64,000 bases of DNA from Nautiliaceae bacterium (GTDB lineage: Bacteria; Campylobacterota; Campylobacteria; Campylobacterales; Nautiliaceae). A program made the position numbers and the translations under genes. Under the pieces are notes generated by a model that did no database searches, was not told where the DNA came from, and worked only from the letters and a program-made list of their open reading frames with translations. The DNA lies in contig JALVAK010000008.1 of NCBI GenBank assembly GCA_027011225.1, positions 18,312-82,311 on the forward strand, written 5' to 3'. Below are positions 1 to 64,000 of this stretch, piece after piece; the first letter of the stretch is position 1, and the number at the start of each line of letters is the position of its first letter.

Positions 1-2
1 TA

Positions 3-569
3 AAAGAAATTGAAGAGTTTAAAGAAGTAGTAGCAAGTTATATAGATGCAGGAGAGGCAGAAGCTATTAATTTTGAAACAGACCTTATTGGTACAATTCC
101 TGATACTACAGAAATTGAAATTGAAGATAATGTTTATACTTTTGAGGATGTAGAATATATTAATACAAGTGTAGACGAGCTTATTTCTGAGCAGCTTGAT
201 GAGGGAAGTGTTGTTTGTTTAATTCAAGCAAATGGTGATGGATATTTTGAATATGAAGAAAATCCAGATATTAATGAATTACAAATTGGATATACTGCAT
301 GTGATGTAGATACTCCAGATGAGCCAATTTATGAGTTTTTTTGTGATTTATTATTGCCTGATTTAGTTTTAGCAAGCGGAGAAAAACTTGAAATGGTTGC
401 AAAAAATTTTTATCCAAAAGATACAATGATAGCAGAAGTTTATATAGTAAGAGTAAATGAAGAAGGAAATAAGTATTTAGAGAGAGTTTGCGAGATAGAT
501 TTACTCCATTATCATTGGGATTTATTTGAAGATTTGATTCAAGTAGATTATGATGAGCCTATTGCTTGA
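3..569 (+). CDS. Hypothetical acidic protein, 5'-truncated by the window edge
   Basis: The frame is open from nt 3 to the stop at 567-569. The ORF-track start at 354 is a TTG inside this longer frame. Protein is rich in D/E. No family recognised. Confidence 0.5.
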   Translation, partial: KEIEEFKEVVASYIDAGEAEAINFETDLIGTIPDTTEIEIEDNVYTFEDVEYINTSVDELISEQLDEGSVVCLIQANGDGYFEYEENPDINELQIGYTACDVDTPDEPIYEFFCDLLLPDLVLASGEKLEMVAKNFYPKDTMIAEVYIVRVNEEGNKYLERVCEIDLLHYHWDLFEDLIQVDYDEPIA

Positions 570-2739
570 TGCCAAATAAGGCATCAAGCATATTATTTAT
601 TGTAGTAATTACTTTTGCATTTGCTTGATATCCTCTTTGATATTTTTCTAAATTAATTAATTCTTCATCAATATTTACTCCGCTTAAAGAGTAATATTCG
701 TTTGAAATGCTTTTAAAAAGAGTTTGAGTGTATTCTTCTTTAGAAGATATCTCATTGATTTTATTAGCAAGGTTAGTAGTAGTTATTCTATAATATTCGT
801 ATAAAGTAGCATTAATTCCATCATCAAAATGTAGTTTTTTAAATTGAAGCTCTAACATTTCATTTGCCACTTCATTATTTCCTTCATTAGGTGCTTTATA
901 TGCATGAATTAAACTTGGATTTTCTCTTAATTTTTTTGCTAGATTAATATTAGAAGAATTATTTCCTTCAAAAAATTGATTTATTCCAAATACTCCTCCA
1001 AAATTTGATAAGTCGTTATCAAGACCAATGTAAGTATTTTCATCAGTTTTTTTACTAAAAATTACTCTTCCATTTAAAATATATGCTTGATAATAATCAT
1101 CTACGTCGTTATTTGGGTTATTATCACTATTATCATCAATATTTTTTGTATTAATTTGATTGATTATGCCTTGAATAGTTGAATATCTAGAGTCTGTAGA
1201 ATTAATATCTACTTTAATCTCTCTTTTTGCAATAATATCTCCATTTTCATTATATACATTTACATAAAATCCGCCATCTTGAAGTTTTAGAGGCAGTTTA
1301 TTATTGATTTGTGAAAGAGGTAAATATTCATACTCTTTTAGTGCACTAAACATTAAACTCCCATCATCTTTTACTAAAATGCTTCCTTTAGGTTTTATTT
1401 CATTATCAGAGTTTGTATCACGGGCTCTAAATTTAATTTCACCATTTTCAATTACTGCTTTTACATCAAAGCTATCATCATAAAGATAAATTTTTTCATT
1501 AATTTTATCTAATACTTTTTGAATGGAATCGCTTTTTTTTATACTAATTTCAAGAGTTGTTTTTACCTCTGCGTTATTATCTAATACATCTAGTTTTAAT
1601 ATCCCATTTCTTACGTCATGCTCTAATATTCCTTGTTTGTATAGAAGTGAAAGAGGGGTATTTATGATGTTATCAGATATAGGAATTGGTTTGAATGTTT
1701 GTATTCCAACTGCTTCTTGTTGAGCGGAATATGAATAAATAGAGTTAGTGCTTCTTATAAGATTTGCCGCTAAGTTATCAAGAGATTTTATAAGCTCTCC
1801 AATAGTTCCATTTTTAGGTGAGCCATCTTTATTAAAATCTGTTCCTCTAACTTTAAATAGTGCTCCTATTTCGGAATTTTGGATAGATGAGGTTACATTT
1901 GCTATACTAAAATCATCTTTTACTACACCAATATCTATATTCCCATTTACGTCAATTTCTTTTATTTCGTGATATGTTGCTCCATCAATTAATGGGTATC
2001 CTCCAAGCAGTATTTGATAATTTTTTGAATAATCTATAGTTACTTCGCCTTGTGAATCATAAGATTTTATTCCAGTTTTAAAAATTTTTACATCTATTAT
2101 TTCCTTTAATCTTTTCTCTAAAGCATCTCTTTTATCTCTTAATTCATTTGCATGAGATTTTCCATTTGCTTCATGAAGAGTAATTTCTTTATTTAAAGAA
2201 GCAATATTTTTAATGATGGTATTAGCTTCTTTTACTCTTGCATCAATTTCTTCATTTATACTTTCTCTAATATTTTTTAATTTATCTCTTAAAAGATGAA
2301 ATGTGTCTGCTAATTTTTGAGTTTTGTTTGCTAGGTTGACTTTTACACTTCCATCATTTGGATTGCTTGCTAAATCTGCCCATGCATTAAAAAAATCTTT
2401 TAAGTCTTTATACAGCCCTTGGTCTGTAACATCAGGAAAATATGTACCAATTTCTTGAAGATACTCTTTTTGAGTTTTTAATGAATTAAGTAAAGCAGAA
2501 GTATTTATAAATCTATTAAAAAGAAAAGTATCAGTAATTCTATTAATAGCACTTATCTCAACGCCAATACCTATATCTCCAGGTATTGCATTTATTGGTT
2601 TTAAATTGGAAAATACTACTCTCTCTCTTACATAATCAGGATTTGAGGCATTTGATATATTATTTGAAGTAACATCTATTGCTTTTTGGTGAGCTTTAAG
2701 TCCTGTTAGTGCTATATTAAGTCCTGCTGAAATTGCCAT
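559..2739 (-). CDS. flgK: Flagellar hook-associated protein 1 (FlgK)
   Basis: N-terminus MAISAGLNIALTGLKAHQKAIDVTSNNISNASNPDYVRE and C-terminus SGVNIDEELINLEKYQRGYQANAKVITT are the conserved flagellar axial-protein termini. Last gene of a flgI-J-M-N-K block, as in C. jejuni. Confidence 0.92.
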   Translation of the reverse strand: MAISAGLNIALTGLKAHQKAIDVTSNNISNASNPDYVRERVVFSNLKPINAIPGDIGIGVEISAINRITDTFLFNRFINTSALLNSLKTQKEYLQEIGTYFPDVTDQGLYKDLKDFFNAWADLASNPNDGSVKVNLANKTQKLADTFHLLRDKLKNIRESINEEIDARVKEANTIIKNIASLNKEITLHEANGKSHANELRDKRDALEKRLKEIIDVKIFKTGIKSYDSQGEVTIDYSKNYQILLGGYPLIDGATYHEIKEIDVNGNIDIGVVKDDFSIANVTSSIQNSEIGALFKVRGTDFNKDGSPKNGTIGELIKSLDNLAANLIRSTNSIYSYSAQQEAVGIQTFKPIPISDNIINTPLSLLYKQGILEHDVRNGILKLDVLDNNAEVKTTLEISIKKSDSIQKVLDKINEKIYLYDDSFDVKAVIENGEIKFRARDTNSDNEIKPKGSILVKDDGSLMFSALKEYEYLPLSQINNKLPLKLQDGGFYVNVYNENGDIIAKREIKVDINSTDSRYSTIQGIINQINTKNIDDNSDNNPNNDVDDYYQAYILNGRVIFSKKTDENTYIGLDNDLSNFGGVFGINQFFEGNNSSNINLAKKLRENPSLIHAYKAPNEGNNEVANEMLELQFKKLHFDDGINATLYEYYRITTTNLANKINEISSKEEYTQTLFKSISNEYYSLSGVNIDEELINLEKYQRGYQANAKVITTINNMLDALFGIKQ

Positions 2740-2740
2740 C

Positions 2741-3145
2741 TTATCCCTTTATAAATGGATTTTGAATATCTTTTTTGTCATATGTGATTTGTTGTTTGTT
2801 TTTGATTTTATTTAATAAAACATTATAAAAGTTAGTAACGCTTAGTGATAGTTTTGAGAAATGTTTATGTTTAGTGTAAAATTCATTTAAAAGTAGTTTA
2901 AATTTTTCAAATTCCACTTCTTCCTGAGTAGAAAAAATTTCTTCAATAGCTTTATTTCTACTTGATAAAATTGAGTCAATTTCTGTTTTTAATATTTCAA
3001 ATTCTTTTGCTAAATTTTCTTTTAATGGGATATTGGCAAAGACTTCTTCATGGTTTGCATCTTTAATATTTTTAATATCTTCGTTAGTAATTTTAATTAA
3101 AGAGTTTAAAACGTTGTTGATTTTATTTAGTTTTTCTAAAAGCAT
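2741..3145 (-). CDS. FlgN-like flagellar export chaperone (assigned by position only)
   Basis: 134-aa helical protein between flgM and flgK, the slot held by the FlgN-like gene in Campylobacter/Helicobacter. No strong motif. Confidence 0.4.
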   Translation of the reverse strand: MLLEKLNKINNVLNSLIKITNEDIKNIKDANHEEVFANIPLKENLAKEFEILKTEIDSILSSRNKAIEEIFSTQEEVEFEKFKLLLNEFYTKHKHFSKLSLSVTNFYNVLLNKIKNKQQITYDKKDIQNPFIKG

Positions 3146-3147
3146 AT

Positions 3148-3167
3148 TTCCACCTTTTTAGGTGGAA
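3148..3167 (-). promoter_or_regulatory. Hairpin containing the flgN-like gene's Shine-Dalgarno sequence
   Basis: Minus strand reads TTCCACC-TAAAAA-GGTGGAA, then ATATG. 7-bp stem whose 3' arm is the SD sequence. Confidence 0.45.
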
Positions 3168-3173
3168 GAGGAG

Positions 3174-3356
3174 TTAGCTAAGTAGATATTTTGCCATAGC
3201 TTTAGCAGTTTCTTCTATATCTACTTTGTATGTTCCGTTTTTAATTTGCTGTTTTATCTCTTCCACCCTTGATAATTTTTTATTTTCTATTTTTTTCGGT
3301 TGCTTTTGTTGGGTAGAAAGGTTTTTAATGTTTAAATTATTATTTATTTTCATCAA
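3174..3356 (-). CDS. flgM: Anti-sigma-28 factor FlgM
   Basis: 60-aa protein with FlgM-type C-terminus (RVEEIKQQIKNGTYKVDIEETAKAMAKYLL). Start is either TTG 3356 or ATG 3353. Preceded by a sigma28-like promoter. Confidence 0.7.
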   Translation of the reverse strand: MMKINNNLNIKNLSTQQKQPKKIENKKLSRVEEIKQQIKNGTYKVDIEETAKAMAKYLLS

Positions 3357-3389
3357 ATCCCTTTTTCTTTTTTGAAATTCTACCCAATA

Positions 3390-3416
3390 ATATCGGCATT
3401 TGAGAAAAAATCTAAA
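3390..3416 (-). promoter_or_regulatory. Sigma28 (FliA)-type promoter upstream of flgM
   Basis: Minus strand reads TTTAGATT-N11-GCCGATAT, against consensus TAAAGTTT-N11-GCCGATAA. The -10 element matches 7/8 and the -35 element 5/8. Confidence 0.5.
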
Positions 3417-3657
3417 CCTTATTTTTTAAAAAGTTAAATAAAAGCTCAGAATATCCAAAATTACCGCTTAAATTTTTTGATAATGTTTCTTGATACATTG
3501 ATTTATAAATCTCTTCTCCTGGGCTTTTTGGAAAAAGTTTATTTTGAGAATTTAGAGCTTCTTTTAAATAAAAATTTAATATCTCACTCTCAAACTCATC
3601 ACATACGTTTTTTAATTTTTGAAGTTTTATATTGTTATAGATAGGTGATATTTTCAT
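3412..3657 (-). CDS. flgJ: Rod-binding protein (short FlgJ, no muramidase domain)
   Basis: 81 aa, lying just downstream of flgI on the same strand. Composition fits the rod-binding domain, as in the short epsilonproteobacterial FlgJ. Confidence 0.65.
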   Translation of the reverse strand: MKISPIYNNIKLQKLKNVCDEFESEILNFYLKEALNSQNKLFPKSPGEEIYKSMYQETLSKNLSGNFGYSELLFNFLKNKV

Positions 3658-3666
3658 AACTTCTCC

Positions 3667-4656
3667 TTAATTTACTATTACTTTTGCGTTTATGCTTCGT
3701 GCTGCTCTTAAATTTTCTACTATAGCAATAATATCTTGAGGAGTTGCATTTGATTTTTTCAAATCTTCAGTCAATTCAAAAATAGAAGTTGGTTTTTTAA
3801 TTTGAATAGTAAAGTCTCCATATATAATAACTCCTGGTCTTATTATAATATCTCCTCCTGCTACAATTGTTCCTGTTCTTTCATCAATTACAATTATATT
3901 TTCATATGGTACTTGTATATTTAAATTTTCTACTTTTGCTAAAAATTCTGGCATTGATAAATTATTAGGTTTTTTTAATACTATACTTTTTGGGTCAATT
4001 GCAATTGCAACTTGTTTTTTAAAGTAATTATTTATAGTTTTTTGTACTTTTACTGCTAAATCAAAATCACTAAATTTTAATGATAAAATAGCTTGTTTTT
4101 GATGATATATATCCCATACTACTGCTCTTTCTACGGTAGCACCATTTAGTACTTTAACGGTTGTTGTAAAGTGTTTTTGTTTTTTTCCGCCTTTTAAATT
4201 AAATCCTCCCATTGTAATAGGACCTTGAGCTAATGCATATATTCTGCCATCTACACCTTTTAAAGGTGTTATAAGAAGCACTCCTCCTTGCAAAGATTTT
4301 GCATCGCCAATGGAAGATACTGTTATATCAAGTTTATCTCCTTCTCTTGCAAATGGAGGAAGAGTAGCAGTTACCATTACTGCGGCTACGTTTTTTGATT
4401 TTATATCTTTTGGGTCTACTTTTACGTTTACGTTTTTTAGTAAGTTAGATAGAGTTTGGTTTGTAAATTTTGCAGAGGAATCTCCTGTGCCATCAAGCCC
4501 TACTACTAGACCATATCCAATAAGTTTGTTATCTCTAACACCTATTATGTTTGCTATATCTTTTATTTTTTGTGCAAAAAGATTTGTAGAAATAAAAACA
4601 TATAACATACTAAAAAAAAGTATTGTTAAAGTTTTTTCAAACTTATCAAGTTTCAT
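3667..4656 (-). CDS. flgI: Flagellar P-ring protein FlgI
   Basis: Signal peptide followed by IKDIANIIGVRDNKLIGYGLVVGLDGTGD, the hallmark FlgI N-terminus. 329 aa. Confidence 0.95.
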   Translation of the reverse strand: MKLDKFEKTLTILFFSMLYVFISTNLFAQKIKDIANIIGVRDNKLIGYGLVVGLDGTGDSSAKFTNQTLSNLLKNVNVKVDPKDIKSKNVAAVMVTATLPPFAREGDKLDITVSSIGDAKSLQGGVLLITPLKGVDGRIYALAQGPITMGGFNLKGGKKQKHFTTTVKVLNGATVERAVVWDIYHQKQAILSLKFSDFDLAVKVQKTINNYFKKQVAIAIDPKSIVLKKPNNLSMPEFLAKVENLNIQVPYENIIVIDERTGTIVAGGDIIIRPGVIIYGDFTIQIKKPTSIFELTEDLKKSNATPQDIIAIVENLRAARSINAKVIVN

Positions 4657-4660
4657 TTAT

Positions 4661-4677
4661 AGCCTTTTTAAAAGGCT
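4661..4677. repeat. Palindrome AGCCTTTT-N1-AAAAGGCT overlapping the predicted flgI transcription start
   Basis: Perfect 8-bp arms. Part of a 27-nt block identical to 14578-14604. Confidence 0.8.
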
Positions 4678-4679
4678 TA

Positions 4680-4697
4680 AGCAATATGTGTTCCAAA
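4680..4697 (-). promoter_or_regulatory. Sigma54 (RpoN) -24/-12 promoter of the flgI operon
   Basis: Minus strand reads TTGGAACACATATTGCTT (GG-N10-GC). GG = complement of 4693-4694, GC = complement of 4681-4682. 24 nt before the flgI ATG. Confidence 0.75.
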
Positions 4698-4717
4698 AAA
4701 AGAGTAAAAGAGGAGAA

Positions 4718-5983
4718 TTAAGGAATATATCTTACAATTAGTTTTCCATCTTTTTCATAAAAATCATATACATTTTTTTCAGTTTTTAGCTCTTCAATAA
4801 AATCTTTATCAAATTTATCATACTCTACAATTTTAAATTTTTTAATTTCTTTCATTTTTACTAATGCAATTATCCAAATAATGCCCATAATAATCGCTAA
4901 GATTAAAAATTCTTTTAACATTCCTTTATTTAGAAAATATCCAGCTACTGCACCACCTAAGAAAATTCCCAAATATTGAATTGTATTTGAAGTAGATAGA
5001 GCAGTTGCTTTTTGATGAGCGTATGCTACTTTACTAACAAAACTCTGAAGAACTGGCTCTAATAAATTAAATCCAAAGAAAAATACAAGTACTGCTAAAA
5101 ATGCGCTAACTTTTGTACCTATTAAGAATAAAACTAAAGATAAAGTAATAGTTATTGCGCTTAATATAAAAACTAATTTTCCTTTTCCTTTTTTCTCTCC
5201 TAAAATAGCTCCAAGTGGAAGAGCAAAAAAACCAACTATTAATGCAGGAATATATACTTTCCAAAGCTCAGTTTTATCCCATCCAAATTTTGTAGTAAAA
5301 ATTATTGGCACTAGTAAGAAAAATACAGTCATAAGACCTTTTTGCATAAATCCAGAATAATATAATTTAAGCAATTCTTTATGAAATAAAATATCTTTTA
5401 GAGAAGATTTTTGCATATGATGTACTATTTTTGGAGCAGGCGGTACTTTTTTGATTACTATCCAAATAGAGATAATTGCTAAAATAGCAGTTAGTAAAAA
5501 TAATTTATCAACTCCCCATGTTGTACCAATAGTTGGACCTAAAATCATAGAAATTGCAAAAGCAAGAGCAATAAATTGCCCCATTTTAGCAAAAGCCTGC
5601 GCTCTTGTTTTTTCATCTGTTAAATCTGCAATATATGCCATAATTACTCCGCCAATAGCTCCAGCGCCTTGAAGTAATCTTCCAAAGATTAGAGTATAAA
5701 TATTATCTGCAAATGCACACACTAAACTACCAAGAGCAAGTAAAAGTAATCCTATTACTAAAATTAATTTTTTGTCATATTTATCTGCTAATTTTCCAAA
5801 TGGGATTTGTAAGAATATTTGTGAGAGAGCATATGCTCCAAGCGCTATACCTACGCTAAATTCATTCGCACCTTCTAAATGCATTGCATAAAGTGCAAGT
5901 ACAGGCATTACTATAAATAAACCTAAAAAGCGTAATGCCATAATGAGTGAAAGATAAATCATGCTACTCCTTTTTTTGCGCAA
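4718..5983 (-). CDS. MFS transporter
   Basis: About 12 hydrophobic segments. MFS loop motif GKLADKYDKK between TM2 and TM3. About 45-aa cytoplasmic C-terminal tail. Confidence 0.8.
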   Translation of the reverse strand: MRKKRSSMIYLSLIMALRFLGLFIVMPVLALYAMHLEGANEFSVGIALGAYALSQIFLQIPFGKLADKYDKKLILVIGLLLLALGSLVCAFADNIYTLIFGRLLQGAGAIGGVIMAYIADLTDEKTRAQAFAKMGQFIALAFAISMILGPTIGTTWGVDKLFLLTAILAIISIWIVIKKVPPAPKIVHHMQKSSLKDILFHKELLKLYYSGFMQKGLMTVFFLLVPIIFTTKFGWDKTELWKVYIPALIVGFFALPLGAILGEKKGKGKLVFILSAITITLSLVLFLIGTKVSAFLAVLVFFFGFNLLEPVLQSFVSKVAYAHQKATALSTSNTIQYLGIFLGGAVAGYFLNKGMLKEFLILAIIMGIIWIIALVKMKEIKKFKIVEYDKFDKDFIEELKTEKNVYDFYEKDGKLIVRYIP

Positions 5984-6757
5984 TTATAGCTTAATTTTGT
6001 GTTTTTGTTTGTTTTTAAAATACACAGCATTATTTACGCCCATATTTTTTAGTTTTTCTATTGTTTCATTTAGCATAAAACCAACTTGAGAGGGTGAGTG
6101 AGCATCGCTTGAGAGAGTTATATCAATTCCTTCGTTTAAAATCATCTCAAGTAATTCATCACTTGGATAAGTCTCTTTTACAGGTTTTCTAAGACCAGAT
6201 GTATTAATTTCAATTGCCATATTTGATTTTTTAATGGCTTTTATAGCATTTTTTGCTAAATCTTTTATATTAGTTTTTGGTTTATGTCCAAATACTTTTA
6301 CTAAATCAATATGTCCTACTATATTAAAAAGACGTGAATTTGCCATCTCTTCAATTTTACTAAAGTATTCTTTATATACATCATCTACATCGCGTCTATC
6401 CCACTCTTTTATAAATTCAGGGTTGTCAAATCCCCAGTTATCGAGAAAATGCACGCTTCCGATTAAATAATCTACATCTCTTTGTAAAACTCTTTTATCT
6501 ACAAACGGAGTAAAATCAACTTCATATCCAAGAAGTATTTCAATTTTGTCTTTATATTTTTCTTTTAGTTTGTTTATCTCATTTTCATAACTATCCATAT
6601 CTTCAAAACTCATTCTATACTCATAATCAAACTCCATTGGTGCATGGTCTGCAAAGCCATATATTTTTATGTTTTTTTCTAAAGCTTTTTGTATAAATTC
6701 TTCTGGGTTACCGCTTGCGTGATTGCAAAGAGGGGTGTGATTGTGTAAATCAATCAT
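5984..6757 (-). CDS. PHP-family phosphatase (histidinol-phosphatase HisJ-like)
   Basis: N-terminal DLHNHTPLCNHA and C-terminal SSDAHSP metal-binding motifs typical of PHP/HisJ phosphoesterases. Confidence 0.75.
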   Translation of the reverse strand: MIDLHNHTPLCNHASGNPEEFIQKALEKNIKIYGFADHAPMEFDYEYRMSFEDMDSYENEINKLKEKYKDKIEILLGYEVDFTPFVDKRVLQRDVDYLIGSVHFLDNWGFDNPEFIKEWDRRDVDDVYKEYFSKIEEMANSRLFNIVGHIDLVKVFGHKPKTNIKDLAKNAIKAIKKSNMAIEINTSGLRKPVKETYPSDELLEMILNEGIDITLSSDAHSPSQVGFMLNETIEKLKNMGVNNAVYFKNKQKHKIKL

Positions 6758-6811
6758 CTTTTGCCTTTTTGATTGAAATTATATATAATAAATCAAAAAA
6801 AGAGGTGGCCT

Positions 6812-7495
6812 ATGAATCAAGAAGAGTTGGATGCATTAATAGGCGAAGATTTTGATGAAATAGAAGAGTTAGATGGTAAAGATGATATAGAAGATGAAGC
6901 AGTTAGCGAAATAGATGATAGTTTCTCAGATGTTTTAGAAGATACAAATGAAGAAGAAAAAATAGTTCCTCCTCCAGCTGATAATAAAAACAAAGTAGTA
7001 GCACAGCTTGATGAAGTGACAAAAGAGAGTGAGGAAAAAGCTACTCAAATTCTTGATATAATGGATGAAATTTCAGCTAATACTGAAAAAAATCTTGAAT
7101 CTTTAAAAGAAGTTTTAGAGTTTTTAAATAAACACAAAACACTTTGTGAGAAACTTCATAATAAATTCCCTCATATAAAAACTTTTGAAAAAGAATTAAA
7201 TGAAATCAATGCTATGATTGAAAAAATTCAACAAGCAATAGAAATTAATGAGGCCACTTCTGATAAAATTTTTATGGCAATGGATATTATGCAATATCAA
7301 GATATCCATAGACAAAAGATTGAAAGAGTTATTAATATTATGAGAGCACTTATTAAATATATGAATAAATTGTTTGAAGGAAATATTGAAGATGAAAAAA
7401 GAGTTCAAAGTGCAAAACATATTCATGGAGATGAATCAAATGAAGTGCTTAGCGATGAAGATATTGAAGCATTACTTAATAAATTTGGAGTATAG
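6812..7495 (+). CDS. cheZ: CheZ-like chemotaxis phosphatase (remote epsilonproteobacterial type)
   Basis: Acidic N-terminus and helical body. Contains MQYQDIHRQKIE, resembling the CheZ catalytic D-x3-Q helix (E. coli QDFQDLTGQ). Sits upstream of U32 peptidase and purE like Cj0700. Start moved to ATG 6812, behind RBS AAAGAGGTGG. Confidence 0.5.
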   Translation: MNQEELDALIGEDFDEIEELDGKDDIEDEAVSEIDDSFSDVLEDTNEEEKIVPPPADNKNKVVAQLDEVTKESEEKATQILDIMDEISANTEKNLESLKEVLEFLNKHKTLCEKLHNKFPHIKTFEKELNEINAMIEKIQQAIEINEATSDKIFMAMDIMQYQDIHRQKIERVINIMRALIKYMNKLFEGNIEDEKRVQSAKHIHGDESNEVLSDEDIEALLNKFGV

Positions 7496-8776
7496 ATGAA
7501 AAAAGTAGAATTATTAAGCCCAGCGGGTGATTTTGAAAAACTAAAAATAGCAATAGAGTACGGGGCAGATGCTGTATATGCAGGAGTGAGTCACTTTTCA
7601 CTTAGATGCCATAGTGGGAAAGAATTTGATTATGAAACTTTTGCTGAAGCAGTAGAATATGCTCATAAAAGAGGGGTAAAAGTTTATGCAACAGTAAATT
7701 CTTTTCCTTTTGAATCTCAATTGCCACTAGTTGAAAATCATATTAAAAAACTAAAAGAAATTGGTGTTGATGCAATGATTATTTCTACTCTTGGTGTAAT
7801 AATGAAAGCAAAAGAGATTGCACCAGAGATTGATATACACCTCTCTACTCAAGCAAACGCACTTAATTCTTGGGATTACAAAGCATACAAAGATTTAGGA
7901 GTTAAAAGAATAATAGCAGCACGCGAGACTACTTTAAAAGATTTAATAAAAATAAAAGAAAAAGTTCCAGATATTGAAATTGAAATTTTTGTTCATGGAG
8001 CTATGTGCTTTGCATATAGTGGGAGATGTTTACTTAGCGCAGTTCAGTTTGGTAGAAATCCAAATAAGGGTAGTTGTGCTAATGATTGTAGATATCCATA
8101 TACTCTTTATGCTGAAAATCCAGAAACTGGGACATTATTTAAGCTAGAAGAATACAAAGATGGTACTTATATAATGAATGCAAAAGATTTGTGTTTAATT
8201 AATCATATTCCTGAGATTTTAAGTGCAGGTGTTGTTGATAGCTTAAAAATTGAAGGTAGAACAAAATCACCATATTATGTAGGAGTGGTTACTAAAGCAT
8301 ATAGAGAAGCTATTGATGAGTGGTATAAAAGTGGTAAGTGTGATTGTGAAAAATATTATAAAGAGATTTTAACTACTAAAAATAGAGGCTTAACAGATGC
8401 TTATCTTGTAAAAAGACCATATGAAAGGCATGATACTCAAAATCTTGAAACTTCTTTAACTTATGGAGAGTGGCAGGTTGCTGGAATTGTAAATGAAGAT
8501 GAAGAGAGTTTTATGTGTAAATATAAAATTTTTCCAGGAGATGAGTTAGAAATTTTAGCTCCAAATGATAATTTAAGAGAATGTGAAAATAAAATAGGTA
8601 AAATTTATAAAAAAGATGGGAAATGGTATCTAAGACTTGATAAAATTTTAACTTTAAATGGGAAAGAATTAAATTCAGTGCATAGCGGTAATCAAAATCC
8701 AATAAAACTTCCATGTAAGTTGCCATATTTAACTTTTTTAAGAAAAAAAGTGGAGTTTAGCCCTAATGGAGTATAA
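7496..8776 (+). CDS. Peptidase U32 family protein
   Basis: N-terminal ELLSPAGDFEKLKIAIEYGADAVY, FVHGAMCFAYSGRCLLS and SLKIEGR are characteristic U32 motifs. Confidence 0.85.
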   Translation: MKKVELLSPAGDFEKLKIAIEYGADAVYAGVSHFSLRCHSGKEFDYETFAEAVEYAHKRGVKVYATVNSFPFESQLPLVENHIKKLKEIGVDAMIISTLGVIMKAKEIAPEIDIHLSTQANALNSWDYKAYKDLGVKRIIAARETTLKDLIKIKEKVPDIEIEIFVHGAMCFAYSGRCLLSAVQFGRNPNKGSCANDCRYPYTLYAENPETGTLFKLEEYKDGTYIMNAKDLCLINHIPEILSAGVVDSLKIEGRTKSPYYVGVVTKAYREAIDEWYKSGKCDCEKYYKEILTTKNRGLTDAYLVKRPYERHDTQNLETSLTYGEWQVAGIVNEDEESFMCKYKIFPGDELEILAPNDNLRECENKIGKIYKKDGKWYLRLDKILTLNGKELNSVHSGNQNPIKLPCKLPYLTFLRKKVEFSPNGV

Positions 8777-8785
8777 GGAGAGAAA

Positions 8786-9283
8786 ATGAGATTTGTAAGT
8801 ATTTTAATGGGAAGTAAAAGCGATTATGATATTATGAAAGAAGCAGTAAAAGTACTTGAGAAGTTTCAAATTCCATATGAGCTAATTATTACTTCAGCTC
8901 ATAGAACACCTGAGAGGACTCATAATTATGTAAAAGAAGCAGAAGAGAGGGGTGCAAAAGTATTTATTTGTGGTGCTGGGATGGCTGCACATCTTGCAGG
9001 TGTTGTAGCAAGCCTTACTACTAGACCAGTAATTGGTGTACCAATGCCAAGCGGAATGATGGATGGGCTAGATGCTCTTTTATCTACTGTTCAAATGCCA
9101 GGAGGTATGCCTGTAGCAACTCTTGCTGTTGGAAAAGCAGGGGCAAAAAACGCTGCATATCTTGCACTTCAAATTTTAGCAAATAGCGATGATGAATTAA
9201 AAGCTAAGCTCGAAGAAGATAGAATCGCTCAAGCTAAAAAAGTTGAAATGGATTCAAAAGAAGTAGAAGTAAGACTTGATTGA
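8786..9283 (+). CDS. purE: N5-carboxyaminoimidazole ribonucleotide mutase PurE
   Basis: IMGSKSDYDIM, SAHRTPE and GAGMAAHLAGVVAS motifs. 165 aa. Confidence 0.95.
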   Translation: MRFVSILMGSKSDYDIMKEAVKVLEKFQIPYELIITSAHRTPERTHNYVKEAEERGAKVFICGAGMAAHLAGVVASLTTRPVIGVPMPSGMMDGLDALLSTVQMPGGMPVATLAVGKAGAKNAAYLALQILANSDDELKAKLEEDRIAQAKKVEMDSKEVEVRLD

Positions 9284-9741
9284 TGCAAACTTGGCTTAAT
9301 ATTGAAGAATTTGCAAAACTTAGCGGAAAAGATAAAAAAGAGATTATAAACCTTTGCAAAGAGAAAAAATTAAAATGCAAAAAAAATAAAGATGGCATAT
9401 TTATTGAAGTGGAGTCTATTGCGAAATCTTTAGTTCCTTTGCAAGAATTACAGATTATTGAAAAAGAGCATTCTATTGCTGATAGAGTAATTAGAATGCT
9501 TTTAGCTTTGCATGAAAAAGTTTTAATGAGTAAAGATGAAACAATTGAGACTTTAAAAGAAGAGAATAAATTTTTAAAAGAATCGATTTATTCTATGCAA
9601 GAAGTTTATGAAGAGTCTAAAAAAACAATTGAAAGACTTCAAAAACAGCTTGAAATTTGTCAAGAAGAGCTTGAGTTTTGTAAGAAAAAATATAAACTTA
9701 TGTGGGGTAGAGTACTTAAAAAAGAAAATAAAGAAGAATAA
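9283..9741 (+). CDS. Hypothetical coiled-coil protein with N-terminal HTH-like segment
   Basis: ATG 9283 overlaps the purE stop (TGATG). N-terminal NIEEFAKLSGKDKKEIINLCK looks like a helix-turn-helix. The remainder is a heptad-rich coiled coil. Confidence 0.45.
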   Translation: MQTWLNIEEFAKLSGKDKKEIINLCKEKKLKCKKNKDGIFIEVESIAKSLVPLQELQIIEKEHSIADRVIRMLLALHEKVLMSKDETIETLKEENKFLKESIYSMQEVYEESKKTIERLQKQLEICQEELEFCKKKYKLMWGRVLKKENKEE

Positions 9742-9760
9742 TTAAATTTAAGGAGGAGAT

Positions 9761-10000
9761 ATGGCACAAAAAAGAGTAGTTCTTTTTACAGCACCAGGGT
9801 GTATTTGGTGTACTAGAGCAGAGCAGTTTTTTAAAAAAAATAAAATTAAATATAGAAAAATTGATATAAGTAAAGACGCTAAAGCAGCAAAAGATTGTGA
9901 AAGACATGGATGTAGAGGGGTACCTGTAATTTTAATAGGAAATAGATGGATTTGTGGATTTAATGAGCCTGTTATTAAAAAAGAATTGGGAATTAAATGA
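9761..10000 (+). CDS. Glutaredoxin-like (NrdH/Grx family) small redox protein
   Basis: 79 aa with CxxC active site (APGCIWC) and the downstream GVPVILIG thioredoxin-fold signature. RBS AAGGAGG upstream. Confidence 0.75.
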   Translation: MAQKRVVLFTAPGCIWCTRAEQFFKKNKIKYRKIDISKDAKAAKDCERHGCRGVPVILIGNRWICGFNEPVIKKELGIK

Positions 10001-10857
10001 AAATAAGCAAAGAGTGTTATTTGTGTATTTTTAATCAAGTTTTTAATGTAACAAATAGATTAAATCTTGATGAAGAGACTTCTTCATTAGTGCTTAGAGA
10101 AGGGGCAAAGAGGCTATCAAAATATGATTTATCTTTTGAGCCTCCTATAATAGCAAGTGATATTTATAGCGGTGTTAGCGAGATTGTAAAAAAAGAGGAT
10201 TTATTTGAAGATGCAAAAAAAGAAGCTATTAAAGAAGCACTTAAATTTAAACCTATTTTAAAAAAAAGACTCTCTAAATCAAAAGATAAACTTTTTGATG
10301 CTTGTAAAATTGCAGTTGCTGGAAATGTAATAGATTTAGGAGTAAATCAGGAGTATGATTTAACAAAAGAGATTAAAAAAATTTTTGAAGTTGATTTTTA
10401 TAAAAACGATTATAGTGAGTTTAGAGAAAAAGTATTAAATTCTAAAAGTATTTGCTACTTAGCAGATAATGCAGGCGAGAATGTTTTTGATGAGATTTTA
10501 ATTGAAGTTATTAAAGAATTAAATTCTGAAGTGAAAGTTTTTTATTTAGTAAGAGGTAAGCCAATTATCAATGATGTAACTATTAAAGATTTAGAAGGGC
10601 TTGAAATATTTAACTTAGCTGAGGTAATAGACACCGGAGTAGATACTCCTGGATTTTGTTTAAATAGAGCAAATAAAAAGTCAAAAGATATTTTTTATGG
10701 CGCTGATATGGTAATTAGCAAAGGAATGGGAAATTTTGAATGTTTATTTGATGAGTGTGGAAGAGAAGTTTTTTATCTATTTAAGGTTAAATGTGATGTA
10801 GTAGCTAGAGCTAGCGAAAGTAAAAAAGGTGAATATATGTTGTTTAAAGGAGAATGA
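9997..10857 (+). CDS. DUF89 / ARMT1-like damage-control phosphatase
   Basis: YLADNAGENVFDEILIE and ISKGMGNFE motifs typical of DUF89. 4-nt ATGA overlap with the glutaredoxin-like gene. Confidence 0.7.
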   Translation: MKISKECYLCIFNQVFNVTNRLNLDEETSSLVLREGAKRLSKYDLSFEPPIIASDIYSGVSEIVKKEDLFEDAKKEAIKEALKFKPILKKRLSKSKDKLFDACKIAVAGNVIDLGVNQEYDLTKEIKKIFEVDFYKNDYSEFREKVLNSKSICYLADNAGENVFDEILIEVIKELNSEVKVFYLVRGKPIINDVTIKDLEGLEIFNLAEVIDTGVDTPGFCLNRANKKSKDIFYGADMVISKGMGNFECLFDECGREVFYLFKVKCDVVARASESKKGEYMLFKGE

Positions 10858-11709
10858 ATGTATTTTAGTGATTTACTTTTAAAGCTTCAAGAATTTTGGA
10901 AAAATAAGGGTTGTAATATAGTAATGCCGTATGATTTTCCAAGTGGGGCAGGGACATTTCATCCAGCAACTCTTCTTAGAAGCCTAGAAGATAGAGAGTG
11001 GAATGTAGCGTATGTAGCTCCTAGTAGAAGACCAACTGATGGTAGATATGGAGAAAATCCAAATAGGCTAGGAAGCTATTATCAGTTTCAAGTTATTATG
11101 AAGCCAAGCCCAGATAATATTCAAGATATGTATCTTGAATCTCTTGAGTATTTAGGACTAAATTTGAAAGAACACGATATCAGATTTGTAGAAGATAACT
11201 GGGAATCACCAACTCTTGGAGCTTGGGGGCTTGGATGGGAAGTATGGCTTGATGGAATGGAGATTACTCAATTTACATACTTTCAACAAGTAGGAGGAAT
11301 CAAAACTTTTCCAGTGCCAGTAGAGATTACATATGGGACTGAGAGACTTGCAATGTATCTTCAAGGTGTAGATAATGTTTATGATATAAAATGGAATGAA
11401 AATACTACATATGGAGATATGCACAGACGCTCTGAATATGAGTTTTCAAAATACAATTTTGAAATAGCAGATACTAATATGCTTTTTAGATGGTTTGAAG
11501 ATAGTAGACATGAAGCAAAAAGATGTCTTGAAGCTAATTTGCCACTTCCAGCGTATGATTATACAATTTTTGCAAGTCATATTTTTAATGTCCTTGATGC
11601 AAGAAAAGCAATCTCTCAAACTGAGAGGCAAAACTATATTTTAAAAATAAGAGAGCTTGCAAAGGCAGTAGCTGAGAAATATGTAGAGACTACAAAAGGA
11701 AATAAATGA
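10858..11709 (+). CDS. glyQ: Glycine--tRNA ligase alpha subunit
   Basis: Highly conserved GlyQ sequence ([43 protein letters not shown]). Confidence 0.97.
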
Positions 11710-12428
11710 AATTACAGACAATTTATGATATTTTAAATGAAATTTCTCCTTTTTCTTTGCAAGAAGAGTGGGATAATAGTGGGGTAAATGTAGGAGATTT
11801 TGAAAGTGAAATAAGTAAAATTTATATCTCTCTTGATTTAGATGAGAGGGTTTTAGATGAAGTTGATGAAAATTCTTTAATAATTACTCATCATCCTTTA
11901 ATTTTTAGAGCTATAAAAAAGGTTATCCCAAATAGATTTTCAACAAAACTTTTAATTAAAATGATACAAAAAAACATCTCACACATCGCAATGCATACAA
12001 ATTTTGATAAAACTCATTTAAATGAATATTTTGCTAAGAGGGTTTTGGGTTTTTGTGGAGAGAGTGAGGAGTTTATTTTTTATGCTGATGTTGATATGAA
12101 TTTTTTAGAATTAGTAGAGTATGTAAAAAAAAGAATGAATTTAGAGAATTTAAGAGTAGTAAAAGCAAAAGAAAAAATTAAAAAAATTGCTATTACTACT
12201 GGGGCTGGGATGAGTTTGCTTGATATGATAAAAGCAGATTGTTTTTTAACTGGTGATATTAAATATCATGAAGCAATGGATGCAAAAATTAGAGGTATAA
12301 ATTTAATAGATATAACTCATTATCATAGTGAGAAGTATTTTGTTGATTGTTTATATGAGATTTTAGATAATAAAATTGATATAGAGGTTATCAAAACAAA
12401 TTCTGATGACCCTTTTAATTTGATATAA
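11706..12428 (+). CDS. Nif3-like dinuclear metal center protein
   Basis: [22 protein letters not shown] and [11 protein letters not shown] motifs of the NIF3/YbgI family. Confidence 0.85.
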
Positions 12429-12450
12429 TTTCATCAAAAAAGGCAGCTAA

Positions 12451-13167
12451 ATGAATAAATTTTTAGAAGAATTAATTGAACTTAATAGGTTAGAGAGAAA
12501 GTTAAAAGAGCTTGAGCCTGTTGAAGCTAGTATAAAAGCACCTTTAATTAAGCTTGAAAATCAAAAAAAATCTCTTGAGAGCAGACTTGAAAAACTTGAT
12601 GAAGAGATAAAAAATATTAAACTTAAAAAAAGTAAAAATGAGTTATTAATAGCTGAGCTTAAAGAAAAATTAAAAGATATTGAGGAAAAACAAAGTAAAG
12701 TAAAAAGTGAAAAAGAATTTAAAGCTTTACAGATTGAAGAAGAGTTAGCTCGTGAGCAAATTGAGGCTGCTAATGAAGAAATTGCAAGATTTGAAAAAAT
12801 ACTTGAGCAAAAGGAAGAAGAAAAAGCAGAAATTGAAAAAGAGATAGAAAAAATTGAGGCTGATATCACTCTTACAAAAGTTGATGTAGATAAAAAACTT
12901 GAAAATGTTGAAAAGCAAAAAGAAGAGATTTATAAAAAAAGAGATGAATTAATTAAAAAAATGAATCCAAAAATTTATAGATTTTATGAAAAAATTAAAA
13001 GATGGGCTGGGATTAGTGCAGTGGTGCCTGTTAAAAAACAAGCGTGCAGTGGATGTAATATGAAAATAAATGATAAAATCTTCTCAGAAGTGCTTAAAGG
13101 TGAGGAGATAGTAACTTGTCCACATTGTGGGAGAGTATTATTTATAGAGGAAGAAGATAAAGAGTAG
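12451..13167 (+). CDS. Coiled-coil zinc-ribbon protein (DUF164; HP0958-like flagellar biogenesis factor)
   Basis: Long coiled coil followed by a C4 zinc ribbon (CSGCNMKI...CPHCGRVL). Lies between Nif3 and waaA, as HP0958 does in H. pylori (from memory). Confidence 0.75.
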   Translation: MNKFLEELIELNRLERKLKELEPVEASIKAPLIKLENQKKSLESRLEKLDEEIKNIKLKKSKNELLIAELKEKLKDIEEKQSKVKSEKEFKALQIEEELAREQIEAANEEIARFEKILEQKEEEKAEIEKEIEKIEADITLTKVDVDKKLENVEKQKEEIYKKRDELIKKMNPKIYRFYEKIKRWAGISAVVPVKKQACSGCNMKINDKIFSEVLKGEEIVTCPHCGRVLFIEEEDKE

Positions 13168-14270
13168 TGACTTTTATATATTGCATATTATCTTTAATAA
13201 TTTATCTTTTTTCACTTCCTTTTTTGGTTTTTCTCTCATTTAAAAATAAATATCGTCGCTCAATTCCTGCTAGGTTTTTTCTTTATAAAAATCCTCCTTT
13301 TAAAGAAAAAGCCCATTATTTTCATGCATGCTCTCTAGGAGAAACAAAAGCGCTAAGAGCTATTATAGAAAAATTTAATAAGGTTAATTTAAGTGTTATT
13401 ACAAACACCGGTTATCAAGAAGCAAAAAAATATAAAAATGCAGATGTGAGATTTTTGCCATTTGAGATATTTTTGCCTTTTTGGTTTAAGCCTTGTAAAT
13501 CGCTAGTAGTTATGGAAGCTGAGCTTTGGTATTGTCTGTTTTTAATGGGGAAAAAAAGATGTAATAAAACAATTTTGCTTAATGCAAGAATCAGTGAGAA
13601 AAGCTATAAAAGGTATTTAAAGTTTAAGTGGTTTTATAAGCATATTTTTAAAAATATCGATATAGTTTTAGCACAAAGCGAAGAAGATAAAAAAAGACTT
13701 TTAAACTTAGGTGCAAAGAATGTAGAAGTTGTAGGAAATATAAAAACGTATTTTAAGCCTCAGGTTACAAAAGAATATACTAAAAAAAAGCCATTAATTG
13801 TTGTAGCTTCTACACATGAAAATGAAGAAGAGTTAATTCTTAATAACTTGCCTTTAGATGATTATCAAGTAATAGTTATACCTAGACATCCTGAGAGGTT
13901 TGAGGAAGTATATAAAATTATGCAAAAATTTGGAAAAGTTGATAGATTTTCTCAAAGTGAATTAAAAGGAGATTTGATTTTGTGTGATAAAATGGGCGAG
14001 CTTATAAATTTGTATAGAATTGCTGATGTAGTGATACTCGGTGGAAGTTTTGTAGATAATGTAGGAGGTCATAATCCTATTGAAGCAGCCTATTTTAATA
14101 AACCAATAATTAGTGGGAAATATTATTTTAATCAAAAAGCTTTATATAAAGCAGTTGAAAATATTGTAATTTGTAATGTAAAGGATATTAAACAGGCTAT
14201 AAAAAATGCTAAGCCTACTAAAATTAAAACTAAAGTAGATATTGAGAAAATTTTAAAAGTTATTGAATAA
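13167..14270 (+). CDS. waaA: 3-deoxy-D-manno-octulosonic acid (Kdo) transferase
   Basis: N-terminal membrane anchor, HACSLGETKAL and PRHPERF motifs of WaaA/KdtA. Confidence 0.85.
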   Translation: MTFIYCILSLIIYLFSLPFLVFLSFKNKYRRSIPARFFLYKNPPFKEKAHYFHACSLGETKALRAIIEKFNKVNLSVITNTGYQEAKKYKNADVRFLPFEIFLPFWFKPCKSLVVMEAELWYCLFLMGKKRCNKTILLNARISEKSYKRYLKFKWFYKHIFKNIDIVLAQSEEDKKRLLNLGAKNVEVVGNIKTYFKPQVTKEYTKKKPLIVVASTHENEEELILNNLPLDDYQVIVIPRHPERFEEVYKIMQKFGKVDRFSQSELKGDLILCDKMGELINLYRIADVVILGGSFVDNVGGHNPIEAAYFNKPIISGKYYFNQKALYKAVENIVICNVKDIKQAIKNAKPTKIKTKVDIEKILKVIE

Positions 14271-14279
14271 AGGAGAGAT

Positions 14280-14564
14280 ATGGCTTTTTATGAGATAAAA
14301 AATGACAAAGCTTTTATAAATATAAAAGTACAGCCAAATTCAAGTCAAAATAAAATAGCTGGTATTTATAATGAAAATCAGATAAAAATTAATATAAAAG
14401 CTCCAGCAGTTGAAGGCGCGGCAAATAAAGAATTGATTAAGTTTCTCTCAAAAACTTTTAAAGTTCCTAAAAGCAGTATTGAAATAAAAGGTGAAACGAG
14501 CAAACAAAAAATAGTAATTCTACCATTAAATGAAAAGGTTAAAAACTTTTTAGAGAGTTTGTAA
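14280..14564 (+). CDS. DUF167 (YggU) family protein
   Basis: 94 aa with IKVQPNSSQNKI...AAPVEGAANKELIKFLSK, typical of the YggU family. Confidence 0.8.
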   Translation: MAFYEIKNDKAFINIKVQPNSSQNKIAGIYNENQIKINIKAPAVEGAANKELIKFLSKTFKVPKSSIEIKGETSKQKIVILPLNEKVKNFLESL

Positions 14565-14567
14565 TTT

Positions 14568-14585
14568 TTGGAATAAATATTGCTT
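14568..14585 (+). promoter_or_regulatory. Sigma54 (RpoN) -24/-12 promoter of fliK-flgD-flgE2
   Basis: TTGGAATAAATATTGCTT with GG at 14570-14571 and GC at 14582-14583. Same spacing to the ATG as the flgI promoter. Confidence 0.75.
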
Positions 14586-14604
14586 AAGCCTTTTAAAAAG
14601 GCTT
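14586..14604. repeat. Palindrome AAGCCTTTT-A-AAAAGGCTT overlapping the predicted fliK transcription start, followed by a T-run
   Basis: Perfect 9-bp arms followed by TTT. Could act as an intrinsic terminator for waaA-DUF167 read-through. Confidence 0.8.
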
Positions 14605-14607
14605 TTT

Positions 14608-15828
14608 ATGATATTGCCTATAATTAATTTATTAGATTTATTAGACAACACTCCTAAAAAAAATACTCCAAATGAGAATTTAGATTTTTTAGTACTAATA
14701 AAAAATTTTGATAAAGAATTTTCCTCTTTAAATAATAAAAAATTAGAAAATGAGCTAAAATTTATAAAAAAGCATGATACTAAATTCCCTATTAAAAATA
14801 AAATCAACATAACTAGTTTATTATTAAATAAACCTAAAGTGCATTTGAATAAAGTACATCGTAAAAATAAAAAAATTACAGATACTCTTTTAAGAGAAAA
14901 TATAATAGGAGCTTTAAAAGTAGAAGAGATAAAAAATATATTAATTTCAAAAGCTAAGAGCGATTTTAAAATTAATATATTAGTAAATTCAAAAGAGTTT
15001 AAAAAAGTATCTTCTTTAAAAGAGCTTATACATATAGCTCAAAAATTTGAATTAAATTTAACAAAAATAATAATAGATACAAAACAAAATAATAATACAA
15101 AACAAATAGATTTTATAAAAACTATAATAGAGAGCAAAGCTACTATAAATCATAAAGTTTTCAGTAATAAAGTAAAAATCACAAATAATAAACTTATAAA
15201 TAATAAAATAGATAAGCCTCATCGCAAAGTAAATAAACTTCATACAAAACTTTTAATGCCTAAAAAGAAAGTTGAAGATAGTATAAAAGAAGTAGAGATA
15301 AAAAATATAGAAATTAAAAATGTAGTAAATAAAATTCGCTCAAATGAAAAAGAAGTTAATTTAGCATCTTTATTAAACGCTAAAAAAGAGTTTAAAGAGA
15401 CTAAAAAAGATAATCCTTTTGTATTTGCTCATCATAATGAATTTAAAACTAAAATTATAACTTCAAAACAGAGTTTAACTCATTTTGTATCTTCTTTACA
15501 AGATGCAATACAAAATTATAAACCTCCTGTTACTAAGTTATCTATCCAGCTTCATCCAAAAGAGATAGGAAAAATAAAAATAACTATGAAACAGCAAGGA
15601 GATAATTTAAATATTCAAATTAATACAAATAACTCAACTGCTATAAATTTTTTATCTTCTCAACAACAAGAGATAAAAAGTGCATTAGTTGCTATGGGAT
15701 TTAGCAATATTAATATGAATTTTAATGATAATAGTAAAAAACAAAAAGAGCAAAATTTTTATAAAAGTGAAGTTTTTTTAGAAGAAGAGGATATGCCAAT
15801 TATTGAATTTAACTACAAATATGCTTAA
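14608..15828 (+). CDS. fliK: Flagellar hook-length control protein FliK
   Basis: Low-complexity N/K-rich N-terminal part. C-terminal FliK-type domain (KLSIQLHPKEIGKIKITMKQQGDNLNIQINTNNSTAINFLSSQQQEIKSAL). Followed by flgD-flgE. Sigma54 promoter upstream. Confidence 0.72.
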   Translation: MILPIINLLDLLDNTPKKNTPNENLDFLVLIKNFDKEFSSLNNKKLENELKFIKKHDTKFPIKNKINITSLLLNKPKVHLNKVHRKNKKITDTLLRENIIGALKVEEIKNILISKAKSDFKINILVNSKEFKKVSSLKELIHIAQKFELNLTKIIIDTKQNNNTKQIDFIKTIIESKATINHKVFSNKVKITNNKLINNKIDKPHRKVNKLHTKLLMPKKKVEDSIKEVEIKNIEIKNVVNKIRSNEKEVNLASLLNAKKEFKETKKDNPFVFAHHNEFKTKIITSKQSLTHFVSSLQDAIQNYKPPVTKLSIQLHPKEIGKIKITMKQQGDNLNIQINTNNSTAINFLSSQQQEIKSALVAMGFSNINMNFNDNSKKQKEQNFYKSEVFLEEEDMPIIEFNYKYA

Positions 15829-15837
15829 GGAGGGATA

Positions 15838-16506
15838 ATGAATACAATAAATCAATTAAATAAAACCCCATCTTCTCAAGATAAAGTTTTTAATCCAAAA
15901 TCTCAGCTTGATAAAGATGCATTTTTAAAGCTTTTTATCAAACAGCTTGAAATGCAAGACCCAACCGACCCCATGGATACAGATAAAATGCTTGAGCAAA
16001 CAGCTTCTCTTACAACGCTAGAGATGAATCAAAATATGCAAAATACACTTAATAAACTAGCAAGTGAGCTTAAATCAAATGAAGAGCTAAATACTATAAA
16101 TGCAATAGGTAAAATTGCAGATACAGGCAATAGATATATTAATATAACAGATAAAGATGTAACAAAAAGTTTTGAGTTGTATTTTGGAGATGATATTTCA
16201 AGTGGAAAAGTAATAATAAAAGATAAGTTAGGTAATGTTATAAGAGAGTTTCCTTTAGAAGCGCATACTAAAGGAATTTTAAGTTTTGAGTGGGATTTAA
16301 GAGATAATAATGGAAATAGAGTTAAGAGTGATTCATATGAAGTGATAGCAGAATATATCTCTCCTGATGGAAAATCGCACACTACTGCTCTTGGGGCATA
16401 TCCTATTGAATCTATAAGATTTGATAATGGAGAAGTTTTAGCAAAACTTGGAAGTAGGTATGTTCCTTTTTCAAATATTAAAGAAATATATCAGTGGCAA
16501 GGATAA
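15838..16506 (+). CDS. flgD: Flagellar hook capping/assembly protein FlgD
   Basis: LDKDAFLKLFIKQLEMQDPTDPMD is the FlgD N-terminal signature. Has the C-terminal FlgD Ig-like part. Confidence 0.9.
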   Translation: MNTINQLNKTPSSQDKVFNPKSQLDKDAFLKLFIKQLEMQDPTDPMDTDKMLEQTASLTTLEMNQNMQNTLNKLASELKSNEELNTINAIGKIADTGNRYINITDKDVTKSFELYFGDDISSGKVIIKDKLGNVIREFPLEAHTKGILSFEWDLRDNNGNRVKSDSYEVIAEYISPDGKSHTTALGAYPIESIRFDNGEVLAKLGSRYVPFSNIKEIYQWQG

Positions 16507-16509
16507 AAT

Positions 16510-18396
16510 ATGACAACTTCTTTTTATAATGGAGTGAGTGGGTTAAAAAGTTTTCAAAATGGTATAGATATATGGGCTCATAATATATCAAATATTAACA
16601 CTACTGCTTTTAAGGCTTCTATTCCTGAATTTGAGAGTATTTTTTCTAAAAATATATCTTCAAATCCTATAAGCTCTGATATAGGGCTTGGCAGTATTTT
16701 ACGCTCTAGCGCAAAAGATTTAAAAGAGGGAAATTTAATAAATACAGATAAAATATTTGATTTGGCATTGAGCAGTGAAGGATGGTTTAGAATACAAAGT
16801 GCTCAAGATTATTTATATACAAGAGATGGAAGATTTAAAAGAGATGCTAACGGATTTTTGGTAAATGATAGAGGGGATTATTTGATAGTTGCAAATGCTA
16901 ATAATTTAGTAAAAACTGATAATGGGTATATTATTACAAATAATGAAATTAGTGATTTAATGAGCAATCTCTCACCTATAGCTTTACCTGAGAATGTAAT
17001 TTTGCCAGCAGTTGCTACAAGTGATGTTAAAATAAGAGCAAATTTAAATGATACTGATAAACTAGAAGATATCTATCCTGCAAAAGAAGATTTATATTTC
17101 TCAGCACTTTATGATAAAGATGGAAATTTTTTAAATATGGTAGATGGAAATTCTATTGCTTATACGTTAGGAGATATATATTATGAAGATAATCTATTTA
17201 AAAAAGAGATTTGTATAAATGAAAATAGCTTAAATTTTGATTTTTATGTGAATGATAAAGAGATAAAACTTTCTTTTTTAAAAGGAAGTAGTAAAGAAGA
17301 GATAATAAATGCTTTAGCAAACGAGCTTAAAAAAAATAATATCTTATTTGATAAAACGTCTAATTCTATTATTATAAAATCAAAAGATAAACTAGTCATA
17401 AAATCAAATGATAATATAGTAACAGATGCTTTAGGTGAAGAGTTAATTTATAAAAATAATCCAGTTAAAACTAATGAATTTAATACAATGCAATCATTTG
17501 CAAATGAAATTCAAAGCGCTCTTAATATTGTATATCCTAATATGAGCTTTGTAGATATAGAAAATGGGAAAATAGTAATTAATAACTTATCTGATAAAAC
17601 AATTAATTCTAAATTTTTTAAGACTTCAGACAATAATGAAGCTTTTTTTAAAAATATTTATTCTCTTGGAAATATCATTTTACCTTATACTGCGGCAAAA
17701 AGTTATGAATTTAGTGCAAATAAAAGAAGCTTTGGTGGATATATTTATGAAGCTGATGGAAATAAAGATACGTTAAGTTTTGAATTTTATAAAAAAGAAG
17801 TAAGCTCTTTAGGCACTATATGGCAGGGTAATATATCAGTTATGAAAGATAAAAATGTAATTTTTAATAAAAGTTTTGATTTTGTTTTTGATACTCAAGG
17901 AAATTTAATATCTCCAGAATCTATAACTATTAATAACCCTCAACAAATTACTATTGCTACTGATTTAAGTGCTTTTAAAAGTGTAGATAATAAAATATCT
18001 TATTCTTTTTCTCAAAATGGAGTAGAAAAAGGATATTTAACAGGTTATGATATAAATGAAAAAGGGGATATTTTTGCTAATTTTTCAAATAATAAAAGTA
18101 TAAAAGTTGCCACTATTCCTATATTTCATTTTGCAAATGATGAAGGTTTAGAGAGTATTGGAGATAATTTATTTAAAGAAACTTCAAATTCAAATAAAGC
18201 TTTTTTATATAAAGATGAAAATGGTAATTATTTTCCTGGAAGTAAAGTTTTATCGCATATGCTAGAAACATCAAATGTAAATATGGCTACAGCTATGACA
18301 GAGCTTATAATAACTCAAAAAGCTTTTGCATCTGCAGCAAAAACAATAACTACTAGTGATGAGATGATTCAAAAGGCAATTAATTTGAAGAGGTAG
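16510..18396 (+). CDS. flgE2: Flagellar hook protein paralogue (FlgE2-type)
   Basis: Axial-protein termini (MTTSFYNGVSGLKSFQNGID...; ...LETSNVNMATAMTELIITQKAFASAAKTITTSDEMIQKAINL). Follows fliK-flgD, like HP0906-0908. Confidence 0.82.
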   Translation: MTTSFYNGVSGLKSFQNGIDIWAHNISNINTTAFKASIPEFESIFSKNISSNPISSDIGLGSILRSSAKDLKEGNLINTDKIFDLALSSEGWFRIQSAQDYLYTRDGRFKRDANGFLVNDRGDYLIVANANNLVKTDNGYIITNNEISDLMSNLSPIALPENVILPAVATSDVKIRANLNDTDKLEDIYPAKEDLYFSALYDKDGNFLNMVDGNSIAYTLGDIYYEDNLFKKEICINENSLNFDFYVNDKEIKLSFLKGSSKEEIINALANELKKNNILFDKTSNSIIIKSKDKLVIKSNDNIVTDALGEELIYKNNPVKTNEFNTMQSFANEIQSALNIVYPNMSFVDIENGKIVINNLSDKTINSKFFKTSDNNEAFFKNIYSLGNIILPYTAAKSYEFSANKRSFGGYIYEADGNKDTLSFEFYKKEVSSLGTIWQGNISVMKDKNVIFNKSFDFVFDTQGNLISPESITINNPQQITIATDLSAFKSVDNKISYSFSQNGVEKGYLTGYDINEKGDIFANFSNNKSIKVATIPIFHFANDEGLESIGDNLFKETSNSNKAFLYKDENGNYFPGSKVLSHMLETSNVNMATAMTELIITQKAFASAAKTITTSDEMIQKAINLKR

Positions 18397-18404
18397 ATAA
18401 GGGT

Positions 18405-18422
18405 TTGGAATGAAAATTGCTT
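18405..18422 (+). promoter_or_regulatory. Sigma54 (RpoN) -24/-12 promoter of flgE
   Basis: TTGGAATGAAAATTGCTT with GG at 18407-18408 and GC at 18419-18420. Lies in the 55-nt gap between flgE2 and flgE. Confidence 0.7.
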
Positions 18423-18451
18423 TAAATTAAAAAAGCTCAAAGGATTTTAAA

Positions 18452-21031
18452 ATGATGAGAAGTTTATGGAGTGGGGTTAGCGGGCTGAATGCTCATCAAG
18501 TAGCAATGGATGTTGAGGGTAATAATATTGCAAATGTTAATACGGTAGGTTTTAAATATTCTAGGACAAATTTTCAAAATCTTTTATCTCAGACTATAAA
18601 ATCAGCAACAGCTCCTCAAGGAACTCTTGGAGGTAAAAATCCTTTGCAAGTTGGTCTTGGGGCTACTGTTAGTGCGGTTGAGACTATATTTAAACAAGGA
18701 AGTATTCAAAATACAGATAAAAATACAGATATGGCAATAAGCGGAGATGGATTTTTTGTAGTTAGCGGGGATGGTGGGAAAACATATAAATATACAAGGG
18801 CTGGTGATTTTAGTTTTGATGCTAATGGAAACTTTGTAGACCCAAATGGATATATCGTGCAAGGATGGTTGGCGGATTCAGAAACTCATACTATTGATAC
18901 GGCAAGCGGAGTGAAGCCAATTTCTATTCCTCCAGGTCTTACAACTCCAGCTCATGCTACAAGTAAAATTCAAATAAAAGCAAATTTAAATAGTGGAGAC
19001 CATATTATAGAGATGAGTGGTACAAGAGCTACAGTTGACCCGCTTGATGATATGAATGGATTGTATGATGCAAATGGGAATGTAATTGAGCTAACTCCAG
19101 ATACAGATTATATCTCTCTTGCAATTGATAAAAATAATGATGGAAGTATTGATACAGCTACAGAGATTTATAAATTCACTTATGGAAAAAGCATTTCTGA
19201 TACTGATAGAAAATTTAAGACTATAAAAGATTTAGTAGATGAGATTAATCAAATTATAAAAGATACTACAGGAGAGATACCATCTGCTATGTATAAAGTA
19301 TATTTAAATGGTAATGGTCAAATAGTAGACCCTCAAAATAGAATAAAAACAGAAATATATCTTGCATCTACAAACAATATTTTACAAAATGTATTTAAAG
19401 GGCTTGATGGTCCATCTACTACTACAGCAAGTATTAAAGCTATACAAAATTCATTTATAGGGGCAGATGATGTAGGAGAGCTTTTTAATGCAAATGGAGA
19501 TGCGTTTAATTTAGAAGATGGGCAAGGAATTATTGCAAATATAACAGGTCTAGGAGAAAATAGAAAATTTATTTATACTTCAACTCCTATAAACGAAACT
19601 CAAGGCTGTGCTAGTGCTAGTGGAAGTTATCAGCCAAAAACTCCAATAACTACTGATTCAAATGAAGGTCTTCACTGGACTTATGATTCTAATGATAAAA
19701 GAGCATATTTAAATGTAAATGAACAAATTAAAATAACTTATGGAAATAATACTTCAAAAACTTATGTGTATGGTAAAGATTTTCAAACTATTAATGATTT
19801 ATGTTGTCTTATGAATTCTGATTTAAGTAATTTAGGGCTTGATGATGTAGTAAGCGTTAGAGATGGGAAAATTATTGAGAGCAATGGTAATGGTATTCAA
19901 GATGTAGAAGTAGAAGATTCTAATGGGAATGCTGCTGATACTACTACAGATAATAGACTTGGTAGACTTCAAGCAATATTTAATGGTTTAAATAATAGTG
20001 GGAGTGAATCAAATCTCATCAAAAAAAATGATATTTATTACTTTCATGATATTGAAGATTTAGTATATCTTTGGCAGCTTGCAATTGATGATAGTGGAGA
20101 TAGTTTAAATTCTACTACAAATAATAGCGGAGTTGTAGATATTAATCAAGATGGAAAAATTAAGATTATTAACACTTCACCAAACTCATTTAATATTAAA
20201 ATCTCTGGATATCCAGACGATGATAAAGATAATCAATTATTTACTGATGCATTCTCTCCTATAAATGGAACACTTGCTGCAGGAGGAGTAGCAACTACTC
20301 AAAATATAAATGCAGCTGTACATACTACTAGTATTGATATATTTGATTCGCTTGGAAGCAAACATACACTAACTTTTCATTTTAGAAAATGGCACACTTC
20401 TATAAATCCAAATGACCCAACTACTTGGAAATGGTATGCTGAGGTGCCAAGACCATCTACACTTGATCAGCCATCATATGGAGATATTAAATTTAATCCA
20501 GATGGAAGTTTAAAAAGCTATAATCCGCCAAGTTTAATTTTTAATCCAAATAATGGGGCTGAGCCTGGACAAGCAGTGCAGCTTGATTTTGGTACGATTG
20601 GAAAATTTGATGGAATTACTTCATTTGAAGCACCAAGTACTACTTCTGGACAAACTCAAGATGGATATCCAGGAGGAGATTTACAACAACTGGTAGTCGA
20701 CCAAACTGGAACAATTATTGGAGTTTTTACAAATGGTAGAAGCTATTCTCTAGCTCAAGTAGCGCTTGCAAAATTTGTAAATAATGAAGGTTTAATGAGT
20801 GAGGGGGGAGCATTGTTTAGTGCATCTCCTAATTCAGGTGAGCCTATTATAGGTACAGCAGGAACAGGAGGAAGAGGCACAATTCAGCCAAGTGCGCTTG
20901 AGATGAGTAATGTGGATTTAAGTAGAAGTCTTACTCAATTAATTGTAATTCAAAGAGGCTTTCAAGCAAACTCTAAAACTATTACCACTTCAGACCAGAT
21001 GTTAAATACTCTGCTTCAGCTTAAACAATAA
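18452..21031 (+). CDS. flgE: Flagellar hook protein FlgE (large epsilonproteobacterial type)
   Basis: MMRSLWSGVSGLNAHQVAMDVEGNNIANVNTVGFK at the N-terminus and LEMSNVDLSRSLTQLIVIQRGFQANSKTITTSDQMLNTLLQLKQ at the C-terminus. 859 aa. Has its own sigma54 promoter. Confidence 0.92.
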   Translation: MMRSLWSGVSGLNAHQVAMDVEGNNIANVNTVGFKYSRTNFQNLLSQTIKSATAPQGTLGGKNPLQVGLGATVSAVETIFKQGSIQNTDKNTDMAISGDGFFVVSGDGGKTYKYTRAGDFSFDANGNFVDPNGYIVQGWLADSETHTIDTASGVKPISIPPGLTTPAHATSKIQIKANLNSGDHIIEMSGTRATVDPLDDMNGLYDANGNVIELTPDTDYISLAIDKNNDGSIDTATEIYKFTYGKSISDTDRKFKTIKDLVDEINQIIKDTTGEIPSAMYKVYLNGNGQIVDPQNRIKTEIYLASTNNILQNVFKGLDGPSTTTASIKAIQNSFIGADDVGELFNANGDAFNLEDGQGIIANITGLGENRKFIYTSTPINETQGCASASGSYQPKTPITTDSNEGLHWTYDSNDKRAYLNVNEQIKITYGNNTSKTYVYGKDFQTINDLCCLMNSDLSNLGLDDVVSVRDGKIIESNGNGIQDVEVEDSNGNAADTTTDNRLGRLQAIFNGLNNSGSESNLIKKNDIYYFHDIEDLVYLWQLAIDDSGDSLNSTTNNSGVVDINQDGKIKIINTSPNSFNIKISGYPDDDKDNQLFTDAFSPINGTLAAGGVATTQNINAAVHTTSIDIFDSLGSKHTLTFHFRKWHTSINPNDPTTWKWYAEVPRPSTLDQPSYGDIKFNPDGSLKSYNPPSLIFNPNNGAEPGQAVQLDFGTIGKFDGITSFEAPSTTSGQTQDGYPGGDLQQLVVDQTGTIIGVFTNGRSYSLAQVALAKFVNNEGLMSEGGALFSASPNSGEPIIGTAGTGGRGTIQPSALEMSNVDLSRSLTQLIVIQRGFQANSKTITTSDQMLNTLLQLKQ

Positions 21032-21035
21032 CAAT

Positions 21036-21058
21036 TCAAAAAGCTTTTAGCTTTTTGA
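21036..21058 (+). terminator. Putative intrinsic terminator after flgE (weak, AT-rich)
   Basis: TCAAAAAGC-TTTTA-GCTTTTTGA, a 9-bp stem located 5 nt after the flgE stop. No clean T-run beyond the stem. Confidence 0.4.
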
Positions 21059-21074
21059 GAATGAAAAATATAAG

Positions 21075-22853
21075 ATGGAAAATGTAAAATTATTTGAAAA
21101 AAATATGAAATTTTTATACTCTCACCTTCCTCATTATTATAATTTAGTAGCATCTATAAAAAGCAGAAGATTTTTAATAAAATCCAATAATATCTTAGAT
21201 ACTAAATTAAACCAATTTGTATATCCAAACTCTATTTATGAGGATAGTGAAAAGTTAGCATTTTATCCTACTCATAATAAGTTATGGCAAAAAGATTTTG
21301 CATTTATTAAACCAAAAAAATGGGATGAGAATAAATTTTATATAACAGGCAAGATTATTAATAAAATGATTGATAAATATGAAAAGTTAAATCACACAAA
21401 TGGATTTTATTTTGATAAAAATTTTTTGCCTACAACAATTATTTATGGTCTTTTATCAGGATACCATCTTGAAATTTTAGCTAGAAATTTTGAATTTCAA
21501 TCTTTGCTTGTTTATGAGCCAAATGAGGAGTTTTTTGCTATTAGTTTATATTTTGTAGATTATGAGAAACTTTATAAAAAACTTGGAGAGAGGTTTTTTA
21601 TACAAGTTGGAGGAAAATTAGATGAAAGAATAGTTGAGAAATTTTTATATGAAAGAGTAATTACTTCTACTTTTTTGCAATTATCACTAACAACTTATAA
21701 TCATCCTTTGATAGAAGATGCTAAAAATTTATTTTTAAATTTATCTTTAGCAAAACTAAGAGGATGGGGGACGTATGAGGATGAAATAATTGGAATAAAA
21801 AATCATTTTGAAAATATTAATAGATATAAGCTTTTAAGAAAAAAAGTTAATTTAAATATACCTGTTTGTGTAGTAGGGAGTGGAAAAAGTTTAGAGAAAA
21901 GTTTTAAATTTTTAAAAGAAAATCAAGATTCAATGATTATTATCTCAGTTGGTACAGCACTTAAGCCTTTAATGAGTGAAGGAATTAAGAGTGATTTTCA
22001 TATTGAGCAAGAAAGAATTGAAATTTTAATAGATGCCCTAAAAGATGTATTACCAAAATATAATGGATATTTTATAGGCGCTAGTGTAGTAAATCCTAAA
22101 ATTTTTAAGATGGCAAAAAATCCTTTGATGTATATAAGAAGTGGTTTTACTTTTGAAAAGTTTTATGACACTCCTTTGAAATTAACTTCTCCACTTGTTG
22201 GAAATGCAGGGGTTGCGATAGCTTCAATGTTTACTAAAGAGATATATCTTGTGGGAATGGATTTAGGATTTAGGATAGGAGAGAGAGTACATTCAAAAAA
22301 TAGCTTTTATGATAAGAAAAAAGATATTCAAAAAAGCGCTCTTAAAGTGAAGGGGAATTTTAGTGAAGATATCTATACCAATTCACTTTTTTTAACTTCA
22401 AAAGAAAATATAGAAAAATTAATACAAAAAGAGAATTTAAAAGTGTATAATCTAAGTGATGGAGCATTTATAAAAGGAAGCATTCCTTTAGAATATAAAA
22501 AACTTCCTAAAATTAACAAAAAAGAAGCGATTGATAAAATACTCTCTTTATTTGAAGATACTAATTTTCAAACTCCTGATGTAAATCCTCATAAACTTTT
22601 ACTTGCTATCTCAAAAGCGCTTGAGAAAACACCAAAAAATTATAAAGAGCTAACCGGGCTTATAGATTTTTTGGAAGATTTGATAAAAGGGTATGCGCTA
22701 AAAGATGAAGCGGGATATAATCTTGTAAAAGGCTCGCTTTGGCATATTCTTTTTAATCTTTATGTTCTCTCTCACAAAATTTCTTTAAAAGATTTTAACA
22801 AGCTTGCAAAAATAATAAAAAAAGAGATTTTTAAGTTAAATTTTGAGTATTGA
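21075..22853 (+). CDS. Motility accessory factor (Maf/DUF115-like, putative flagellin glycosyltransferase)
   Basis: About 590 aa with a central nucleotide-binding-like VCVVGSGKSLEK and downstream GMDLGF, similar to Campylobacter Maf proteins. Directly follows flgE. Confidence 0.6.
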   Translation: MENVKLFEKNMKFLYSHLPHYYNLVASIKSRRFLIKSNNILDTKLNQFVYPNSIYEDSEKLAFYPTHNKLWQKDFAFIKPKKWDENKFYITGKIINKMIDKYEKLNHTNGFYFDKNFLPTTIIYGLLSGYHLEILARNFEFQSLLVYEPNEEFFAISLYFVDYEKLYKKLGERFFIQVGGKLDERIVEKFLYERVITSTFLQLSLTTYNHPLIEDAKNLFLNLSLAKLRGWGTYEDEIIGIKNHFENINRYKLLRKKVNLNIPVCVVGSGKSLEKSFKFLKENQDSMIIISVGTALKPLMSEGIKSDFHIEQERIEILIDALKDVLPKYNGYFIGASVVNPKIFKMAKNPLMYIRSGFTFEKFYDTPLKLTSPLVGNAGVAIASMFTKEIYLVGMDLGFRIGERVHSKNSFYDKKKDIQKSALKVKGNFSEDIYTNSLFLTSKENIEKLIQKENLKVYNLSDGAFIKGSIPLEYKKLPKINKKEAIDKILSLFEDTNFQTPDVNPHKLLLAISKALEKTPKNYKELTGLIDFLEDLIKGYALKDEAGYNLVKGSLWHILFNLYVLSHKISLKDFNKLAKIIKKEIFKLNFEY

Positions 22854-24363
22854 TTACATCTTTACTCTCAGCCCAACCTCTTCTTGCTTGGTTGATTCCA
22901 TATTTTATAAACCCAAGCTCTTCTTTTTTATTTGCATTTGATACTATTGATATTTTTACTCCCGTTTCAATGGCTTTTTTTATTAATGTATCTCTTATTA
23001 AATTATTTGGTCTTGATATTACTTCTAATTTAACATTATTTTTTGCCATTTCTTTAAAAATCAAATCATAATCTATTTGTGGCTCAATATTATTTTTGAT
23101 GTCTCTAAAAAATCTTAAAAAGTCAACTTTTTTTATAGCTTCTAATACCATTTCATTAGAAGCATCTTTATCTACAATTCCTACTAAAAAATCATAATTT
23201 TTTTGCGGATTGATAGCTTTTATATTTTGCTCTAATACGCTAAATATTTTGATATCATCTCTTTTTATAAGAGAATTTCTAACTCCTATGTATTTATAAC
23301 CTTTTTTTATAGCCTCATCTATTAACTCGCTTGATATATTTAAATCTCCTTTTATCTCTTCTAGCTTGACTAAATTTGGCAATTTATTTTCTAAACACGC
23401 TTGAATTTCTCCTCTATTTTCTCTAAGCTCTGGCTCTATAAAACAAAGACCAACTGCTTTATATACTTCTTCTTCGCTTGCACCTGCTATTTTTTTGTTA
23501 TCTTTATATACTCCATATTCATTTACTTTCATTCCTTTTTCAATAGCTAATTTTCTAATTTCAATATTATGGGCTTTGCTTCCTGTAAAATAATGAAGAG
23601 CTGCACCATAGCTATCTTTACTTACAGCTCTTAAATCTACTTGCAAATCATTTTCTAAAAACACAGTTGAGCGCGTAAGACCAGCGGAGTGTATTTCTTT
23701 TACTTTTGGATATTTTATAAAGTATTCACTAACTTTTGGATAATCTTTTGCGACTACTAAAATATCTAAATCTCCCACGCTTTCTTTTTTTCTTCTATAA
23801 CTTCCTGCAATTTCTACTATCTCAACTCCTGGGAATTTTAAAAGATAGTTTTTTAAATCCTCTGCTATTTTTTCAACTTCTGCCCATAAAAATCTAATAC
23901 CGGCTTTTTTAAGCTGTTTTACTCCTTTTAGAATTTTTTCAATGAGTTTTGCTCCAAATCCAGATAATTTTTCAAGCTCTCCATTTTCTGCATATTTTTT
24001 AAGCTCATCAAGTGAAGTAATATGAAAAGCTTCATAAATTTGTTTTATTCTTTTTGGACCAAGCCCTTCAATTGATAGCATATCCACAAGCCCTTGGGGC
24101 ACTTCTTTTTTAAGCTCTTCAAGTTTTGAGAATTTTCCAGTAGTTACAATTTCTTTAATATTAGCGCTTAAATCTTTTCCAATCCCGCTAAGACGAGTTA
24201 AGTCAAATCCTTCTTTTACTAATTTATTAAAATCTTTGCTTGAATTTTCTACTATTCTTGCGGCATTTCTGTAAGCTCTTACTTTAAATGGATTTTCACC
24301 TTTTATTTCAAGCAAATCTGCAGTTTGTGAGAGCATTTGAGCAATTTGAGAATTTGTAACCAT
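22831..24363 (-). CDS. polX: Family X DNA polymerase (PolX) with degenerate C-terminal PHP-like domain
   Basis: HhH motifs and the PolX catalytic segment GSYRRKKESVGDLDILV. Start moved to ATG 24363 (MVTNSQIAQML...), because the 25-aa upstream extension is low-complexity. See finding on the PHP region. Confidence 0.8.
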   Translation of the reverse strand: MVTNSQIAQMLSQTADLLEIKGENPFKVRAYRNAARIVENSSKDFNKLVKEGFDLTRLSGIGKDLSANIKEIVTTGKFSKLEELKKEVPQGLVDMLSIEGLGPKRIKQIYEAFHITSLDELKKYAENGELEKLSGFGAKLIEKILKGVKQLKKAGIRFLWAEVEKIAEDLKNYLLKFPGVEIVEIAGSYRRKKESVGDLDILVVAKDYPKVSEYFIKYPKVKEIHSAGLTRSTVFLENDLQVDLRAVSKDSYGAALHYFTGSKAHNIEIRKLAIEKGMKVNEYGVYKDNKKIAGASEEEVYKAVGLCFIEPELRENRGEIQACLENKLPNLVKLEEIKGDLNISSELIDEAIKKGYKYIGVRNSLIKRDDIKIFSVLEQNIKAINPQKNYDFLVGIVDKDASNEMVLEAIKKVDFLRFFRDIKNNIEPQIDYDLIFKEMAKNNVKLEVISRPNNLIRDTLIKKAIETGVKISIVSNANKKEELGFIKYGINQARRGWAESKDVINTQNLT

Positions 24364-24470
24364 GAGAGACCTTTTTTTATTATTATAGTATAAATTTGAG
24401 TATTTAAATATGAATTTGAAGTAGTAAAAAGTATGCAAAAAATAATAATAAACTTATGTTGTTGTTTTTG

Positions 24471-24479
24471 TGATATAAT
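24471..24479 (+). promoter_or_regulatory. Extended -10 promoter element for typA
   Basis: TGaTATAAT located 20 nt upstream of ATG 24499. Confidence 0.45.
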
Positions 24480-24498
24480 TGCGAAAAAAAGGCACTTA

Positions 24499-26307
24499 AT
24501 GAAAAATATTAGAAATATCGCAGTTATAGCTCATGTTGACCACGGAAAGACTACTTTGGTAGATGAGCTTTTAAAACAATCAGGAACTCTAGATACCAGA
24601 AAAGAGATTGGTGAGAGAGTTATGGATTCTAATGACCTTGAAAAAGAAAGAGGTATTACAATTTTAAGTAAAAATACAGCTATTAAATGGAAAGATTATA
24701 AAATCAATGTTATAGATACGCCAGGGCATAGTGATTTTGGTGGAGAAGTTGAGAGGGTTTTAAAAATGGTTGATGGCGTTTTGCTTCTTGTAGATGCTCA
24801 AGAGGGTGTTATGCCACAAACTAAATTCGTTGTAAAAAAAGCATTATCTCTTGGACTTAAGCCAATTTTGGTAGTAAATAAAATAGACAAACCTGCAGCT
24901 GAGCCTGATAGAGTAGTTGATGAGGTATTTGATTTATTTGTAAGTATGGGAGCAAGTGAAGACCAATTAGATTTTCCTATAATTTATGCAGCAGCAAAAA
25001 ATGGTATAGCAAAATGGAATCTTGAAGATGATAATAAAGATATGACTCCAATTTTTGAAGCAATAACAAAATATATTCCAGCTCCAAGTGGAGATGAAAA
25101 CAAACCTCTTCAAATGCAAGTTTTTACGCTGGATTATGATAATTATGTAGGAAGAATAGGGATTGCTAGAATTTTTAATGGAAAAGTGAAAAAAGGAGAT
25201 AGCGTAACACTTGTAAAAGCAAATGGAGAAAAAATAAATGGAAGAATTACAAAGCTACTTGGATTTTTAGGGCTTGATAGAATAGAAATTGATGAAGCTA
25301 GTGCGGGGGATATTGTAGCAGTTGCAGGATTTGAAGCACTTGATGTTGGAGATACAATAGCTGATAAAAATAGCCCTGTAGCGCTAGACCCGCTTCATAT
25401 AGAAGAGCCAACAATTAGTGTAATTATGAGTGTTAATGATTCACCTTTGGCGGGAACTGAAGGTAAAAATGTAACTGCTCCTAAACTTAGAGATAGACTT
25501 TTTAAAGAGATGGAGACAAATATCGCAATGAAGATAGAAGAGCTGGGTGAAGGTAAATTTAAAGTTAGTGGAAGAGGAGAGCTTCAAATAGCAATTTTGG
25601 CTGAGAATTTAAGAAGAGAAGATTTTGAATTTTCACTCTCACGTCCAGAAGTTATTATAAAAGAAGAAAATGGCGTAAAACTTGAGCCTTATGAATACGT
25701 GGTAGTTGATGTACCTGATGAATACTCAGGTGCTGTAATTGAAAAATTAGGGACTCGTGGCGGAATTATGAAAAATATGATGCCTTTATCTGATGGAACT
25801 ACAAGGATTGAATTTGAAATGCCAGCACGCGGGCTTATTGGATATAGGGGCGAATTTATGACAGATACAAAAGGTGAGGGTGTACTTAATTCAAGCTTTT
25901 TAGAATTTCGTCCAGCTACTACAAAACCTTATAAAAGAAAAAATGGAGCACTTATTTCTATGGAAAATGGAGTAGCAACTGGTTATGCTATATTTAACCT
26001 TCAAGAAAGAGGCAGAATGTTTATAAAACCAGGGGATAAAGTTTATAATGGTATGATTGTAGGAGAGCATTCAAGAAGTAATGACCTTGAAGTTAATCCA
26101 ATAAGAGGTAAAAATCTTACAAACGTAAGAGCAAGTGGAAGTGATGAAGCAATAAAACTTGTTCCACCAGTAGAGCTTACGTTAGAAAAAGCGCTTGAGT
26201 GGATAGAAGATGATGAGCTTGTTGAAGTTACTCCAAAATCAATCAGAGTCAGAAAAAAATATCTAGACCCAGCTGAGAGAAAAAGAATGAGCAGGAAAAA
26301 GTCTTAA
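24499..26307 (+). CDS. typA: Translational GTPase TypA/BipA
   Basis: [31 protein letters not shown] and NKIDK GTPase motifs, with typical BipA length. Start moved to ATG 24499, downstream of an extended -10 box. Confidence 0.95.
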
Positions 26308-26322
26308 TTTTCTGCTTTTTTT
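26290..26322 (+). terminator. Intrinsic terminator of typA
   Basis: AGCAG(G)AAAA ... TTTTCTGCT stem with one bulge, spanning the stop codon and followed by a T7 run. Confidence 0.6.
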
Positions 26323-26390
26323 AATAATACTTTTTTCATCTTTTTTTCTTATAATTTTTACTTATAACTTAGCAATTTTTCAGATATCTT

Positions 26391-26399
26391 TGGTAAAAT
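26391..26399 (+). promoter_or_regulatory. Extended -10 promoter element for the TolC-MFP-RND operon
   Basis: TGgTAAAAT located 32 nt upstream of ATG 26431. Confidence 0.4.
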
Positions 26400-26430
26400 T
26401 CATCAAATTTTGTATATCAAAAGGAGCGGT

Positions 26431-27861
26431 ATGAAGAAATTTTTATTATTGTCCGCTTGTCTTTGTGGATTATTTGCAAAAAGTGTTGATTTTGACACGA
26501 TTTTAAATGAAACTTTAAAAAACAATTTAGAATTAAAAGCAAAAAAATTAAATATTGACAAAGCAAAAGCGGATTTGAAAAAAGCAAAAGGATATGATTG
26601 GGGTACTCTTACTTTAGGAGAGGAGATAAGCAGAACTAATAATGCACTTTATGTATTTGGAATGAAACTAGAAAGTCGCGAGGCTACATTTAGAGATTTT
26701 GGGTTTGCTGATTTTTTAGGGGGAGTTTCTCAAGCATTACAAATGGCAAATGGAGATTTTGGAAAATTTTCTAATATAATGCAAGACCCTAATATGCAAA
26801 ATAGACTTTTATCAACAGCGCCACATGATTTAAATAATCCTGGAAGTAGAACAAATTTCAAAACAAAACTTGTATATGAAGTTCCTCTTTTTACAGGATT
26901 TAAATTAAAATATGCAAAAGAGATGGCAAAGCTTCAAGTAAAAGCAAATAAATATAAATTCTCTCATGATAAAAATAAACTTGCTATTGAAGTTTTAAAA
27001 GCATATAATGGGACAGTTGCTGCGAAATATTTTATAGATGCACTTAAAAAAGCAAAAGAAACTACTGCTTCTTTTGTAAAAATGATTAATGCTTTTTATA
27101 AAGAAGGAATGGCTACAAAAGTTGATTTGTTACAAGCTAAAAAAAGAGATAATGAAGTAAAAGCTATGCTAATTGAAGCGAAAAATAAGTATAATTTAGC
27201 TCTTAGTTATCTTAGATTTTTAAGTGATGATGATACAATTACTGGAGTAAAAGATTTTAAAATTATCTATCCTCCAAATAAGCCTTTAGAAGAGCTAATC
27301 AAAGATGCTTTAAAAAATAGAGATGATTTAAAGTGGATGAGAGCAAATGTAGAGACTATGCAAAAAAAAGTAAAAATGGATAAGAGTGATTATTATCCAA
27401 TGATTGGAGCACATTTAGAGTATGGATTCAATGACAATCATCCAACTTTATCTACAAAAAAAGACTATTATCTAGCAGCAGTAGGAATGAATTGGAAATT
27501 ATTTGATAAATCAAGAAGCGGCGCAGTTGAAAAGAGTAAAATTGAAGCAATTCAAACAAACTACTATTATAAATATATGAAAAATGGCGTAAAACTTGAT
27601 GTAAAACAAAAATATCTAAATTTCCAAACAAAACATGCAATAGTAAAAGAAAAAATTGTTAATAAAAACTTAGCAGAAGAAATCCTCAAAAAATACACAT
27701 ATATGTACAAACAAGGGATGATTAACTTAACACTACTTTTAATGAAAGAAGCAGAAGCTAGAAAAGCAAGAGCTGAGCTTATTAAAGCAAAATATGATGA
27801 AGCATTAGCAGCAGCAGAATTAAAACAGGCTATTGGAGATTTATTAAAGGAGAGTAAATGA
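26431..27861 (+). CDS. TolC-family outer membrane efflux protein
   Basis: Signal peptide. Two repeated helical/beta halves typical of OEP/TolC. First gene of an OMF-MFP-RND operon. ATG 26431 sits behind AAGGAG. Confidence 0.8.
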   Translation: MKKFLLLSACLCGLFAKSVDFDTILNETLKNNLELKAKKLNIDKAKADLKKAKGYDWGTLTLGEEISRTNNALYVFGMKLESREATFRDFGFADFLGGVSQALQMANGDFGKFSNIMQDPNMQNRLLSTAPHDLNNPGSRTNFKTKLVYEVPLFTGFKLKYAKEMAKLQVKANKYKFSHDKNKLAIEVLKAYNGTVAAKYFIDALKKAKETTASFVKMINAFYKEGMATKVDLLQAKKRDNEVKAMLIEAKNKYNLALSYLRFLSDDDTITGVKDFKIIYPPNKPLEELIKDALKNRDDLKWMRANVETMQKKVKMDKSDYYPMIGAHLEYGFNDNHPTLSTKKDYYLAAVGMNWKLFDKSRSGAVEKSKIEAIQTNYYYKYMKNGVKLDVKQKYLNFQTKHAIVKEKIVNKNLAEEILKKYTYMYKQGMINLTLLLMKEAEARKARAELIKAKYDEALAAAELKQAIGDLLKESK

Positions 27862-28901
27862 AAAAAATATTAGCATTAGCATTAAGTGTTGCAAGTGTAT
27901 TTGCGTATGAATTTGCAGTGGCAAAAAAATCTGAAATTAATATTACAAAAGATTATGTGGCAAATGTATATTCTAAAAATCAAGTAATGGTTGCTACTAG
28001 AATGATGGGATTTATTAAGCAAATGCCAGTAGAAGAGGGTGAAGTGGTAAAAAAAGGACAATTGCTATTTGAAGTAGACCCATCTGATGTAAATTCTATG
28101 CTAAATCAAGCAGAAGGTGCGGTGCTTCAAGCAAAAAGTGCAGTATTAATGGCTGAGATGGCATATGCTGATGCACTTAGAGATTATAAAAGATTTAAAG
28201 ATTTATATGAAAAAGGTGCAATTAGTAAAAGAGATTTTGAAAAAATTACTTTAATGAAAAATATAAGAGCAAAACAAGTTGATATGGCAAAAGGGATGCT
28301 AAAACAAGCTCAAGCAGCTCTTAATAGGGTAAAAGCTCAGTTTAAATATACAAAAGTAAAATCTCCAATTGATGGTGTTGTAACAATGAAAATGAAAAAA
28401 GTAGCTGAAATGGCGCTTCCTGGATATCCTGTAGTAGTGCTTAGCGATTTAAATGCTATTAAAGCTAAATCTTTTGTAAAAGAGAGTGATTTAAAAGCAT
28501 TTAAATTAGGTATGCCAGTTGATATTTATGTACCAGCTCTTAAAAAAACGTATAAAGCTAAAGTCTCAACTATTATTCCAAGTGCAGACCCAGCAACTCA
28601 TTCATTTGTAGTTAAATACTCTTTTAATAATTCAAAAGGTTTATTGCCTGGAATGTATGCAAAAGCAAAAGTTGTAGTTGGCAAGAAAGAAGCAGTACTT
28701 GTACCTTTTGGGGCTTTGACTACAAGAGAAGGAATTGTTGGTGTATTTGTTGTAGAAAATGGAGTGGCTAGATTTGTACCAGTTAAGCAAATTGCACAAG
28801 TTGGTGATTATATTGCTGTTAAAGGACTTAAAGGAGGGGAAAAAGTTATCTTATATCCTCCAGCAAATTTGGTTGATGGACAAAAAATAGAGGAGCAATA
28901 A
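27858..28901 (+). CDS. Efflux RND periplasmic adaptor (MFP/HlyD family)
   Basis: Signal peptide, lipoyl/hairpin/beta-barrel arrangement (GQLLFEVDPSD ... SPIDGVV). 4-nt overlap with the upstream gene. Confidence 0.85.
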   Translation: MKKILALALSVASVFAYEFAVAKKSEINITKDYVANVYSKNQVMVATRMMGFIKQMPVEEGEVVKKGQLLFEVDPSDVNSMLNQAEGAVLQAKSAVLMAEMAYADALRDYKRFKDLYEKGAISKRDFEKITLMKNIRAKQVDMAKGMLKQAQAALNRVKAQFKYTKVKSPIDGVVTMKMKKVAEMALPGYPVVVLSDLNAIKAKSFVKESDLKAFKLGMPVDIYVPALKKTYKAKVSTIIPSADPATHSFVVKYSFNNSKGLLPGMYAKAKVVVGKKEAVLVPFGALTTREGIVGVFVVENGVARFVPVKQIAQVGDYIAVKGLKGGEKVILYPPANLVDGQKIEEQ

Positions 28902-31900
28902 TGGAGCAATTAAAAAAATTAAGAGAGCTTATTAAGCAGAAAAAAGAGCAGTTAGAAAAGCTTAAAAATTCTGCTTGTGATATTGAAGAGCTTAAAAAGC
29001 TTGAAATTGAAATTCGTATGTTAGAAGATGAGCTTGCAAAAAAAGAAAAAGAGTTTGAAAAGCTAAAACAAGAAATTAAACAAAAAGAAGAAGAATTAGA
29101 AGAAGTTGAAGAAGAGTTAAAGTTAAATATTGCAGGTAAACTTGCAAGAGCTTTTTTAAATAACCCTTTAACTCCAGTTTTGGCTATTGTAATTTTGTTA
29201 ATGGGTATAGTTGCTGTACTTTTTACTCCAAGAGAAGAAAATCCTCAAATTGATGTACCAGCAGCTAATGTAATAGTTATGTATCCAGGTGCTAGCTCTA
29301 AAGAGGTGCAAAATATAGTAGTAGAGCCTCTTGCAAGAGAGCTAAAGGCTATGACTGGCGTTAAGCATATTTATGGTATGGCAATGAATAGTGTAGGAAT
29401 TGTAACTGTTAGATTTAAAATTGGTGAAGATAAAGTTAGAAGTATGTCTAAACTTTATGATAGAGTTATGCAAAATATGGATAAAATGCCAAAAGGTGTA
29501 ATGCCTCCACTTGTTAAGCCTATTGATATAGATGAAGTACCAATAGTAACACTTGCACTCTCTAGTAAAAAATATAATGACTATCAGCTTTATAGAATTG
29601 CTCAAAGAATGTTAAGCCCTTTAGCAGAAGTAAAAAATGTAAGTATTGTAGGTATCAAAGGAGGGCATAAAAGGCAATTTAATATAATTGTTGACCCTCA
29701 AAAACTTGCAGCTTATCATTTGTCTTTAGGGCAAATTGCAATGGCGCTTAAAGGCGCTAATGTTGATTATCCACTAGGTGGAACTGAGAATAAAAAATAC
29801 TCAATTCCAGTGGAATTTGATGGATTTATCAAATCAGTTAAAGATGTGGAAAATTTAATAGTTGCAAACTATATGGGAAGACCTATTTATGTAAAAGATA
29901 TTGCAAAAGTTGAAGATGGTATAGATTTTCAGCACAAACATGAAACTTACTTTGAAGGTGGTAGAGCATTTTATACAGACCCTCTTGTAGATGGAAAAGA
30001 AGTTAAAAAATTTCCTGTAGGAGAGAAACTAAATCAAGTTACGATTTTTATCGGTAAAAAAAGAGGAAGTAATGCTGTATTTGTAGCAGAAGCGGTACTT
30101 AAAAAAGCAGAGGAGCTTAAAAAACTTTTACCAAAAGATGTTCATATTTATGTAACAAGAAATGATGGTGAAAAAGCAAATCATGCAGTAAATGAGCTTA
30201 TTTATCACTTATTTATCTCTCTTGGAATTATTGTAATTTTACTTATTGTAATGCTTGGATGGAGAGAGGCTTTAATTGTTGCATTTACTGTGCCACTTAT
30301 TTTATCTATTACGCTATTTATTGGAATGCTTGCAGGTCAAACAATTAATAGAATTACGTTATTTGCACTTATTTTATCTCTTGGATTATTAGTAGATAGT
30401 GCTATTATTGTTATTGAAAATATCCATAGACATTTTGAAATTGGAGACAAACCAAAAGAATATGCTGCTATTTATGCAACAAATGAGATAGGAAATCCTA
30501 CAAATATTGCAACACTTGCTATTATTTTAGCGTTTTTACCAATGTTTTTTGTAAGCGGTATGATGGGTCCATATATGAGACCAATTCCGTTTAATGTCCC
30601 AGTTGCAATGATTGCTTCACTTTTTGTAGCATACGTATTTACACCATGGGCAGCGGTTAGATTTTTACCAGAGCATAAGGATAAAAAAGAGCCATTTGAT
30701 ATTAGAAAAACTAAAATTTACAAAATTTTTTATAAAATATTAAATCCGCTTTTAACATCAACTACTAAAAGAGTTGTATTTTTTAGTGTAATTATTTTAG
30801 CTTTGATTGTAAGTTTAGCGCTTCCTGTATTTAAAATAGTGCTTTTTAAAATGCTTCCAAGTGCAAACAAAAATACATTTAATATAACAATTGATTTGCC
30901 AAAAGGAACAAGTATTAATGTAACTAAAAAGGTAAGTGATTGTGTAGCAAGTATTTTAGAAAAAGAGCCTGAAATTCATGATTTTGAGCAATTTATTGGA
31001 ATTAGTGGAGTAGTTGATTTTAATGGACTTCTTAGAGGCTCTTCTATGAAGCAGGGTGAAAACTATGGAGAAATTAGAGTAAATCTTTATCCAAAAGAAA
31101 AAGGAAGAAAAGAAAGCTCTATTCATATGGTAAGTAGGCTAAGACCTATTATTCAAGGTAAGTGCTCATTTAATGATGCAAATATTAAACTTGTAGAAGA
31201 CCCTCCAGGACCACCGGTAATTGCAACTCTTTTAATGCAAGTATTTGGCGGAGATGAAAAAGGTAGACTTAAACTTGCAAATTATATAGCAGATATATAC
31301 CATAAAACAAAAGGTGTTGTTGATATTGATATTATGAGAGATAAACAAATTGTAAAATATAAAATTATTCCAGATAAAGAAAAAGCAGCGCTTTTTGGTA
31401 TTACAACAGAACAAATTGCTAAAGTGCTTGGAGCTGGAATTAGAGGAGCAGTTGTTAGTGTAGCACACATTCCAAGCGAAAAAGAGCAAGTTGGAATTTT
31501 TGTAAGATTTGATAAAAATGCAAGAGATTCAATTGAAGCTCTTGATAAAATCAAAATTATGTCTATGACAACTCATAAATTAATACCACTTAAAGAAGTA
31601 GTTAAAATTGTAGCAGTGCCATTTGATGGAATGATTACAAGCAAAGATTTAAGAGAAATGGTAATGGTTACTGGTGAAATGGATAATAGAGGTAGCTTAT
31701 ATGCGCTACTTGATATATTTAACTATTTAAGAGAAAAAGGAATTCCTGGATATAAAATAATTTATGATGGAAATCCTAGATTAAATCTAAAAGCAATTGA
31801 AGAAAAAACAGGCAAAGAGTATGATTTAATCTGGGGAGGAGAGTGGGAGCTTACATTTGATGTATTTAGAGACCTTGGAGCTGCATTTGCAGTTGCAGTA

Positions 31901-32413
31901 ATTTTAATTTATTTACTAATGGTAGCTTATTATAAAAACTTTAGAGTACCAAGAATTGTTCTTGCAGCAGTGCCTCTTACATTTATAGGAGTGCTTCCAG
32001 GACATGCATTGATGAATTGGATTACGGAGATATTTTTAGATTCAAAAACATACTTTACTGCTACAAGTATGATAGGATTTATTGCGCTTGCAGGTATTGT
32101 TGTTAGAAACTCTTTACTTTTAATTGACTTTACAAATGATTTACTGAAAAAAGGAAGAAGTATAAATGAGGCAATTATTGAAGCAGCTGCTACTAGATTT
32201 AGACCAATTATCTTAACAGCTCTTGCAATTATTTTTGCATCATTTGTAATTGTATTAGACCCGGTATGGCAAGGGCTTGCAGTATCGTTAATTTTTGGGG
32301 TTCTTGCATCAACTTTATTATCACTTGTGGTAGTGCCAGTTCTTTACTGGAGATACTTAATTTCTAAACATAAAAAAGAAAAACATATTAAATATGGAGT
32401 TAAAGAGATTTAA
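28901..32413 (+). CDS. RND efflux permease with about 75-aa N-terminal coiled-coil extension
   Basis: 12-TM/2-loop RND layout and GLLVDSAIIVIENIHRH motif. 1170 aa. ATG overlaps the MFP stop by 1 nt (TAATG). Confidence 0.9.
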   Translation: MEQLKKLRELIKQKKEQLEKLKNSACDIEELKKLEIEIRMLEDELAKKEKEFEKLKQEIKQKEEELEEVEEELKLNIAGKLARAFLNNPLTPVLAIVILLMGIVAVLFTPREENPQIDVPAANVIVMYPGASSKEVQNIVVEPLARELKAMTGVKHIYGMAMNSVGIVTVRFKIGEDKVRSMSKLYDRVMQNMDKMPKGVMPPLVKPIDIDEVPIVTLALSSKKYNDYQLYRIAQRMLSPLAEVKNVSIVGIKGGHKRQFNIIVDPQKLAAYHLSLGQIAMALKGANVDYPLGGTENKKYSIPVEFDGFIKSVKDVENLIVANYMGRPIYVKDIAKVEDGIDFQHKHETYFEGGRAFYTDPLVDGKEVKKFPVGEKLNQVTIFIGKKRGSNAVFVAEAVLKKAEELKKLLPKDVHIYVTRNDGEKANHAVNELIYHLFISLGIIVILLIVMLGWREALIVAFTVPLILSITLFIGMLAGQTINRITLFALILSLGLLVDSAIIVIENIHRHFEIGDKPKEYAAIYATNEIGNPTNIATLAIILAFLPMFFVSGMMGPYMRPIPFNVPVAMIASLFVAYVFTPWAAVRFLPEHKDKKEPFDIRKTKIYKIFYKILNPLLTSTTKRVVFFSVIILALIVSLALPVFKIVLFKMLPSANKNTFNITIDLPKGTSINVTKKVSDCVASILEKEPEIHDFEQFIGISGVVDFNGLLRGSSMKQGENYGEIRVNLYPKEKGRKESSIHMVSRLRPIIQGKCSFNDANIKLVEDPPGPPVIATLLMQVFGGDEKGRLKLANYIADIYHKTKGVVDIDIMRDKQIVKYKIIPDKEKAALFGITTEQIAKVLGAGIRGAVVSVAHIPSEKEQVGIFVRFDKNARDSIEALDKIKIMSMTTHKLIPLKEVVKIVAVPFDGMITSKDLREMVMVTGEMDNRGSLYALLDIFNYLREKGIPGYKIIYDGNPRLNLKAIEEKTGKEYDLIWGGEWELTFDVFRDLGAAFAVAVILIYLLMVAYYKNFRVPRIVLAAVPLTFIGVLPGHALMNWITEIFLDSKTYFTATSMIGFIALAGIVVRNSLLLIDFTNDLLKKGRSINEAIIEAAATRFRPIILTALAIIFASFVIVLDPVWQGLAVSLIFGVLASTLLSLVVVPVLYWRYLISKHKKEKHIKYGVKEI

Positions 32414-32422
32414 CTCCATTTT
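32396..32422 (+). terminator. Intrinsic terminator of the efflux operon
   Basis: GGAGTTAAA-GAGA-TTTAACTCC, a perfect 9-bp stem overlapping the RND stop codon and followed by ATTTT. Confidence 0.6.
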
Positions 32423-32443
32423 GATTAAATAGAAAGAGTAAAA

Positions 32444-34501
32444 TTGATTAGTCTAAAAAAAGAGTTTTTTAAAACTTCTTTGCTTGGTTTAACAATAGGA
32501 GCTGTTGTAATAGGAATATTGTATTTATTTATTACTAAAGTAGTAATTGAAAATGAGCTTAAAAAAGCTAGGCTTGAAGCAAAAACTATTATTGCTTATA
32601 GACATTATCTTGCATTAGTTTCTCCAAAAGTAAAAGTTGTTGATACTAATTTATCTCCTTTTGCAATAACTCCTGCTTTTACTACTAATCAAGTAGCTAA
32701 GATTTTAAGAGATGAGGGTGTTTATATAAAACAAACATCTGATAGATATAGAAATATTTTAGATAAACCAAACGAATCTGAGCTTGAGGCAATAAATTTT
32801 TTTAAAACTCATAAAGATAAAGAAGAATTTTTTCAAATTCATAATGCTGATAAAAATTTTAAAGAGAAGCATCTATTTTATGCAAGAAAACTTGTAATTG
32901 AAAAATCTTGTCTTAAATGTCATGGAATTCCGGGAAAAGATGTACCTTTAATTCTTTATAAAGAGCTTACAAAATATTATGGAAATAAAGCTTTTAATTA
33001 TCATCTAGGGGATGTTAGAGGAATTATTTCTATAGTATTTCCTTATGAAAAAATTTTAAAAAATATAGATAAAATTTTCTTGATTGTTATAGGGATTGGG
33101 GTTTTGTTTTTTTTAGTAGGTCTTTTTATATTTTATAAGTTAAATATGAATATTAATAAAGACATTTCAAAAGTTCTAAATCATTTCAAACTAACTCAAA
33201 AAGGCAAATATCCTATCTTTAAAGAAAAGCTTAAATTTTTAGAGTTTGCAAATTTAAAAGATGAAATTAATAAAACATTTTTAAGACTTAGGAGATATGA
33301 AGGTGAATTATATAAAGAGTTATATTTTAATAATTTAACTCTCCTTCCAAATAGAAATAAGTTTTTGGATTTAATAAAAGATAAAAAGTATGTAATTGCT
33401 CTTTTAAATATCGATAAATTTAAGGATATAAATTTTTATTTTGGAGTAGATATTGCTAATAAATTAATATTAGAAGTTTCAAAAAGATTAAAAAATTTAA
33501 AAAAGAAATATAATTTTAAATTATTTCATATAAATATTGATGAATTTGCTTTATTATTTAATAATATAGATGAAAATACTCTAAGAGAAGAGATAAAAGA
33601 AATTTTAAAAGAGCTAGAAAAACCATATAACATAGATGGAAATGAAATAATCATAAGATTTAGAGCTGGAATTAGTTTTAAGAAAAAAGATTATATAAGA
33701 GCTAATATAGCTCTTGATATGGCAAAAGAATTAAAAAAAGATATTTTATTTGGCAAAGAAATAGAAGGTTTAGGAAAATATAAAGAGCATCTGCAATGGC
33801 TTAGAAAATTAAAATGGGCACTTGAAAATGATAGAATTATTCCTTTTTATCAGCCAATAGTAGATGCTAATGGCAAAATGGTAAAATATGAAGCATTAGT
33901 TAGGCTTATTGATGAAAATGGTAGAGTTGTTAGTCCTTTTTTCTTTTTAGATGTAGCTAAAAAATCTAGAATGTATTTAGAAATAACAAAAAGAGTTATA
34001 GATAAAGCTATTGAAAAAATAAAAGAAAAAAATGTAGCAATTTCTATTAACTTAACTTTAGAAGATATTAATGATGAAGATATGAGGAAATTTATATTTG
34101 AAAAAATATCTTCTATTAAGGATAAAACTCTTTTAACTTTTGAGATAGTTGAGAGTGAAGATGTTGGAGAAAATAAAAAAGTTAAAGAATTTTTAAGAAA
34201 AATTAAAAGTTTAGGCTCTTTAATTTATATTGATGATTTTGGAAGCGGGTATTCTAATTTTGATTATTTGATTAAGTTAAATCCAGATGGGGTTAAAATA
34301 GATGGAAGTATTATAAAAAATATTTTAACTGATAAAAATAATGAGATAATAACAAAGACAATTATTTCTTTTGCAAAAGAGATGAATATAAAAACAATAG
34401 CAGAATATGTGGAAAATAAAGAGATTTTTGATAAGTTAAAAAATTTAGGAGTTGATTATTTCCAAGGATATTATTTCTCAGCTCCAAAAGAAGATATTTA
34501 A
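32444..34501 (+). CDS. Membrane c-di-GMP phosphodiesterase: periplasmic DUF3365 heme-c sensor + degenerate GGDEF + EAL
   Basis: TM1, a periplasmic domain with CxxCH (CLKCHG) and GDVRGIISIVFP (DUF3365), then TM2. GGDEF-fold with NIDEF in place of GGDEF. Intact EAL set (EALVRL, DDFGSGYSN, KIDGS, EYVE, QGYY). TTG start. Confidence 0.8.
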   Translation: MISLKKEFFKTSLLGLTIGAVVIGILYLFITKVVIENELKKARLEAKTIIAYRHYLALVSPKVKVVDTNLSPFAITPAFTTNQVAKILRDEGVYIKQTSDRYRNILDKPNESELEAINFFKTHKDKEEFFQIHNADKNFKEKHLFYARKLVIEKSCLKCHGIPGKDVPLILYKELTKYYGNKAFNYHLGDVRGIISIVFPYEKILKNIDKIFLIVIGIGVLFFLVGLFIFYKLNMNINKDISKVLNHFKLTQKGKYPIFKEKLKFLEFANLKDEINKTFLRLRRYEGELYKELYFNNLTLLPNRNKFLDLIKDKKYVIALLNIDKFKDINFYFGVDIANKLILEVSKRLKNLKKKYNFKLFHINIDEFALLFNNIDENTLREEIKEILKELEKPYNIDGNEIIIRFRAGISFKKKDYIRANIALDMAKELKKDILFGKEIEGLGKYKEHLQWLRKLKWALENDRIIPFYQPIVDANGKMVKYEALVRLIDENGRVVSPFFFLDVAKKSRMYLEITKRVIDKAIEKIKEKNVAISINLTLEDINDEDMRKFIFEKISSIKDKTLLTFEIVESEDVGENKKVKEFLRKIKSLGSLIYIDDFGSGYSNFDYLIKLNPDGVKIDGSIIKNILTDKNNEIITKTIISFAKEMNIKTIAEYVENKEIFDKLKNLGVDYFQGYYFSAPKEDI

Positions 34502-34510
34502 GGAGAAAAA

Positions 34511-35092
34511 ATGAAAATAGTTGTAGCTAGTGGCAACAAAGGTAAAATAAAAGAAATACAAAGTATTTTAAAAGATTATGAAATCATACCTTATACAGAA
34601 TTGATTGCTCCTATTGAAATAGAAGAAAATGGAAGCAGTTTTAAGGAAAATGCTATTATTAAAGCAAAAGCAGTATATGAAAAATTACCTCAATATTTGG
34701 TTATTGCAGATGATAGTGGTATTAGTGTTCCAGCTTTAAATAATGAGCCAGGTATTTTTTCTGCACGATATGCTGGTATTAACGCTAGTGATAAAGACAA
34801 TTTAAATAAACTTATTAATGAGCTAAAAAAAAGAAATATAAAAAAAACACCTGCTTTTTATACCGCTGCTATTGCTATAGCATCACCTTATGGTGTTTTT
34901 ACAACACATGGATTTATGAGGGGAGAAGTTATTGATGAGGCAAGAGGGGATAAAGGTTTTGGTTATGACCCTATGTTTATTCCAAAAGGATTTGATAAAA
35001 CATTAGGTGAGCTTGATGAAGAAGTAAAACAAAAAATATCTCATAGAGTAAAAGCTTTAGAGTTAGCAAAAAAGATTATAAAAGTTTTATAA
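34511..35092 (+). CDS. rdgB: Non-canonical purine NTP pyrophosphatase RdgB/HAM1
   Basis: [33 protein letters not shown] and GFGYDPMF motifs. Confidence 0.9.
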
Positions 35093-36901
35093 TCTTTTAT
35101 ATTTTATAAAAATTACTATAGTTGTTTTAGGTGGTATTTTGTTTATTTGAACATCATAAAATCTTTTAAGTTTGTTTTGACTTACGATTTTAACATTGTA
35201 TTTATCTATCTCAGGAGTAAAGTTTATTATTTTAATAGTTGGAGTATATATTCTAAAAGTTAAATTTTTCACTTCTTGATTATTGTTATTGCTTATATTA
35301 AGTGTTATTATATTAGAGCTAGCAGAGTAATCGTATGAAATGTTTTGAGCTAATAATGCTTTTGTAGCAATATCTTTTCCTTTCATAGGGTAGAAATATT
35401 TATTTTGTAAATATTTAAAATATTTCTCTAATACAGAAATATTTGTTTTATAAGCGAGTAAATGCGTGTGTACGCTTAGAGTATATACTCCATTTAATGC
35501 AGTTACAAAATTGTTTTCTAAAATTATGTTATGAAATATTTGAGATTTATTAAAATCTGTATCAATTAAATATGTATAATCATCTGTACCATGTCTTGGG
35601 ATAGTAATAATTCCATATTTCTTTGTAAAAGGTAATAAAAAAGGTTTTGGTTTTTCCATTACATAAATGTATCCAGCTTCTTTAAGCATTTTTTCTATTC
35701 TATCATCTATTTCTTCTCTTGGTGGTCTAAAGCCATATATTTTTCTTCCAGTGATTTTTTCAAGTAATTTTTTTGAATAAATTATCTCTTGTTTTAATAC
35801 CTCAATAGGAGCTCCTAAAATTTTACTATGAGAATAGCTATGAGAGCCAATTTCACAATTTTTAAATTGAGCAATTGCTTTTGTAATATTTTCATATTTT
35901 TTTGCAAGTTTTGCTACGGCAAAAAGAGTAACATCTATATTATATTCATTTGCTAATTTAGCAAAATTATATCCATAAGGATATTTATATTCTGTATCTT
36001 CTGATATAAAAACTGCATTTGGTTTATCTAAAAAAGGATAAGAAGATATTGAGATTAAATTATTTGAATATGAAGCAATATTACTAAAGATTTTTTTGAA
36101 TTCTTTATCATTCATATCTAAAAATACATAAGCAGGGAATGAAAAATAAAACCATTTACCTTTTCCATAAAATCCATGCCATGCAATCCCATCATCATAT
36201 ATTGATAAATTATGATTTTGAATTTGAGGCGATGATGTTACAGACCAGTTTGTTAAGACAATATCTGGAATAAAATTAGAATGAAAAATTGGCAAAGAAT
36301 CATAAATTACCAAATCTTCTCTTGTAGGATTATCTGACATATTAAGAGGAGATATTCTTTTATGAATATAAAAAATTGCTTTATTTTTAGGAATTGCTTC
36401 TATTTTTTTCTTTAAATTTGTAATCTCTTCTATAGTTTTTGCGTTTAAAAAATGTTGATTTTCATCAAAGTATCCAAATCTAAAATTAAATACGAATGTC
36501 CCACCTTTTGCTAGAAAATTTTTTATTTCATTTTTTGCGAATGTAGATATAGCATATGTATCAGGCGATATTAAAATATCGTTTTTATTTAAAAATATTA
36601 AATCTTTTTCTGAAATTATTTTGTAATTAAAGCCATTTTGTTTAAGTCTTAAAGCCAATTTTACTATGTCGTTTTTATATTTTTGAGGATTTAAATTTTT
36701 CAGTTTTAAAATATTTAATGTATTATTAGATAATAATATTTTAAATGTCGGTCTTTCATTATTTAAATAAACGCTAAAATTAATATTTGGCATTAATTGA
36801 TAAATAACAAAACCACTTAAAATAGCCAATAAAAAAATAAATATAAAGACTAAAAGTGTCTTTAATTTATTCAAAAAATACATATTTACCACCAACCTCA
36901 T
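35087..36901 (-). CDS. Membrane-anchored polysaccharide deacetylase (NodB/CE4 domain flanked by extra domains)
   Basis: N-terminal TM helix. Central NodB motifs ([21 protein letters not shown]). 604 aa. Last gene of the EPS operon. Confidence 0.78.
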
Positions 36902-37049
36902 CTAATACATCTTTATAAATTAATTTTTTTGCTAATTTTGTTTTATGTTTTTCTCTTGCTTTATATAGGAAATACGCAATAATTCCAAAAACTAATGTAA
37001 TTATTGTAATAATTAATATAATAAGTGCTAGAAATGCTAATAAGTTCAT
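36867..37049 (-). CDS. Small single-TM membrane protein (PgaD/IcaD-like position)
   Basis: 60 aa with one hydrophobic helix followed by a basic tail. ATGA overlap with the GT2 stop. Confidence 0.45.
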   Translation of the reverse strand: MNLLAFLALIILIITIITLVFGIIAYFLYKAREKHKTKLAKKLIYKDVLDEVGGKYVFFE

Positions 37050-38341
37050 AATCTACCTTTCCTTTCTAATTTTCCCCATTCCATTTTTATACCAAACCAC
37101 TCTTCTATAGTAGAGAATATTTTAACTAAATTTATGAATTGTATAAAGAACAATCTATAAAATATTGCATAAAATACTATAGATAAACTTTCATTTGTAA
37201 TAAGTACACAATAAAGAGCACCTGCAACATCTAATATTGTAAATAAACTCCACCAATAAAAAATTAAAAGAGAAATTCCTGTAGTAATAGCTAAATATAG
37301 TATAAATACATTGACCCAAAAATCCATAAAAGGCCAAAATACTGCTTCAAATAGCATATACCACATAGTAAAAGATGCTGCCATATTATCTTTAAAATTC
37401 CATAAAAGTTTTTTATGTTTTCTTATTGCTTGAAGTATACCTCTTGTCCATCTATATCTTTGTTTGATTAAGTCAAATATATTTTCAGGGGCTTCTGTTT
37501 TTGCAATAGCTTCTGATTCAAAATCTATTTTATATCCATGAGCAATAAGTTTTAATGTAACATCACAATCTTCTGCAAATGTATCATCATCATAAAGTCC
37601 TACGTCATAAAGTGCTTTTTTTCTAAACATACCAATAGGACCTGGAATAATATTTACAAGTTTTAAAAATGCTTGACCATTTCTTACCATATTTAGCCCT
37701 TCAATATATTCAAGGGCTTGAAGTTTCGTGATAATATTATTTTGATTACTTACAAATACAGAGCCTGCAACAGCAGCTATTTCTGGGTCTTCAAAATATA
37801 CTGCCATTAATTCTACAGCATCTTTTTGCAATTTTGAATCTGCATCAACTACCATTATAAGCTCACCGCTAGCTCTTTTGATTCCATAATTAATAGCTTT
37901 TGCTTTTCCTTCATTTGACTTTTTATATAGTTTTACAAAAGGAAGATAAGTATATTTTTGTACTACTAAAGATGTATTATCAGTACTTCCATCATCTACA
38001 ACTATAAGTTCTATATTTTTATAAGTTTGATTTATAATAGATTGTATCGATTTTTCAATTACTTTTTCTTCATTATAAGCTGGGATTATTACAGATACTT
38101 TTTTGTTTGTAGTTTTTTTAGTCTCTTCGGTAGCTTTAATTGTTGTTTTTAATATAGAAAAAAATAACAACACCATATATCTTAATATCACAAGAGTAAT
38201 AAAAATTAGAATAATTCCAATGCCTACTTTTATAACTATATTATTAATAATATAAAAAGTATTGTAATACTCAATAAGCACAAACGACAATAATAAAATA
38301 AGTAATATTGATAGAGAAATTATAAAAAATGTTTTTACCAT
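37046..38341 (-). CDS. Family 2 glycosyltransferase, processive polysaccharide synthase type (PgaC/IcaA/NodC-like)
   Basis: 2 N-terminal and about 4 C-terminal TM helices. IIPAYNEE, VVDDGSTD, VVDADS (DxD), AED and QRYRWTRG (QxxRW) motifs. Confidence 0.85.
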   Translation of the reverse strand: MVKTFFIISLSILLILLLSFVLIEYYNTFYIINNIVIKVGIGIILIFITLVILRYMVLLFFSILKTTIKATEETKKTTNKKVSVIIPAYNEEKVIEKSIQSIINQTYKNIELIVVDDGSTDNTSLVVQKYTYLPFVKLYKKSNEGKAKAINYGIKRASGELIMVVDADSKLQKDAVELMAVYFEDPEIAAVAGSVFVSNQNNIITKLQALEYIEGLNMVRNGQAFLKLVNIIPGPIGMFRKKALYDVGLYDDDTFAEDCDVTLKLIAHGYKIDFESEAIAKTEAPENIFDLIKQRYRWTRGILQAIRKHKKLLWNFKDNMAASFTMWYMLFEAVFWPFMDFWVNVFILYLAITTGISLLIFYWWSLFTILDVAGALYCVLITNESLSIVFYAIFYRLFFIQFINLVKIFSTIEEWFGIKMEWGKLERKGRL

Positions 38342-41300
38342 AGTTTCTCCATATCTAAGCTACATTCGTAGCTTCTATAATTACTTGCAGTTTTAATAGG
38401 AGAAGTATTGCTATATTCGCATTTAGCATTAAATTCAAAATTTTTAATATTTTTATTTGCATTTATGCCTAGTTTATATAAAAAAGATTTATCCCATATG
38501 CTATAACCTATAGCGCCTTTTAGCATTAAGCTTATTAATTTATTATCCGGATAAAATTTTATTCCTATTAAATTAGCATCTGTTTTATCAGGAGAGTAAT
38601 AACATTTTGTTTGTTTTGTATTGAATTGATACCATCCAGAAAAATATATAGCGTATGGATTATTATAAAAGTAATTGCTATAAAAATCATAATCAATTTG
38701 AGGAGTTATTGCTATATTGCTATCATCTATATACTCTCCTGCAATTGAATACCATAATCCTTTAATTTTGTCTAATTGTATAAATCTGCTAGCTTCTAAT
38801 TTAGCCCTTTTATGATTTAAAGAGCATATAGTTTTTCTTGAATACACTAAATTTTCATAATTTATATTTATAGTATGATTTAAATATTTAGTTTTAAAAT
38901 CTACATAAGGATTGATTGTTTTTCCTGCATTATCTCTTCCTAAAATTATTTGAAATTTAGGAGTTTGATAAACTGCACCTATTATATTGCCTTTATCTTT
39001 TTTATTGTTATCATTTAATTTGTATATTCGAGAAAAAACGCCTATATAATTATCGTTAATATTTTTTAAAAGGCTTCCTTCGATATGGTTATAGTGTATT
39101 TTTTGATTGTCGTGAAAATGATAAAGAGATAAATTAAATTTATAAGAAGGGTTTTTGTTTATTGAGTTTATTGTTGTATTGTTTTGCTCTATGTAAGTTT
39201 TTTTTAGTTGGATTAAATCCAAGTTTTTTTGTATTTTAGTTAAGTTACTTTCTCTTTTTATATTTTTTTCTGCAAGTATTATTTTGTTATTTTTTTGATT
39301 AATGGCATCTTTTAAAGGAATAAAATCTTCTTTTTTATTTATTTGGCTTAAATTTTGTTTTATTAAAAATATTAGTGATTTTTCTGGGTTGTTTGGATTA
39401 TATTCTCCCGGATACCATTTTTCTTTTATGATTTTGCATTTTTCATTATCACATTTTATCCATAAAATTTTATAACCTTTATCTTTTTTAACAGTAGATG
39501 CATATACTTGATAAAACTTAACTTTGTATATATTTCCTTTTTTTTCTAATAAAATTGGGTCATAAATACCTACACTAATAAATCCTGCTTTTTTGAAGAT
39601 ATTTTGTTTTTTTAATCTCCAATATAAATTATCTCTTATTTTTTTATCATAAAATGATGCATATTTATCAAAATCCATACTCTCCCATGCTTTTTTCCAT
39701 TCGTTTAAGAAGTGTTTTATTTTTTCAGGAAGTGGTTTTGGAACTTCTTTTAATAGTTTTTCATAAATTTTTTTTGCTTCTTTTATTTTTCCTGATTTTT
39801 GAAGACAGTATGCATAATGATATTCTAAAATAGGGTCTTTTTTCTCCCATAATAAATTATAAAATTCACCGGCTGCTTGTTTGTATTTTCCATCAAATTC
39901 TAATGCATATGCATATTTTTCTCTTACTTTGCTATCTGTTGGTTTAATGAATAAATATTCTTTATAATATTCAATCGCTGTTGGATAAAATCCTGCAAAA
40001 TAGCTTCTATCTCCGTACACTAAGAGTTTTTGAGCTTTATTATTAAAATATTTTTCTATAACTGATTGATTTTCTGAATAGATAAATCTTGGATTTACTT
40101 TTAGTATTTTTGCTTTTAATTCAATGGCAGGTTTAAATTTTGGATATTTATTTAAGATTTTATTTAAAATATCTAATGCTTCTTTGTTAAATCCATTCCA
40201 ATAATATCTTTTTGCAAGCTCTAAATAAGCCTCAGGCGTGTTTTTTATAGCAGCATAATATTCCCAATATGAAAATCCTTTATAAAATTCTTTTAATTGA
40301 AGATAAATATCTCCTAAAGTTTTGTATAGCTCTATTTTATCAGGGTTATTTTTCAAATAAATTTCATAATATTTTGCTGCTTTAGCGTAATTTTTATCTG
40401 CATAATATAAGTCTGCTAGTTTTAACACATACTCCATATTGTTAGGATTATCTTTTACTAAAGAGAGATATTTTCTAATTAATGGTTTGATATTACCATT
40501 TAATATCATTAAAGCTTCTTTTACTTCATTATCATTAGGGTTTATTTTGTGAAGTTTTTTAAATATTTTTTTTGCTTCTTTTTTATGCCCTTGCCACATA
40601 TGAATAAAACCTATCATTTTTAAGGCTTCATATTTTTGTTTTTCATTTCCATTTTCATAAACATCACTTAAGAATATTAAAGCTTTTTTATAAAGCCCAT
40701 TCCATGCAAGGATTTTTCCATATAAGAGTTTAGCTTGATAATTATTAGAATTGATATACTTATCAAGTATTTGACTTGCTTTAGCTGTCTCTCCATTCCA
40801 TGTATAAAGTTTTGCTAAAAATATATTAGCTTGCATATCATCTGGGTGGGAATTAACATAATCTTGAGCAATTTTTATTGCTTCTTGAGGATTTAAGTCA
40901 TATAAAGCGATAACTAGCTTTTTGAGATTATCAAAATTAGGATTATTTTGGTAATTTTCTTTTAATAAATTTATATATTTGTAAATTTGTTTGTTAATTA
41001 GTTTTAGATAATGGTTATATTCTTTTTTTGATAATTTATATTTTAGCGAATAAAGTATTTTTTTAGCACTTAATGCATCACCTAATTGTATATAAGTTTG
41101 AATAAGTTTTATTCCATATTCTTTATTTCCTGTAGCATTGTATAATATCTTAAATAGTCTATTGGCTTTTATTATATTGCCTTTGTAGAAATAATCATAT
41201 GCTTTTATCTCTAAAACATCTAAATCTTTTGAGTTTAAGTTGCTTAATAATTTTAATGATAAGTCATATTTTCCTTCCCACATAGCTACTCTTGCTACTT

Positions 41301-41703
41301 TTATCAAAGTAGAAGGTTTTAAAATAGGATGATATTTTGTATAAAAGTCAATTATTTCTTTATATTTTTGCTCTTTGTATAATTTATTTATATAATTATC
41401 AATATCTCCATATTGCTCTTCTAATTGTTTATTTATCAAAAATTTATTTAATCTCTCTTTTAAAAGAAGCGCTTTTTTGTTTTTTGGCTCAATTTTTAAA
41501 ACTTCATTAATTAATTGTTGAGCTTTTGAGTAGTTTTTATTATCTAAATAATACTTTGCTAATACTAATCGATTTTTTATATCTAGTTTATTTTGTTGTA
41601 TTTTTTGTGTTAGCTCTTTTACATCTAAATCGATTGAAGAAGCAAATGATATAGCTATTAATGTAGGAAATAGTATAATTTTTTTTAGCATTTTCCATCC
41701 CAT
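38335..41703 (-). CDS. Outer-membrane exopolysaccharide export protein: TPR array + NTF2-like insert + C-terminal beta-barrel (PgaA/BcsC/PelB architecture)
   Basis: Signal peptide and about 650 aa of TPR-like repeats. WKKAWESMDFDKYASFYD...KVKFYQVYAS module. Last about 300 aa have alternating hydrophobic strands ending in an aromatic residue (...MEKLW). Confidence 0.62.
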   Translation of the reverse strand: MGWKMLKKIILFPTLIAISFASSIDLDVKELTQKIQQNKLDIKNRLVLAKYYLDNKNYSKAQQLINEVLKIEPKNKKALLLKERLNKFLINKQLEEQYGDIDNYINKLYKEQKYKEIIDFYTKYHPILKPSTLIKVARVAMWEGKYDLSLKLLSNLNSKDLDVLEIKAYDYFYKGNIIKANRLFKILYNATGNKEYGIKLIQTYIQLGDALSAKKILYSLKYKLSKKEYNHYLKLINKQIYKYINLLKENYQNNPNFDNLKKLVIALYDLNPQEAIKIAQDYVNSHPDDMQANIFLAKLYTWNGETAKASQILDKYINSNNYQAKLLYGKILAWNGLYKKALIFLSDVYENGNEKQKYEALKMIGFIHMWQGHKKEAKKIFKKLHKINPNDNEVKEALMILNGNIKPLIRKYLSLVKDNPNNMEYVLKLADLYYADKNYAKAAKYYEIYLKNNPDKIELYKTLGDIYLQLKEFYKGFSYWEYYAAIKNTPEAYLELAKRYYWNGFNKEALDILNKILNKYPKFKPAIELKAKILKVNPRFIYSENQSVIEKYFNNKAQKLLVYGDRSYFAGFYPTAIEYYKEYLFIKPTDSKVREKYAYALEFDGKYKQAAGEFYNLLWEKKDPILEYHYAYCLQKSGKIKEAKKIYEKLLKEVPKPLPEKIKHFLNEWKKAWESMDFDKYASFYDKKIRDNLYWRLKKQNIFKKAGFISVGIYDPILLEKKGNIYKVKFYQVYASTVKKDKGYKILWIKCDNEKCKIIKEKWYPGEYNPNNPEKSLIFLIKQNLSQINKKEDFIPLKDAINQKNNKIILAEKNIKRESNLTKIQKNLDLIQLKKTYIEQNNTTINSINKNPSYKFNLSLYHFHDNQKIHYNHIEGSLLKNINDNYIGVFSRIYKLNDNNKKDKGNIIGAVYQTPKFQIILGRDNAGKTINPYVDFKTKYLNHTININYENLVYSRKTICSLNHKRAKLEASRFIQLDKIKGLWYSIAGEYIDDSNIAITPQIDYDFYSNYFYNNPYAIYFSGWYQFNTKQTKCYYSPDKTDANLIGIKFYPDNKLISLMLKGAIGYSIWDKSFLYKLGINANKNIKNFEFNAKCEYSNTSPIKTASNYRSYECSLDMEKLW

Positions 41704-43034
41704 TCGATTACTTCTGTTAGTTTATACTCTGAGAGCTGTAATTTTTTTTCTAATCTTTTTTTAAACATCTCTTTTGTTACATCTATTAAGCATAATGATA
41801 ACATATTTGATTTTTCATCAATATATATAATATCATGATTTCTTAAACGTTTTATTATCTCTTTGTTGAATTTGTTAGTTTTGACGATTGAGAAATATAT
41901 TCTTTCATTAAATAGTATTGAGATAGATTTGCAAAAGTTTTCATAACTTGGAGCAAATTTTTGAGGAGGCAGAAGTTTTATTTTTGTTGAATAAAAGAAA
42001 TTGTTTGTTAATTTTTCTATAGTTAAAATATACTCTTCTAAATTAAAGTTTTTATCAAATACTTCATAGCATCTTGATTGGGTTGCATCTATTTTATCTT
42101 CTGCTCTTATATAATCTTTATTTGCAATAAATATAACTTCACTATTAGGTGAAGTTTGTTTTACAAGAGAGCATATGTTAAAGTGAGGATTAGTATCAAT
42201 ATCTTTATATATTACAACATCTGGATTATGCTCTAATTTGTTTATTAATTCATTTAAGTTAGAAGCAAATTCAATTTCAAAATATTCTCCAAAAATATAT
42301 TTATTTAAAAGTTTAAATCTTTTATCTTCTGTTATAACTAATATTTTTCTTTTTATTTTATTATTATTGCGATTTGTATCGTTGCAATTATTTATACTCT
42401 CTTGTGAATTTTGAGTTGCTGGAATTAGCATAAGTTGTTTATTGTAGATAAAAAAGTAAGAAGTATGTGTTACAGGATATAAAGAGTGTTTTACATTAAT
42501 TTTACGTTTGTTATTGTCTTTTTGCATTAAAAGAGATATGTCTGTATAGTTTTCTAAAAAGCTGGTAATAAAATGTTTTACATTAGATGTAATAAATACT
42601 TGTTTACCGTGTTTTGTTACAGCAATTTCAATAAATTTTTCTAGAAAAATTCTTGCTAAGTCATATTCACCTTCTACAAACATTAATCCTGGTCTATGAA
42701 GTATTACAGCATCACAATTTGTCTCTTGTATGATTCTGTCTATATCTTCATAAATAAAATCAAATCCATAAGCAGATTTGATATCTATCCAGTCTTCTTT
42801 TAAACAAAGTAACTCTGAATTGTCTATTAATCTATTTATATTTGGGTCGTTTAAATTTTTGATTGCACTTAATCTTTTAATCATTAATTTTTTAGGAATA
42901 GATGAGATTATAGTTATTTTTTCGATTTTTTCGTTTTGTGCGTATGCGTATAGTGCAAATGTAAGCTTTCCTAATTTACTATCTCCTTCAATTAAGGAAA
43001 CATCTGCTTTTTTTATTATATCAATGAGTTCCAT
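41685..43034 (-). CDS. Three-domain regulator: degenerate P-loop (RecA/KaiC-like) + REC-like + degenerate GGDEF-like with RxxD
   Basis: GDSKLGKL (Walker-A-like with no S/T). ILVITED...DVVIYKDID...VIFIANKD...FDKNF (receiver-like). LLPPQKF...RNHDIIYIDEKSNMLSLCL (GGDEF fold, motif lost). Good RBS AAGGGGA. 14-nt overlap with the HK gene. Confidence 0.5.
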   Translation of the reverse strand: MELIDIIKKADVSLIEGDSKLGKLTFALYAYAQNEKIEKITIISSIPKKLMIKRLSAIKNLNDPNINRLIDNSELLCLKEDWIDIKSAYGFDFIYEDIDRIIQETNCDAVILHRPGLMFVEGEYDLARIFLEKFIEIAVTKHGKQVFITSNVKHFITSFLENYTDISLLMQKDNNKRKINVKHSLYPVTHTSYFFIYNKQLMLIPATQNSQESINNCNDTNRNNNKIKRKILVITEDKRFKLLNKYIFGEYFEIEFASNLNELINKLEHNPDVVIYKDIDTNPHFNICSLVKQTSPNSEVIFIANKDYIRAEDKIDATQSRCYEVFDKNFNLEEYILTIEKLTNNFFYSTKIKLLPPQKFAPSYENFCKSISILFNERIYFSIVKTNKFNKEIIKRLRNHDIIYIDEKSNMLSLCLIDVTKEMFKKRLEKKLQLSEYKLTEVIEWDGKC

Positions 43035-44826
43035 TTATAATCCCCTTTTTTAATTCTGTAGGTAGTGATAATAATCTTAAAGCTTCTTTATTATTAGGGT
43101 CTTTTTCTAATATTTGGTATAAATATTTATTTGCTAATTTATAATTTTTTAGTTTATAATAAGCTTTTGCAAGAAGTAATTTTTCTTGAGTGTTTTTTGG
43201 CGGTTTTAATATATTAATTACTTCTTTATATTTGTGATTTGCAAAAAATATTTTAGCTTTTAATAAATTATCACTACCTCCTATCCTTTCTCCTTTTTTT
43301 AAGTAATATAGCGCTTTTTTGTAATTTTTTAATTCGGTGAGTATTTTACCATATAAATAGTAAGGTTTGGAAGATGTATCGTTTATTGTATTTATACTTT
43401 TGTTTATATAAAATAAAGCTTGTTTTATTTTATGTTGTTTATAATATGATAGAGCTTTATAATAGTTATTTAGTGATATGAATTTTTTAATTGTAGGCAA
43501 TGAATAAAGCTCATTATGTCTAGCTTTTATATTTATATACCATTCTCCATCAGGAAGAGAAGGTGAAATTTGATTTTTAGATATTAAATATGAATATATA
43601 GGAGGGTTTGAGAAATTTTTATCTTTTGAAATTAAAATTTTAAATTCTTTATATGGGCTTTTCCATGAAATAGTTAATTTAGGCTCTGTTTGTATTTTTA
43701 TATCTGATACTTTTTTAGGAAGAGGCAATTTTTGTATAGTTTTTGCAACAATTAAACCTTCATTTTTAGCAACCACTATATTTTTGCTTTTAATCTCCCC
43801 ATTAAATACACTAACTGCAGTTTTGTTTTTTGCTATAGTTTCAAATTGTGTTCCTAAGTTTGTAAAAGTAGTATTAGGAGTTATAATTTTTATTTTATTA
43901 CCATTTGTAGCAACTTCTATATCAGATTTTTTTGCAATAATTTCATTTCTTGTACGAGTATTAAAGATATTTTTATATGCAATTATTTTCAATTCATCAT
44001 TTCTATTTGCTCTTGCTATTATTCCGCTTTCAAATTTAATAATTTTTAGATTATCAGTAACTTCTATTTTTATTTTTTGAGGAATTAGACAATAAAAATA
44101 ATCTATTACAAAAAATGCAATAATTAATACAGCAGCAAATGCGCTTGCTAATATTTTTAATTTTATTTTTTTACTAACTTTTGGAAGATATATATAAAAT
44201 ATTGTCCCTACATTCTCTTCTGATTCAAAATATATTTTGCCTCCAAAACTCTCTATTACAATTTTTGCAAAATTAAGCCCAATTCCTGTTCCGTAAATAT
44301 TGTCTTTTGTATAGTATTTGCTAAAAATTTTCTCTTTTTCTTTTATTCCAATTCCAGTATCTCTTATGATTAAAAGATAGCCTCTTTTTAATATTTCAAC
44401 TTTAATAATTAAAGAGCCATTTTCTTTGTTGTATTTTATAGCGTTGTGAATTACATTTAATAAAGCTTTTTTTAGCCATTCTCTATTTGTTTTTATTTTT
44501 AATTTTTTATCTGGAAGTTGCAAATCTACTTTAATGTTTTTTATTGTTATTTCATTATCAAGCTCTTGTATTATTTCATAAATTAGTTCATCTAAAAAAA
44601 AAGAGGAGTGTTTTAAAAATCTTGTGTTTTGATATTGCTCTAAGTTAAAATATTCATTTATTAAATCTAAACTATCTTCTATATTTCTTTGAATTTTAGG
44701 GAGTAATTCGTTTAGTTTAAATGGTTTTTGTTTTAGAATAGTTAAACTTAGCTTAACTCCTAATAACTTATTTTTTAAATCATGAAGAAAAATTTTAGCT
44801 AAATTTGTTACATTTTTTTTGAAAAT
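43021..44826 (-). CDS. Histidine kinase with inverted topology: N-terminal DHp+CA core, one TM helix, C-terminal FecR-like + TPR domain
   Basis: The in-frame ORF is open from 44838. H-box IFLHDLKNKLLGV has its His codon at 44782-44784. N-box LLNVIHNAIKYN, G1 RDTGIGI, G2 GTGIGLNFA. TM ILASAFAAVLIIAFFVIDYFYCLI. FecR-like IITPNTTFTNLGTQFETI...VSVFNGEI. TPRs at the C-terminus. The 5' end is uncertain, with no ATG/GTG/TTG upstream of TTG 44523; ATT 44826 is taken provisionally. Confidence 0.65.
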   Translation of the reverse strand: MFKKNVTNLAKIFLHDLKNKLLGVKLSLTILKQKPFKLNELLPKIQRNIEDSLDLINEYFNLEQYQNTRFLKHSSFFLDELIYEIIQELDNEITIKNIKVDLQLPDKKLKIKTNREWLKKALLNVIHNAIKYNKENGSLIIKVEILKRGYLLIIRDTGIGIKEKEKIFSKYYTKDNIYGTGIGLNFAKIVIESFGGKIYFESEENVGTIFYIYLPKVSKKIKLKILASAFAAVLIIAFFVIDYFYCLIPQKIKIEVTDNLKIIKFESGIIARANRNDELKIIAYKNIFNTRTRNEIIAKKSDIEVATNGNKIKIITPNTTFTNLGTQFETIAKNKTAVSVFNGEIKSKNIVVAKNEGLIVAKTIQKLPLPKKVSDIKIQTEPKLTISWKSPYKEFKILISKDKNFSNPPIYSYLISKNQISPSLPDGEWYINIKARHNELYSLPTIKKFISLNNYYKALSYYKQHKIKQALFYINKSINTINDTSSKPYYLYGKILTELKNYKKALYYLKKGERIGGSDNLLKAKIFFANHKYKEVINILKPPKNTQEKLLLAKAYYKLKNYKLANKYLYQILEKDPNNKEALRLLSLPTELKKGIINGTH

Positions 44827-44880
44827 CGCCTCCCCTTTTTATAAAAATCTAGACGAATATTTTAATCTATAAAAATGACA

Positions 44881-45510
44881 TTAAGATGACGTAAGTTTAT
44901 ATCCTAAATATCTTTTTGATTCAATTAAATCTTTTCCTATTTTTTTTCTAAGTCTCTTTACAAGAGCTGCAAGTGTATTTGGTAAGATTGGCTCATTCCA
45001 GACTTTATTTTCTATCTCTTTAAAAGATACATATGAGTCTTTTTTTTCAATTAGTAATTCCAAAAATTTAGCTTCTTTTGCGCTTAATTCAATCGTTTTT
45101 CCATCTACAATTAAAGATTTTTGTGCAGGAGAGTAATAAATATTATCGCTTAATTTTATATTTCTTTTTTTGGTAAATCTGTTGATTCTAATTAATAATT
45201 CTTCAAATTCAAATGGTTTTTTTAAAAAATCTACAGCTCCAAGCTCAAACGATTTTTTTATATTTTCAATATGTCCCATTCCAGAAATTACTATTAGTAA
45301 TGAGTTTTCTATTAATTTTGGACGTTTGCTAATTTCGTTTAATAAGTTCCCATCTGGTAGATTTATATCTCCAATTATTACATCAAAATGAGTATCATTT
45401 GTTAAAAATTCTTTAATAGATTTGAAGCTTTTTACTTCATATTCGGTTGATAATAGCTCAGTTAATGTATCTCTTATTAAGTTTTCATCTTCAATGATAG
45501 CAATTTTCAA
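44881..45510 (-). CDS. OmpR-family response regulator (REC + winged helix)
   Basis: MKIAIIEDE, VIIGDINLPDG (phospho-Asp) and KKPFEFEEL. C-terminal trans_reg_C-like LSAKEAKFLELL...YLGYKL. Confidence 0.9.
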   Translation of the reverse strand: MKIAIIEDENLIRDTLTELLSTEYEVKSFKSIKEFLTNDTHFDVIIGDINLPDGNLLNEISKRPKLIENSLLIVISGMGHIENIKKSFELGAVDFLKKPFEFEELLIRINRFTKKRNIKLSDNIYYSPAQKSLIVDGKTIELSAKEAKFLELLIEKKDSYVSFKEIENKVWNEPILPNTLAALVKRLRKKIGKDLIESKRYLGYKLTSS

Positions 45511-45531
45511 ATACGTCCTTTTTAATGTAAA

Positions 45532-46191
45532 TTATAATAAAATTTTACTAGAGATGGCACATGCTGCGCTTTCACTTCTTAGTATAAAACCTTTTAATTT
45601 TACTTTATTTTTAAAAAATTTTCTTTCTCTTTTGCTAAATCCTCCTTCTGCTCCTATTAAAAATGGCATATTATACTCTTTTTGGCATTGTATCTCTTCC
45701 CCATCAAAATCAACTGCTATAAAATCCTTATATTTTTCAAAAAATTCTTCTGAAGAGTTTATTATTTCTATTTGCATTAAATCGCTTCTGCCACATTGTT
45801 GGTTTGAATTGATTAAAATTTTTTTTATTCTATCAAGTTTTAGCTTGAAATTTTTTTGAGAAAAATCGCAATAAATAAAACTTATCTTACTAACTCCTAT
45901 CTCATTTAGAGTAGGTAGAGTTTTTTCTATGTTTTTTGGCTCAATTATACACCATCCAAGATGAAAAAATTTTTCAGGTTTATTTGGTTTTAGCTCTTTT
46001 TTATCTAAAGTTAAAATAGCTTCTTTTTTGTTAATAGATTGAATTTTGTAATAATACAAATAATCATCTTTTAAGTTTCTAATTTTTACTATTTCATCTT
46101 TTTTAACTCTTCTTACTTTAAAAAGATATTTATGCTCTTCTCCTGTTAAAGTAATAGTAGTATTTGTATCAGGATAATATAAAAACTGCAT
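45532..46191 (-). CDS. rsmE: 16S rRNA (uracil1498-N3)-methyltransferase RsmE
   Basis: EEHKYLFKVRRVK N-terminal PUA-like part and the C-terminal GAEGGFSKRE SPOUT motif. Confidence 0.85.
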   Translation of the reverse strand: MQFLYYPDTNTTITLTGEEHKYLFKVRRVKKDEIVKIRNLKDDYLYYYKIQSINKKEAILTLDKKELKPNKPEKFFHLGWCIIEPKNIEKTLPTLNEIGVSKISFIYCDFSQKNFKLKLDRIKKILINSNQQCGRSDLMQIEIINSSEEFFEKYKDFIAVDFDGEEIQCQKEYNMPFLIGAEGGFSKRERKFFKNKVKLKGFILRSESAACAISSKILL

Positions 46192-46233
46192 TTTTTACCT
46201 TTTTTTGATAAAATTATATAAAAAGGAGAGTGA

Positions 46234-47940
46234 TTGATAAAAAATATAACAGACTTTTTGAAAAATCCTAAAAAAAGTAAGATTTACAAGTTTTTAAATG
46301 TTAGCGATGAAGAGATAAAAATCCTTCAATATCTGCTTGATAAATATTTAGAAGGAAAAGAAGATATAAATGTTAAAGAGATTATAAGTGAAATTTTTAA
46401 AGCAGATAAACTCTCAAGCCTTGAATATACTAAATTTATAAAACATTTAATTGATGAAGGATGGGTTGTAAATTCTTCTTTTAGTGTAAAAGTGCCTGAA
46501 ATTAGTATATTAGAGCTTTATAATTCTACAATTTCTCTATCAGTTTCGTTTTTGAAACTTTTAGAAAAAGGCTCTCTTGATTTAATGGTTTTAGATAAAA
46601 AGCCTTATGAAGATTATTTAGAATATCTTCAAGACCAGTTTTTAAGAGTAGAGATATATGAGCAACTAGCTTCTTTAAAAAACAACTATTCAAATGAATC
46701 TTCTTCTATTAAAAGACTTCAAAGCAAGCTTAAATTAATTGAAAATAATATTAAAGACAGAATTGAGCAAACTAAAATAGACTTACCAGTACTTAATTTT
46801 ATAAAAGAGTATGAATTAAATGAAAAAGAAGAGATTATTTTTTTAGCTTTGCTTAAAGAAGAGTATACCTCTTCAAATGAAAATAAAAGAGAGATGAATT
46901 ATCTTTTAAATTTAGTAAGCACAGATGAAATAGATAGAATTAAAAATAGAAGTCTTTTAGATGATAATGCAAAGCTTCTTAGTGAGGGTATTTTAGATTA
47001 TGATGAGATTTTTGGCTCGTTTGGAGGATATACAAAAATTTTTTTTATAAGAGAAGAGATTTTAAATGAATTAATTCATCCAAGGAAAAAACATAAAATA
47101 GAGCATATTATAAAAGATACAATTTTTGATTTGATTGATTCTAATAAAAGCTTAAAAGATGTGGTTTTGCCAAAGAGCACAAAAGATATGATAAATGCTT
47201 TGCTTAAACAAACTGATAAAAAAGTTATAAAAAGATTAAAAAGCTGGGGAATTAAAACAGATAATGATGTTAGTGCCAAGATTATATTTTATGGTCCCCC
47301 AGGTACTGGCAAAACATTAACTGCAATAGCAATTGCTAATGAGCTTAAAAAGCCTATATTAAGTCTTGATGCTAGTAAGATTTTGTCTATGTATGTAGGT
47401 GAGAGTGAAAAAAATGTAAGAAGAATATTTGATGAATATACAGAAATTTCAGAAAAATTAAAATTAAAACCTGTTTTGTTACTAAATGAAGCAGACCAGT
47501 TTCTCTCAACTAGAACTACTGCAAGTTTTTCTAGTGCAGATAAAATGCACAATCAGATGCAAAATATCTTTTTAGAGCAGCTTGAGAGATTTGATGGAGT
47601 ATTAATTGCTACTACTAATTTATTAGAGACTATAGATAATGCTTTTTCTAGAAGATTTGATAAAAAAATTAAATTTCAAAAGCCTTCTTTTAAGGATAGA
47701 GTTAAGTTATGGAAAATGAAACTTCCTAAAAACGCAGAATTTGAAGAAAAGTTTGATATAAAACAATTAGCAAAATATGAGCTAACTCCAGCACAAATTG
47801 AGCTTGTTATTAAAAATACTGCTTTGCAAGTTGCTATGAGAGATAATCCTGTTTTTAAGATGGAAGATTTTATAAATGAGATACAAAAAGAGATGCAAAA
47901 TGCGTTTGATAATGAAAAAGAAGTTGGTTTTAAATTATAG
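46234..47940 (+). CDS. AAA+ family ATPase with large uncharacterised N-terminal domain
   Basis: Single AAA module at the C-terminus: Walker A GPPGTGKT, Walker B LLLNEADQ, and an arginine-finger region NAFSRRFD. TTG start. Confidence 0.8.
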   Translation: MIKNITDFLKNPKKSKIYKFLNVSDEEIKILQYLLDKYLEGKEDINVKEIISEIFKADKLSSLEYTKFIKHLIDEGWVVNSSFSVKVPEISILELYNSTISLSVSFLKLLEKGSLDLMVLDKKPYEDYLEYLQDQFLRVEIYEQLASLKNNYSNESSSIKRLQSKLKLIENNIKDRIEQTKIDLPVLNFIKEYELNEKEEIIFLALLKEEYTSSNENKREMNYLLNLVSTDEIDRIKNRSLLDDNAKLLSEGILDYDEIFGSFGGYTKIFFIREEILNELIHPRKKHKIEHIIKDTIFDLIDSNKSLKDVVLPKSTKDMINALLKQTDKKVIKRLKSWGIKTDNDVSAKIIFYGPPGTGKTLTAIAIANELKKPILSLDASKILSMYVGESEKNVRRIFDEYTEISEKLKLKPVLLLNEADQFLSTRTTASFSSADKMHNQMQNIFLEQLERFDGVLIATTNLLETIDNAFSRRFDKKIKFQKPSFKDRVKLWKMKLPKNAEFEEKFDIKQLAKYELTPAQIELVIKNTALQVAMRDNPVFKMEDFINEIQKEMQNAFDNEKEVGFKL

Positions 47941-48073
47941 TATTACAAATCGTAACACATTAATTAGAAATTAAAAAATAGGACAAAATTTATTATAATT
48001 TTTACTTATAATACGCTATATTAAAATTAGTCATTTTGATATTTTTGCTAATATTTTAAAAAAGGAGAGTGTT

Positions 48074-48412
48074 ATGGAAATTATTTTAGTATATGCCGCT
48101 GGTATACTAGCAGGTGTATTGCTTTTGTATTTTTTAGGTATTATAGTAGCACCTTATAATCCAGGTGAAATTAAAAATGACCATTTTGAATGTGGGCTTC
48201 CGCCAAGCTCTGAAGTACCAATGAAAGCAAATTTTAATTATTTTATTTTTGCGATTGCTTTTATTGTATTTGATATGGCAGGATTATTTTTTAGTTTATT
48301 TGTTTTTGCAGATAATCCTACAGCTTTACATTGGGCAATGATGTTTGGGTTGTTATTATTTGCGGCAATTACTATTAGTATGAAGGAGTATAGAAATGCT
48401 AAAGGTACTTGA
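48074..48412 (+). CDS. nuoA: NADH-quinone oxidoreductase-like complex, subunit A
   Basis: 3-TM protein, 112 aa, with FECGLPP motif. Confidence 0.9.
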   Translation: MEIILVYAAGILAGVLLLYFLGIIVAPYNPGEIKNDHFECGLPPSSEVPMKANFNYFIFAIAFIVFDMAGLFFSLFVFADNPTALHWAMMFGLLLFAAITISMKEYRNAKGT

Positions 48413-48869
48413 TTTTTTTAACTATGCAAGGAGTAAATCTCCATGGATTGTTCATTTTTGTAGTGGATGTTGCTCTCTTGAAATGCTAGCAGCAATGGGT
48501 CCTAGATATGATTGGGAGAGATATGGATATATGATGACACCAACTCCAAGACAAGCTGATATTATTTTTATTACAGGGCTTGTAAGTAAAAAAATTCTTC
48601 CAGCACTTCTTAGAACTTATGAGCAAATGCCAGAGCCTAGATATGTAGTGGCAATTGGAGCTTGTGCATATGATGGAGGACCTTATAATGAGTCTCCATC
48701 TGTTATAAAAAATATGACTGAAATATTGCCAGCTGATGTATTTGTTGCTGGATGTCCTCCAAAACCTGAAGCAATTGTTGCAGGACTAGAAGAGCTTAAA
48801 GAAAAAATAAAAAGAGGCGAGCCGAGTGCATCTAGCCAAGGCGGTCTTTGGAAACAAATGAAATTTTAA
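48396..48869 (+). CDS. nuoB: Complex I-like subunit B (N2 Fe-S cluster)
   Basis: CSGCCSLE, GACAYDGGPY and GCPPKPE cysteine motifs. Confidence 0.93.
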   Translation: MLKVLDFFNYARSKSPWIVHFCSGCCSLEMLAAMGPRYDWERYGYMMTPTPRQADIIFITGLVSKKILPALLRTYEQMPEPRYVVAIGACAYDGGPYNESPSVIKNMTEILPADVFVAGCPPKPEAIVAGLEELKEKIKRGEPSASSQGGLWKQMKF

Positions 48870-48872
48870 GGG

Positions 48873-50528
48873 ATGGGCATGGAGAGAATAAAAGAAGTTT
48901 TAAATAATTTTGATATGGAGTATGTTGAAGATTATAAACCTACTTGGGTTAAAGCAAAACTTAAAAATAAAGATGATATTACAAAAGTAGTTAAAGCTTT
49001 AAAAGAAGTAGGTATTAGAAGTTGCTCTACAGTGTCTCCTACTGATTTTCCTGAAGAAAATAGAATGGAGATTAATTATTTTCTAGAAGATATTGTTAAT
49101 AAAAAAAATGTATGGCTAAAAGTGGATATTGATAGAGATTTAGACAAATGCGAGATTGATTCAATAACTCCTATTTTAGAAAGTGCAGATTATCATGAGC
49201 TTGAGAGTTATTCAACTTTTGGAGTAAAATTCAAAGGGCATCCAAATTTAAGATACTTTTTAATAAGTAGAGATTATTATGGTAAATTTCCATTTAGAAA
49301 AGATTTTGATTGGGAAGAGCATGAGAAGCATTTAATTGAAAATGTAAATGCAATTGCAGAAGAGTTTTTTGAAGAGTATGAGGAAAATGAAAAAACAGTA
49401 GGTCATGAAGATAGTAGAACTGTGCTTCACTGGGGACCAACTCATCCAGCAAGTGGACCTATTAGACTTAAAGTTTATACAAATGGTGAAAATATTGAAA
49501 AAGTAGAGCCTGATATAGGGTATGTTTGGAGGGCTTTAGAGAAATTATCTGAGAGAAAAGATTTTATTGGGACTATTGTAGCAGTTGAGAGAGTTTGTTT
49601 TATGGATAATACAAATCCAATGATTTGTTACGCTCAAGCAGTTGAAGAGATTGCAGGAAAAGAAATAACTCCGTTTGCAAAATATATGAGAGTTATTTTA
49701 GGAGAGCTTGGAAGGACTGTTAGCCACTTAATTTCTATGGGTGGATTTTTTGGTACAATGGGACTTCAAACTTTCTTAATGTGGTGTTTGGATGTAAGAG
49801 AATATTTTCTTGATGCATTAGAAGATTACTCTGGAGCTAGAATTGCAACAGCATGTATAGAGCCAGGTGGTGTTAGATATCCTCTTAATGATTATAAAGC
49901 GTGGTTTGAAGAGATTAATAAAGCAATTGAAAAATGGGAAAAAACAAAACCAGACATTGAAGATATTTTCTTAAAAAACCCTCTTATGACAACAAGAGCA
50001 AAAAATAAAGGTATTTTTTCTCATGAAGATGTTATAGATAATTATCTTCAAGGACCAATTGCAAGAGCTAGTGGAGTAAAAACTGATGTAAGAATTGATG
50101 AGCCTTATGCTGCTTATGGTGAGCTTAAGATGGATTATGTAACTTGTGAAAATGGAGATGCAAGAGATAGACTTGAAATTATTTATAAAGAGATTAATCA
50201 ATCAATTGATTTGATTAAACAAGCTATGGTTAAGATTGAAGAAGGAATTGAAAAAGGTGAGATGGACCCTAAAAAAGACCATTTAGTAAAAATGCCGCGC
50301 CGTATGCCAGCAGGTGAAGCTGTAAGTAGAGTAGAATGGGCAAGGGGAGAGATGCTTATGCATCTTGTAACTACAGAAAAATCAACAAATCCATATAGAC
50401 TTAAAATAAAAGCACCTAGTGTAAATCATACTAGAATGCTTGAGAAATTAATACCAGGTCATAGCCTATCAGATATTCCGCTACTATATGGTAGTATGCA
50501 TATCTGTCAGGGTGACTTAGATAGATAG
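48873..50528 (+). CDS. nuoCD: Complex I-like fused subunits C/D
   Basis: NuoC-like N-terminal about 170 aa. NuoD part has HWGPTHPASGPIRL and the C-terminal GSMHICQGDLDR. Confidence 0.9.
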   Translation: MGMERIKEVLNNFDMEYVEDYKPTWVKAKLKNKDDITKVVKALKEVGIRSCSTVSPTDFPEENRMEINYFLEDIVNKKNVWLKVDIDRDLDKCEIDSITPILESADYHELESYSTFGVKFKGHPNLRYFLISRDYYGKFPFRKDFDWEEHEKHLIENVNAIAEEFFEEYEENEKTVGHEDSRTVLHWGPTHPASGPIRLKVYTNGENIEKVEPDIGYVWRALEKLSERKDFIGTIVAVERVCFMDNTNPMICYAQAVEEIAGKEITPFAKYMRVILGELGRTVSHLISMGGFFGTMGLQTFLMWCLDVREYFLDALEDYSGARIATACIEPGGVRYPLNDYKAWFEEINKAIEKWEKTKPDIEDIFLKNPLMTTRAKNKGIFSHEDVIDNYLQGPIARASGVKTDVRIDEPYAAYGELKMDYVTCENGDARDRLEIIYKEINQSIDLIKQAMVKIEEGIEKGEMDPKKDHLVKMPRRMPAGEAVSRVEWARGEMLMHLVTTEKSTNPYRLKIKAPSVNHTRMLEKLIPGHSLSDIPLLYGSMHICQGDLDR

Positions 50529-50537
50529 GAGGCGAGA

Positions 50538-51509
50538 ATGAGTGTATGGGAAATGTTATTTTATATATTAGTTTTTCCGGGCTTACTTTTCTTACTTGCT
50601 TGGACATTTTTTGTATTCTATTTTGCAAGAAAAACGCTTGCTTATATTCATAAAAGGGTAGGACCTCATTATAATGGTCCAGCAGGGACTCTTCAAACTG
50701 TTTGGGATGTTTTTAAACTTTTAACAAAAGAGTCAATTACTCCAAAAAGTGCTGACCCGTATTTATTTAATATCATTCCAATTATTACACCACTTGTAGC
50801 AGCGTTGCCTGTGATATTAATTCCTTGGTCTCCGGCAATTAATGGAGGTAGACCTATTCTTGATACAGATTATGGTGTATTAGGTCTTGTTGTATTAATT
50901 GGAGTTGAGCCATTTTTACTTTTCCTTACAGGTTTTGGAAGTCATAATAAATATTCATTCCTTGGTGGTATGAGAATATTAGCTCAAATGATTTCAATGG
51001 AAGCTCCATTTTTCCTTGCGGCACTTTCACCAGCTCTTTTATTTGGAACAATGAATCTTTATGAAATTATGTATTCAAATAATTGGCTAACAACTCTTAT
51101 TTTGCTTCCGGGTGCAATTATATTTATTATTACAATGCTTGGGATTTTGGAGCAACCTCCATTTAATATTCCAGATGCTGAGCAAGAAATTGTATATGGG
51201 TTTTATACAGAGTATGCAGGTACAAATTATACACTTCTTAAATTTGCAGAATTTACAGAAATTTTAGTAGTTTCTGCAGCAGCTGTTACGCTTTTCTTTG
51301 GAGGATATAGAGGATTATTTTTTGATAGTTTCTGGTGGCTATTTTTAAAAATTGCAATTCTTGCGCTTATAATGGTAGCTATTAGAGCTTCTAACCCTAG
51401 ACTTAGACTTGATCAGATGCTTAAATTTACATGGAGTTGGTTAACTCCACTTGCAATTTTAAATCTTGTTTGGGTTATTTTTGCAAAATTATATATTTTA
51501 GGAGTATAA
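50538..51509 (+). CDS. nuoH: Complex I-like subunit H
   Basis: 8-TM protein with RVGPHYNGPAGTLQ and PFNIPDAEQEIV motifs. Confidence 0.92.
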   Translation: MSVWEMLFYILVFPGLLFLLAWTFFVFYFARKTLAYIHKRVGPHYNGPAGTLQTVWDVFKLLTKESITPKSADPYLFNIIPIITPLVAALPVILIPWSPAINGGRPILDTDYGVLGLVVLIGVEPFLLFLTGFGSHNKYSFLGGMRILAQMISMEAPFFLAALSPALLFGTMNLYEIMYSNNWLTTLILLPGAIIFIITMLGILEQPPFNIPDAEQEIVYGFYTEYAGTNYTLLKFAEFTEILVVSAAAVTLFFGGYRGLFFDSFWWLFLKIAILALIMVAIRASNPRLRLDQMLKFTWSWLTPLAILNLVWVIFAKLYILGV

Positions 51510-51510
51510 G

Positions 51511-52068
51511 ATGTTATTTGAGATTTCAGAAAAGATGATTAGAGTTTTAAAAGCTTTTACTGAGCCTAGGATTGCTACAAAAGATATAGTAAAAGAGCCA
51601 GCTCATAAGTCTCCTATTTTTAGAGGAAGACATGAAATTAAATGGGATGTATGTATTGGATGTGATGCATGTAATAAAATATGTCCTGTTGATGCAATTA
51701 AAATGAAACCATTACCACTTAAAAAACCAAATAAAGTACCTGAAGTGAATTTGGCTATTTGTATTTTTTGTGGGCTTTGTGAAGATGTATGCCCTACAAA
51801 ACCAAAAGCCATTAAACTATCAGGTGGGGATATAGAAATGATTACAGAAGGTACTCCTGAAGCGTTAGAGAATTTTTGGGTAAGAGTTGAGATTCCAGAG
51901 GAGTGGATTGAGAAAAAGAAAAAAGAAGAAGAAGAAAAAGCAAGAAAAAAAGCTGAAATGATGGCTAAGAAAAAGGCTGAAGCAGAAGCTAAGAAAAAAG
52001 CTCAAGCAAGTAAAGCTCAAAATGAATCTAAAAAAAGTGCTCCTGCACAAAAAGGGGATGAAAAATGA
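51511..52068 (+). CDS. nuoI: Complex I-like subunit I (2x[4Fe-4S]) with Lys/Glu/Ala-rich C-terminal tail
   Basis: CIGCDACNKICP and CIFCGLCEDVCP ferredoxin motifs. Residues from about 131-185 form a charged low-complexity tail. Confidence 0.9.
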   Translation: MLFEISEKMIRVLKAFTEPRIATKDIVKEPAHKSPIFRGRHEIKWDVCIGCDACNKICPVDAIKMKPLPLKKPNKVPEVNLAICIFCGLCEDVCPTKPKAIKLSGGDIEMITEGTPEALENFWVRVEIPEEWIEKKKKEEEEKARKKAEMMAKKKAEAEAKKKAQASKAQNESKKSAPAQKGDEK

Positions 52069-52532
52069 GTGTATTGATTTTAGCGCTTGCTATTATTTTA
52101 GCAGTAATGAGTTTAGCTCAAAAAAATACAGTGCCAGCAGTTATTGCTTTTGTTAGTATGATGTTTTTGCTTGGGATTTACTATATCCTTTTAGGCGAAA
52201 AACTCTTAGGGCTTTTTCAAATATTTGTATATACCGGTGGTATTGTTGTTTTAACACTATTTGGTGTAACAGTTATTGGGGCTAAATTTCCAGATTTTAA
52301 AATTAGACCATGGGCGGTTAGTATTGTAACTATTGTAATTATTGGGCTTTTAATAGTGCCATTTTTACTTCCTGATATTCCAGTTGCAGGTAAACCAATT
52401 CCTTTAAAAGACCAAGTAAAAATATTTACAGATTTTTACTCACTTATTGCAATATTTATGGGAGTTGTAGCAGCAAGTATCCTTTATGGAAGTATTAGAA
52501 TGCTACATACCCTAAAACATGGAAAGGAATAA
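52065..52532 (+). CDS. nuoJ: Complex I-like subunit J
   Basis: 5-TM protein in the expected position and of the expected size. LFQIFVYTGGIVVL motif. Confidence 0.85.
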   Translation: MSVLILALAIILAVMSLAQKNTVPAVIAFVSMMFLLGIYYILLGEKLLGLFQIFVYTGGIVVLTLFGVTVIGAKFPDFKIRPWAVSIVTIVIIGLLIVPFLLPDIPVAGKPIPLKDQVKIFTDFYSLIAIFMGVVAASILYGSIRMLHTLKHGKE

Positions 52533-52534
52533 AA

Positions 52535-52843
52535 ATGGTAGGGTTTTATATAGATGCAATTGCGGCTTTGATTCTTTTTGGTGTAGGGCTTTATGGAGTT
52601 ACAAGCAAGAGTGATTTTTTAAAAATCTTTTTCTCTCTTGAGATGTTATTAAATGCAGTAATACTTCTTTTAGCAAGTGCTGCATTTCATTTTGGTTTTA
52701 CAAGAGGTTTAGCAGTGGCTTATGTAATTATAGTGATTGCAACATTAGAAGCAGCAGCTGGTGTTTTGATTTTTATCTTAACTAACAGAATTACTGGTGA
52801 AATTATTCCAGATAACTTAAATAAGGCGGTGGAAGATGAATAA
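52535..52843 (+). CDS. nuoK: Complex I-like subunit K
   Basis: 3-TM protein, 102 aa, with the conserved Glu in LEMLLNAV. Confidence 0.88.
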   Translation: MVGFYIDAIAALILFGVGLYGVTSKSDFLKIFFSLEMLLNAVILLLASAAFHFGFTRGLAVAYVIIVIATLEAAAGVLIFILTNRITGEIIPDNLNKAVEDE

Positions 52844-54686
52844 TGCAGTAAATGTATTACTATTAGCGCCTTTTATAGGCTCAGCTTTAGCATACATTTT
52901 AGGAAAAATGAAAAAGCCTCTTGCGTTTTGGGTAGCGGAGATTACAGGTGCTATTTTGTTTTTGGCAAGTGTAGTGATATTTCTAAAATATTCAGATGCT
53001 CCAATTAATTTTGATTTAAATTGGATTCATTATGGGAATATAACTATCCCATTTGGGATTTATATAGACCATTTATCAATTATTATGCTTTTAGTAGCTA
53101 CAGGTCTTGGATTTTTGGATATTCATTTTGCTCATGATTATATGGGAGAAGACCCAGACCAGCCAAGATATTATGCAAAAGTACTCTTTTTCATAGGTGG
53201 TATGATTTTGCTTGTTGTTACAAAAGATTTAATAGGTGCATTTGTTGGTTGGGAATTTATGGGGCTTGCAAGTTATTTATTAATTAGTTATTGGTACTTT
53301 AAAAACTCTGCAGCAAATGCAGGTATGCAAGCATTTTTGTACACTAGATTTGGTGATATTTTCATATTAGCAGCTATTGCGCTTTTAATGGTATTTGTAG
53401 GTACTACAAATCTAGTAGAGCTTAATCATCTAGCAGATGCAGGGGAGATAAATAAAACATTAGCACTGGTAGTAGCATTATTTGTATTTATGGGTGCTAT
53501 TGGTAAATCTGGACAATTTCCACTATATCCATGGCTTATGAATGCAATGGAAGGTCCAACAACTGTTTCAGCTCTTATTCACGGTGCTACTATGGTTAAT
53601 AGTGGTATTTATATTGTAGCTAGAATGTTTGATTTCTTTGCATATACAGAAGCACTTTTTGTAGTAGCAAATGTTGCAGCTTTATCAGCATTTATTGGCT
53701 CAACTAGTGCACTTGTGCAAAAAGAGATTAAAAAAATCTTGGCATATTCTACAATGTCTCACTTATCAATTGCGTTTGTAGGGCTTGGAGTAGGCTCTCT
53801 TGCAGCAGGTATTTTGCATCTTGTAAACCATGCAGTATTTAAAGCTTTATTATTCTTAGCAGCAGGTGCTGTTATTTACATTGCTCACCATACAAAAGAT
53901 GCATGGAAGCTAGGAGGGCTTATTAAAACAGCTCCGTGGGTAGCAATTTTCTTTGCTATGGGCTCACTTTCTTTAGCAGGTGTTCCTCCATTTAGTGGAT
54001 TTTTCTCAAAAGAGCTTGTAGTTGCTAGTGCATGGGAGTGGGGTAATGGATTTGTAAAAACATTCGTAACTATTGCAGCACTTTTATCAATTGCATATAT
54101 TACAAGACTTTGGATTTTAATTTTCTTAGGTGAGCCAAGAAATGAAGATATTGCAGGAAGCGTTAAAAAACCAAGTACACTTTGGATGAGATTACCTCTT
54201 GCTATTTTGGCATTTTTAACACTTGCACTATCACTTTGGCAAGATGATATTATTCATTATATAGTTGGAGATAATTTTGTAGAGCCTCATGTAGAAGGTC
54301 TAACAGTATTTATGCTTACATCTATGTTTATTATTTTCTTAATAGTTGTAGGGCTTTATCTCAAAGGGCTTAATTTACTCTATAAAATTGCATCACATCA
54401 TTTTGTACAAACAATTCATCAAATACTATACAATGGATATTATGTAGAAGCTATGATTACTTGGATTTCTAAAAACATTATTGTAAATTCAATTGCAAGA
54501 GCGGCAAAATGGTTTGATACATATGTAGTTGATTATATTGTAAATGCTACGGTTGCGCTTGCGCTTTATACGTATAAATTCTTTAAACTTGGACATACTG
54601 GAAGAATTGGAAGTTATATGGGACAAATGGTGCTTGGAGTTGCAATTATAGTTGTAGCAATCTTAATAATTGTAAAGGGGCTATAA
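52836..54686 (+). CDS. nuoL: Complex I-like subunit L (antiporter-like)
   Basis: Mrp-antiporter-like fold. WEFMGLASYLLI, GKSGQFPLYPWL and HGATMVNSG motifs. Confidence 0.92.
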   Translation: MNNAVNVLLLAPFIGSALAYILGKMKKPLAFWVAEITGAILFLASVVIFLKYSDAPINFDLNWIHYGNITIPFGIYIDHLSIIMLLVATGLGFLDIHFAHDYMGEDPDQPRYYAKVLFFIGGMILLVVTKDLIGAFVGWEFMGLASYLLISYWYFKNSAANAGMQAFLYTRFGDIFILAAIALLMVFVGTTNLVELNHLADAGEINKTLALVVALFVFMGAIGKSGQFPLYPWLMNAMEGPTTVSALIHGATMVNSGIYIVARMFDFFAYTEALFVVANVAALSAFIGSTSALVQKEIKKILAYSTMSHLSIAFVGLGVGSLAAGILHLVNHAVFKALLFLAAGAVIYIAHHTKDAWKLGGLIKTAPWVAIFFAMGSLSLAGVPPFSGFFSKELVVASAWEWGNGFVKTFVTIAALLSIAYITRLWILIFLGEPRNEDIAGSVKKPSTLWMRLPLAILAFLTLALSLWQDDIIHYIVGDNFVEPHVEGLTVFMLTSMFIIFLIVVGLYLKGLNLLYKIASHHFVQTIHQILYNGYYVEAMITWISKNIIVNSIARAAKWFDTYVVDYIVNATVALALYTYKFFKLGHTGRIGSYMGQMVLGVAIIVVAILIIVKGL

Positions 54687-54687
54687 A

Positions 54688-56208
54688 ATGGTAGCAGTAG
54701 ATATTATTTTTGCACCGATATTTTTATCGGCCCTTGTCTATTTTCTGACAAGAGGAGCAGAGCATTTAACAAAATATGTAGCACTTGCGTGGTTTATTGT
54801 GTTGTTTATAATTTCTCTAAATTGGTTAAATCAAATTATGCATCCAGAAAGCTATGCATTTCCGCCAGAGATAATTAATTATATAAAAGCAACAGGATTT
54901 TTACCATTAGGAGAATATTTAAGAGTGCCAGCTTTTGGATTTAGTTTGACTCTTCAAATAGATGCGCTTAGTGTTGCAATGCTTATTTTAACAGCAGCAC
55001 TTTTAATTTTGGTTGTATTTACATCATGGGAAGAAAAAAATCAAGCAGCTTATTTTAGTTTGCTTATATTATTTAGTGGACCAATTTTTGGTGTATTTAT
55101 GACAACTAATGTTTTATGGTTTTTTATGTTTTGGGAATTGACTTTAGTGCCTATGCTTTTCTTAGTAGGATATTGGGGAGCTGAAGGAGTGGAAGTTAAA
55201 AAAGTATTTAATATAGAAATAAAACTTCCAAGCAGAGTATATGCAGCTTTAAAATTTTTCTTATATACTCATGTATTTGCAATGTTTATGTTTGTTGGGT
55301 TTTTCTTGCTATTTAAACAAACTGGATATTGGGACTTTACATTAATTAAAGAAGCAGCAATTGTAACACCAGCACTTATTTGGTGGTTGATGTTTTTAGG
55401 TTTTGCAGCAAAACTTCCTTTATTTCCATTTCATACATGGCTTCCAGATGCACACGTACAAGCACCAAGCTCTATTTCAGTGCTTTTAGCAGGTGTTTTA
55501 CTTAAAATGGGAGCTTATGGTCTTATTAGATTCATTATAGAGCTTATGCCAGTAACTACTGCAAGATTTGCAATGTGGATGGTTGTTTTAGGATTAATTA
55601 CAACACTTTATGCAGGTTTTCTTGCAATCTATGAAAGACATATTAAAAAAATGGTGGCTTATTCATCAATTTCACATATGGGGCTTGTGGTAGTGGCTGC
55701 AGCTACTTTAAGTTATGATGGTTTAAGTGCAGCGCTTTATGAAATGATAGGGCATGCTCTTGTAATTTCACCACTATTTTTATTAGCTGGATGGTTGCAT
55801 CACAAAACTCATACATGGTATATGGATGAGATGGGTGGAATTATGAAATATGCTCCATATGCTAGTGCAATATTTATCTTAGCTGGTATGGCGGCTTTAG
55901 GGCTTCCAGGTACAATGGGATTTATTGGAGAGCTTACTATTATAATCTCAGCTGTTAAATCATTTGGATGGTGGATTGCAATTATTGCATTTGCAGGAAT
56001 GATTAGTGCAGGTTATATTATCTGGTCAATTAGACGTGTATTCCATGGAGAGCCAAGTGAAGTTGTAAAACGCTCTGAATTTCATATGAGTTTTCCTGAG
56101 AAATTTGCATTAGCTGTATATGCATTTTTAATTGTATATTTCGGAGTTAATCCGCAACCAATTTTTGATATAGCAAATAAAGCATTTAGCTTTTTTGGAG
56201 GTATGTAA
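54688..56208 (+). CDS. nuoM: Complex I-like subunit M (antiporter-like)
   Basis: FWELTLVPMLF, AKLPLFPFHTWLPDAHVQAP and KKMVAYSSISHMG. Confidence 0.92.
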   Translation: MVAVDIIFAPIFLSALVYFLTRGAEHLTKYVALAWFIVLFIISLNWLNQIMHPESYAFPPEIINYIKATGFLPLGEYLRVPAFGFSLTLQIDALSVAMLILTAALLILVVFTSWEEKNQAAYFSLLILFSGPIFGVFMTTNVLWFFMFWELTLVPMLFLVGYWGAEGVEVKKVFNIEIKLPSRVYAALKFFLYTHVFAMFMFVGFFLLFKQTGYWDFTLIKEAAIVTPALIWWLMFLGFAAKLPLFPFHTWLPDAHVQAPSSISVLLAGVLLKMGAYGLIRFIIELMPVTTARFAMWMVVLGLITTLYAGFLAIYERHIKKMVAYSSISHMGLVVVAAATLSYDGLSAALYEMIGHALVISPLFLLAGWLHHKTHTWYMDEMGGIMKYAPYASAIFILAGMAALGLPGTMGFIGELTIIISAVKSFGWWIAIIAFAGMISAGYIIWSIRRVFHGEPSEVVKRSEFHMSFPEKFALAVYAFLIVYFGVNPQPIFDIANKAFSFFGGM

Positions 56209-57539
56209 TGAGCTTTGTAGTATTAATTGCAGCAGGATTAATTGTTCCGATTTTTTATAGAAACAATATTTTTATTGCTAAGATGATTGCTGTTATTGCA
56301 TTTATCTTAGCAGCATATTTTATCTATCAAGGGAATTCTTTAAATGCAATTTTCCCATATTTTGTATTAGATAAAGCGACACAGCTTATGGAGTTTGCAC
56401 TTCTTGCAACTCTTGGTGCGGTATCTTTAGCACTTACAGGATTTGAGAGACCATTAATTGCTCAAATGCTATTTTTAGCAGGTGTATCTTTAGGTTTGCT
56501 TGAGACAAATAACTTTTTTATTTATGTTGTATTATTTGAAGTAATTGCAATAATTTCATATATTTTAGTAGCAAATATAAGGAATTTTAATAATGCAGAA
56601 GGTGCAATAAAAGCATTTATTGCAGGTGCAGTTGCTAGTGGTATTATTTTACTTGGGTTTGCGCTTTTTAGTTTTACAACAGATAGTTTTAATTATGCTC
56701 AAATGAATGTTAGTGGCAAATTTACACTAATTGCAGTAGCTATTATGCTTGCTGGTATTTTTTACAAACTTACAATTGTTCCAATGCATGGATGGGCAGC
56801 TGATGCTTATTCTCAAGTAAATCACGCAGCAGCTGCAATTTTAAGTGGGGTTATTAAAAGTGTTATTTTAGTAGCAACATTTAAAGCATTTTATAAATTT
56901 ATGATAGCTTATCCTCTTGCTACAATTTTGATTTTTAGTTTCTTTGCAGTTATTACAATGACTCTTGCAAACTTTATGGCTCTTTTTCAAAAAAGAGTAT
57001 CAAAAATACTTGCTTATTCATCAATAGCACATAGTGGATATGCGCTAATTCCTTTTGCAGCAGCAGCAAGTATCTATTCTTATGCAGGGGTGCTTTATTA
57101 TGCAATTGCGTATATCTTTATGCAAACAAGTGTATTTTTAATTTTAAATGACCTTAGAAGAGAAGCTGGTATTAAATATTTAAAAGATTTAAAAGGGCTT
57201 GGGAAAAGAGCACCACTTCATTCGTTTTTCTTTACAATTCAAATATTCTCACTTGCTGGAATTCCGCTTCTTGCAGGTTTCTTGGCAAAAGCAGTAGCAT
57301 TTTATGCTGGGGTTGATGCAGGTCTTTGGGTGATAGTGTTGATTGCAGCACTCAATTCTGCATTAGCAGTAGCTTATTATGCGTGGATTATTAAACATAT
57401 CTATTTTGATGAAGCAAAACATAATGCAGTTATTAAAATGTCTCCAGGTAGTTTAATAGGTCAGCTGATTTTACTTGCTGGTACAATTTATTTTGGTATT
57501 GTAGCAGCAGATGTAATAAATGCAACTGTATCTTTTTAA
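56208..57539 (+). CDS. nuoN: Complex I-like subunit N (antiporter-like)
   Basis: FEVIAIISYILV, KLTIVPMHGWAADAY and KILAYSSIAHSGY. Confidence 0.9.
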   Translation: MSFVVLIAAGLIVPIFYRNNIFIAKMIAVIAFILAAYFIYQGNSLNAIFPYFVLDKATQLMEFALLATLGAVSLALTGFERPLIAQMLFLAGVSLGLLETNNFFIYVVLFEVIAIISYILVANIRNFNNAEGAIKAFIAGAVASGIILLGFALFSFTTDSFNYAQMNVSGKFTLIAVAIMLAGIFYKLTIVPMHGWAADAYSQVNHAAAAILSGVIKSVILVATFKAFYKFMIAYPLATILIFSFFAVITMTLANFMALFQKRVSKILAYSSIAHSGYALIPFAAAASIYSYAGVLYYAIAYIFMQTSVFLILNDLRREAGIKYLKDLKGLGKRAPLHSFFFTIQIFSLAGIPLLAGFLAKAVAFYAGVDAGLWVIVLIAALNSALAVAYYAWIIKHIYFDEAKHNAVIKMSPGSLIGQLILLAGTIYFGIVAADVINATVSF

Positions 57540-57549
57540 AGAGGCTTAA

Positions 57550-59799
57550 TTGCTTCTTCTTTTTTTACCTCTTTTATTATTTTCTCTTGAGATTAATGTA
57601 GATTATTATGAAAATAACAATATTAAAAACGAAATTGCAACTTTATATAATGATTTTAATTTTACTTGTAAACAAACAAAAAAAGATTTAGTAACTTGTG
57701 AATTTGACAAACTTCCTTCTACTTATGTGTTTAAAGCTAAGAGTGTGTTTTTTAGATTTAATCCTTATTACAAAAATAATAAATTTTTTTTAGATATTAA
57801 ATGCAAAGATAGATGTGTTGTAATTTCAAGAGAAGATAATTTATATAAAAATCCTCTAATTACATTAAATAATTTAGAAAAATCAAAAAAATGGATAATT
57901 ATTGCTAAACAAGAGCCATTTTTAAGTAAAAATTCTAAAAGAGGTCTTAAATTCTATTTTAAACATCCAGTAGATATTTATATAGGTGCTATTGATGATG
58001 AGGGAAATCCTATTAAGGTTTCTAATGAATCAAGAGATGTTATTAAATATTTTGAAATATTAAAAGCATTTAAAAAAGAAAAAGATGTCAATATAGATGA
58101 TTTTATTAAAAATTATCCTAATTCTGTTTTTATTCCAGATGTATTGTATTTAAAAATGGTATTGCTTGATAGAAAAAAAGATTTTGAAAGCTTAGTAGAG
58201 ATTGGGAAAAAATGGATTAAAAAATATGCATATGATGATAAGTTGCCAAAAGTTTTATTATTAATGGGTAAAGCTTATTTTAAAATGGGCTTTTTAAGTG
58301 ATGCAAGTTATTTTTTTAATAGAGTTATTACTGAATATAAAGGAAGCAATGAAGCTTATTTAGCAAAAATTTATTTAGCAGATTTATTATACTCTACTGG
58401 TGATGTTAAAAAAGCTATGAAACTTTATGAGGATGTGTTATTTTCTACTAATAATATTGATATTGCTTCTTTAGCTGCATCTCGCCTTGCAAAAAAGTAT
58501 ATTGAAAAAGGAGAGTTTAAAAAAGCTTATGAATATTATTTGAAAATATATAAAGCTAATAAAAAATTTTTGCTTAAAAACAAGAAAAAAGCTTATGAGC
58601 TTGCTAAACTTTTAGCATCTCATAAAATGTATTCTCTAGCAATAGATATTGCACAAGAATTATTAAAAAAACTAAAATATACAGATGATTTGTATGAGCC
58701 ACTTTTGTATTATCTTGCACTTTGGAATTATAAAGCTAAAAATTATAAAGCAGCTTTAAAATATATAGATTTTTATCTTAAAAAATTTCCATTTGGAGAT
58801 TATAGCGATAATTTAAAATCTTTAAGAGATAAAGTCTTATTTAATTTACCAAGTAAAGATTTAAAAGAGCAGTTAAGGTATATCGATAAAATTATAAAAG
58901 AGTATAAAGGAAGTGAAATTGCTCTAAAAGCTCTTGTAAAGAAAGCAAAAATTTTAAGAAAATTAAAAAAATATGATGAAATATTAAAAATGGAAAATAA
59001 GTTAAAAAGTTTAAGTGAAAATATTTTCCCAGATAAGAATAAATTTTTACAAGAAGTTAAAAAAGAGTATTTAATTATGCTTTTAGAGAAAAATGAGTGT
59101 TTCAAAGCGGTTAAATTAATAGAAGAATATCATATCTCAATAGATAAAAAATATGATGATAAAATTTATGAATGTGCTATGAGAGCAATGGATTATAAAT
59201 TAGCATCAATTGTATGTAATAAATATTTAACTTCTCCTGATGATAGAGTGTTTATAAAATGGATGAAGCGCAAAATTGAAGCACTTTGGAAAATGGGAGA
59301 TTATAAAAATTTAGTAATTGCTATAGATGATTTATGCAGTGTTTATAAAAATTGCCATAAATACAAATTGTATAAATTTTTTGCATTATGGAATTTAGGA
59401 GAATATAAAAAAGCTTTAGAAGTTGCTAAATCTTTTAAAATTAAAGATATCAAAAATGCAGATGCTTATATTAAGATAGTAAAATGGGCTTTAGGTAATA
59501 AAAATTATCTTTTAGCAGCTACATTTGCTAAAAAAATTATTGATTTGCAAAATGAGTTTAGAGTTTATCCATATTCTCCTTTTGTAGAGTTTATTTATGC
59601 AAAATATTCTAAAAATAAAAAAGAAGCTATAAAAATCTTAAAAGAGCTTTTAAATAGGGTTAGAGGAGAAGATAAAGCAAGAGCTTTATTTATGCTTGCA
59701 AATTTAACACATAATAAAAAATATATTGATGAATGCTTAAAAGTTAAAGATTCTAAACTTTGGAGAGGTTTATGTAAAGATGCTTTAGATTTGTTTTAA
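57550..59799 (+). CDS. Large secreted TPR-repeat protein, function unknown
   Basis: TTG start behind AAAGAGG and a hydrophobic signal-like N-terminus. Numerous TPR-like A/Y/K helices. 10 nt downstream of nuoN on the same strand. Confidence 0.55.
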   Translation: MLLLFLPLLLFSLEINVDYYENNNIKNEIATLYNDFNFTCKQTKKDLVTCEFDKLPSTYVFKAKSVFFRFNPYYKNNKFFLDIKCKDRCVVISREDNLYKNPLITLNNLEKSKKWIIIAKQEPFLSKNSKRGLKFYFKHPVDIYIGAIDDEGNPIKVSNESRDVIKYFEILKAFKKEKDVNIDDFIKNYPNSVFIPDVLYLKMVLLDRKKDFESLVEIGKKWIKKYAYDDKLPKVLLLMGKAYFKMGFLSDASYFFNRVITEYKGSNEAYLAKIYLADLLYSTGDVKKAMKLYEDVLFSTNNIDIASLAASRLAKKYIEKGEFKKAYEYYLKIYKANKKFLLKNKKKAYELAKLLASHKMYSLAIDIAQELLKKLKYTDDLYEPLLYYLALWNYKAKNYKAALKYIDFYLKKFPFGDYSDNLKSLRDKVLFNLPSKDLKEQLRYIDKIIKEYKGSEIALKALVKKAKILRKLKKYDEILKMENKLKSLSENIFPDKNKFLQEVKKEYLIMLLEKNECFKAVKLIEEYHISIDKKYDDKIYECAMRAMDYKLASIVCNKYLTSPDDRVFIKWMKRKIEALWKMGDYKNLVIAIDDLCSVYKNCHKYKLYKFFALWNLGEYKKALEVAKSFKIKDIKNADAYIKIVKWALGNKNYLLAATFAKKIIDLQNEFRVYPYSPFVEFIYAKYSKNKKEAIKILKELLNRVRGEDKARALFMLANLTHNKKYIDECLKVKDSKLWRGLCKDALDLF

Positions 59800-60633
59800 T
59801 ATAATTTCCTCTAATTGTTCAAGAGGTGCTTTTATAGTAGTAAATTGAGTTTTATTAAATGTTTGTTGTCTTTTAGCAAGGCGTGCGGTATTTGTTACTA
59901 TCTTTTCAAATAATTCATTTTTATTGTATTTTCCATCAAAATAATCAAGAACCTCTCTAATTCCTATAGCTTTTAGAGCAGGTAATCTTCTATCTTTATA
60001 TTTTGCTTCAATATATCCTACTTCATCAATTAATCCCATTTCAAACATTTTTTTGGTGCGTTTAATTATTCTTTTTCTTAAAGTGTTTCTATCTACATCA
60101 ATTTCATATATAGGAATTTTGGGCAAAATTGGTTTTGGAGGATTTTTTTTAAAGTATTCAGTTGGAGATAAATTTGTTGCAAGATAAATTTCAGCGCCTT
60201 TAGTTATTCGATAAGTATCATTTGGTGAAATTTTTGATGCAAATAAAGAGTCAATTTTTTGTAGTTGCTCATAATTAAATTTTTTAGCTTCTTTTTTTAT
60301 CTTTTCACAAATTTTTGGCATAGGTGATATTCCATCAATCATAGCTTTTAAATAAAAGCTGGTTCCTCCTACTATAATAATATTTTTATGAGGTATTTTT
60401 TTATAAATTTCAATAAATTTTGTTACATCAAATTTTTCATTTGGATAAATTTCATCTACTCCATAATGTTTTACTTCTTTTAGCTCTTCTTTAGAAGGTT
60501 TTGCTGATGCTATGTCTATTTCTTTATAGATACTTAAACTATCAAGTGAGAGTATTTCATAATTTAATTTTTTAGCTAAATTAATTGCTAAATTGCTTTT
60601 ACCACTAGCAGTTGGACCTATGATGGCAAACAA
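59785..60633 (-). CDS. miaA: tRNA dimethylallyltransferase MiaA
   Basis: IIGPTASGKS P-loop, LDSLSIYKEIDIASAKP and GGTSFYLKA. TTG start behind AAGGA. Confidence 0.9.
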   Translation of the reverse strand: MFAIIGPTASGKSNLAINLAKKLNYEILSLDSLSIYKEIDIASAKPSKEELKEVKHYGVDEIYPNEKFDVTKFIEIYKKIPHKNIIIVGGTSFYLKAMIDGISPMPKICEKIKKEAKKFNYEQLQKIDSLFASKISPNDTYRITKGAEIYLATNLSPTEYFKKNPPKPILPKIPIYEIDVDRNTLRKRIIKRTKKMFEMGLIDEVGYIEAKYKDRRLPALKAIGIREVLDYFDGKYNKNELFEKIVTNTARLAKRQQTFNKTQFTTIKAPLEQLEEIILKQI

Positions 60634-60676
60634 ATTTTTCCTTTTTTGTTACAATTATACTAAAATAGGAGGTTGG

Positions 60677-61516
60677 ATGAAAAAATACTTAGAGCTTGTT
60701 AAATTTTCTCATACAATATTTAGTATACCTTTTATTTTAATAGCTATGATTGTTGCAGCTAATGGCTGGTTTGGATGGAAATTGTTTTTACTTGGCATTT
60801 TAGCAGCTGTTAGTGCAAGAAACTTTGCAATGGCAGTAAATAGACTTGTAGATAAAGATATAGATGCTAAAAATCCAAGAACTCAAGATAGAGTGAGTGT
60901 AACTGGAGAGGTTAGTGAAAATGAGATAAAACTATTTATTTTAGCAAATGCTTTGATTTTTATAGGAAGCTCATATTTAATTAATGATTTAGCATTTAAA
61001 TTGAGTATACCTATTTTGATTATTTTAGCTGCATACTCTTATTTTAAAAGATTTAGTGAATTTGCTCATTTAATATTAGGGTTATCTTTAGGGCTTGCTC
61101 CTATAGCAGGAGCGATTGCTGTTAGCAACTCAATTCCTTGCTGGAGTATTTTTTTAGCATTTGGAGTTATGTTTTGGGTAGCTGGATTTGATATATTGTA
61201 TTCAATTCAAGATATGGAGTTTGATAAAAAAGAAGGTCTTTATTCGATTCCTTCAAGAATTGGAATTGAAGGAGCGCTTTTTATTTCTAAAATGTTTCAT
61301 TTTTTAGCTGTAGTTTTTTGGGCTTTATTTGTAGCTTATGCAAGATTAGGGTTTTTCGCATGGCTTGGGGTAGTTATTGCAGCAGTTATGCTCTATTATG
61401 AGCAAAAATTAGTTAGCAAGGATTTTAGAAACATTCCAAAAGCGTTTTTTGATATAAATGGATATCTTGGAATTATATTTTTGATTTTAATTATTATAGA
61501 TAGGATGATAAAATGA
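60677..61516 (+). CDS. UbiA-family aromatic prenyltransferase (probably menaquinone/futalosine-pathway MqnP-like)
   Basis: Polytopic membrane protein with NRLVDKDIDAKNPRT (NxxxDxxxD) and a second Asp-rich motif, YSIQDMEFD. Start moved to ATG 60677 behind TAGGAGG. Confidence 0.78.
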   Translation: MKKYLELVKFSHTIFSIPFILIAMIVAANGWFGWKLFLLGILAAVSARNFAMAVNRLVDKDIDAKNPRTQDRVSVTGEVSENEIKLFILANALIFIGSSYLINDLAFKLSIPILIILAAYSYFKRFSEFAHLILGLSLGLAPIAGAIAVSNSIPCWSIFLAFGVMFWVAGFDILYSIQDMEFDKKEGLYSIPSRIGIEGALFISKMFHFLAVVFWALFVAYARLGFFAWLGVVIAAVMLYYEQKLVSKDFRNIPKAFFDINGYLGIIFLILIIIDRMIK

Positions 61517-62019
61517 GGTTTGTAAGTGCTTATGTGCCTATTGAATTTGAAGAGTTAAATGAGAGATTAAAAGAAGAGTTTGATAAGCTTGGAAGTGAGA
61601 GTGATGACCCTATTGGGCAGTATATAAAACTTGCAAAAGCAAGAGGAGAGACAAAAGAGACTGACCCGGTATTGTTAGAGTTATTAGTAGCGCTTCATAG
61701 AAAAGTAGATGAATTGAGTGCATATATAAAAAATCAAAAAAAAGAATTTATTCCTCTTAAATATAAAAGCGAGACAGATGGGCTTAACTTTGATTATTTT
61801 AAAATAAAAGATAATTTGTTAAAAAAAGGGGTTAAATATTATGGAAGATTTGATTTGCCAGTATTTCCTGAGAGAAAAGTGCCGGTAATTTTTGAAGGAG
61901 TTAGCGAAAATATTGGTAAAATTATACATATGCATGATAGAGATATTAAAGATTATAATTCATTCATTACAGCAAGAGAGAGAGCAATTATTAGGGAGAT
62001 GAAATCAAAAAATGAGTAG
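61513..62019 (+). CDS. Hypothetical protein
   Basis: 168 aa with a 4-nt overlap on the upstream gene. No recognised motif. Confidence 0.4.
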   Translation: MRFVSAYVPIEFEELNERLKEEFDKLGSESDDPIGQYIKLAKARGETKETDPVLLELLVALHRKVDELSAYIKNQKKEFIPLKYKSETDGLNFDYFKIKDNLLKKGVKYYGRFDLPVFPERKVPVIFEGVSENIGKIIHMHDRDIKDYNSFITARERAIIREMKSKNE

Positions 62020-62470
62020 AGAAATTGTTATTATAATATTTTTAGGGCTTAGCTTTTTTATGTTTTTGCTTTTTTTATATGTTATAAAACGAGATAAAAT
62101 AATTGAAAAAAAATTTAAAGCTTTTGAAATTGCTTTAGAGGATTTATTAAAAGAGATATACGAGTTAAAAAAAGAAAAAGATAAGCTTGATAAAATTGAA
62201 AGAATTATAGAGTCAATTGTAGATGATGTAAGAGCGATTGAGCAAAAAAATCTTAAGATTATTGAAAAGTTAAAAGAAGAAATAGAAGAGATTAAGGTAA
62301 AATCGAAAAAAAATAATTTTCCTCAAATTAATAGCTTAATAAATAAAAATGATGAAGAAAAAATAGTGAGCTTGTATAAAAATGGGTATTCAATTGAGGA
62401 AATTTCAAGAGAGCTTAGAATTCCAGCAGGGGAGATAGAGTTGATTTTGAAATTCTCTTCTTTAGCTTAA
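62012..62470 (+). CDS. Hypothetical membrane-anchored coiled-coil protein with C-terminal HTH-like segment
   Basis: N-terminal TM helix and a K/E coiled coil. C-terminal VSLYKNGYSIEEISRELRIPAGEIELIL resembles a sigma-70 region-4/LuxR-type HTH. Confidence 0.4.
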   Translation: MSREIVIIIFLGLSFFMFLLFLYVIKRDKIIEKKFKAFEIALEDLLKEIYELKKEKDKLDKIERIIESIVDDVRAIEQKNLKIIEKLKEEIEEIKVKSKKNNFPQINSLINKNDEEKIVSLYKNGYSIEEISRELRIPAGEIELILKFSSLA

Positions 62471-62547
62471 AGTTTGCTTAAATTAAGGTTTTTTTAAGGT
62501 TTGTAGACTAAAATTCTACACCTAAAAAATTCACAAAAGGTGTGATA

Positions 62548-62973
62548 ATGAAATTTACTAAATCAATAAAACCTGAAGAGGTTAAAAGAGATTGGATTTT
62601 AATAGATGCAAAAGATAAAACTTTTGGTAGAGTTATTACAGAAATAGCTACTCTTCTTAGAGGAAAACATAAACCATACTATACTCCGCATGTAGATTGT
62701 GGTGATTATGTTGTTGTAATTAATGCTGATAAAGTTAAATTTTCAAAAGCTAGTAAGCTTAATGAAAAATATTATAAACATACAGGATATTTTGGTCATG
62801 TAAAAGAAGAAACTGTTGAAAAACTTTTAAAAACAAATCCTGAGAAACTTTTTAAACTTGCAACAAGAGGAATGCTTCCAAAAACTAAACTTGGAAGAAA
62901 AATGCTTAAAAAATTAAAAGTTTATGCTGGTGAAAATCATCCACACACAGCTCAAATAAAGGGTAATAAATGA
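62548..62973 (+). CDS. rplM: 50S ribosomal protein L13
   Basis: [45 protein letters not shown] is canonical L13. ATG 62548 behind AAAGGTG. Confidence 0.96.
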
Positions 62974-63368
62974 AAATGCACGGAAGAATTTATGCAACTG
63001 GTAAAAGAAAAGAGGCTGTAGCTAAAGTTTGGCTAAAAAGTGGTAGTGGTAATATCATAGTTAATGGTAAACCTTTAGAAGAGTTTCTTGGAGGAAGAGA
63101 AGCGCTTAAACTTAGAGTAAAATGGCCTTTAATGCTTACTAAACAAGAAGGTAATTTTGATATTGAAGTAAAAGTGCTTGGCGGTGGTTTTGCAGCTCAA
63201 GCTGATGCTATTAAACATGGTATTTCAAAAGCACTTGTAGAATATGCGCCTGAGTTTAGAAGCATCTTAAAACCAGCTGGACTTCTTACAAGAGACGCAA
63301 GAGAAGTTGAGAGAAAAAAATACGGGAAAAAGAAAGCAAGAAAATCTCCTCAATTTTCAAAAAGATAA
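62970..63368 (+). CDS. rpsI: 30S ribosomal protein S9
   Basis: [15 protein letters not shown]... and C-terminal [27 protein letters not shown] are canonical S9. Confidence 0.96.
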
Positions 63369-63399
63369 TTTTTTTCTCCTTTTTTTAAAAGGATGTTTT

Positions 63400-63870
63400 A
63401 TGAAAAGAGCTTTATTTTTTATAATTATTGCTTTTTTTGCAGGTTGTAGTGCAGTTGGAGAGAGTGCAAAGAAAGTAAGAGATTTTTCTAAATGCTATAT
63501 TAATAAAATCCCTGCTCCATTTTGGGTATGTTATCAATCAAGTTTTATGAGTGTAGGTAAAGTTTATACAAAAACACCTTCTAGGCTAAAACAAGAAGAG
63601 GCTTATTCAGTTGCTGTAAATGATTTAATACACAAACTTCAAAATAAAACTGCTATGTTACTTCAAAAAGCAAATATTCATGATAAAAAGATTTTAGAGG
63701 ATATTAAAAATTTTGTAATAATTAATGCAATTGAAGGCAATACCTGGTTTGATAAGAAAAATCATATTTTATATGTAGAAGCTAGTATTGATAAGGATGA
63801 ATTTAAAAAATTTTTAAAAGAGAAATTAAACATAAAAGATTTTGAAAAACTCTATAATGAAACCTTTTGA
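63400..63870 (+). CDS. Putative lipoprotein (possibly LPP20-like)
   Basis: ATG 63400 gives MKRALFFIIIAFFAGCS with a lipobox (FAGC). The ORF-track N-terminal extension overlaps rpsI and is rejected. Confidence 0.55.
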   Translation: MKRALFFIIIAFFAGCSAVGESAKKVRDFSKCYINKIPAPFWVCYQSSFMSVGKVYTKTPSRLKQEEAYSVAVNDLIHKLQNKTAMLLQKANIHDKKILEDIKNFVIINAIEGNTWFDKKNHILYVEASIDKDEFKKFLKEKLNIKDFEKLYNETF

Positions 63871-64000
63871 TTTTGTAATAGTTGGTGGTGGAATTGCAGG
63901 AGTTATAACTTCGTATTTTCTACAAGAATATAAAACTTTAGTTATAGATAAAAAAGGGATTTTAGAGGGTGCAAGTAAAGCTGCTGGGGCTTTTTTGTTC
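63857..64000 (+). CDS. FAD-dependent oxidoreductase, 3'-truncated by the window edge
   Basis: MKPFDFVIVGGGIAGVITSYFL is a GxGxxG Rossmann dinucleotide-binding N-terminus. Open to the end of the window. Confidence 0.55.
   Translation, partial: MKPFDFVIVGGGIAGVITSYFLQEYKTLVIDKKGILEGASKAAGAFLF

Follow-up and report, generated by a model that had tools for sequence, protein, structure and literature searches.

A putative c-di-GMP-responsive, synthase-dependent exopolysaccharide secretion locus in a Nautiliaceae bacterium

Results

Organisation of the locus

The window, i.e. the whole stretch of DNA that was analysed (64,000 nucleotides of a Nautiliaceae bacterium, GCA_027011225.1 JALVAK010000008.1:18312-82311), carries seven co-directional minus-strand ORFs between positions 35087 and 45510 (Table 1). 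Successive ORFs overlap by 14, 19, 7, 4 and 35 nt, and 54 nt separate the response regulator gene from the kinase gene. A preliminary description of this DNA had given the same genes, strand, overlaps and gap, and its arithmetic is correct against the ORF listing, where six of the seven ORFs are called mechanically at identical coordinates. Because promoter and terminator scans were uninformative, the operon structure is read from the spacing, which indicates a single tightly packed operon of seven genes. An eighth co-directional gene, rsmE (45532-46191), absent from the preliminary description, precedes the response regulator gene by only 21 nt.

The only ORF called differently is that of the kinase: the mechanical version (43021-44523) has a TTG start and codes for 500 aa. 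The longer version of the preliminary description is reached only through an ATT codon at 44826, which a strong Shine-Dalgarno sequence (AAGGGGAGG) precedes by 4 nt. This is the only start that takes in the H-box (FLHDLKNK, with His15). The ATT-TTY-AAA start context is also present in two related MAGs (L004 and L005), with no ATG, GTG or TTG ahead of the H-box. Orthologues in Lebetimonas, Caminibacter mediatlanticus and L009 have a TTG start and a length of 590-633 aa. Given the H-box, the Shine-Dalgarno sequence, the recurring start context and the orthologue lengths, the 601-aa reading is very probably correct.

Table 1. Features of the locus and of the neighbouring EAL gene (positions in the window)
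Feature	Coordinates	Strand	Description
c-di-GMP phosphodiesterase (predicted)	32444..34501	+	Tll0287-like sensor, degenerate GGDEF, EAL
Periplasmic polysaccharide deacetylase, CE4 (predicted)	35087..36901	-	604 aa; Polysacc_deac_1 1.7e-16
60-aa single-pass inner-membrane peptide	36867..37049	-	TM helix at residues 3-29
Processive GT2 synthase, PgaC/IcaA-like (predicted)	37046..38341	-	431 aa; Glycos_transf_2 3e-38
Outer-membrane export protein (predicted)	38335..41703	-	1122 aa; signal peptide, TPRs, NTF2-like domain, linker, β-barrel
16-strand β-barrel of the export protein	38338-39144 (residues ~854-1122)	-	AF2 model; C-terminal Trp last
NTF2-like domain of the export protein	39409-39744 (residues ~654-765)	-	Cds6_C NTF2-like 7.3e-11 (Pfam)
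BcsE-like cytosolic protein, c-di-GMP receptor candidate	41685..43034	-	449 aa; fold and motif match to BcsE
RxxD motif R398-N-H-D401 in GGDEF*	41832..41843	-	Proposed equivalent of BcsE I-site I (R415TGD)
RxxD motif R310-A-E-D313 in REC*	42096..42107	-	Proposed equivalent of BcsE I-site II (R306ATD)
Histidine kinase, inverted topology	43021..44826	-	601 aa from ATT start
OmpR/PhoB-type response regulator	44881..45510	-	209 aa; receiver and winged-helix DNA-binding domain; first gene of the signalling pair

Synthase, membrane peptide and deacetylase

The GT2 protein exhibits two N-terminal and about three C-terminal TM helices in a TM scan. It carries the motifs DDGSTD, DADS, AED and QRYRW (37448-37462) and is devoid of a PilZ domain. 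Its matches in the PDB to hyaluronan (HAS) and cellulose (BcsA) synthases extend through the TM region. It is predicted to be a processive synthase of the PgaC/IcaA type that has the full set of catalytic motifs and forms a TM channel by itself.

In each of the nine lineages examined, the gene for the 60-aa peptide comes directly after that for the GT2 protein, and the peptide is 43-83% identical across lineages, even where the 449-aa protein described below is only about 25% identical. Its TM helix is accompanied by a basic juxtamembrane motif (YKxREK) and an acidic/aromatic tail (YEDVLDE..YVFFE). No significant Pfam family was identified (DUF4064 alone is listed, with 17.8 bits against a cut-off of 32.1 bits). 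BLAST detects no similarity to PgaD, and the peptide aligns with BcsF in the TM segment only. It is presumed to be an obligate partner of the synthase and/or a membrane anchor for the 449-aa protein.

The deacetylase is composed of a signal anchor (residues 15-33), a GATase1-like/GH42M-like domain (about 55-290), the CE4 domain (about 295-500) and a C-terminal domain of about 100 aa. The Glyco_hydro_42M match (8e-5) is under the gathering cut-off (22.7 versus 25.8 bits); the orthologue of Desulfurobacterium has this match unmarked (E ≤ 1e-5). Six orthologues share the CE4 motifs ISEDTEY, GSHSYSH, FRPPREE, DDY and SVHTHL without any change, and PDB CE4 matches are also found. These features point to an intact deacetylase, anchored in the inner membrane and facing the periplasm.

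Outer-membrane export protein

Translation of the 1122-aa protein likely starts at M5 (coordinate 41691). Multiple Pfam TPR matches cover residues 27 to 656 or thereabouts, i.e. about 600 aa of TPRs. The NTF2-like domain that follows matches Bd1075 (7o21) in Foldseek and is separated from the barrel by a K/N-rich linker of low model confidence. The AF2 model of residues 654-1122 (pLDDT 83.8) contains 16 β-strands, with a pLDDT mostly above 90 in the barrel, whose five best Foldseek matches are BcsC (9b8a, 9b8h and 6tzk), PgaA (4y25; TMt 0.72, rmsd 4.1) and PelB (9h80_M). No BCSC_C Pfam match was obtained on the barrel. The model thus predicts an outer-membrane exit of the BcsC/PgaA/PelB type.

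Pfam identifies no Wzx/Wzy or ABC domain in the seven genes. The locus thus shows two hallmarks of the synthase-dependent class (alginate, cellulose, PNAG, Pel): a processive inner-membrane GT2 without these exporters, and a TPR scaffold with a predicted outer-membrane β-barrel porin. The preliminary description, which had seen in the last four genes the parts list of such a system (processive GT2, single-TM peptide, NodB-type CE4 deacetylase, TPR protein ending in a β-barrel) and had noted the lack of Wzx/Wzy or ABC exporters, is borne out on each of these points.

A BcsE-like protein

The 449-aa protein has no Pfam match. It is organised into a degenerate RecA/KaiC-like N-terminal domain (residues 1-205), a pseudo-receiver REC* (229-345), with Tyr or Phe at the position of the phospho-acceptor Asp, and a truncated degenerate GGDEF* (355-449). 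The AF2 model (pLDDT 87.3, pTM 0.83) has as its three best Foldseek matches in the PDB the E. coli BcsE chains 9fo7_E, 9fnn_E and 9fp0_E (E 2e-14 to 1e-13). They align over about 490 columns, i.e. the full length of the protein; KaiC comes next (N-terminal domain), and the REC domain matches NtrC1 at 6e-6. Global superposition on BcsE gives low TM-scores (0.30), as might be expected for a flexible three-domain protein, but this is not proof.

At the sequence level, homology to BcsE is not significant. None of 19 family members matches Pfam BcsE even at E ≤ 10, and the hhalign alignment of the family with BcsE of E. coli runs collinearly through 326 columns at E=0.12 (E=0.39 in another run). 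An exhaustive HMM search with the family profile retrieved no match of BcsE length (523 aa), and matches beyond E=1e-10 cover only the REC* region of the profile. The link with BcsE is therefore based on fold, collinearity and motif correspondence. Two RxxD motifs are concerned, which are the best conserved positions of the family. R310xxD313 does not vary among 19 close homologues and is conserved to at least 90% in a diverse set of 52; both hhalign runs align it with R306ATD of BcsE. R398-N-H-D401, located five residues ahead of the degenerate "GGDEF" hairpin, is aligned with R415TGD by hhalign; among all columns of the alignment of 52 sequences, which reaches down to about 20% identity, R398 and D401 alone are invariant. 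Binding of c-di-GMP has been shown experimentally for BcsE I-site I (PMC7439463) and I-site II (PMC7840130).

Taken together, model and motifs make the 449-aa protein a candidate c-di-GMP sensor with the fold and both binding motifs of BcsE, the GIL-domain sensor of type II Bcs systems, and hence a candidate for the dedicated receptor by which synthase-dependent systems control their synthase. The P-loop-like, REC-like and degenerate-GGDEF regions recognised in the preliminary description are thereby sharpened to a BcsE-like architecture. It differs from BcsE by its length, its shorter GGDEF* and the lack of a C-terminal tail.

Two-component pair and neighbouring EAL gene

The response regulator (Response_reg 1.2e-14, Trans_reg_C 8.7e-14 in Pfam) retains the acidic pocket E7-D8, D48, S76 and K98 and looks canonical. 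This departs from the preliminary description, for which all three regulators of the locus were atypical. The kinase has an N-terminal cytoplasmic DHp/CA core, in which His15 and the N, G1 and G2 boxes are found. Pfam places HATPase_c at residues 115-216 (5.4e-19), and NCBIfam kinase alignments begin at residues 3-15. A single TM helix (223-241 in the TM scan) is followed by a periplasmic C-terminus of about 360 aa ending in TPRs (Pfam matches at 453-587). In L003, L004, L005 and L008 the orthologous response regulator gene lies upstream of the kinase gene; in L009 it comes downstream of the cassette. The pair is a clade-specific addition to a five-gene core.

The neighbouring EAL protein (Pfam EAL 3.3e-62, Tll0287-like 2.3e-27, GGDEF 1.3e-13) has a CLKCH haem-c motif in its sensor domain, a degenerate GGDEF (NIDEF) and an intact EAL domain. 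The window contains no gene for a diguanylate cyclase. Synteny of the EAL gene holds in L004, L005 and L008, but in L003, L009, L016, L018 and L019 it is not beside the cassette. It is syntenic only in the Caminibacter-like clade, lies outside the conserved core, and is possibly a clade-specific off-switch.

Distribution and genomic context

The core is made up of the genes for the BcsE-like protein, TPR-porin, GT2, peptide and CE4 deacetylase, in an order kept in all nine lineages with enough contig. It occurs in Nautiliaceae, in Desulfurobacterium (Aquificota) and in metagenomic lineages. The 449-aa family is rare: 79 clusters reach E ≤ 1e-10 in a set of 1.84 billion representatives. In five other lineages the deacetylase gene is followed by one for a secreted, probably TIM-barrel protein of about 325 aa, which is missing from this genome.

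The locus is more AT-rich than its flanks, as the preliminary description had remarked: its genes have a mean GC of 0.244, the 49 others one of 0.291 (p=0.005). The deficit sits in codon positions 1 and 2 (GC1), i.e. in amino-acid composition, and 14 of the 49 other genes, among them fliK, are as AT-rich as the locus. However, the horizontally acquired island that had also been proposed is not supported, because GC3 matches that of the flanks (0.139 versus 0.159, p=0.08), neither a tRNA gene nor bracketing repeats are present at the locus, and the site is shared by relatives: in C. mediatlanticus TB-2 and two Nautiliaceae MAGs (L004 and L005) the cassette lies between the same rsmE and rdgB/EAL/acrB flanks.

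Discussion

Relationship to Pga/Ica systems

The synthase is closest to those of the Pga/Ica systems, and not to LPS transferases. PgaC_IcaA is its best NCBIfam match, the TM organisation (2+3 helices) is the same, and it shares 32% identity with E. coli PgaC over 309 aa (E 6e-48), with the D/DxD/ED/QxxRW motifs lined up. The locus could accordingly be read as a divergent pgaABCD (PNAG) operon with its order shuffled to A-C-D-B, in which the peptide would be a minimal PgaD and the 449-aa protein an unrelated regulator. The presence of a periplasmic CE4 deacetylase agrees with this, as do the small membrane protein gene directly after the synthase gene, as for pgaD and icaD, and the porin barrel, which superposes best on PgaA when scored by target length. 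However, the synthase score of 196.7 bits is well under the equivalog cut-off (422.3 bits, NCBIfam TIGR03937). Assignment as a PgaC/IcaA equivalog was therefore rejected and the protein is treated as a homologue only; for the same reason the sugar and linkage are not assignable from the family.

The other components diverge further, with no detectable similarity to PgaA, PgaB or PgaD. The peptide has one TM helix, whereas PgaD (137 aa) has two. In PgaB the CE4 deacetylase continues into a GH153 domain, a β-1,6-glucosaminidase, at the C-terminal end, whereas the deacetylase of the locus is anchored in the inner membrane, has an N-terminal GATase1-like and a short C-terminal domain, and is devoid of GH153. 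The porin differs from PgaA by its long TPR array and inserted NTF2-like domain. The "PgaA-C-D-B logic" of the preliminary description thus stands for the synthase, at the sequence level, but not for the peptide or the deacetylase. Moreover, c-di-GMP binds PgaC-PgaD directly in Pga, whereas the locus has a dedicated BcsE-like cytosolic protein, a two-component system embedded in the operon and the gene order E-like, A, C, d, B. The BcsE-like gene is always the first of the core cassette in the nine lineages, and is therefore a component rather than a bystander. A divergent pgaABCD operon is for these reasons unlikely.

Relationship to Bcs and Pel systems

Regulation and export recall cellulose systems. 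The 449-aa protein resembles BcsE in its degenerate RecA/KaiC-like domain, phosphotransfer-incompetent REC*, degenerate GGDEF* and RxxD motifs aligned with both I-sites; the peptide has a size and single-pass topology similar to those of BcsF; and the three best barrel matches are BcsC structures. Distant members of the BcsE-like family adjoin genuine bcsC/bcsQ genes, BcsQ-like genes being found only near these members. NodC is the second-best NCBIfam match of the synthase (126.6 bits), and Chitin_synth_2 is matched by GT2 orthologues (unmarked in Desulfurobacterium, weak or faint in others). All this would suit a cellulose-type (Bcs-like) or chitin/chitosan-type β-1,4 system with BcsE/BcsF-like regulation and a BcsC-like porin, in which the CE4 enzyme would make chitosan from a chitin-like polymer or strip O-acetyl groups. 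However, this second alternative is also unlikely: the synthase has no PilZ domain and is less similar to BcsA (23% identity) than to PgaC, CelA scores only 70.5 bits, BcsB is missing, the barrel gives no BCSC_C Pfam match, and the bcs genes beside the L011 and L018 cassettes are a separate operon. BcsE works with the PilZ-bearing synthase BcsA, BcsQ/BcsR and BcsF, whereas the locus has no BcsG, BcsQ or BcsR, and its proteins show neither significant sequence similarity to BcsE or BcsF nor a BcsE Pfam match. The hosts, thermophilic Campylobacterota and Aquificota, also differ from the Beta- and Gammaproteobacteria of E. coli-type Bcs systems.

As in Pel and with Listeria PssE, the locus is predicted to sense c-di-GMP through an RxxD I-site, carried by a GGDEF domain without catalytic activity, and so to license polymer synthesis. 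It shares with Pel a single long TPR and β-barrel exporter (PelB being among the five best matches) and a periplasmic deacetylase, needed there for a cationic polymer. However, the Pel synthase PelF is a cytosolic GT4 whereas that of the locus is a GT2 located in the membrane, PelD combines GAF and GGDEF in a membrane protein and does not have the RecA*-REC*-GGDEF* architecture, and PelA is a multi-domain hydrolase/deacetylase of a family unlike that of the locus deacetylase.

Proposed mechanism and significance

We consider it likely, from the gene products and the structural models, that the locus codes for a complete machine for exopolysaccharide secretion, synthase-dependent and responsive to c-di-GMP, whose family has not been described before. 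The literature searched yielded no published account of it, in line with the preliminary description, in which no such locus was known from Campylobacterota.

In such a machine, the OmpR-type regulator and the kinase would set transcription of the locus. The sensing part of the kinase (a β-rich domain and TPRs) would lie in the periplasm, on the C-terminal side of the core, and may monitor the state of the envelope or of secretion. The BcsE-like protein would bind c-di-GMP between the REC* and GGDEF* I-sites, probably as an intercalated dimer, and dock at the membrane, possibly on the cytosolic tail of the 60-aa peptide, as BcsE does on BcsF. Once docked, it would activate or stabilise the synthase, replacing the absent PilZ or PgaD receptor. 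The synthase and the peptide would polymerise UDP-N-acetylhexosamine, most likely UDP-GlcNAc to give a PNAG- or chitin-like chain, and thread the chain across the inner membrane. In the periplasm the deacetylase would partly de-N-acetylate the polymer, like PgaB, IcaB and PelA; the TPR array may scaffold this step and pass the chain to the porin. The neighbouring EAL phosphodiesterase with its haem sensor would, in the Caminibacter-like clade, turn the machine off by lowering c-di-GMP.

The polymer is probably a PNAG-like biofilm glue. The machine is one of an undescribed family that occurs in hydrothermal-vent bacteria.

Gene organization and translation starts

The seven minus-strand genes proposed in the preliminary description are real and closely packed; overlaps of 35, 4, 7, 19 and 14 nt and one gap of 54 nt follow from the ORF coordinates. 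Since rsmE is co-directional and lies 21 nt upstream of the response regulator gene, the co-directional run comprises eight genes. Promoter and terminator consensus scans return counts at or below shuffle expectation. They are uninformative on operon boundaries, which are therefore deduced from spacing. An Rfam scan of the whole window identifies no riboswitch and no family above threshold.

The kinase gene appears to begin at an ATT codon. Its reading frame is open upstream as far as 44838 and the ATT at 44826 lies 4 nt 3' of AAGGGGAGG (44824-44838, minus strand). Only this longer reading, which we accepted, contains the H-box (FLHDLKNK, His15). In two Nautiliaceae MAGs (L004, ~8197; L005, ~8194) a Shine-Dalgarno sequence is followed by ATT-TTY-AAA, and no ATG, GTG or TTG precedes the H-box. 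The orthologues of Lebetimonas, Caminibacter mediatlanticus and the metagenomic lineage L009 start at TTG and are 590-633 aa long. Public gene calls shorten the kinase to 500 aa, and the phospho-accepting His is then lost. For the 1122-aa protein, Met5 (41691) is the likelier start and matches public gene calls; the deacetylase possibly starts at Met7.

Coordinates of the locus genes and of associated features in the window and in other genomes (lengths of locus proteins from the ORF listing)
Feature	Genome	Position	Strand	Remarks
Deacetylase (CE4)	window	35087-36901	minus	604 aa
Single-TM peptide	window	36867-37049	minus	60 aa
GT2 synthase	window	37046-38341	minus	431 aa
TPR/NTF2/barrel export protein	window	38335-41703	minus	1122 aa
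NTF2-like domain (Cds6_C) of export protein	window	39409-39744	minus	residues ~654-765
BcsE-like protein	window	41685-43034	minus	449 aa
Histidine kinase	window	43021-44826	minus	ATT start; ORF listing gives 43021-44523, TTG start, 500 aa
Response regulator	window	44881-45510	minus	209 aa
rsmE	window	45532-46191	minus	
Tll0287-like/GGDEF*/EAL protein	window	32444-34501	plus	
fliK	window	14608-15828	plus	GC 0.208
DUF7494/TPR protein	window	57550-59799	plus	GC 0.228
rsmE	L016 (Desulfurobacterium sp. TC5-1)	8808-9527		divergent
~325-aa protein	L008 (C. mediatlanticus)	16626-17603		
~325-aa protein	L003 (Lebetimonas)	17920-18921		
~325-aa protein	L009	13184-14152		
~325-aa protein	L018	8220-9200		
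~325-aa protein	L016	17885-19135	opposite	416 aa
End of bcs operon	L011	1-1898		
End of bcs operon	L018	9856-12166		
288-aa relative	L006	4741-5607		
288-aa relative	L007	9-443		

A BcsE-like protein with two putative I-sites

The 449-aa protein has no Pfam match and belongs to a small family: a word-indexed search retrieves 19 proteins, and when 1.84 billion cluster representatives are searched exhaustively with an HMM, 79 reach E <= 1e-10. A sequence-profile search of the PDB identifies only a receiver domain (residues ~223-352; NtrC1, 6e-6), whose phospho-acceptor Asp position is occupied by Tyr or Phe in the family. The AlphaFold2 model (pLDDT 87.3, pTM 0.83) is composed of three α/β domains. 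Its three best fold matches in the PDB are chains of E. coli BcsE, taken from structures of the Bcs macrocomplex and of the BcsE2F2 subcomplex (E 2e-14 to 1e-13; alignments of ~490 columns); subunits of the KaiC hexamer rank next.

Experiments have shown that BcsE consists of a degenerate RecA/KaiC-like N-terminal domain, a degenerate receiver (REC*) and a degenerate GGDEF domain (GGDEF*), that it binds dimeric c-di-GMP via R415TGD (GGDEF*) and R306ATD (REC*), and that it is recruited to the membrane by the single-pass peptide BcsF (PMC7439463, PMC7840130). In a 52-sequence alignment of the 449-aa family, including members down to ~20% identity, R398 and D401 are the sole invariant columns; nine columns reach at least 90% conservation, R310 and D313 being two of them. 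R398xxD401 is located five residues ahead of the degenerate "GGDEF" hairpin, the canonical position of an I-site (the RxxD c-di-GMP-binding motif). An hhalign profile alignment of the family with E. coli BcsE runs collinearly for 326 columns (residues 91-432 against 89-447) but does not reach a significant score (E=0.12). It pairs R310xxD313 with R306ATD and R398xxD401 with R415TGD, the REC* pairing being observed in both runs. Membership in the BcsE sequence family was rejected: besides the hhalign score, none of the 19 family members matches the BcsE Pfam profile even at E <= 10. Because this sequence-homology test fails, the protein is not filed with that family, and we infer its homology to BcsE from predicted fold and motifs only. 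From the same model and motifs we conclude that it probably works like BcsE.

A scan of the genome collection with the BcsE-like profile retrieves only two Nautiliaceae MAGs and two distant paralogues. The latter are 288-aa relatives (26-32% identity) carrying the REC*-GGDEF* half only; they adjoin glyS, away from any polysaccharide genes, in one MAG each of Campylobacterales and Sulfurospirillum, and may represent a stand-alone family of c-di-GMP-binding paralogues.

Synthase, peptide, deacetylase and export protein

The GT2 protein matches Glycos_transf_2 (3e-38). Its best curated family is PgaC_IcaA (196.7 bits, below the cut-off of 422.3), followed by NodC (126.6 bits) and CelA (70.5 bits). 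It is 32% identical to E. coli PgaC over 309 aa (E 6e-48), with the DDGSTD, DxD, ED and QRYRW motifs aligned, and 23% identical to BcsA. It carries two N-terminal and ~3 C-terminal TM helices, and its PDB matches, hyaluronan and cellulose synthases, reach through the C-terminal TM region. Both the best family and the extent of these matches agree with the earlier proposal of a processive enzyme outside the LPS transferases; judged by its sequence, the protein is a processive membrane-embedded synthase.

The 60-aa peptide consists of a single TM helix followed by a basic juxtamembrane segment and a tail of acidic and aromatic character. Together with the GT2 it is the best conserved protein of the cassette, and it is 43-83% identical across lineages where the 449-aa protein is only ~25% identical. 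Comparison with BcsF and PgaD yields TM-on-TM alignments only, which are uninformative. The deacetylase exhibits an N-terminal signal anchor, and its N-terminal domain, which matches GH42M/ABC_transp_aux models, is read as a putative GATase1-like fold. Its CE4 motifs (ISEDTEY, GSHSYSH, FRPPREE, DDY and SVHTHL) are unchanged in six orthologues.

In the 1122-aa protein a signal peptide and ~600 aa of TPRs precede an NTF2-like domain (Cds6_C). For the barrel region (residues 780-1122), searches with Pfam, NCBIfam and PDB phmmer give no match; this region was resolved by fold search alone. In an AlphaFold2 model of residues 654-1122, based on an alignment of 23 orthologues (mean pLDDT 83.8), a disordered linker rich in K and N joins the NTF2-like domain to 16 β-strands, with a C-terminal Trp. 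The top five Foldseek matches of the barrel in the PDB are BcsC (9b8a, 9b8h, 6tzk), PgaA and PelB (9h80_M), general porins ranking lower; superposition with PgaA (4y25) gives a TMt of 0.72 and an rmsd of 4.1 Å. A C-terminal β-barrel had been anticipated, and the 16-strand model clearly favours it. Most orthologues keep the NTF2-like domain, which forms an insert separating the TPR array from the β-barrel and is without equivalent in PgaA, BcsC and PelB; it shares 28% identity with the C-terminal domain of Bdellovibrio Bd1075 (7o21; rmsd 2.2 Å).

Signalling pair and neighbouring EAL gene

The response regulator (REC and Trans_reg_C domains), previously described as atypical, looks canonical, with every receiver residue in place. 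The HATPase_c domain of the kinase spans residues 115-216, and alignments to NCBIfam kinase families start between residues 3 and 15. The single TM helix (223-241) follows the catalytic core and precedes ~360 residues ending in TPRs, which indicates an inverted topology: the core is predicted to be N-terminal and cytoplasmic, and the presumed sensor C-terminal and periplasmic. The product of the neighbouring plus-strand gene combines a Tll0287-like sensor, in which CLKCH fits the haem-c motif CXXCH, with a GGDEF domain that is degenerate (NIDEF) and an EAL domain that is intact (EALVR, DDFGSG). This combination suggests that the protein is probably a c-di-GMP phosphodiesterase responding to redox state or to a gas. 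Nowhere in the 64-kb window is there a GGDEF domain with an intact active site.

Distribution and inheritance

The gene order BcsE-like, TPR-porin, GT2, peptide, CE4 is kept in 9/9 lineages with enough contig. C. mediatlanticus TB-2 and two Nautiliaceae MAGs share both order and site: nuo - AAA - rsmE, cassette, rdgB - (Tll0287-GGDEF*-EAL) - acrB. The cassette is the same in Lebetimonas natsushimae, where the chromosomal context is different, and in the more distant L009 the response regulator is shifted to the 3' end. Desulfurobacterium sp. TC5-1 (Aquificota; via WP_022846233.1) and the lineages L018 and L019 carry the five-gene core alone, without the two-component system. rsmE directly adjoins the cassette in two phyla, co-directional in Nautiliaceae and divergent in Desulfurobacterium sp. 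TC5-1, which is either coincidence or the trace of a block transfer. In three distant lineages (L011, L012 and L018) the neighbour of the cassette is a genuine bcs operon, whose adjoining end encodes BCSC_C (5e-48) and a BcsQ-like ATPase. This adjacency may reflect a historical or functional tie of the cassette family to Bcs systems.

A secreted protein of ~325 aa is encoded alongside the cassette in five lineages. It carries the motifs NPE[FY]N[EQ]N and FQEMRA, has no Pfam family, and its sole match is a weak one to a designed TIM barrel. It is suspected to be a TIM-barrel hydrolase and may be a glycoside hydrolase of the cassette system. A tblastn search does not find it in the window, where its gene would be expected between 35087 and 35092, and it is also missing from the two closest relatives of the window genome. 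In these three genomes the deacetylase gene abuts the convergent rdgB with a 6-nt overlap.

The preliminary description had suggested an AT-rich acquired island. The AT-richness stands: gene GC is 0.244 against 0.291 in the rest of the window (p=0.005). However, the island does not, and it was rejected on windowed GC, GC at each codon position, synteny, and scans for tRNA genes and repeats. The GC gap arises at the first codon position (0.337 against 0.421, p=0.001) and not at the third (0.139 against 0.159, p=0.08), and the pattern is alike in C. mediatlanticus. Fourteen other window genes are as AT-rich as the locus, including fliK and a TPR gene; the lowest GC values of the window belong to two chromosomal core-type genes outside the locus, fliK and that of the DUF7494/TPR protein. 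The flanks are conserved, no tRNA gene is present in the whole window and a repeat scan finds no repeats bracketing the locus. These observations argue for vertical inheritance, at least within the Caminibacter-like clade, and for fast-evolving K/N/I/Y-rich proteins that follow the AT bias of the genome. Over longer evolutionary spans, the cassette is clearly mobile across lineages and phyla.

Relationship to known systems and significance

The synthase-dependent machines for cellulose, PNAG, Pel and alginate serve as central models of biofilm matrix production and of enzyme switching by c-di-GMP. Among the locus proteins only the synthase is recognisably Pga-like at the sequence level, while the candidate receptor and the porin appear Bcs-like at the level of predicted fold. 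The deacetylase architecture, NTF2 insert and inverted kinase are without counterpart in Pga, Bcs, Pel and Alg. As had been presumed, the locus seems undescribed in Campylobacterota: literature searches, which included the Nautilia profundicola genome paper and a systematic survey of synthase-dependent operons, gave no description, and the main text of the survey mentions neither Epsilonproteobacteria nor any Campylobacterota genus.

In the proposed mechanism, the PgaC-like synthase and the 60-aa peptide would polymerise and translocate an N-acetylhexosamine polymer. The BcsE-like protein would sense c-di-GMP via its two I-sites and activate the synthase or assemble it at the membrane. The anchored CE4 enzyme would partially deacetylate the chain, the TPR/NTF2/barrel protein would export it and the HK/RR pair would set transcription. 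In the Caminibacter-like clade, the neighbouring haem-sensor EAL enzyme would lower c-di-GMP.

We see roughly even chances that the cassette (BcsE-like protein, TPR-NTF2-porin, PgaC-like GT2, 60-aa peptide, GATase1-CE4 deacetylase, with or without the TIM-barrel-like hydrolase) corresponds to a distinct, hitherto unrecognised synthase-dependent exopolysaccharide type, present in vent thermophiles of different phyla (Nautiliaceae, Desulfurobacterium) probably via horizontal transfer, with the BcsE/BcsF-style module as an ancient portable regulator. If so, the BcsE/BcsF-style dual-I-site c-di-GMP "booster" would not be a speciality of enterobacterial cellulose and would be able to drive a non-cellulose, PilZ-less synthase. 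To our knowledge, BcsE has until now been regarded as an accessory confined to cellulose systems of the E. coli type; a BcsE-like protein, as modelled here, that is genetically tied to a PgaC-like synthase in deep-branching thermophiles from vents would widen the reach of the BcsE design. Further new design points are the NTF2-like porin insert and the kinase, with its inverted topology, a TPR sensor predicted to be periplasmic and a conserved ATT start. The cassette would also offer a natural experiment on the activation of a PilZ-less synthase. As far as we know, hardly anything has been characterised of how Nautiliaceae and Desulfurobacterium live in biofilms on chimneys or animal hosts, and the cassette is a candidate matrix-polysaccharide locus for both groups.

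Follow-up and report, generated by a model that had tools for sequence, protein, structure and literature searches.

A BcsE-like protein encoded with a PgaC-like synthase in a Nautiliaceae bacterium is a predicted c-di-GMP receptor for exopolysaccharide synthesis

The exopolysaccharide locus and related loci

The window, a stretch of 64,000 nucleotides from a Nautiliaceae bacterium, includes an operon of genes for a response regulator, a histidine kinase, a 449-aa protein, a TPR protein, a PgaC-like GT2 glycosyltransferase, a 60-aa peptide and a deacetylase. These genes and a convergent neighbour are as follows, with the basis of each assignment in brackets.

44881..45510, reverse strand: OmpR-type response regulator, first gene of the operon (Pfam Response_reg and Trans_reg_C)
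43021..44826, reverse strand: histidine kinase with H-box and HATPase_c, then a TM helix, FecR-like and TPR parts (Pfam)
41685..43034, reverse strand: 449-aa ORF for a BcsE-like tripartite protein with NTPase-like, REC* and GGDEF*-like parts (ATG start)
38335..41703, reverse strand: 1122-aa protein with signal peptide, TPR repeats and an NTF2-like insert (Pfam TPR families, Cds6_C)
37046..38341, reverse strand: membrane GT2 processive synthase, PgaC/IcaA-like (TIGR03937, Pfam GT2, PDB matches)
36867..37049, reverse strand: 60-aa single-pass membrane protein, cytosolic tail ending GGKYVFFE (ORF, conserved)
35087..36901, reverse strand: polysaccharide deacetylase (CE4), last gene of the operon (Pfam PF01522, PDB deacetylase matches)
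32444..34501, forward strand: protein with Tll0287-like sensor, GGDEF and EAL domains, convergent with the operon (Pfam)

The 449-aa ORF overlaps the upstream kinase ORF (end 43021) by 14 nt and the ORF for the 1122-aa TPR protein (start 41703) by 19 nt. Both overlaps had been described in an earlier note made from the sequence alone, and all of the motifs quoted there are present where they had been placed: GDSKLGKL(T) at aa 17–25, AVILHRPG at 109–116, ILVITED at 231–237, DVVIYKDID at 272–280, VIFIANKD at 300–307, FDKNF at 326–330, LLPPQKF at 354–360, RNHD at 398–401 and EKSNM at 407–411. The start codon of the kinase is uncertain, with the H-box FLHDLKNKL located upstream of the first canonical start.

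The GT2 protein scored 196.7 bits against TIGR03937 (PgaC_IcaA), which is below the cutoff of that model, and its PDB sequence matches are hyaluronan and cellulose synthases. No PilZ domain was found in it by Pfam and NCBIfam scans. The 1122-aa TPR protein is presumed to be the periplasmic scaffold and outer-membrane exporter, with a putative C-terminal barrel. Counterparts of the 60-aa peptide from Lebetimonas and from a distant locus are 53–65% identical to it, and loci L002, L008 and L010 encode one as well; the peptide is a candidate partner of the BcsF/PgaD type and could play the role of BcsF. The adjoining GGDEF-EAL protein (Pfam E-values of 3e-62 for EAL, 1e-13 for GGDEF and 2e-27 for the Tll0287-like part) is a possible local source or sink of c-di-GMP, and many GGDEF and EAL genes are found in Nautiliaceae genomes (PMC2628731).

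The 449-aa gene is real and conserved. The protein has 18 orthologues with identities of 39–63%, and 79 cluster representatives with E < 1e-10 were found among 1.84 billion proteins. Conservation in the wider family was counted over 82 representatives, the close set comprises 19 orthologues, and the Pfam scan of the family covered 71 members. All matches of the family profile in a set of 5.8 billion proteins were unnamed or hypothetical proteins, and a profile search of genome contigs with the narrow family alignment matched four loci.

Genes for a TPR outer-membrane protein, a PgaC-like GT2, a conserved membrane peptide of 55–75 aa and a deacetylase recur as neighbours of the family, being found in 5 of 7 complete contexts, although one of the five clusters lacks the TPR gene. 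The family gene lies directly upstream of a GT2-peptide-deacetylase cluster in the window and in L002, L006, L007, L008 and L010, and the TPR exporter gene is located between it and the GT2 gene in all such clusters but L008, where this place is taken by an unannotated 484-aa gene. L008, a distant locus, also includes BcsB-, BcsZ- and BcsC-like genes. The order of kinase gene followed by family gene is shared with Lebetimonas and a Nautiliaceae MAG. Distant family members in the same exopolysaccharide (EPS) cluster have no kinase nearby, and one subfamily is without adjacent EPS genes. A separate KaiC-like ATPase is encoded beside one distant family member.

Domain structure and conserved residues of the 449-aa protein

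The three-domain reading of the earlier note is borne out by the AlphaFold2 model of the 449-aa protein (pLDDT 87.3, pTM 0.83), in which a RecA/KaiC-like domain spans aa 1–205, a receiver fold aa 230–345 and a small α/β domain with an RxxD motif aa 346–449. Their features are listed in the order of the protein.

42420..43034, reverse strand: N-terminal RecA/KaiC-like domain, aa 1–205, nine predicted β-strands (secondary structure of the model, Foldseek, Pfam)
42960..42986, reverse strand: atypical P-loop GDSKLGKLT, aa 17–25, Walker A Lys kept and Leu at the Ser/Thr position
42687..42698, reverse strand: HRPG, aa 113–116, at the Walker B position, His in place of the acidic residue
42000..42347, reverse strand: degenerate receiver REC*, aa 230–345 (NtrC1 receiver match, (βα)5 fold in the model)
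42096..42107, reverse strand: R310-A-E-D313, the other RxxD, located on REC* and aligned with R306ATD (I-site II of BcsE)
41688..41999, reverse strand: C-terminal α/β domain, aa 346–449, GGDEF*-like minimal core (models, weak GGDEF likeness)
41832..41843, reverse strand: R398-N-H-D401, RxxD directly before strand β2, in register with BcsE I-site I R415TGD
41802..41816, reverse strand: EKSNM, aa 407–411, hairpin at the site equivalent to GG(D/E)EF, not conserved

Pfam and NCBIfam scans of the 449-aa protein gave nothing significant except a weak NtrC receiver match, and receivers were the sole matches in the PDB when either the single sequence or the full-length profile was used. Across the 71 family members, Pfam matches were to KaiC and Response_reg alone, with none to BcsE (PF10995) or GGDEF (PF00990).

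The RecA-type core fold of residues 1–205, proposed earlier, is indicated by the presence of KaiC among the Foldseek matches to the full model (about E 1e-10) and by matches of Pfam KaiC (PF06745) to 9 of the 71 family members, the best at 2.4e-5. The P-loop is atypical, as had been pointed out, and neither GxxxxGK[ST] nor hhhh[DE] is present, the corresponding segments being GDSKLGKL (Leu) and VILH (His). In the 19 close orthologues GDSKLGKLT is invariant, with E16, G17, K20, G22, K23 and L24 all unchanged, and E80, which follows strand 2 in the position of the KaiC catalytic Glu, is nearly so. In the wider set, G17, G22, K23 and L24 are present in 58–60 of the 82 representatives, H113 in 67 and R114 in 69, while position 116, Gly in the 449-aa protein, is Asp or Glu in 66. 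The P-loop is missing from roughly a quarter of the representatives, whereas both RxxD motifs are retained in almost all. Retention of the P-loop Lys sets the protein apart from BcsE and means that its N-terminal domain is not necessarily inert.

The receiver fold was borne out by a match to the NtrC1 receiver in the PDB sequence search (E 3e-4 with the single sequence and 6e-6 with the profile) and by the (βα)5 arrangement in the AlphaFold2 model. D237, D278, which aligns with the NtrC1 phospho-acceptor, and K328 are kept in the 449-aa protein, and the β4 Ser/Thr position is occupied by A304. However, Asp is found at position 278 in just 15 of the 82 family representatives, the remainder having Pro, Ser, Leu and other residues, and position 304 is variable. 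The set of residues expected of a phosphorylatable receiver (acidic pocket, acceptor Asp, β4 Ser/Thr and β5 Lys) is not a conserved feature of the family. Phosphotransfer from the adjacent kinase, which the earlier note had raised, is therefore unlikely as a family property, because the acceptor Asp is so infrequent and most relatives have no kinase gene nearby. That note had recognised the RxxD of RNHD but overlooked another on the receiver, R310AED, whose conservation is nearly as high, R310 being present in 80 and D313 in 78 of the 82 representatives.

In the models, the C-terminal domain has the order α-β-(short α)-β-β-α-β. The hairpin at 407–410 connects strands 402–406 and 411–417, and the RxxD that the earlier note had placed five residues ahead of it is essentially invariant (R398 in 82/82 and D401 in 81/82 representatives). 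Among the polar residues of the family, those of the RxxD motifs on the receiver and on this domain are the best conserved. There are just three RxxD motifs in the whole protein and, given this together with the near-total conservation, R398/D401 is more than a chance tetrapeptide. The hairpin is not that of an active GGDEF domain: it reads EKSNM, in columns that are variable and partly gapped in the 82-representative alignment, and PF00990 has no match.

Assignment of the last ~100 aa to the GGDEF fold, as claimed previously, is compatible with the topology and the BcsE-like context on which it rests, but cannot be shown from the domain on its own, which has no standalone Pfam or PDB sequence match and no significant Foldseek match. 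Folded alone, the domain gave a pLDDT of 87.5, and Foldseek against the PDB returned no match at E≤1e-3; the best TM-score was 0.52, for the GcbC GGDEF domain (5euh_D) at E 0.57, and generic ferredoxin-like folds scored similarly. A PDB search with the profile of this domain recovered no GGDEF, BcsE or PelD chain and nothing meaningful.

Relationship to BcsE and alternative explanations

The best three Foldseek matches in the PDB to the model of the 449-aa protein are full-length E. coli BcsE (9fo7_E, 9fnn_E and 9fp0_E; E 2.2e-14 to 1.3e-13 over about 490 aligned columns), and KaiC ranks behind. BcsE is an NTPase*-REC*-GGDEF* protein with the I-sites R415TGD and R306ATD (PMC7439463, PMC7840130, PMC11470070). 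Of these, R415TGD is on the GGDEF* domain (PMC7439463), and I-site II has been validated experimentally for c-di-GMP (PMC7840130). The N-terminal domain of BcsE has been described as catalytically incompetent, and the nearest structural relative of its GGDEF* domain is that of PelD (PMC7439463). The fusion that the earlier note did not recognise as a known architecture is the published tripartite architecture of BcsE (PMC7439463, PMC7840130).

Profile-profile alignment of the family with enterobacterial BcsE by hhalign was collinear over 334–342 columns at E 0.02–0.03, with both RxxD pairs in register. R398/D401 falls on R415–D418, and R310AED is aligned residue for residue with R306ATD (R306–D309). 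P-values were marginal, at 0.0037 for REC* plus the C-terminal domain, 0.006 for REC* and 0.03 for the C-terminal domain, as compared with 0.12–0.33 in reversed-target controls. The N-terminal domains gave no significant hhalign alignment with BcsE. Against the single E. coli BcsE sequence the alignment was not significant (E 0.39), with the register already correct. PF10995 had no match at E≤1 in the 449-aa protein or in any of the 71 family members, and a literature search turned up no BcsE-like protein from Nautiliaceae or from outside the Bcs systems.

The 449-aa protein therefore has three domains in the BcsE order, and its two most conserved RxxD motifs align with both BcsE I-sites. It is rather likely that it is a cytosolic BcsE-type c-di-GMP receptor dedicated to the co-encoded synthase-dependent EPS system. 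By analogy with BcsE, ligand binding is predicted, and the protein is probably a c-di-GMP sensor for a non-cellulose synthase, adapted to a PNAG-like synthase in Campylobacterota. As in BcsE, an intercalated c-di-GMP dimer would be held by the two RxxD sites, between REC* and the GGDEF*-like domain. Dimerisation would be a function of the N-terminal domain, which would also dock the receptor at the membrane; on the analogy of BcsF, this contact may be made with the 60-aa peptide via its cytosolic tail. The bound ligand, supplied by enzymes such as the adjacent GGDEF-EAL protein, would stabilise or activate the PilZ-less GT2 synthase, and the upstream OmpR-type regulator and kinase would control transcription separately.

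Retention of D237, D278 and K328 in the window copy, the 14-nt overlap of its start with the kinase stop, and the same gene order in Lebetimonas and the Nautiliaceae MAG would also suit a phosphorylation-dependent response regulator or adaptor, which relays phosphoryl groups from the translationally coupled kinase to the synthase and uses its RxxD motifs for protein contacts. With Asp at position 278 in so few representatives, Ala at the β4 Ser/Thr position, an OmpR-type regulator directly upstream as the obvious partner of the kinase, and no kinase near distant members of the same EPS cluster, this is improbable. A KaiC/RecA-like NTPase, active or nucleotide-binding, could alternatively power or time assembly of the secretion system, the C-terminal modules being regulatory and unrelated to c-di-GMP. 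The P-loop residues and E80 kept in close orthologues are consistent with such an enzyme, as are the similarity to KaiC in structure and Pfam and the separate KaiC-like ATPase adjoining one distant member. Against this, the Walker A Ser/Thr is replaced by Leu and the acidic residue of Walker B by His, about a quarter of the family representatives have lost the P-loop whereas almost all keep both RxxD motifs, and the N-terminal domain of BcsE, the nearest structural relative, is catalytically incompetent (PMC7439463); an NTPase role thus has little probability.

The protein might also be a ligand-independent scaffold of three fossil domains, in which the conserved Arg/Asp pairs form structural salt bridges or bind partners. 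Conservation alone does not identify a ligand, the last domain has no significant sequence-family match, and its domain-only fold matches are generic. On the other hand, the RxxD spacing of both pairs and their register with two validated BcsE sites (PMC7840130) would then be coincidence, and a GGDEF-EAL gene adjoins an operon in which the GT2 itself carries no recognisable c-di-GMP module. A scaffold is accordingly unlikely. The PelD-type logic of the earlier note, a degenerate GGDEF domain with an I-site, survives in general terms, as a c-di-GMP receptor serving the EPS machinery, the closest known system being BcsE. A strict PelD-type receptor switching on a Pel-like system is very improbable: PelD combines TM helices, a GAF domain and GGDEF* with an I-site, and the AlphaFold2 model has no TM or GAF module; no PelD chain was among the matches listed by Foldseek or among the PDB sequence matches; and the synthase is a GT2 rather than a PelF-type GT4, with no other Pel genes. 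Because of these points against each, the PelD, response-regulator and active-ATPase readings rank below the BcsE-type receptor.

Modes of c-di-GMP sensing appear to differ among synthase-dependent systems, which use PilZ on BcsA and Alg44, PelD, or the PgaC-PgaD interface, and BcsE has hitherto been taken to be peculiar to the type II cellulose systems of enterobacteria. If the BcsE-type assignment is correct, this class of receptor would extend to another polymer and, in hydrothermal-vent Campylobacterota, to another phylum. With this assignment, a family comprising at least about 80 sequence clusters, at present devoid of Pfam domains and named "hypothetical protein" at most, would gain an annotation, and the roles of the NTPase-like and REC* modules could be studied in a simpler, BcsR/Q-free system. 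Nautiliaceae have abundant c-di-GMP enzymes, for which the 449-aa protein is also a candidate receptor. A more tentative and rather doubtful extension is that the family is an unrecognised sister lineage of BcsE, the dual-I-site NTPase*-REC*-GGDEF* receptor being an ancient, portable module of GT2 synthase-dependent systems. The receptor would then not be an enterobacterial add-on to cellulose synthase, and the hybrid locus L008, in which BcsB-, BcsZ- and BcsC-like genes occur, would connect the two. The family may in that case hold a less decayed state, with the P-loop Lys and, in the window protein, the phospho-acceptor Asp, and the protein could integrate nucleotide binding or phosphorylation with c-di-GMP.

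Comparison with known systems

KaiC and the RecA superfamily are similar to residues 1–205 in fold and in the Walker A Gly and Lys. The 449-aa protein differs in having a single rather than a double domain, Leu for the Walker A Ser/Thr and His for the Walker B Asp, and no hexamer-forming or clock context. PelD, the c-di-GMP receptor of the Pel system in Pseudomonas aeruginosa, resembles the predicted receptor in that a degenerate GGDEF-type domain, keeping the RxxD I-site alone, activates a synthase-dependent polysaccharide system. However, PelD sits in the membrane by means of TM helices, includes a GAF domain and has neither an NTPase-like nor a receiver domain, and its partners are the GT4 PelF and PelE/G, none of which is present in the window operon.

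PgaC-PgaD is the PNAG synthase of E. coli, with a composite c-di-GMP site. The window operon resembles the Pga system in combining a PilZ-less PgaC-like GT2 with a small candidate partner in the inner membrane, a deacetylase and a presumed exporter containing TPRs. Sensing in Pga takes place where PgaC meets PgaD, with no additional soluble receptor for the dinucleotide (PMC8892547). The small protein in the window has 60 aa and one TM helix, and the GT2 lies below the PgaC_IcaA equivalog cutoff.

Identity with BcsE, a protein of type II cellulose secretion in E. coli and Salmonella whose Pfam family PF10995 was formerly called the GIL domain, is low, at about 13% in the Foldseek alignments and 14–17% in the profile-profile alignments. 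The protein has 449 aa against 523, and the ~40-aa BcsQ-binding tail of BcsE is absent. The GxxxxGK P-loop, lost in BcsE, is kept here, as is the receiver Asp in the window copy. The host belongs to Campylobacterota (Nautiliaceae) rather than Enterobacteriaceae, and a deacetylase accompanies the PgaC-like synthase. The Bcs operon partners (BcsF, BcsR/BcsQ, BcsG and PilZ-bearing BcsA) do not occur as such in the window operon, which has no BcsR, BcsQ, BcsG or PilZ-bearing BcsA. The two proteins nevertheless share the order of a degenerate RecA/KaiC-like NTPase, REC* and a minimal GGDEF*-like domain, an RxxD before the β2-β3 hairpin and a second on REC*. Both are cytosolic and co-encoded with a synthase-dependent EPS system, and the window operon also encodes a short single-pass membrane peptide, much as BcsF accompanies BcsE.

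The putative receptor gene and its surroundings

The 449-aa protein is encoded by an ORF with an ATG start, which shares 14 nt with the end of the kinase ORF before it (stop at 43021) and 19 nt with the beginning of the TPR-protein ORF after it (start at 41703). It is the third gene of an exopolysaccharide (EPS) operon.

Genes of the EPS operon in order
1. 44881 to 45510, minus strand: OmpR-type regulator
2. 43021 to about 44826, minus strand: histidine kinase
3. 41685 to 43034, minus strand: 449-aa protein
4. 38335 to 41703, minus strand: TPR protein of 1122 aa with a signal peptide
5. Minus strand: PgaC/IcaA-like membrane glycosyltransferase (GT2) without PilZ (TIGR03937 at 196.7 bits, below cutoff)
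6. 36867 to 37049, minus strand: single-pass peptide of 60 aa
7. Minus strand: CE4 deacetylase

Lebetimonas natsushimae and Nautiliaceae MAGs share this order. Eighteen orthologues share 39–63% identity with the protein, one being a 'conserved hypothetical protein' of L. natsushimae (Nautiliaceae). When 1.84 billion representatives were searched exhaustively with a profile, 178 matched at E<=1e-3; 79 were below 1e-10 and mostly full length (420–490 aa), and the weaker tail consisted of ordinary receiver domains. No Pfam domain, informative name or publication for the family was found in the databases and literature searched.

The family is tightly linked to the PilZ-less GT2 system. Two distant members (~20% identical) are encoded together with a TPR protein, GT2, a peptide of 55–60 aa, a deacetylase and a ~334-aa gene product, with no kinase in either module. 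The hybrid cluster L008 (1 to 11845), which also carries a distant member, includes genes for GT2, a 75-aa peptide, a deacetylase, and BcsB-like (CBM_BcsB_1st), GH8 (BcsZ-like) and BcsC-like (BCSC_C) proteins, and ties the receptor family to cellulose-type machinery. A separate gene for a 298-aa KaiC-family ATPase lies upstream and divergent at L008. One receptor subfamily stands alone, flanked by a metallophosphoesterase gene and glyS (L009, 9001 to 10469; L011, 6110 to 7557; L004, 4741 to 5607). In L009 and L011, two of these three loci, the receptor is followed by a membrane peptide of 38–41 aa (..LFVLFMIF..RGFMLQS..), an arrangement reminiscent of bcsE and bcsF. The copy at L004, of 288 aa, has no N-terminal domain.

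The 60-aa ORF sits between the GT2 and deacetylase genes and overlaps both. Across the EPS clusters this peptide is conserved far better than the receptor, at 53–65% identity where the receptor has only 20–43%. Its juxtamembrane motif, YF.YK.RE, is invariant, and its tail, (G)xY[VI]FF[ED], is conserved. It may be a partner of the BcsF, PgaD or IcaD type.

The H-box of the kinase (FLHDLKNKL; frame 43021 to 44841, minus strand) precedes the first canonical start codon, TTG at 44523, and after the stop at 44839–44841 the frame offers only an ATT at 44826; the kinase of a Nautiliaceae MAG has the same start-codon situation. Its domain order is unusual, with the DHp-CA core leading, a TM helix next and FecR-like and TPR regions last. 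The TPR protein has, between its TPR region and a C-terminal part of ~360 aa that matches no family and is presumed to be a barrel, an NTF2-like Cds6_C domain (aa 662–762); its best PDB sequence match is 7o21_A.

Convergent to the operon is a gene for a 685-aa protein with Tll0287-like sensor, GGDEF and EAL domains (32444 to 34501, plus strand), and genes of both kinds, GGDEF and EAL, abound in Nautiliaceae genomes (PMC2628731). A Ham1-type NTP pyrophosphatase gene (34511 to 35092) separates it from the operon; at another family locus, L002, ORFs of 692 and 193 aa, matched by size only, have the corresponding positions and strand. Upstream of the GGDEF-EAL gene is a three-gene RND efflux operon (26410 to 32413, plus strand) for an OEP outer-membrane factor, a HlyD-type adaptor and an AcrB-type pump of 1170 aa. 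On the upstream side of the EPS operon, a gene for a 219-aa RNA methyltransferase (Methyltrans_RNA; 45532 to 46191) is divergent from that for an AAA+ ATPase of 568 aa whose winged-helix domain is a variant one (46234 to 47940, plus strand). From 48074 onwards come ORFs that by their sequences look NADH dehydrogenase-like (nuoA/B/CD-type).

Domain organisation of the 449-aa protein

An AlphaFold2 model built with the orthologue alignment was confident (pLDDT 87.3, pTM 0.83).

Domains in the model
Residues 1–205: alpha/beta domain with nine strands
Residues 208–226: disordered linker
Residues 230–345: (beta-alpha)5 receiver fold
Residues 346–449: small domain

The ORF and every motif quoted in the earlier note were found at the residues named there. 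Its RecA/KaiC-like N-terminal domain is borne out by Pfam KaiC matches in 9 of 71 family members (best 2.4e-5) and its receiver by a match to the Aquifex NtrC1 receiver (E 3e-4 with one sequence, 6e-6 with a profile); Response_reg matches 8/71. The first two domains are thus backed by sequence evidence.

E16, G17, K20, G22, K23 and L24 are invariant among close orthologues, and G17, G22, K23 and L24 are kept in 58–60 of 82 wider representatives, the P-loop of BcsE, the E. coli cellulose-secretion c-di-GMP receptor, being less preserved. The Walker motifs are atypical, as had been read: Leu replaces the Mg-binding Ser/Thr, and His113 stands where Walker B should have its acidic residue. Catalysis by this domain is unlikely; it may bind nucleotide. 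In the receiver, D237, D278 and K328 are present, Ala occupies the beta4 Ser/Thr position, and D278 aligns with the NtrC1 phospho-acceptor. Across the 82 representatives position 278 is variable (Pro 19, Asp 15, Ser 10, Leu 9, others), and at the family level the domain is a degenerate receiver (REC*).

For the last domain, neither Pfam and NCBIfam nor the PDB sequences gave a match. When residues 346–449 were folded alone with a 32-sequence alignment, the model (pLDDT 87.5) gave zero PDB structure matches at E<=1e-3. The top TM-score, 0.52 (rmsd 3.9 Å, 102 columns), was with the c-di-GMP-bound GGDEF domain of GcbC (5euh_D), and Lrp/AsnC RAM domains, HMA domains and other ferredoxin-like folds scored in the same range. 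The elements follow in the order helix 364–376, strand 381–386, short helix 393–396, R398NHD401, strand 402–406, turn 407–410, strand 411–417, helix 421–432 and strand 437–441, which in the model is the topology of a GGDEF/palm core (beta1, short alpha2, RxxD, beta2, hairpin, beta3, alpha3, beta4). The RxxD lies five residues ahead of the hairpin, where the earlier note had placed it. Because the hairpin, EKSNM, is variable in sequence across the family, it is dead and the domain has no cyclase activity. The C-terminus is a candidate degenerate GGDEF domain (GGDEF*), so labelled for its topology and the BcsE-like context; an independent domain match was not obtained.

Relationship to BcsE

In a Foldseek search of the PDB with the full model, the top three matches were full-length E. 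coli BcsE chains (9fo7_E, 9fnn_E and 9fp0_E; E 2.2e-14 to 1.3e-13, ~490 aligned columns); numerous KaiC chains followed at ~1e-10. The TM-scores were low (~0.3) and the rmsd high, as is to be expected of a rigid superposition of three domains with flexible links. In BcsE, a RecA/KaiC-like NTPase domain that cannot catalyse is followed by a REC* that cannot be phosphorylated and by a severely degenerate GGDEF* without P-loop and helix alpha1, in which the I-site R415TGD binds c-di-GMP (PMC7439463). A second RxxD, R306ATD of REC*, completes the pocket that holds c-di-GMP as an intercalated dimer (PMC7840130). A tripartite BcsE-like architecture of the 449-aa protein is near certain. The domain call of the earlier note was good; the fusion that it did not recognise is not new, having been published as that of BcsE.

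Only three RxxD tetrapeptides occur in the 449-aa protein. In an alignment of 82 family representatives, each of at least 380 aa, R398 (82/82), D401 (81/82), R310 (80/82) and D313 (78/82) show the highest conservation in the entire protein; F347 and Y348 of the interdomain helix are also highly conserved. Alignment by hhalign with a single BcsE sequence was not significant (E 0.39) and placed R310-A-E-D313 exactly on R306-A-T-D309. Comparison of profiles from 71 family and 21 enterobacterial BcsE sequences was collinear over 342 columns with both RxxD pairs in register. By domain, P was 0.0037 for the receiver and C-terminal tandem (146 columns), 0.006 for the receiver and 0.03 for the C-terminal domain, as compared with 0.12–0.33 for reversed-target controls; the N-terminal domain was not significant. 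This signal is weak but consistent, and falls short of proving homology.

Proposed function

It is likely, from sequence and model, that the 449-aa protein binds c-di-GMP, and a BcsE-type receptor mechanism as a whole is reasonably probable. REC* and the last domain would grip an intercalated c-di-GMP dimer from both sides. The N-terminal domains of BcsE dimerise and are brought to the membrane by the single-pass peptide BcsF via beta-strand addition (PMC11470070); by analogy, the N-terminal domain would allow the protein to dimerise and to dock at the membrane, perhaps on the 60-aa peptide's tail. With no BcsR/Q-type intermediaries present, the ligand-bound protein would stabilise or activate the synthase directly, an output that is less certain than binding. 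The regulator and kinase pair would act on transcription.

A phospho-dependent adaptor for the neighbouring kinase is possible for the window protein alone, but with Asp at position 278 in 15 of 82 representatives this is not a family trait. The retained P-loop Lys would suit a functional KaiC-like NTPase, which is nevertheless improbable given the loss of the Ser/Thr and Walker B residues and a P-loop that roughly one family member in four does without. A ligand-free scaffold is somewhat less improbable, though still unlikely, as it would make the double RxxD register a coincidence. A strict PelD-type receptor, the logic followed in the earlier note, has the wrong architecture and is the most doubtful reading.

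As far as sequence and model tell, the 449-aa protein works like BcsE. It is not filed as BcsE because it has no PF10995 match and the defining Bcs partners are missing around it. The best description is a putative receptor of the BcsE type with two I-sites, attached to a PNAG-like synthase of Campylobacterota. As a candidate c-di-GMP receptor it can be tested directly, and it would carry the BcsE class outside the cellulose systems of enterobacteria.
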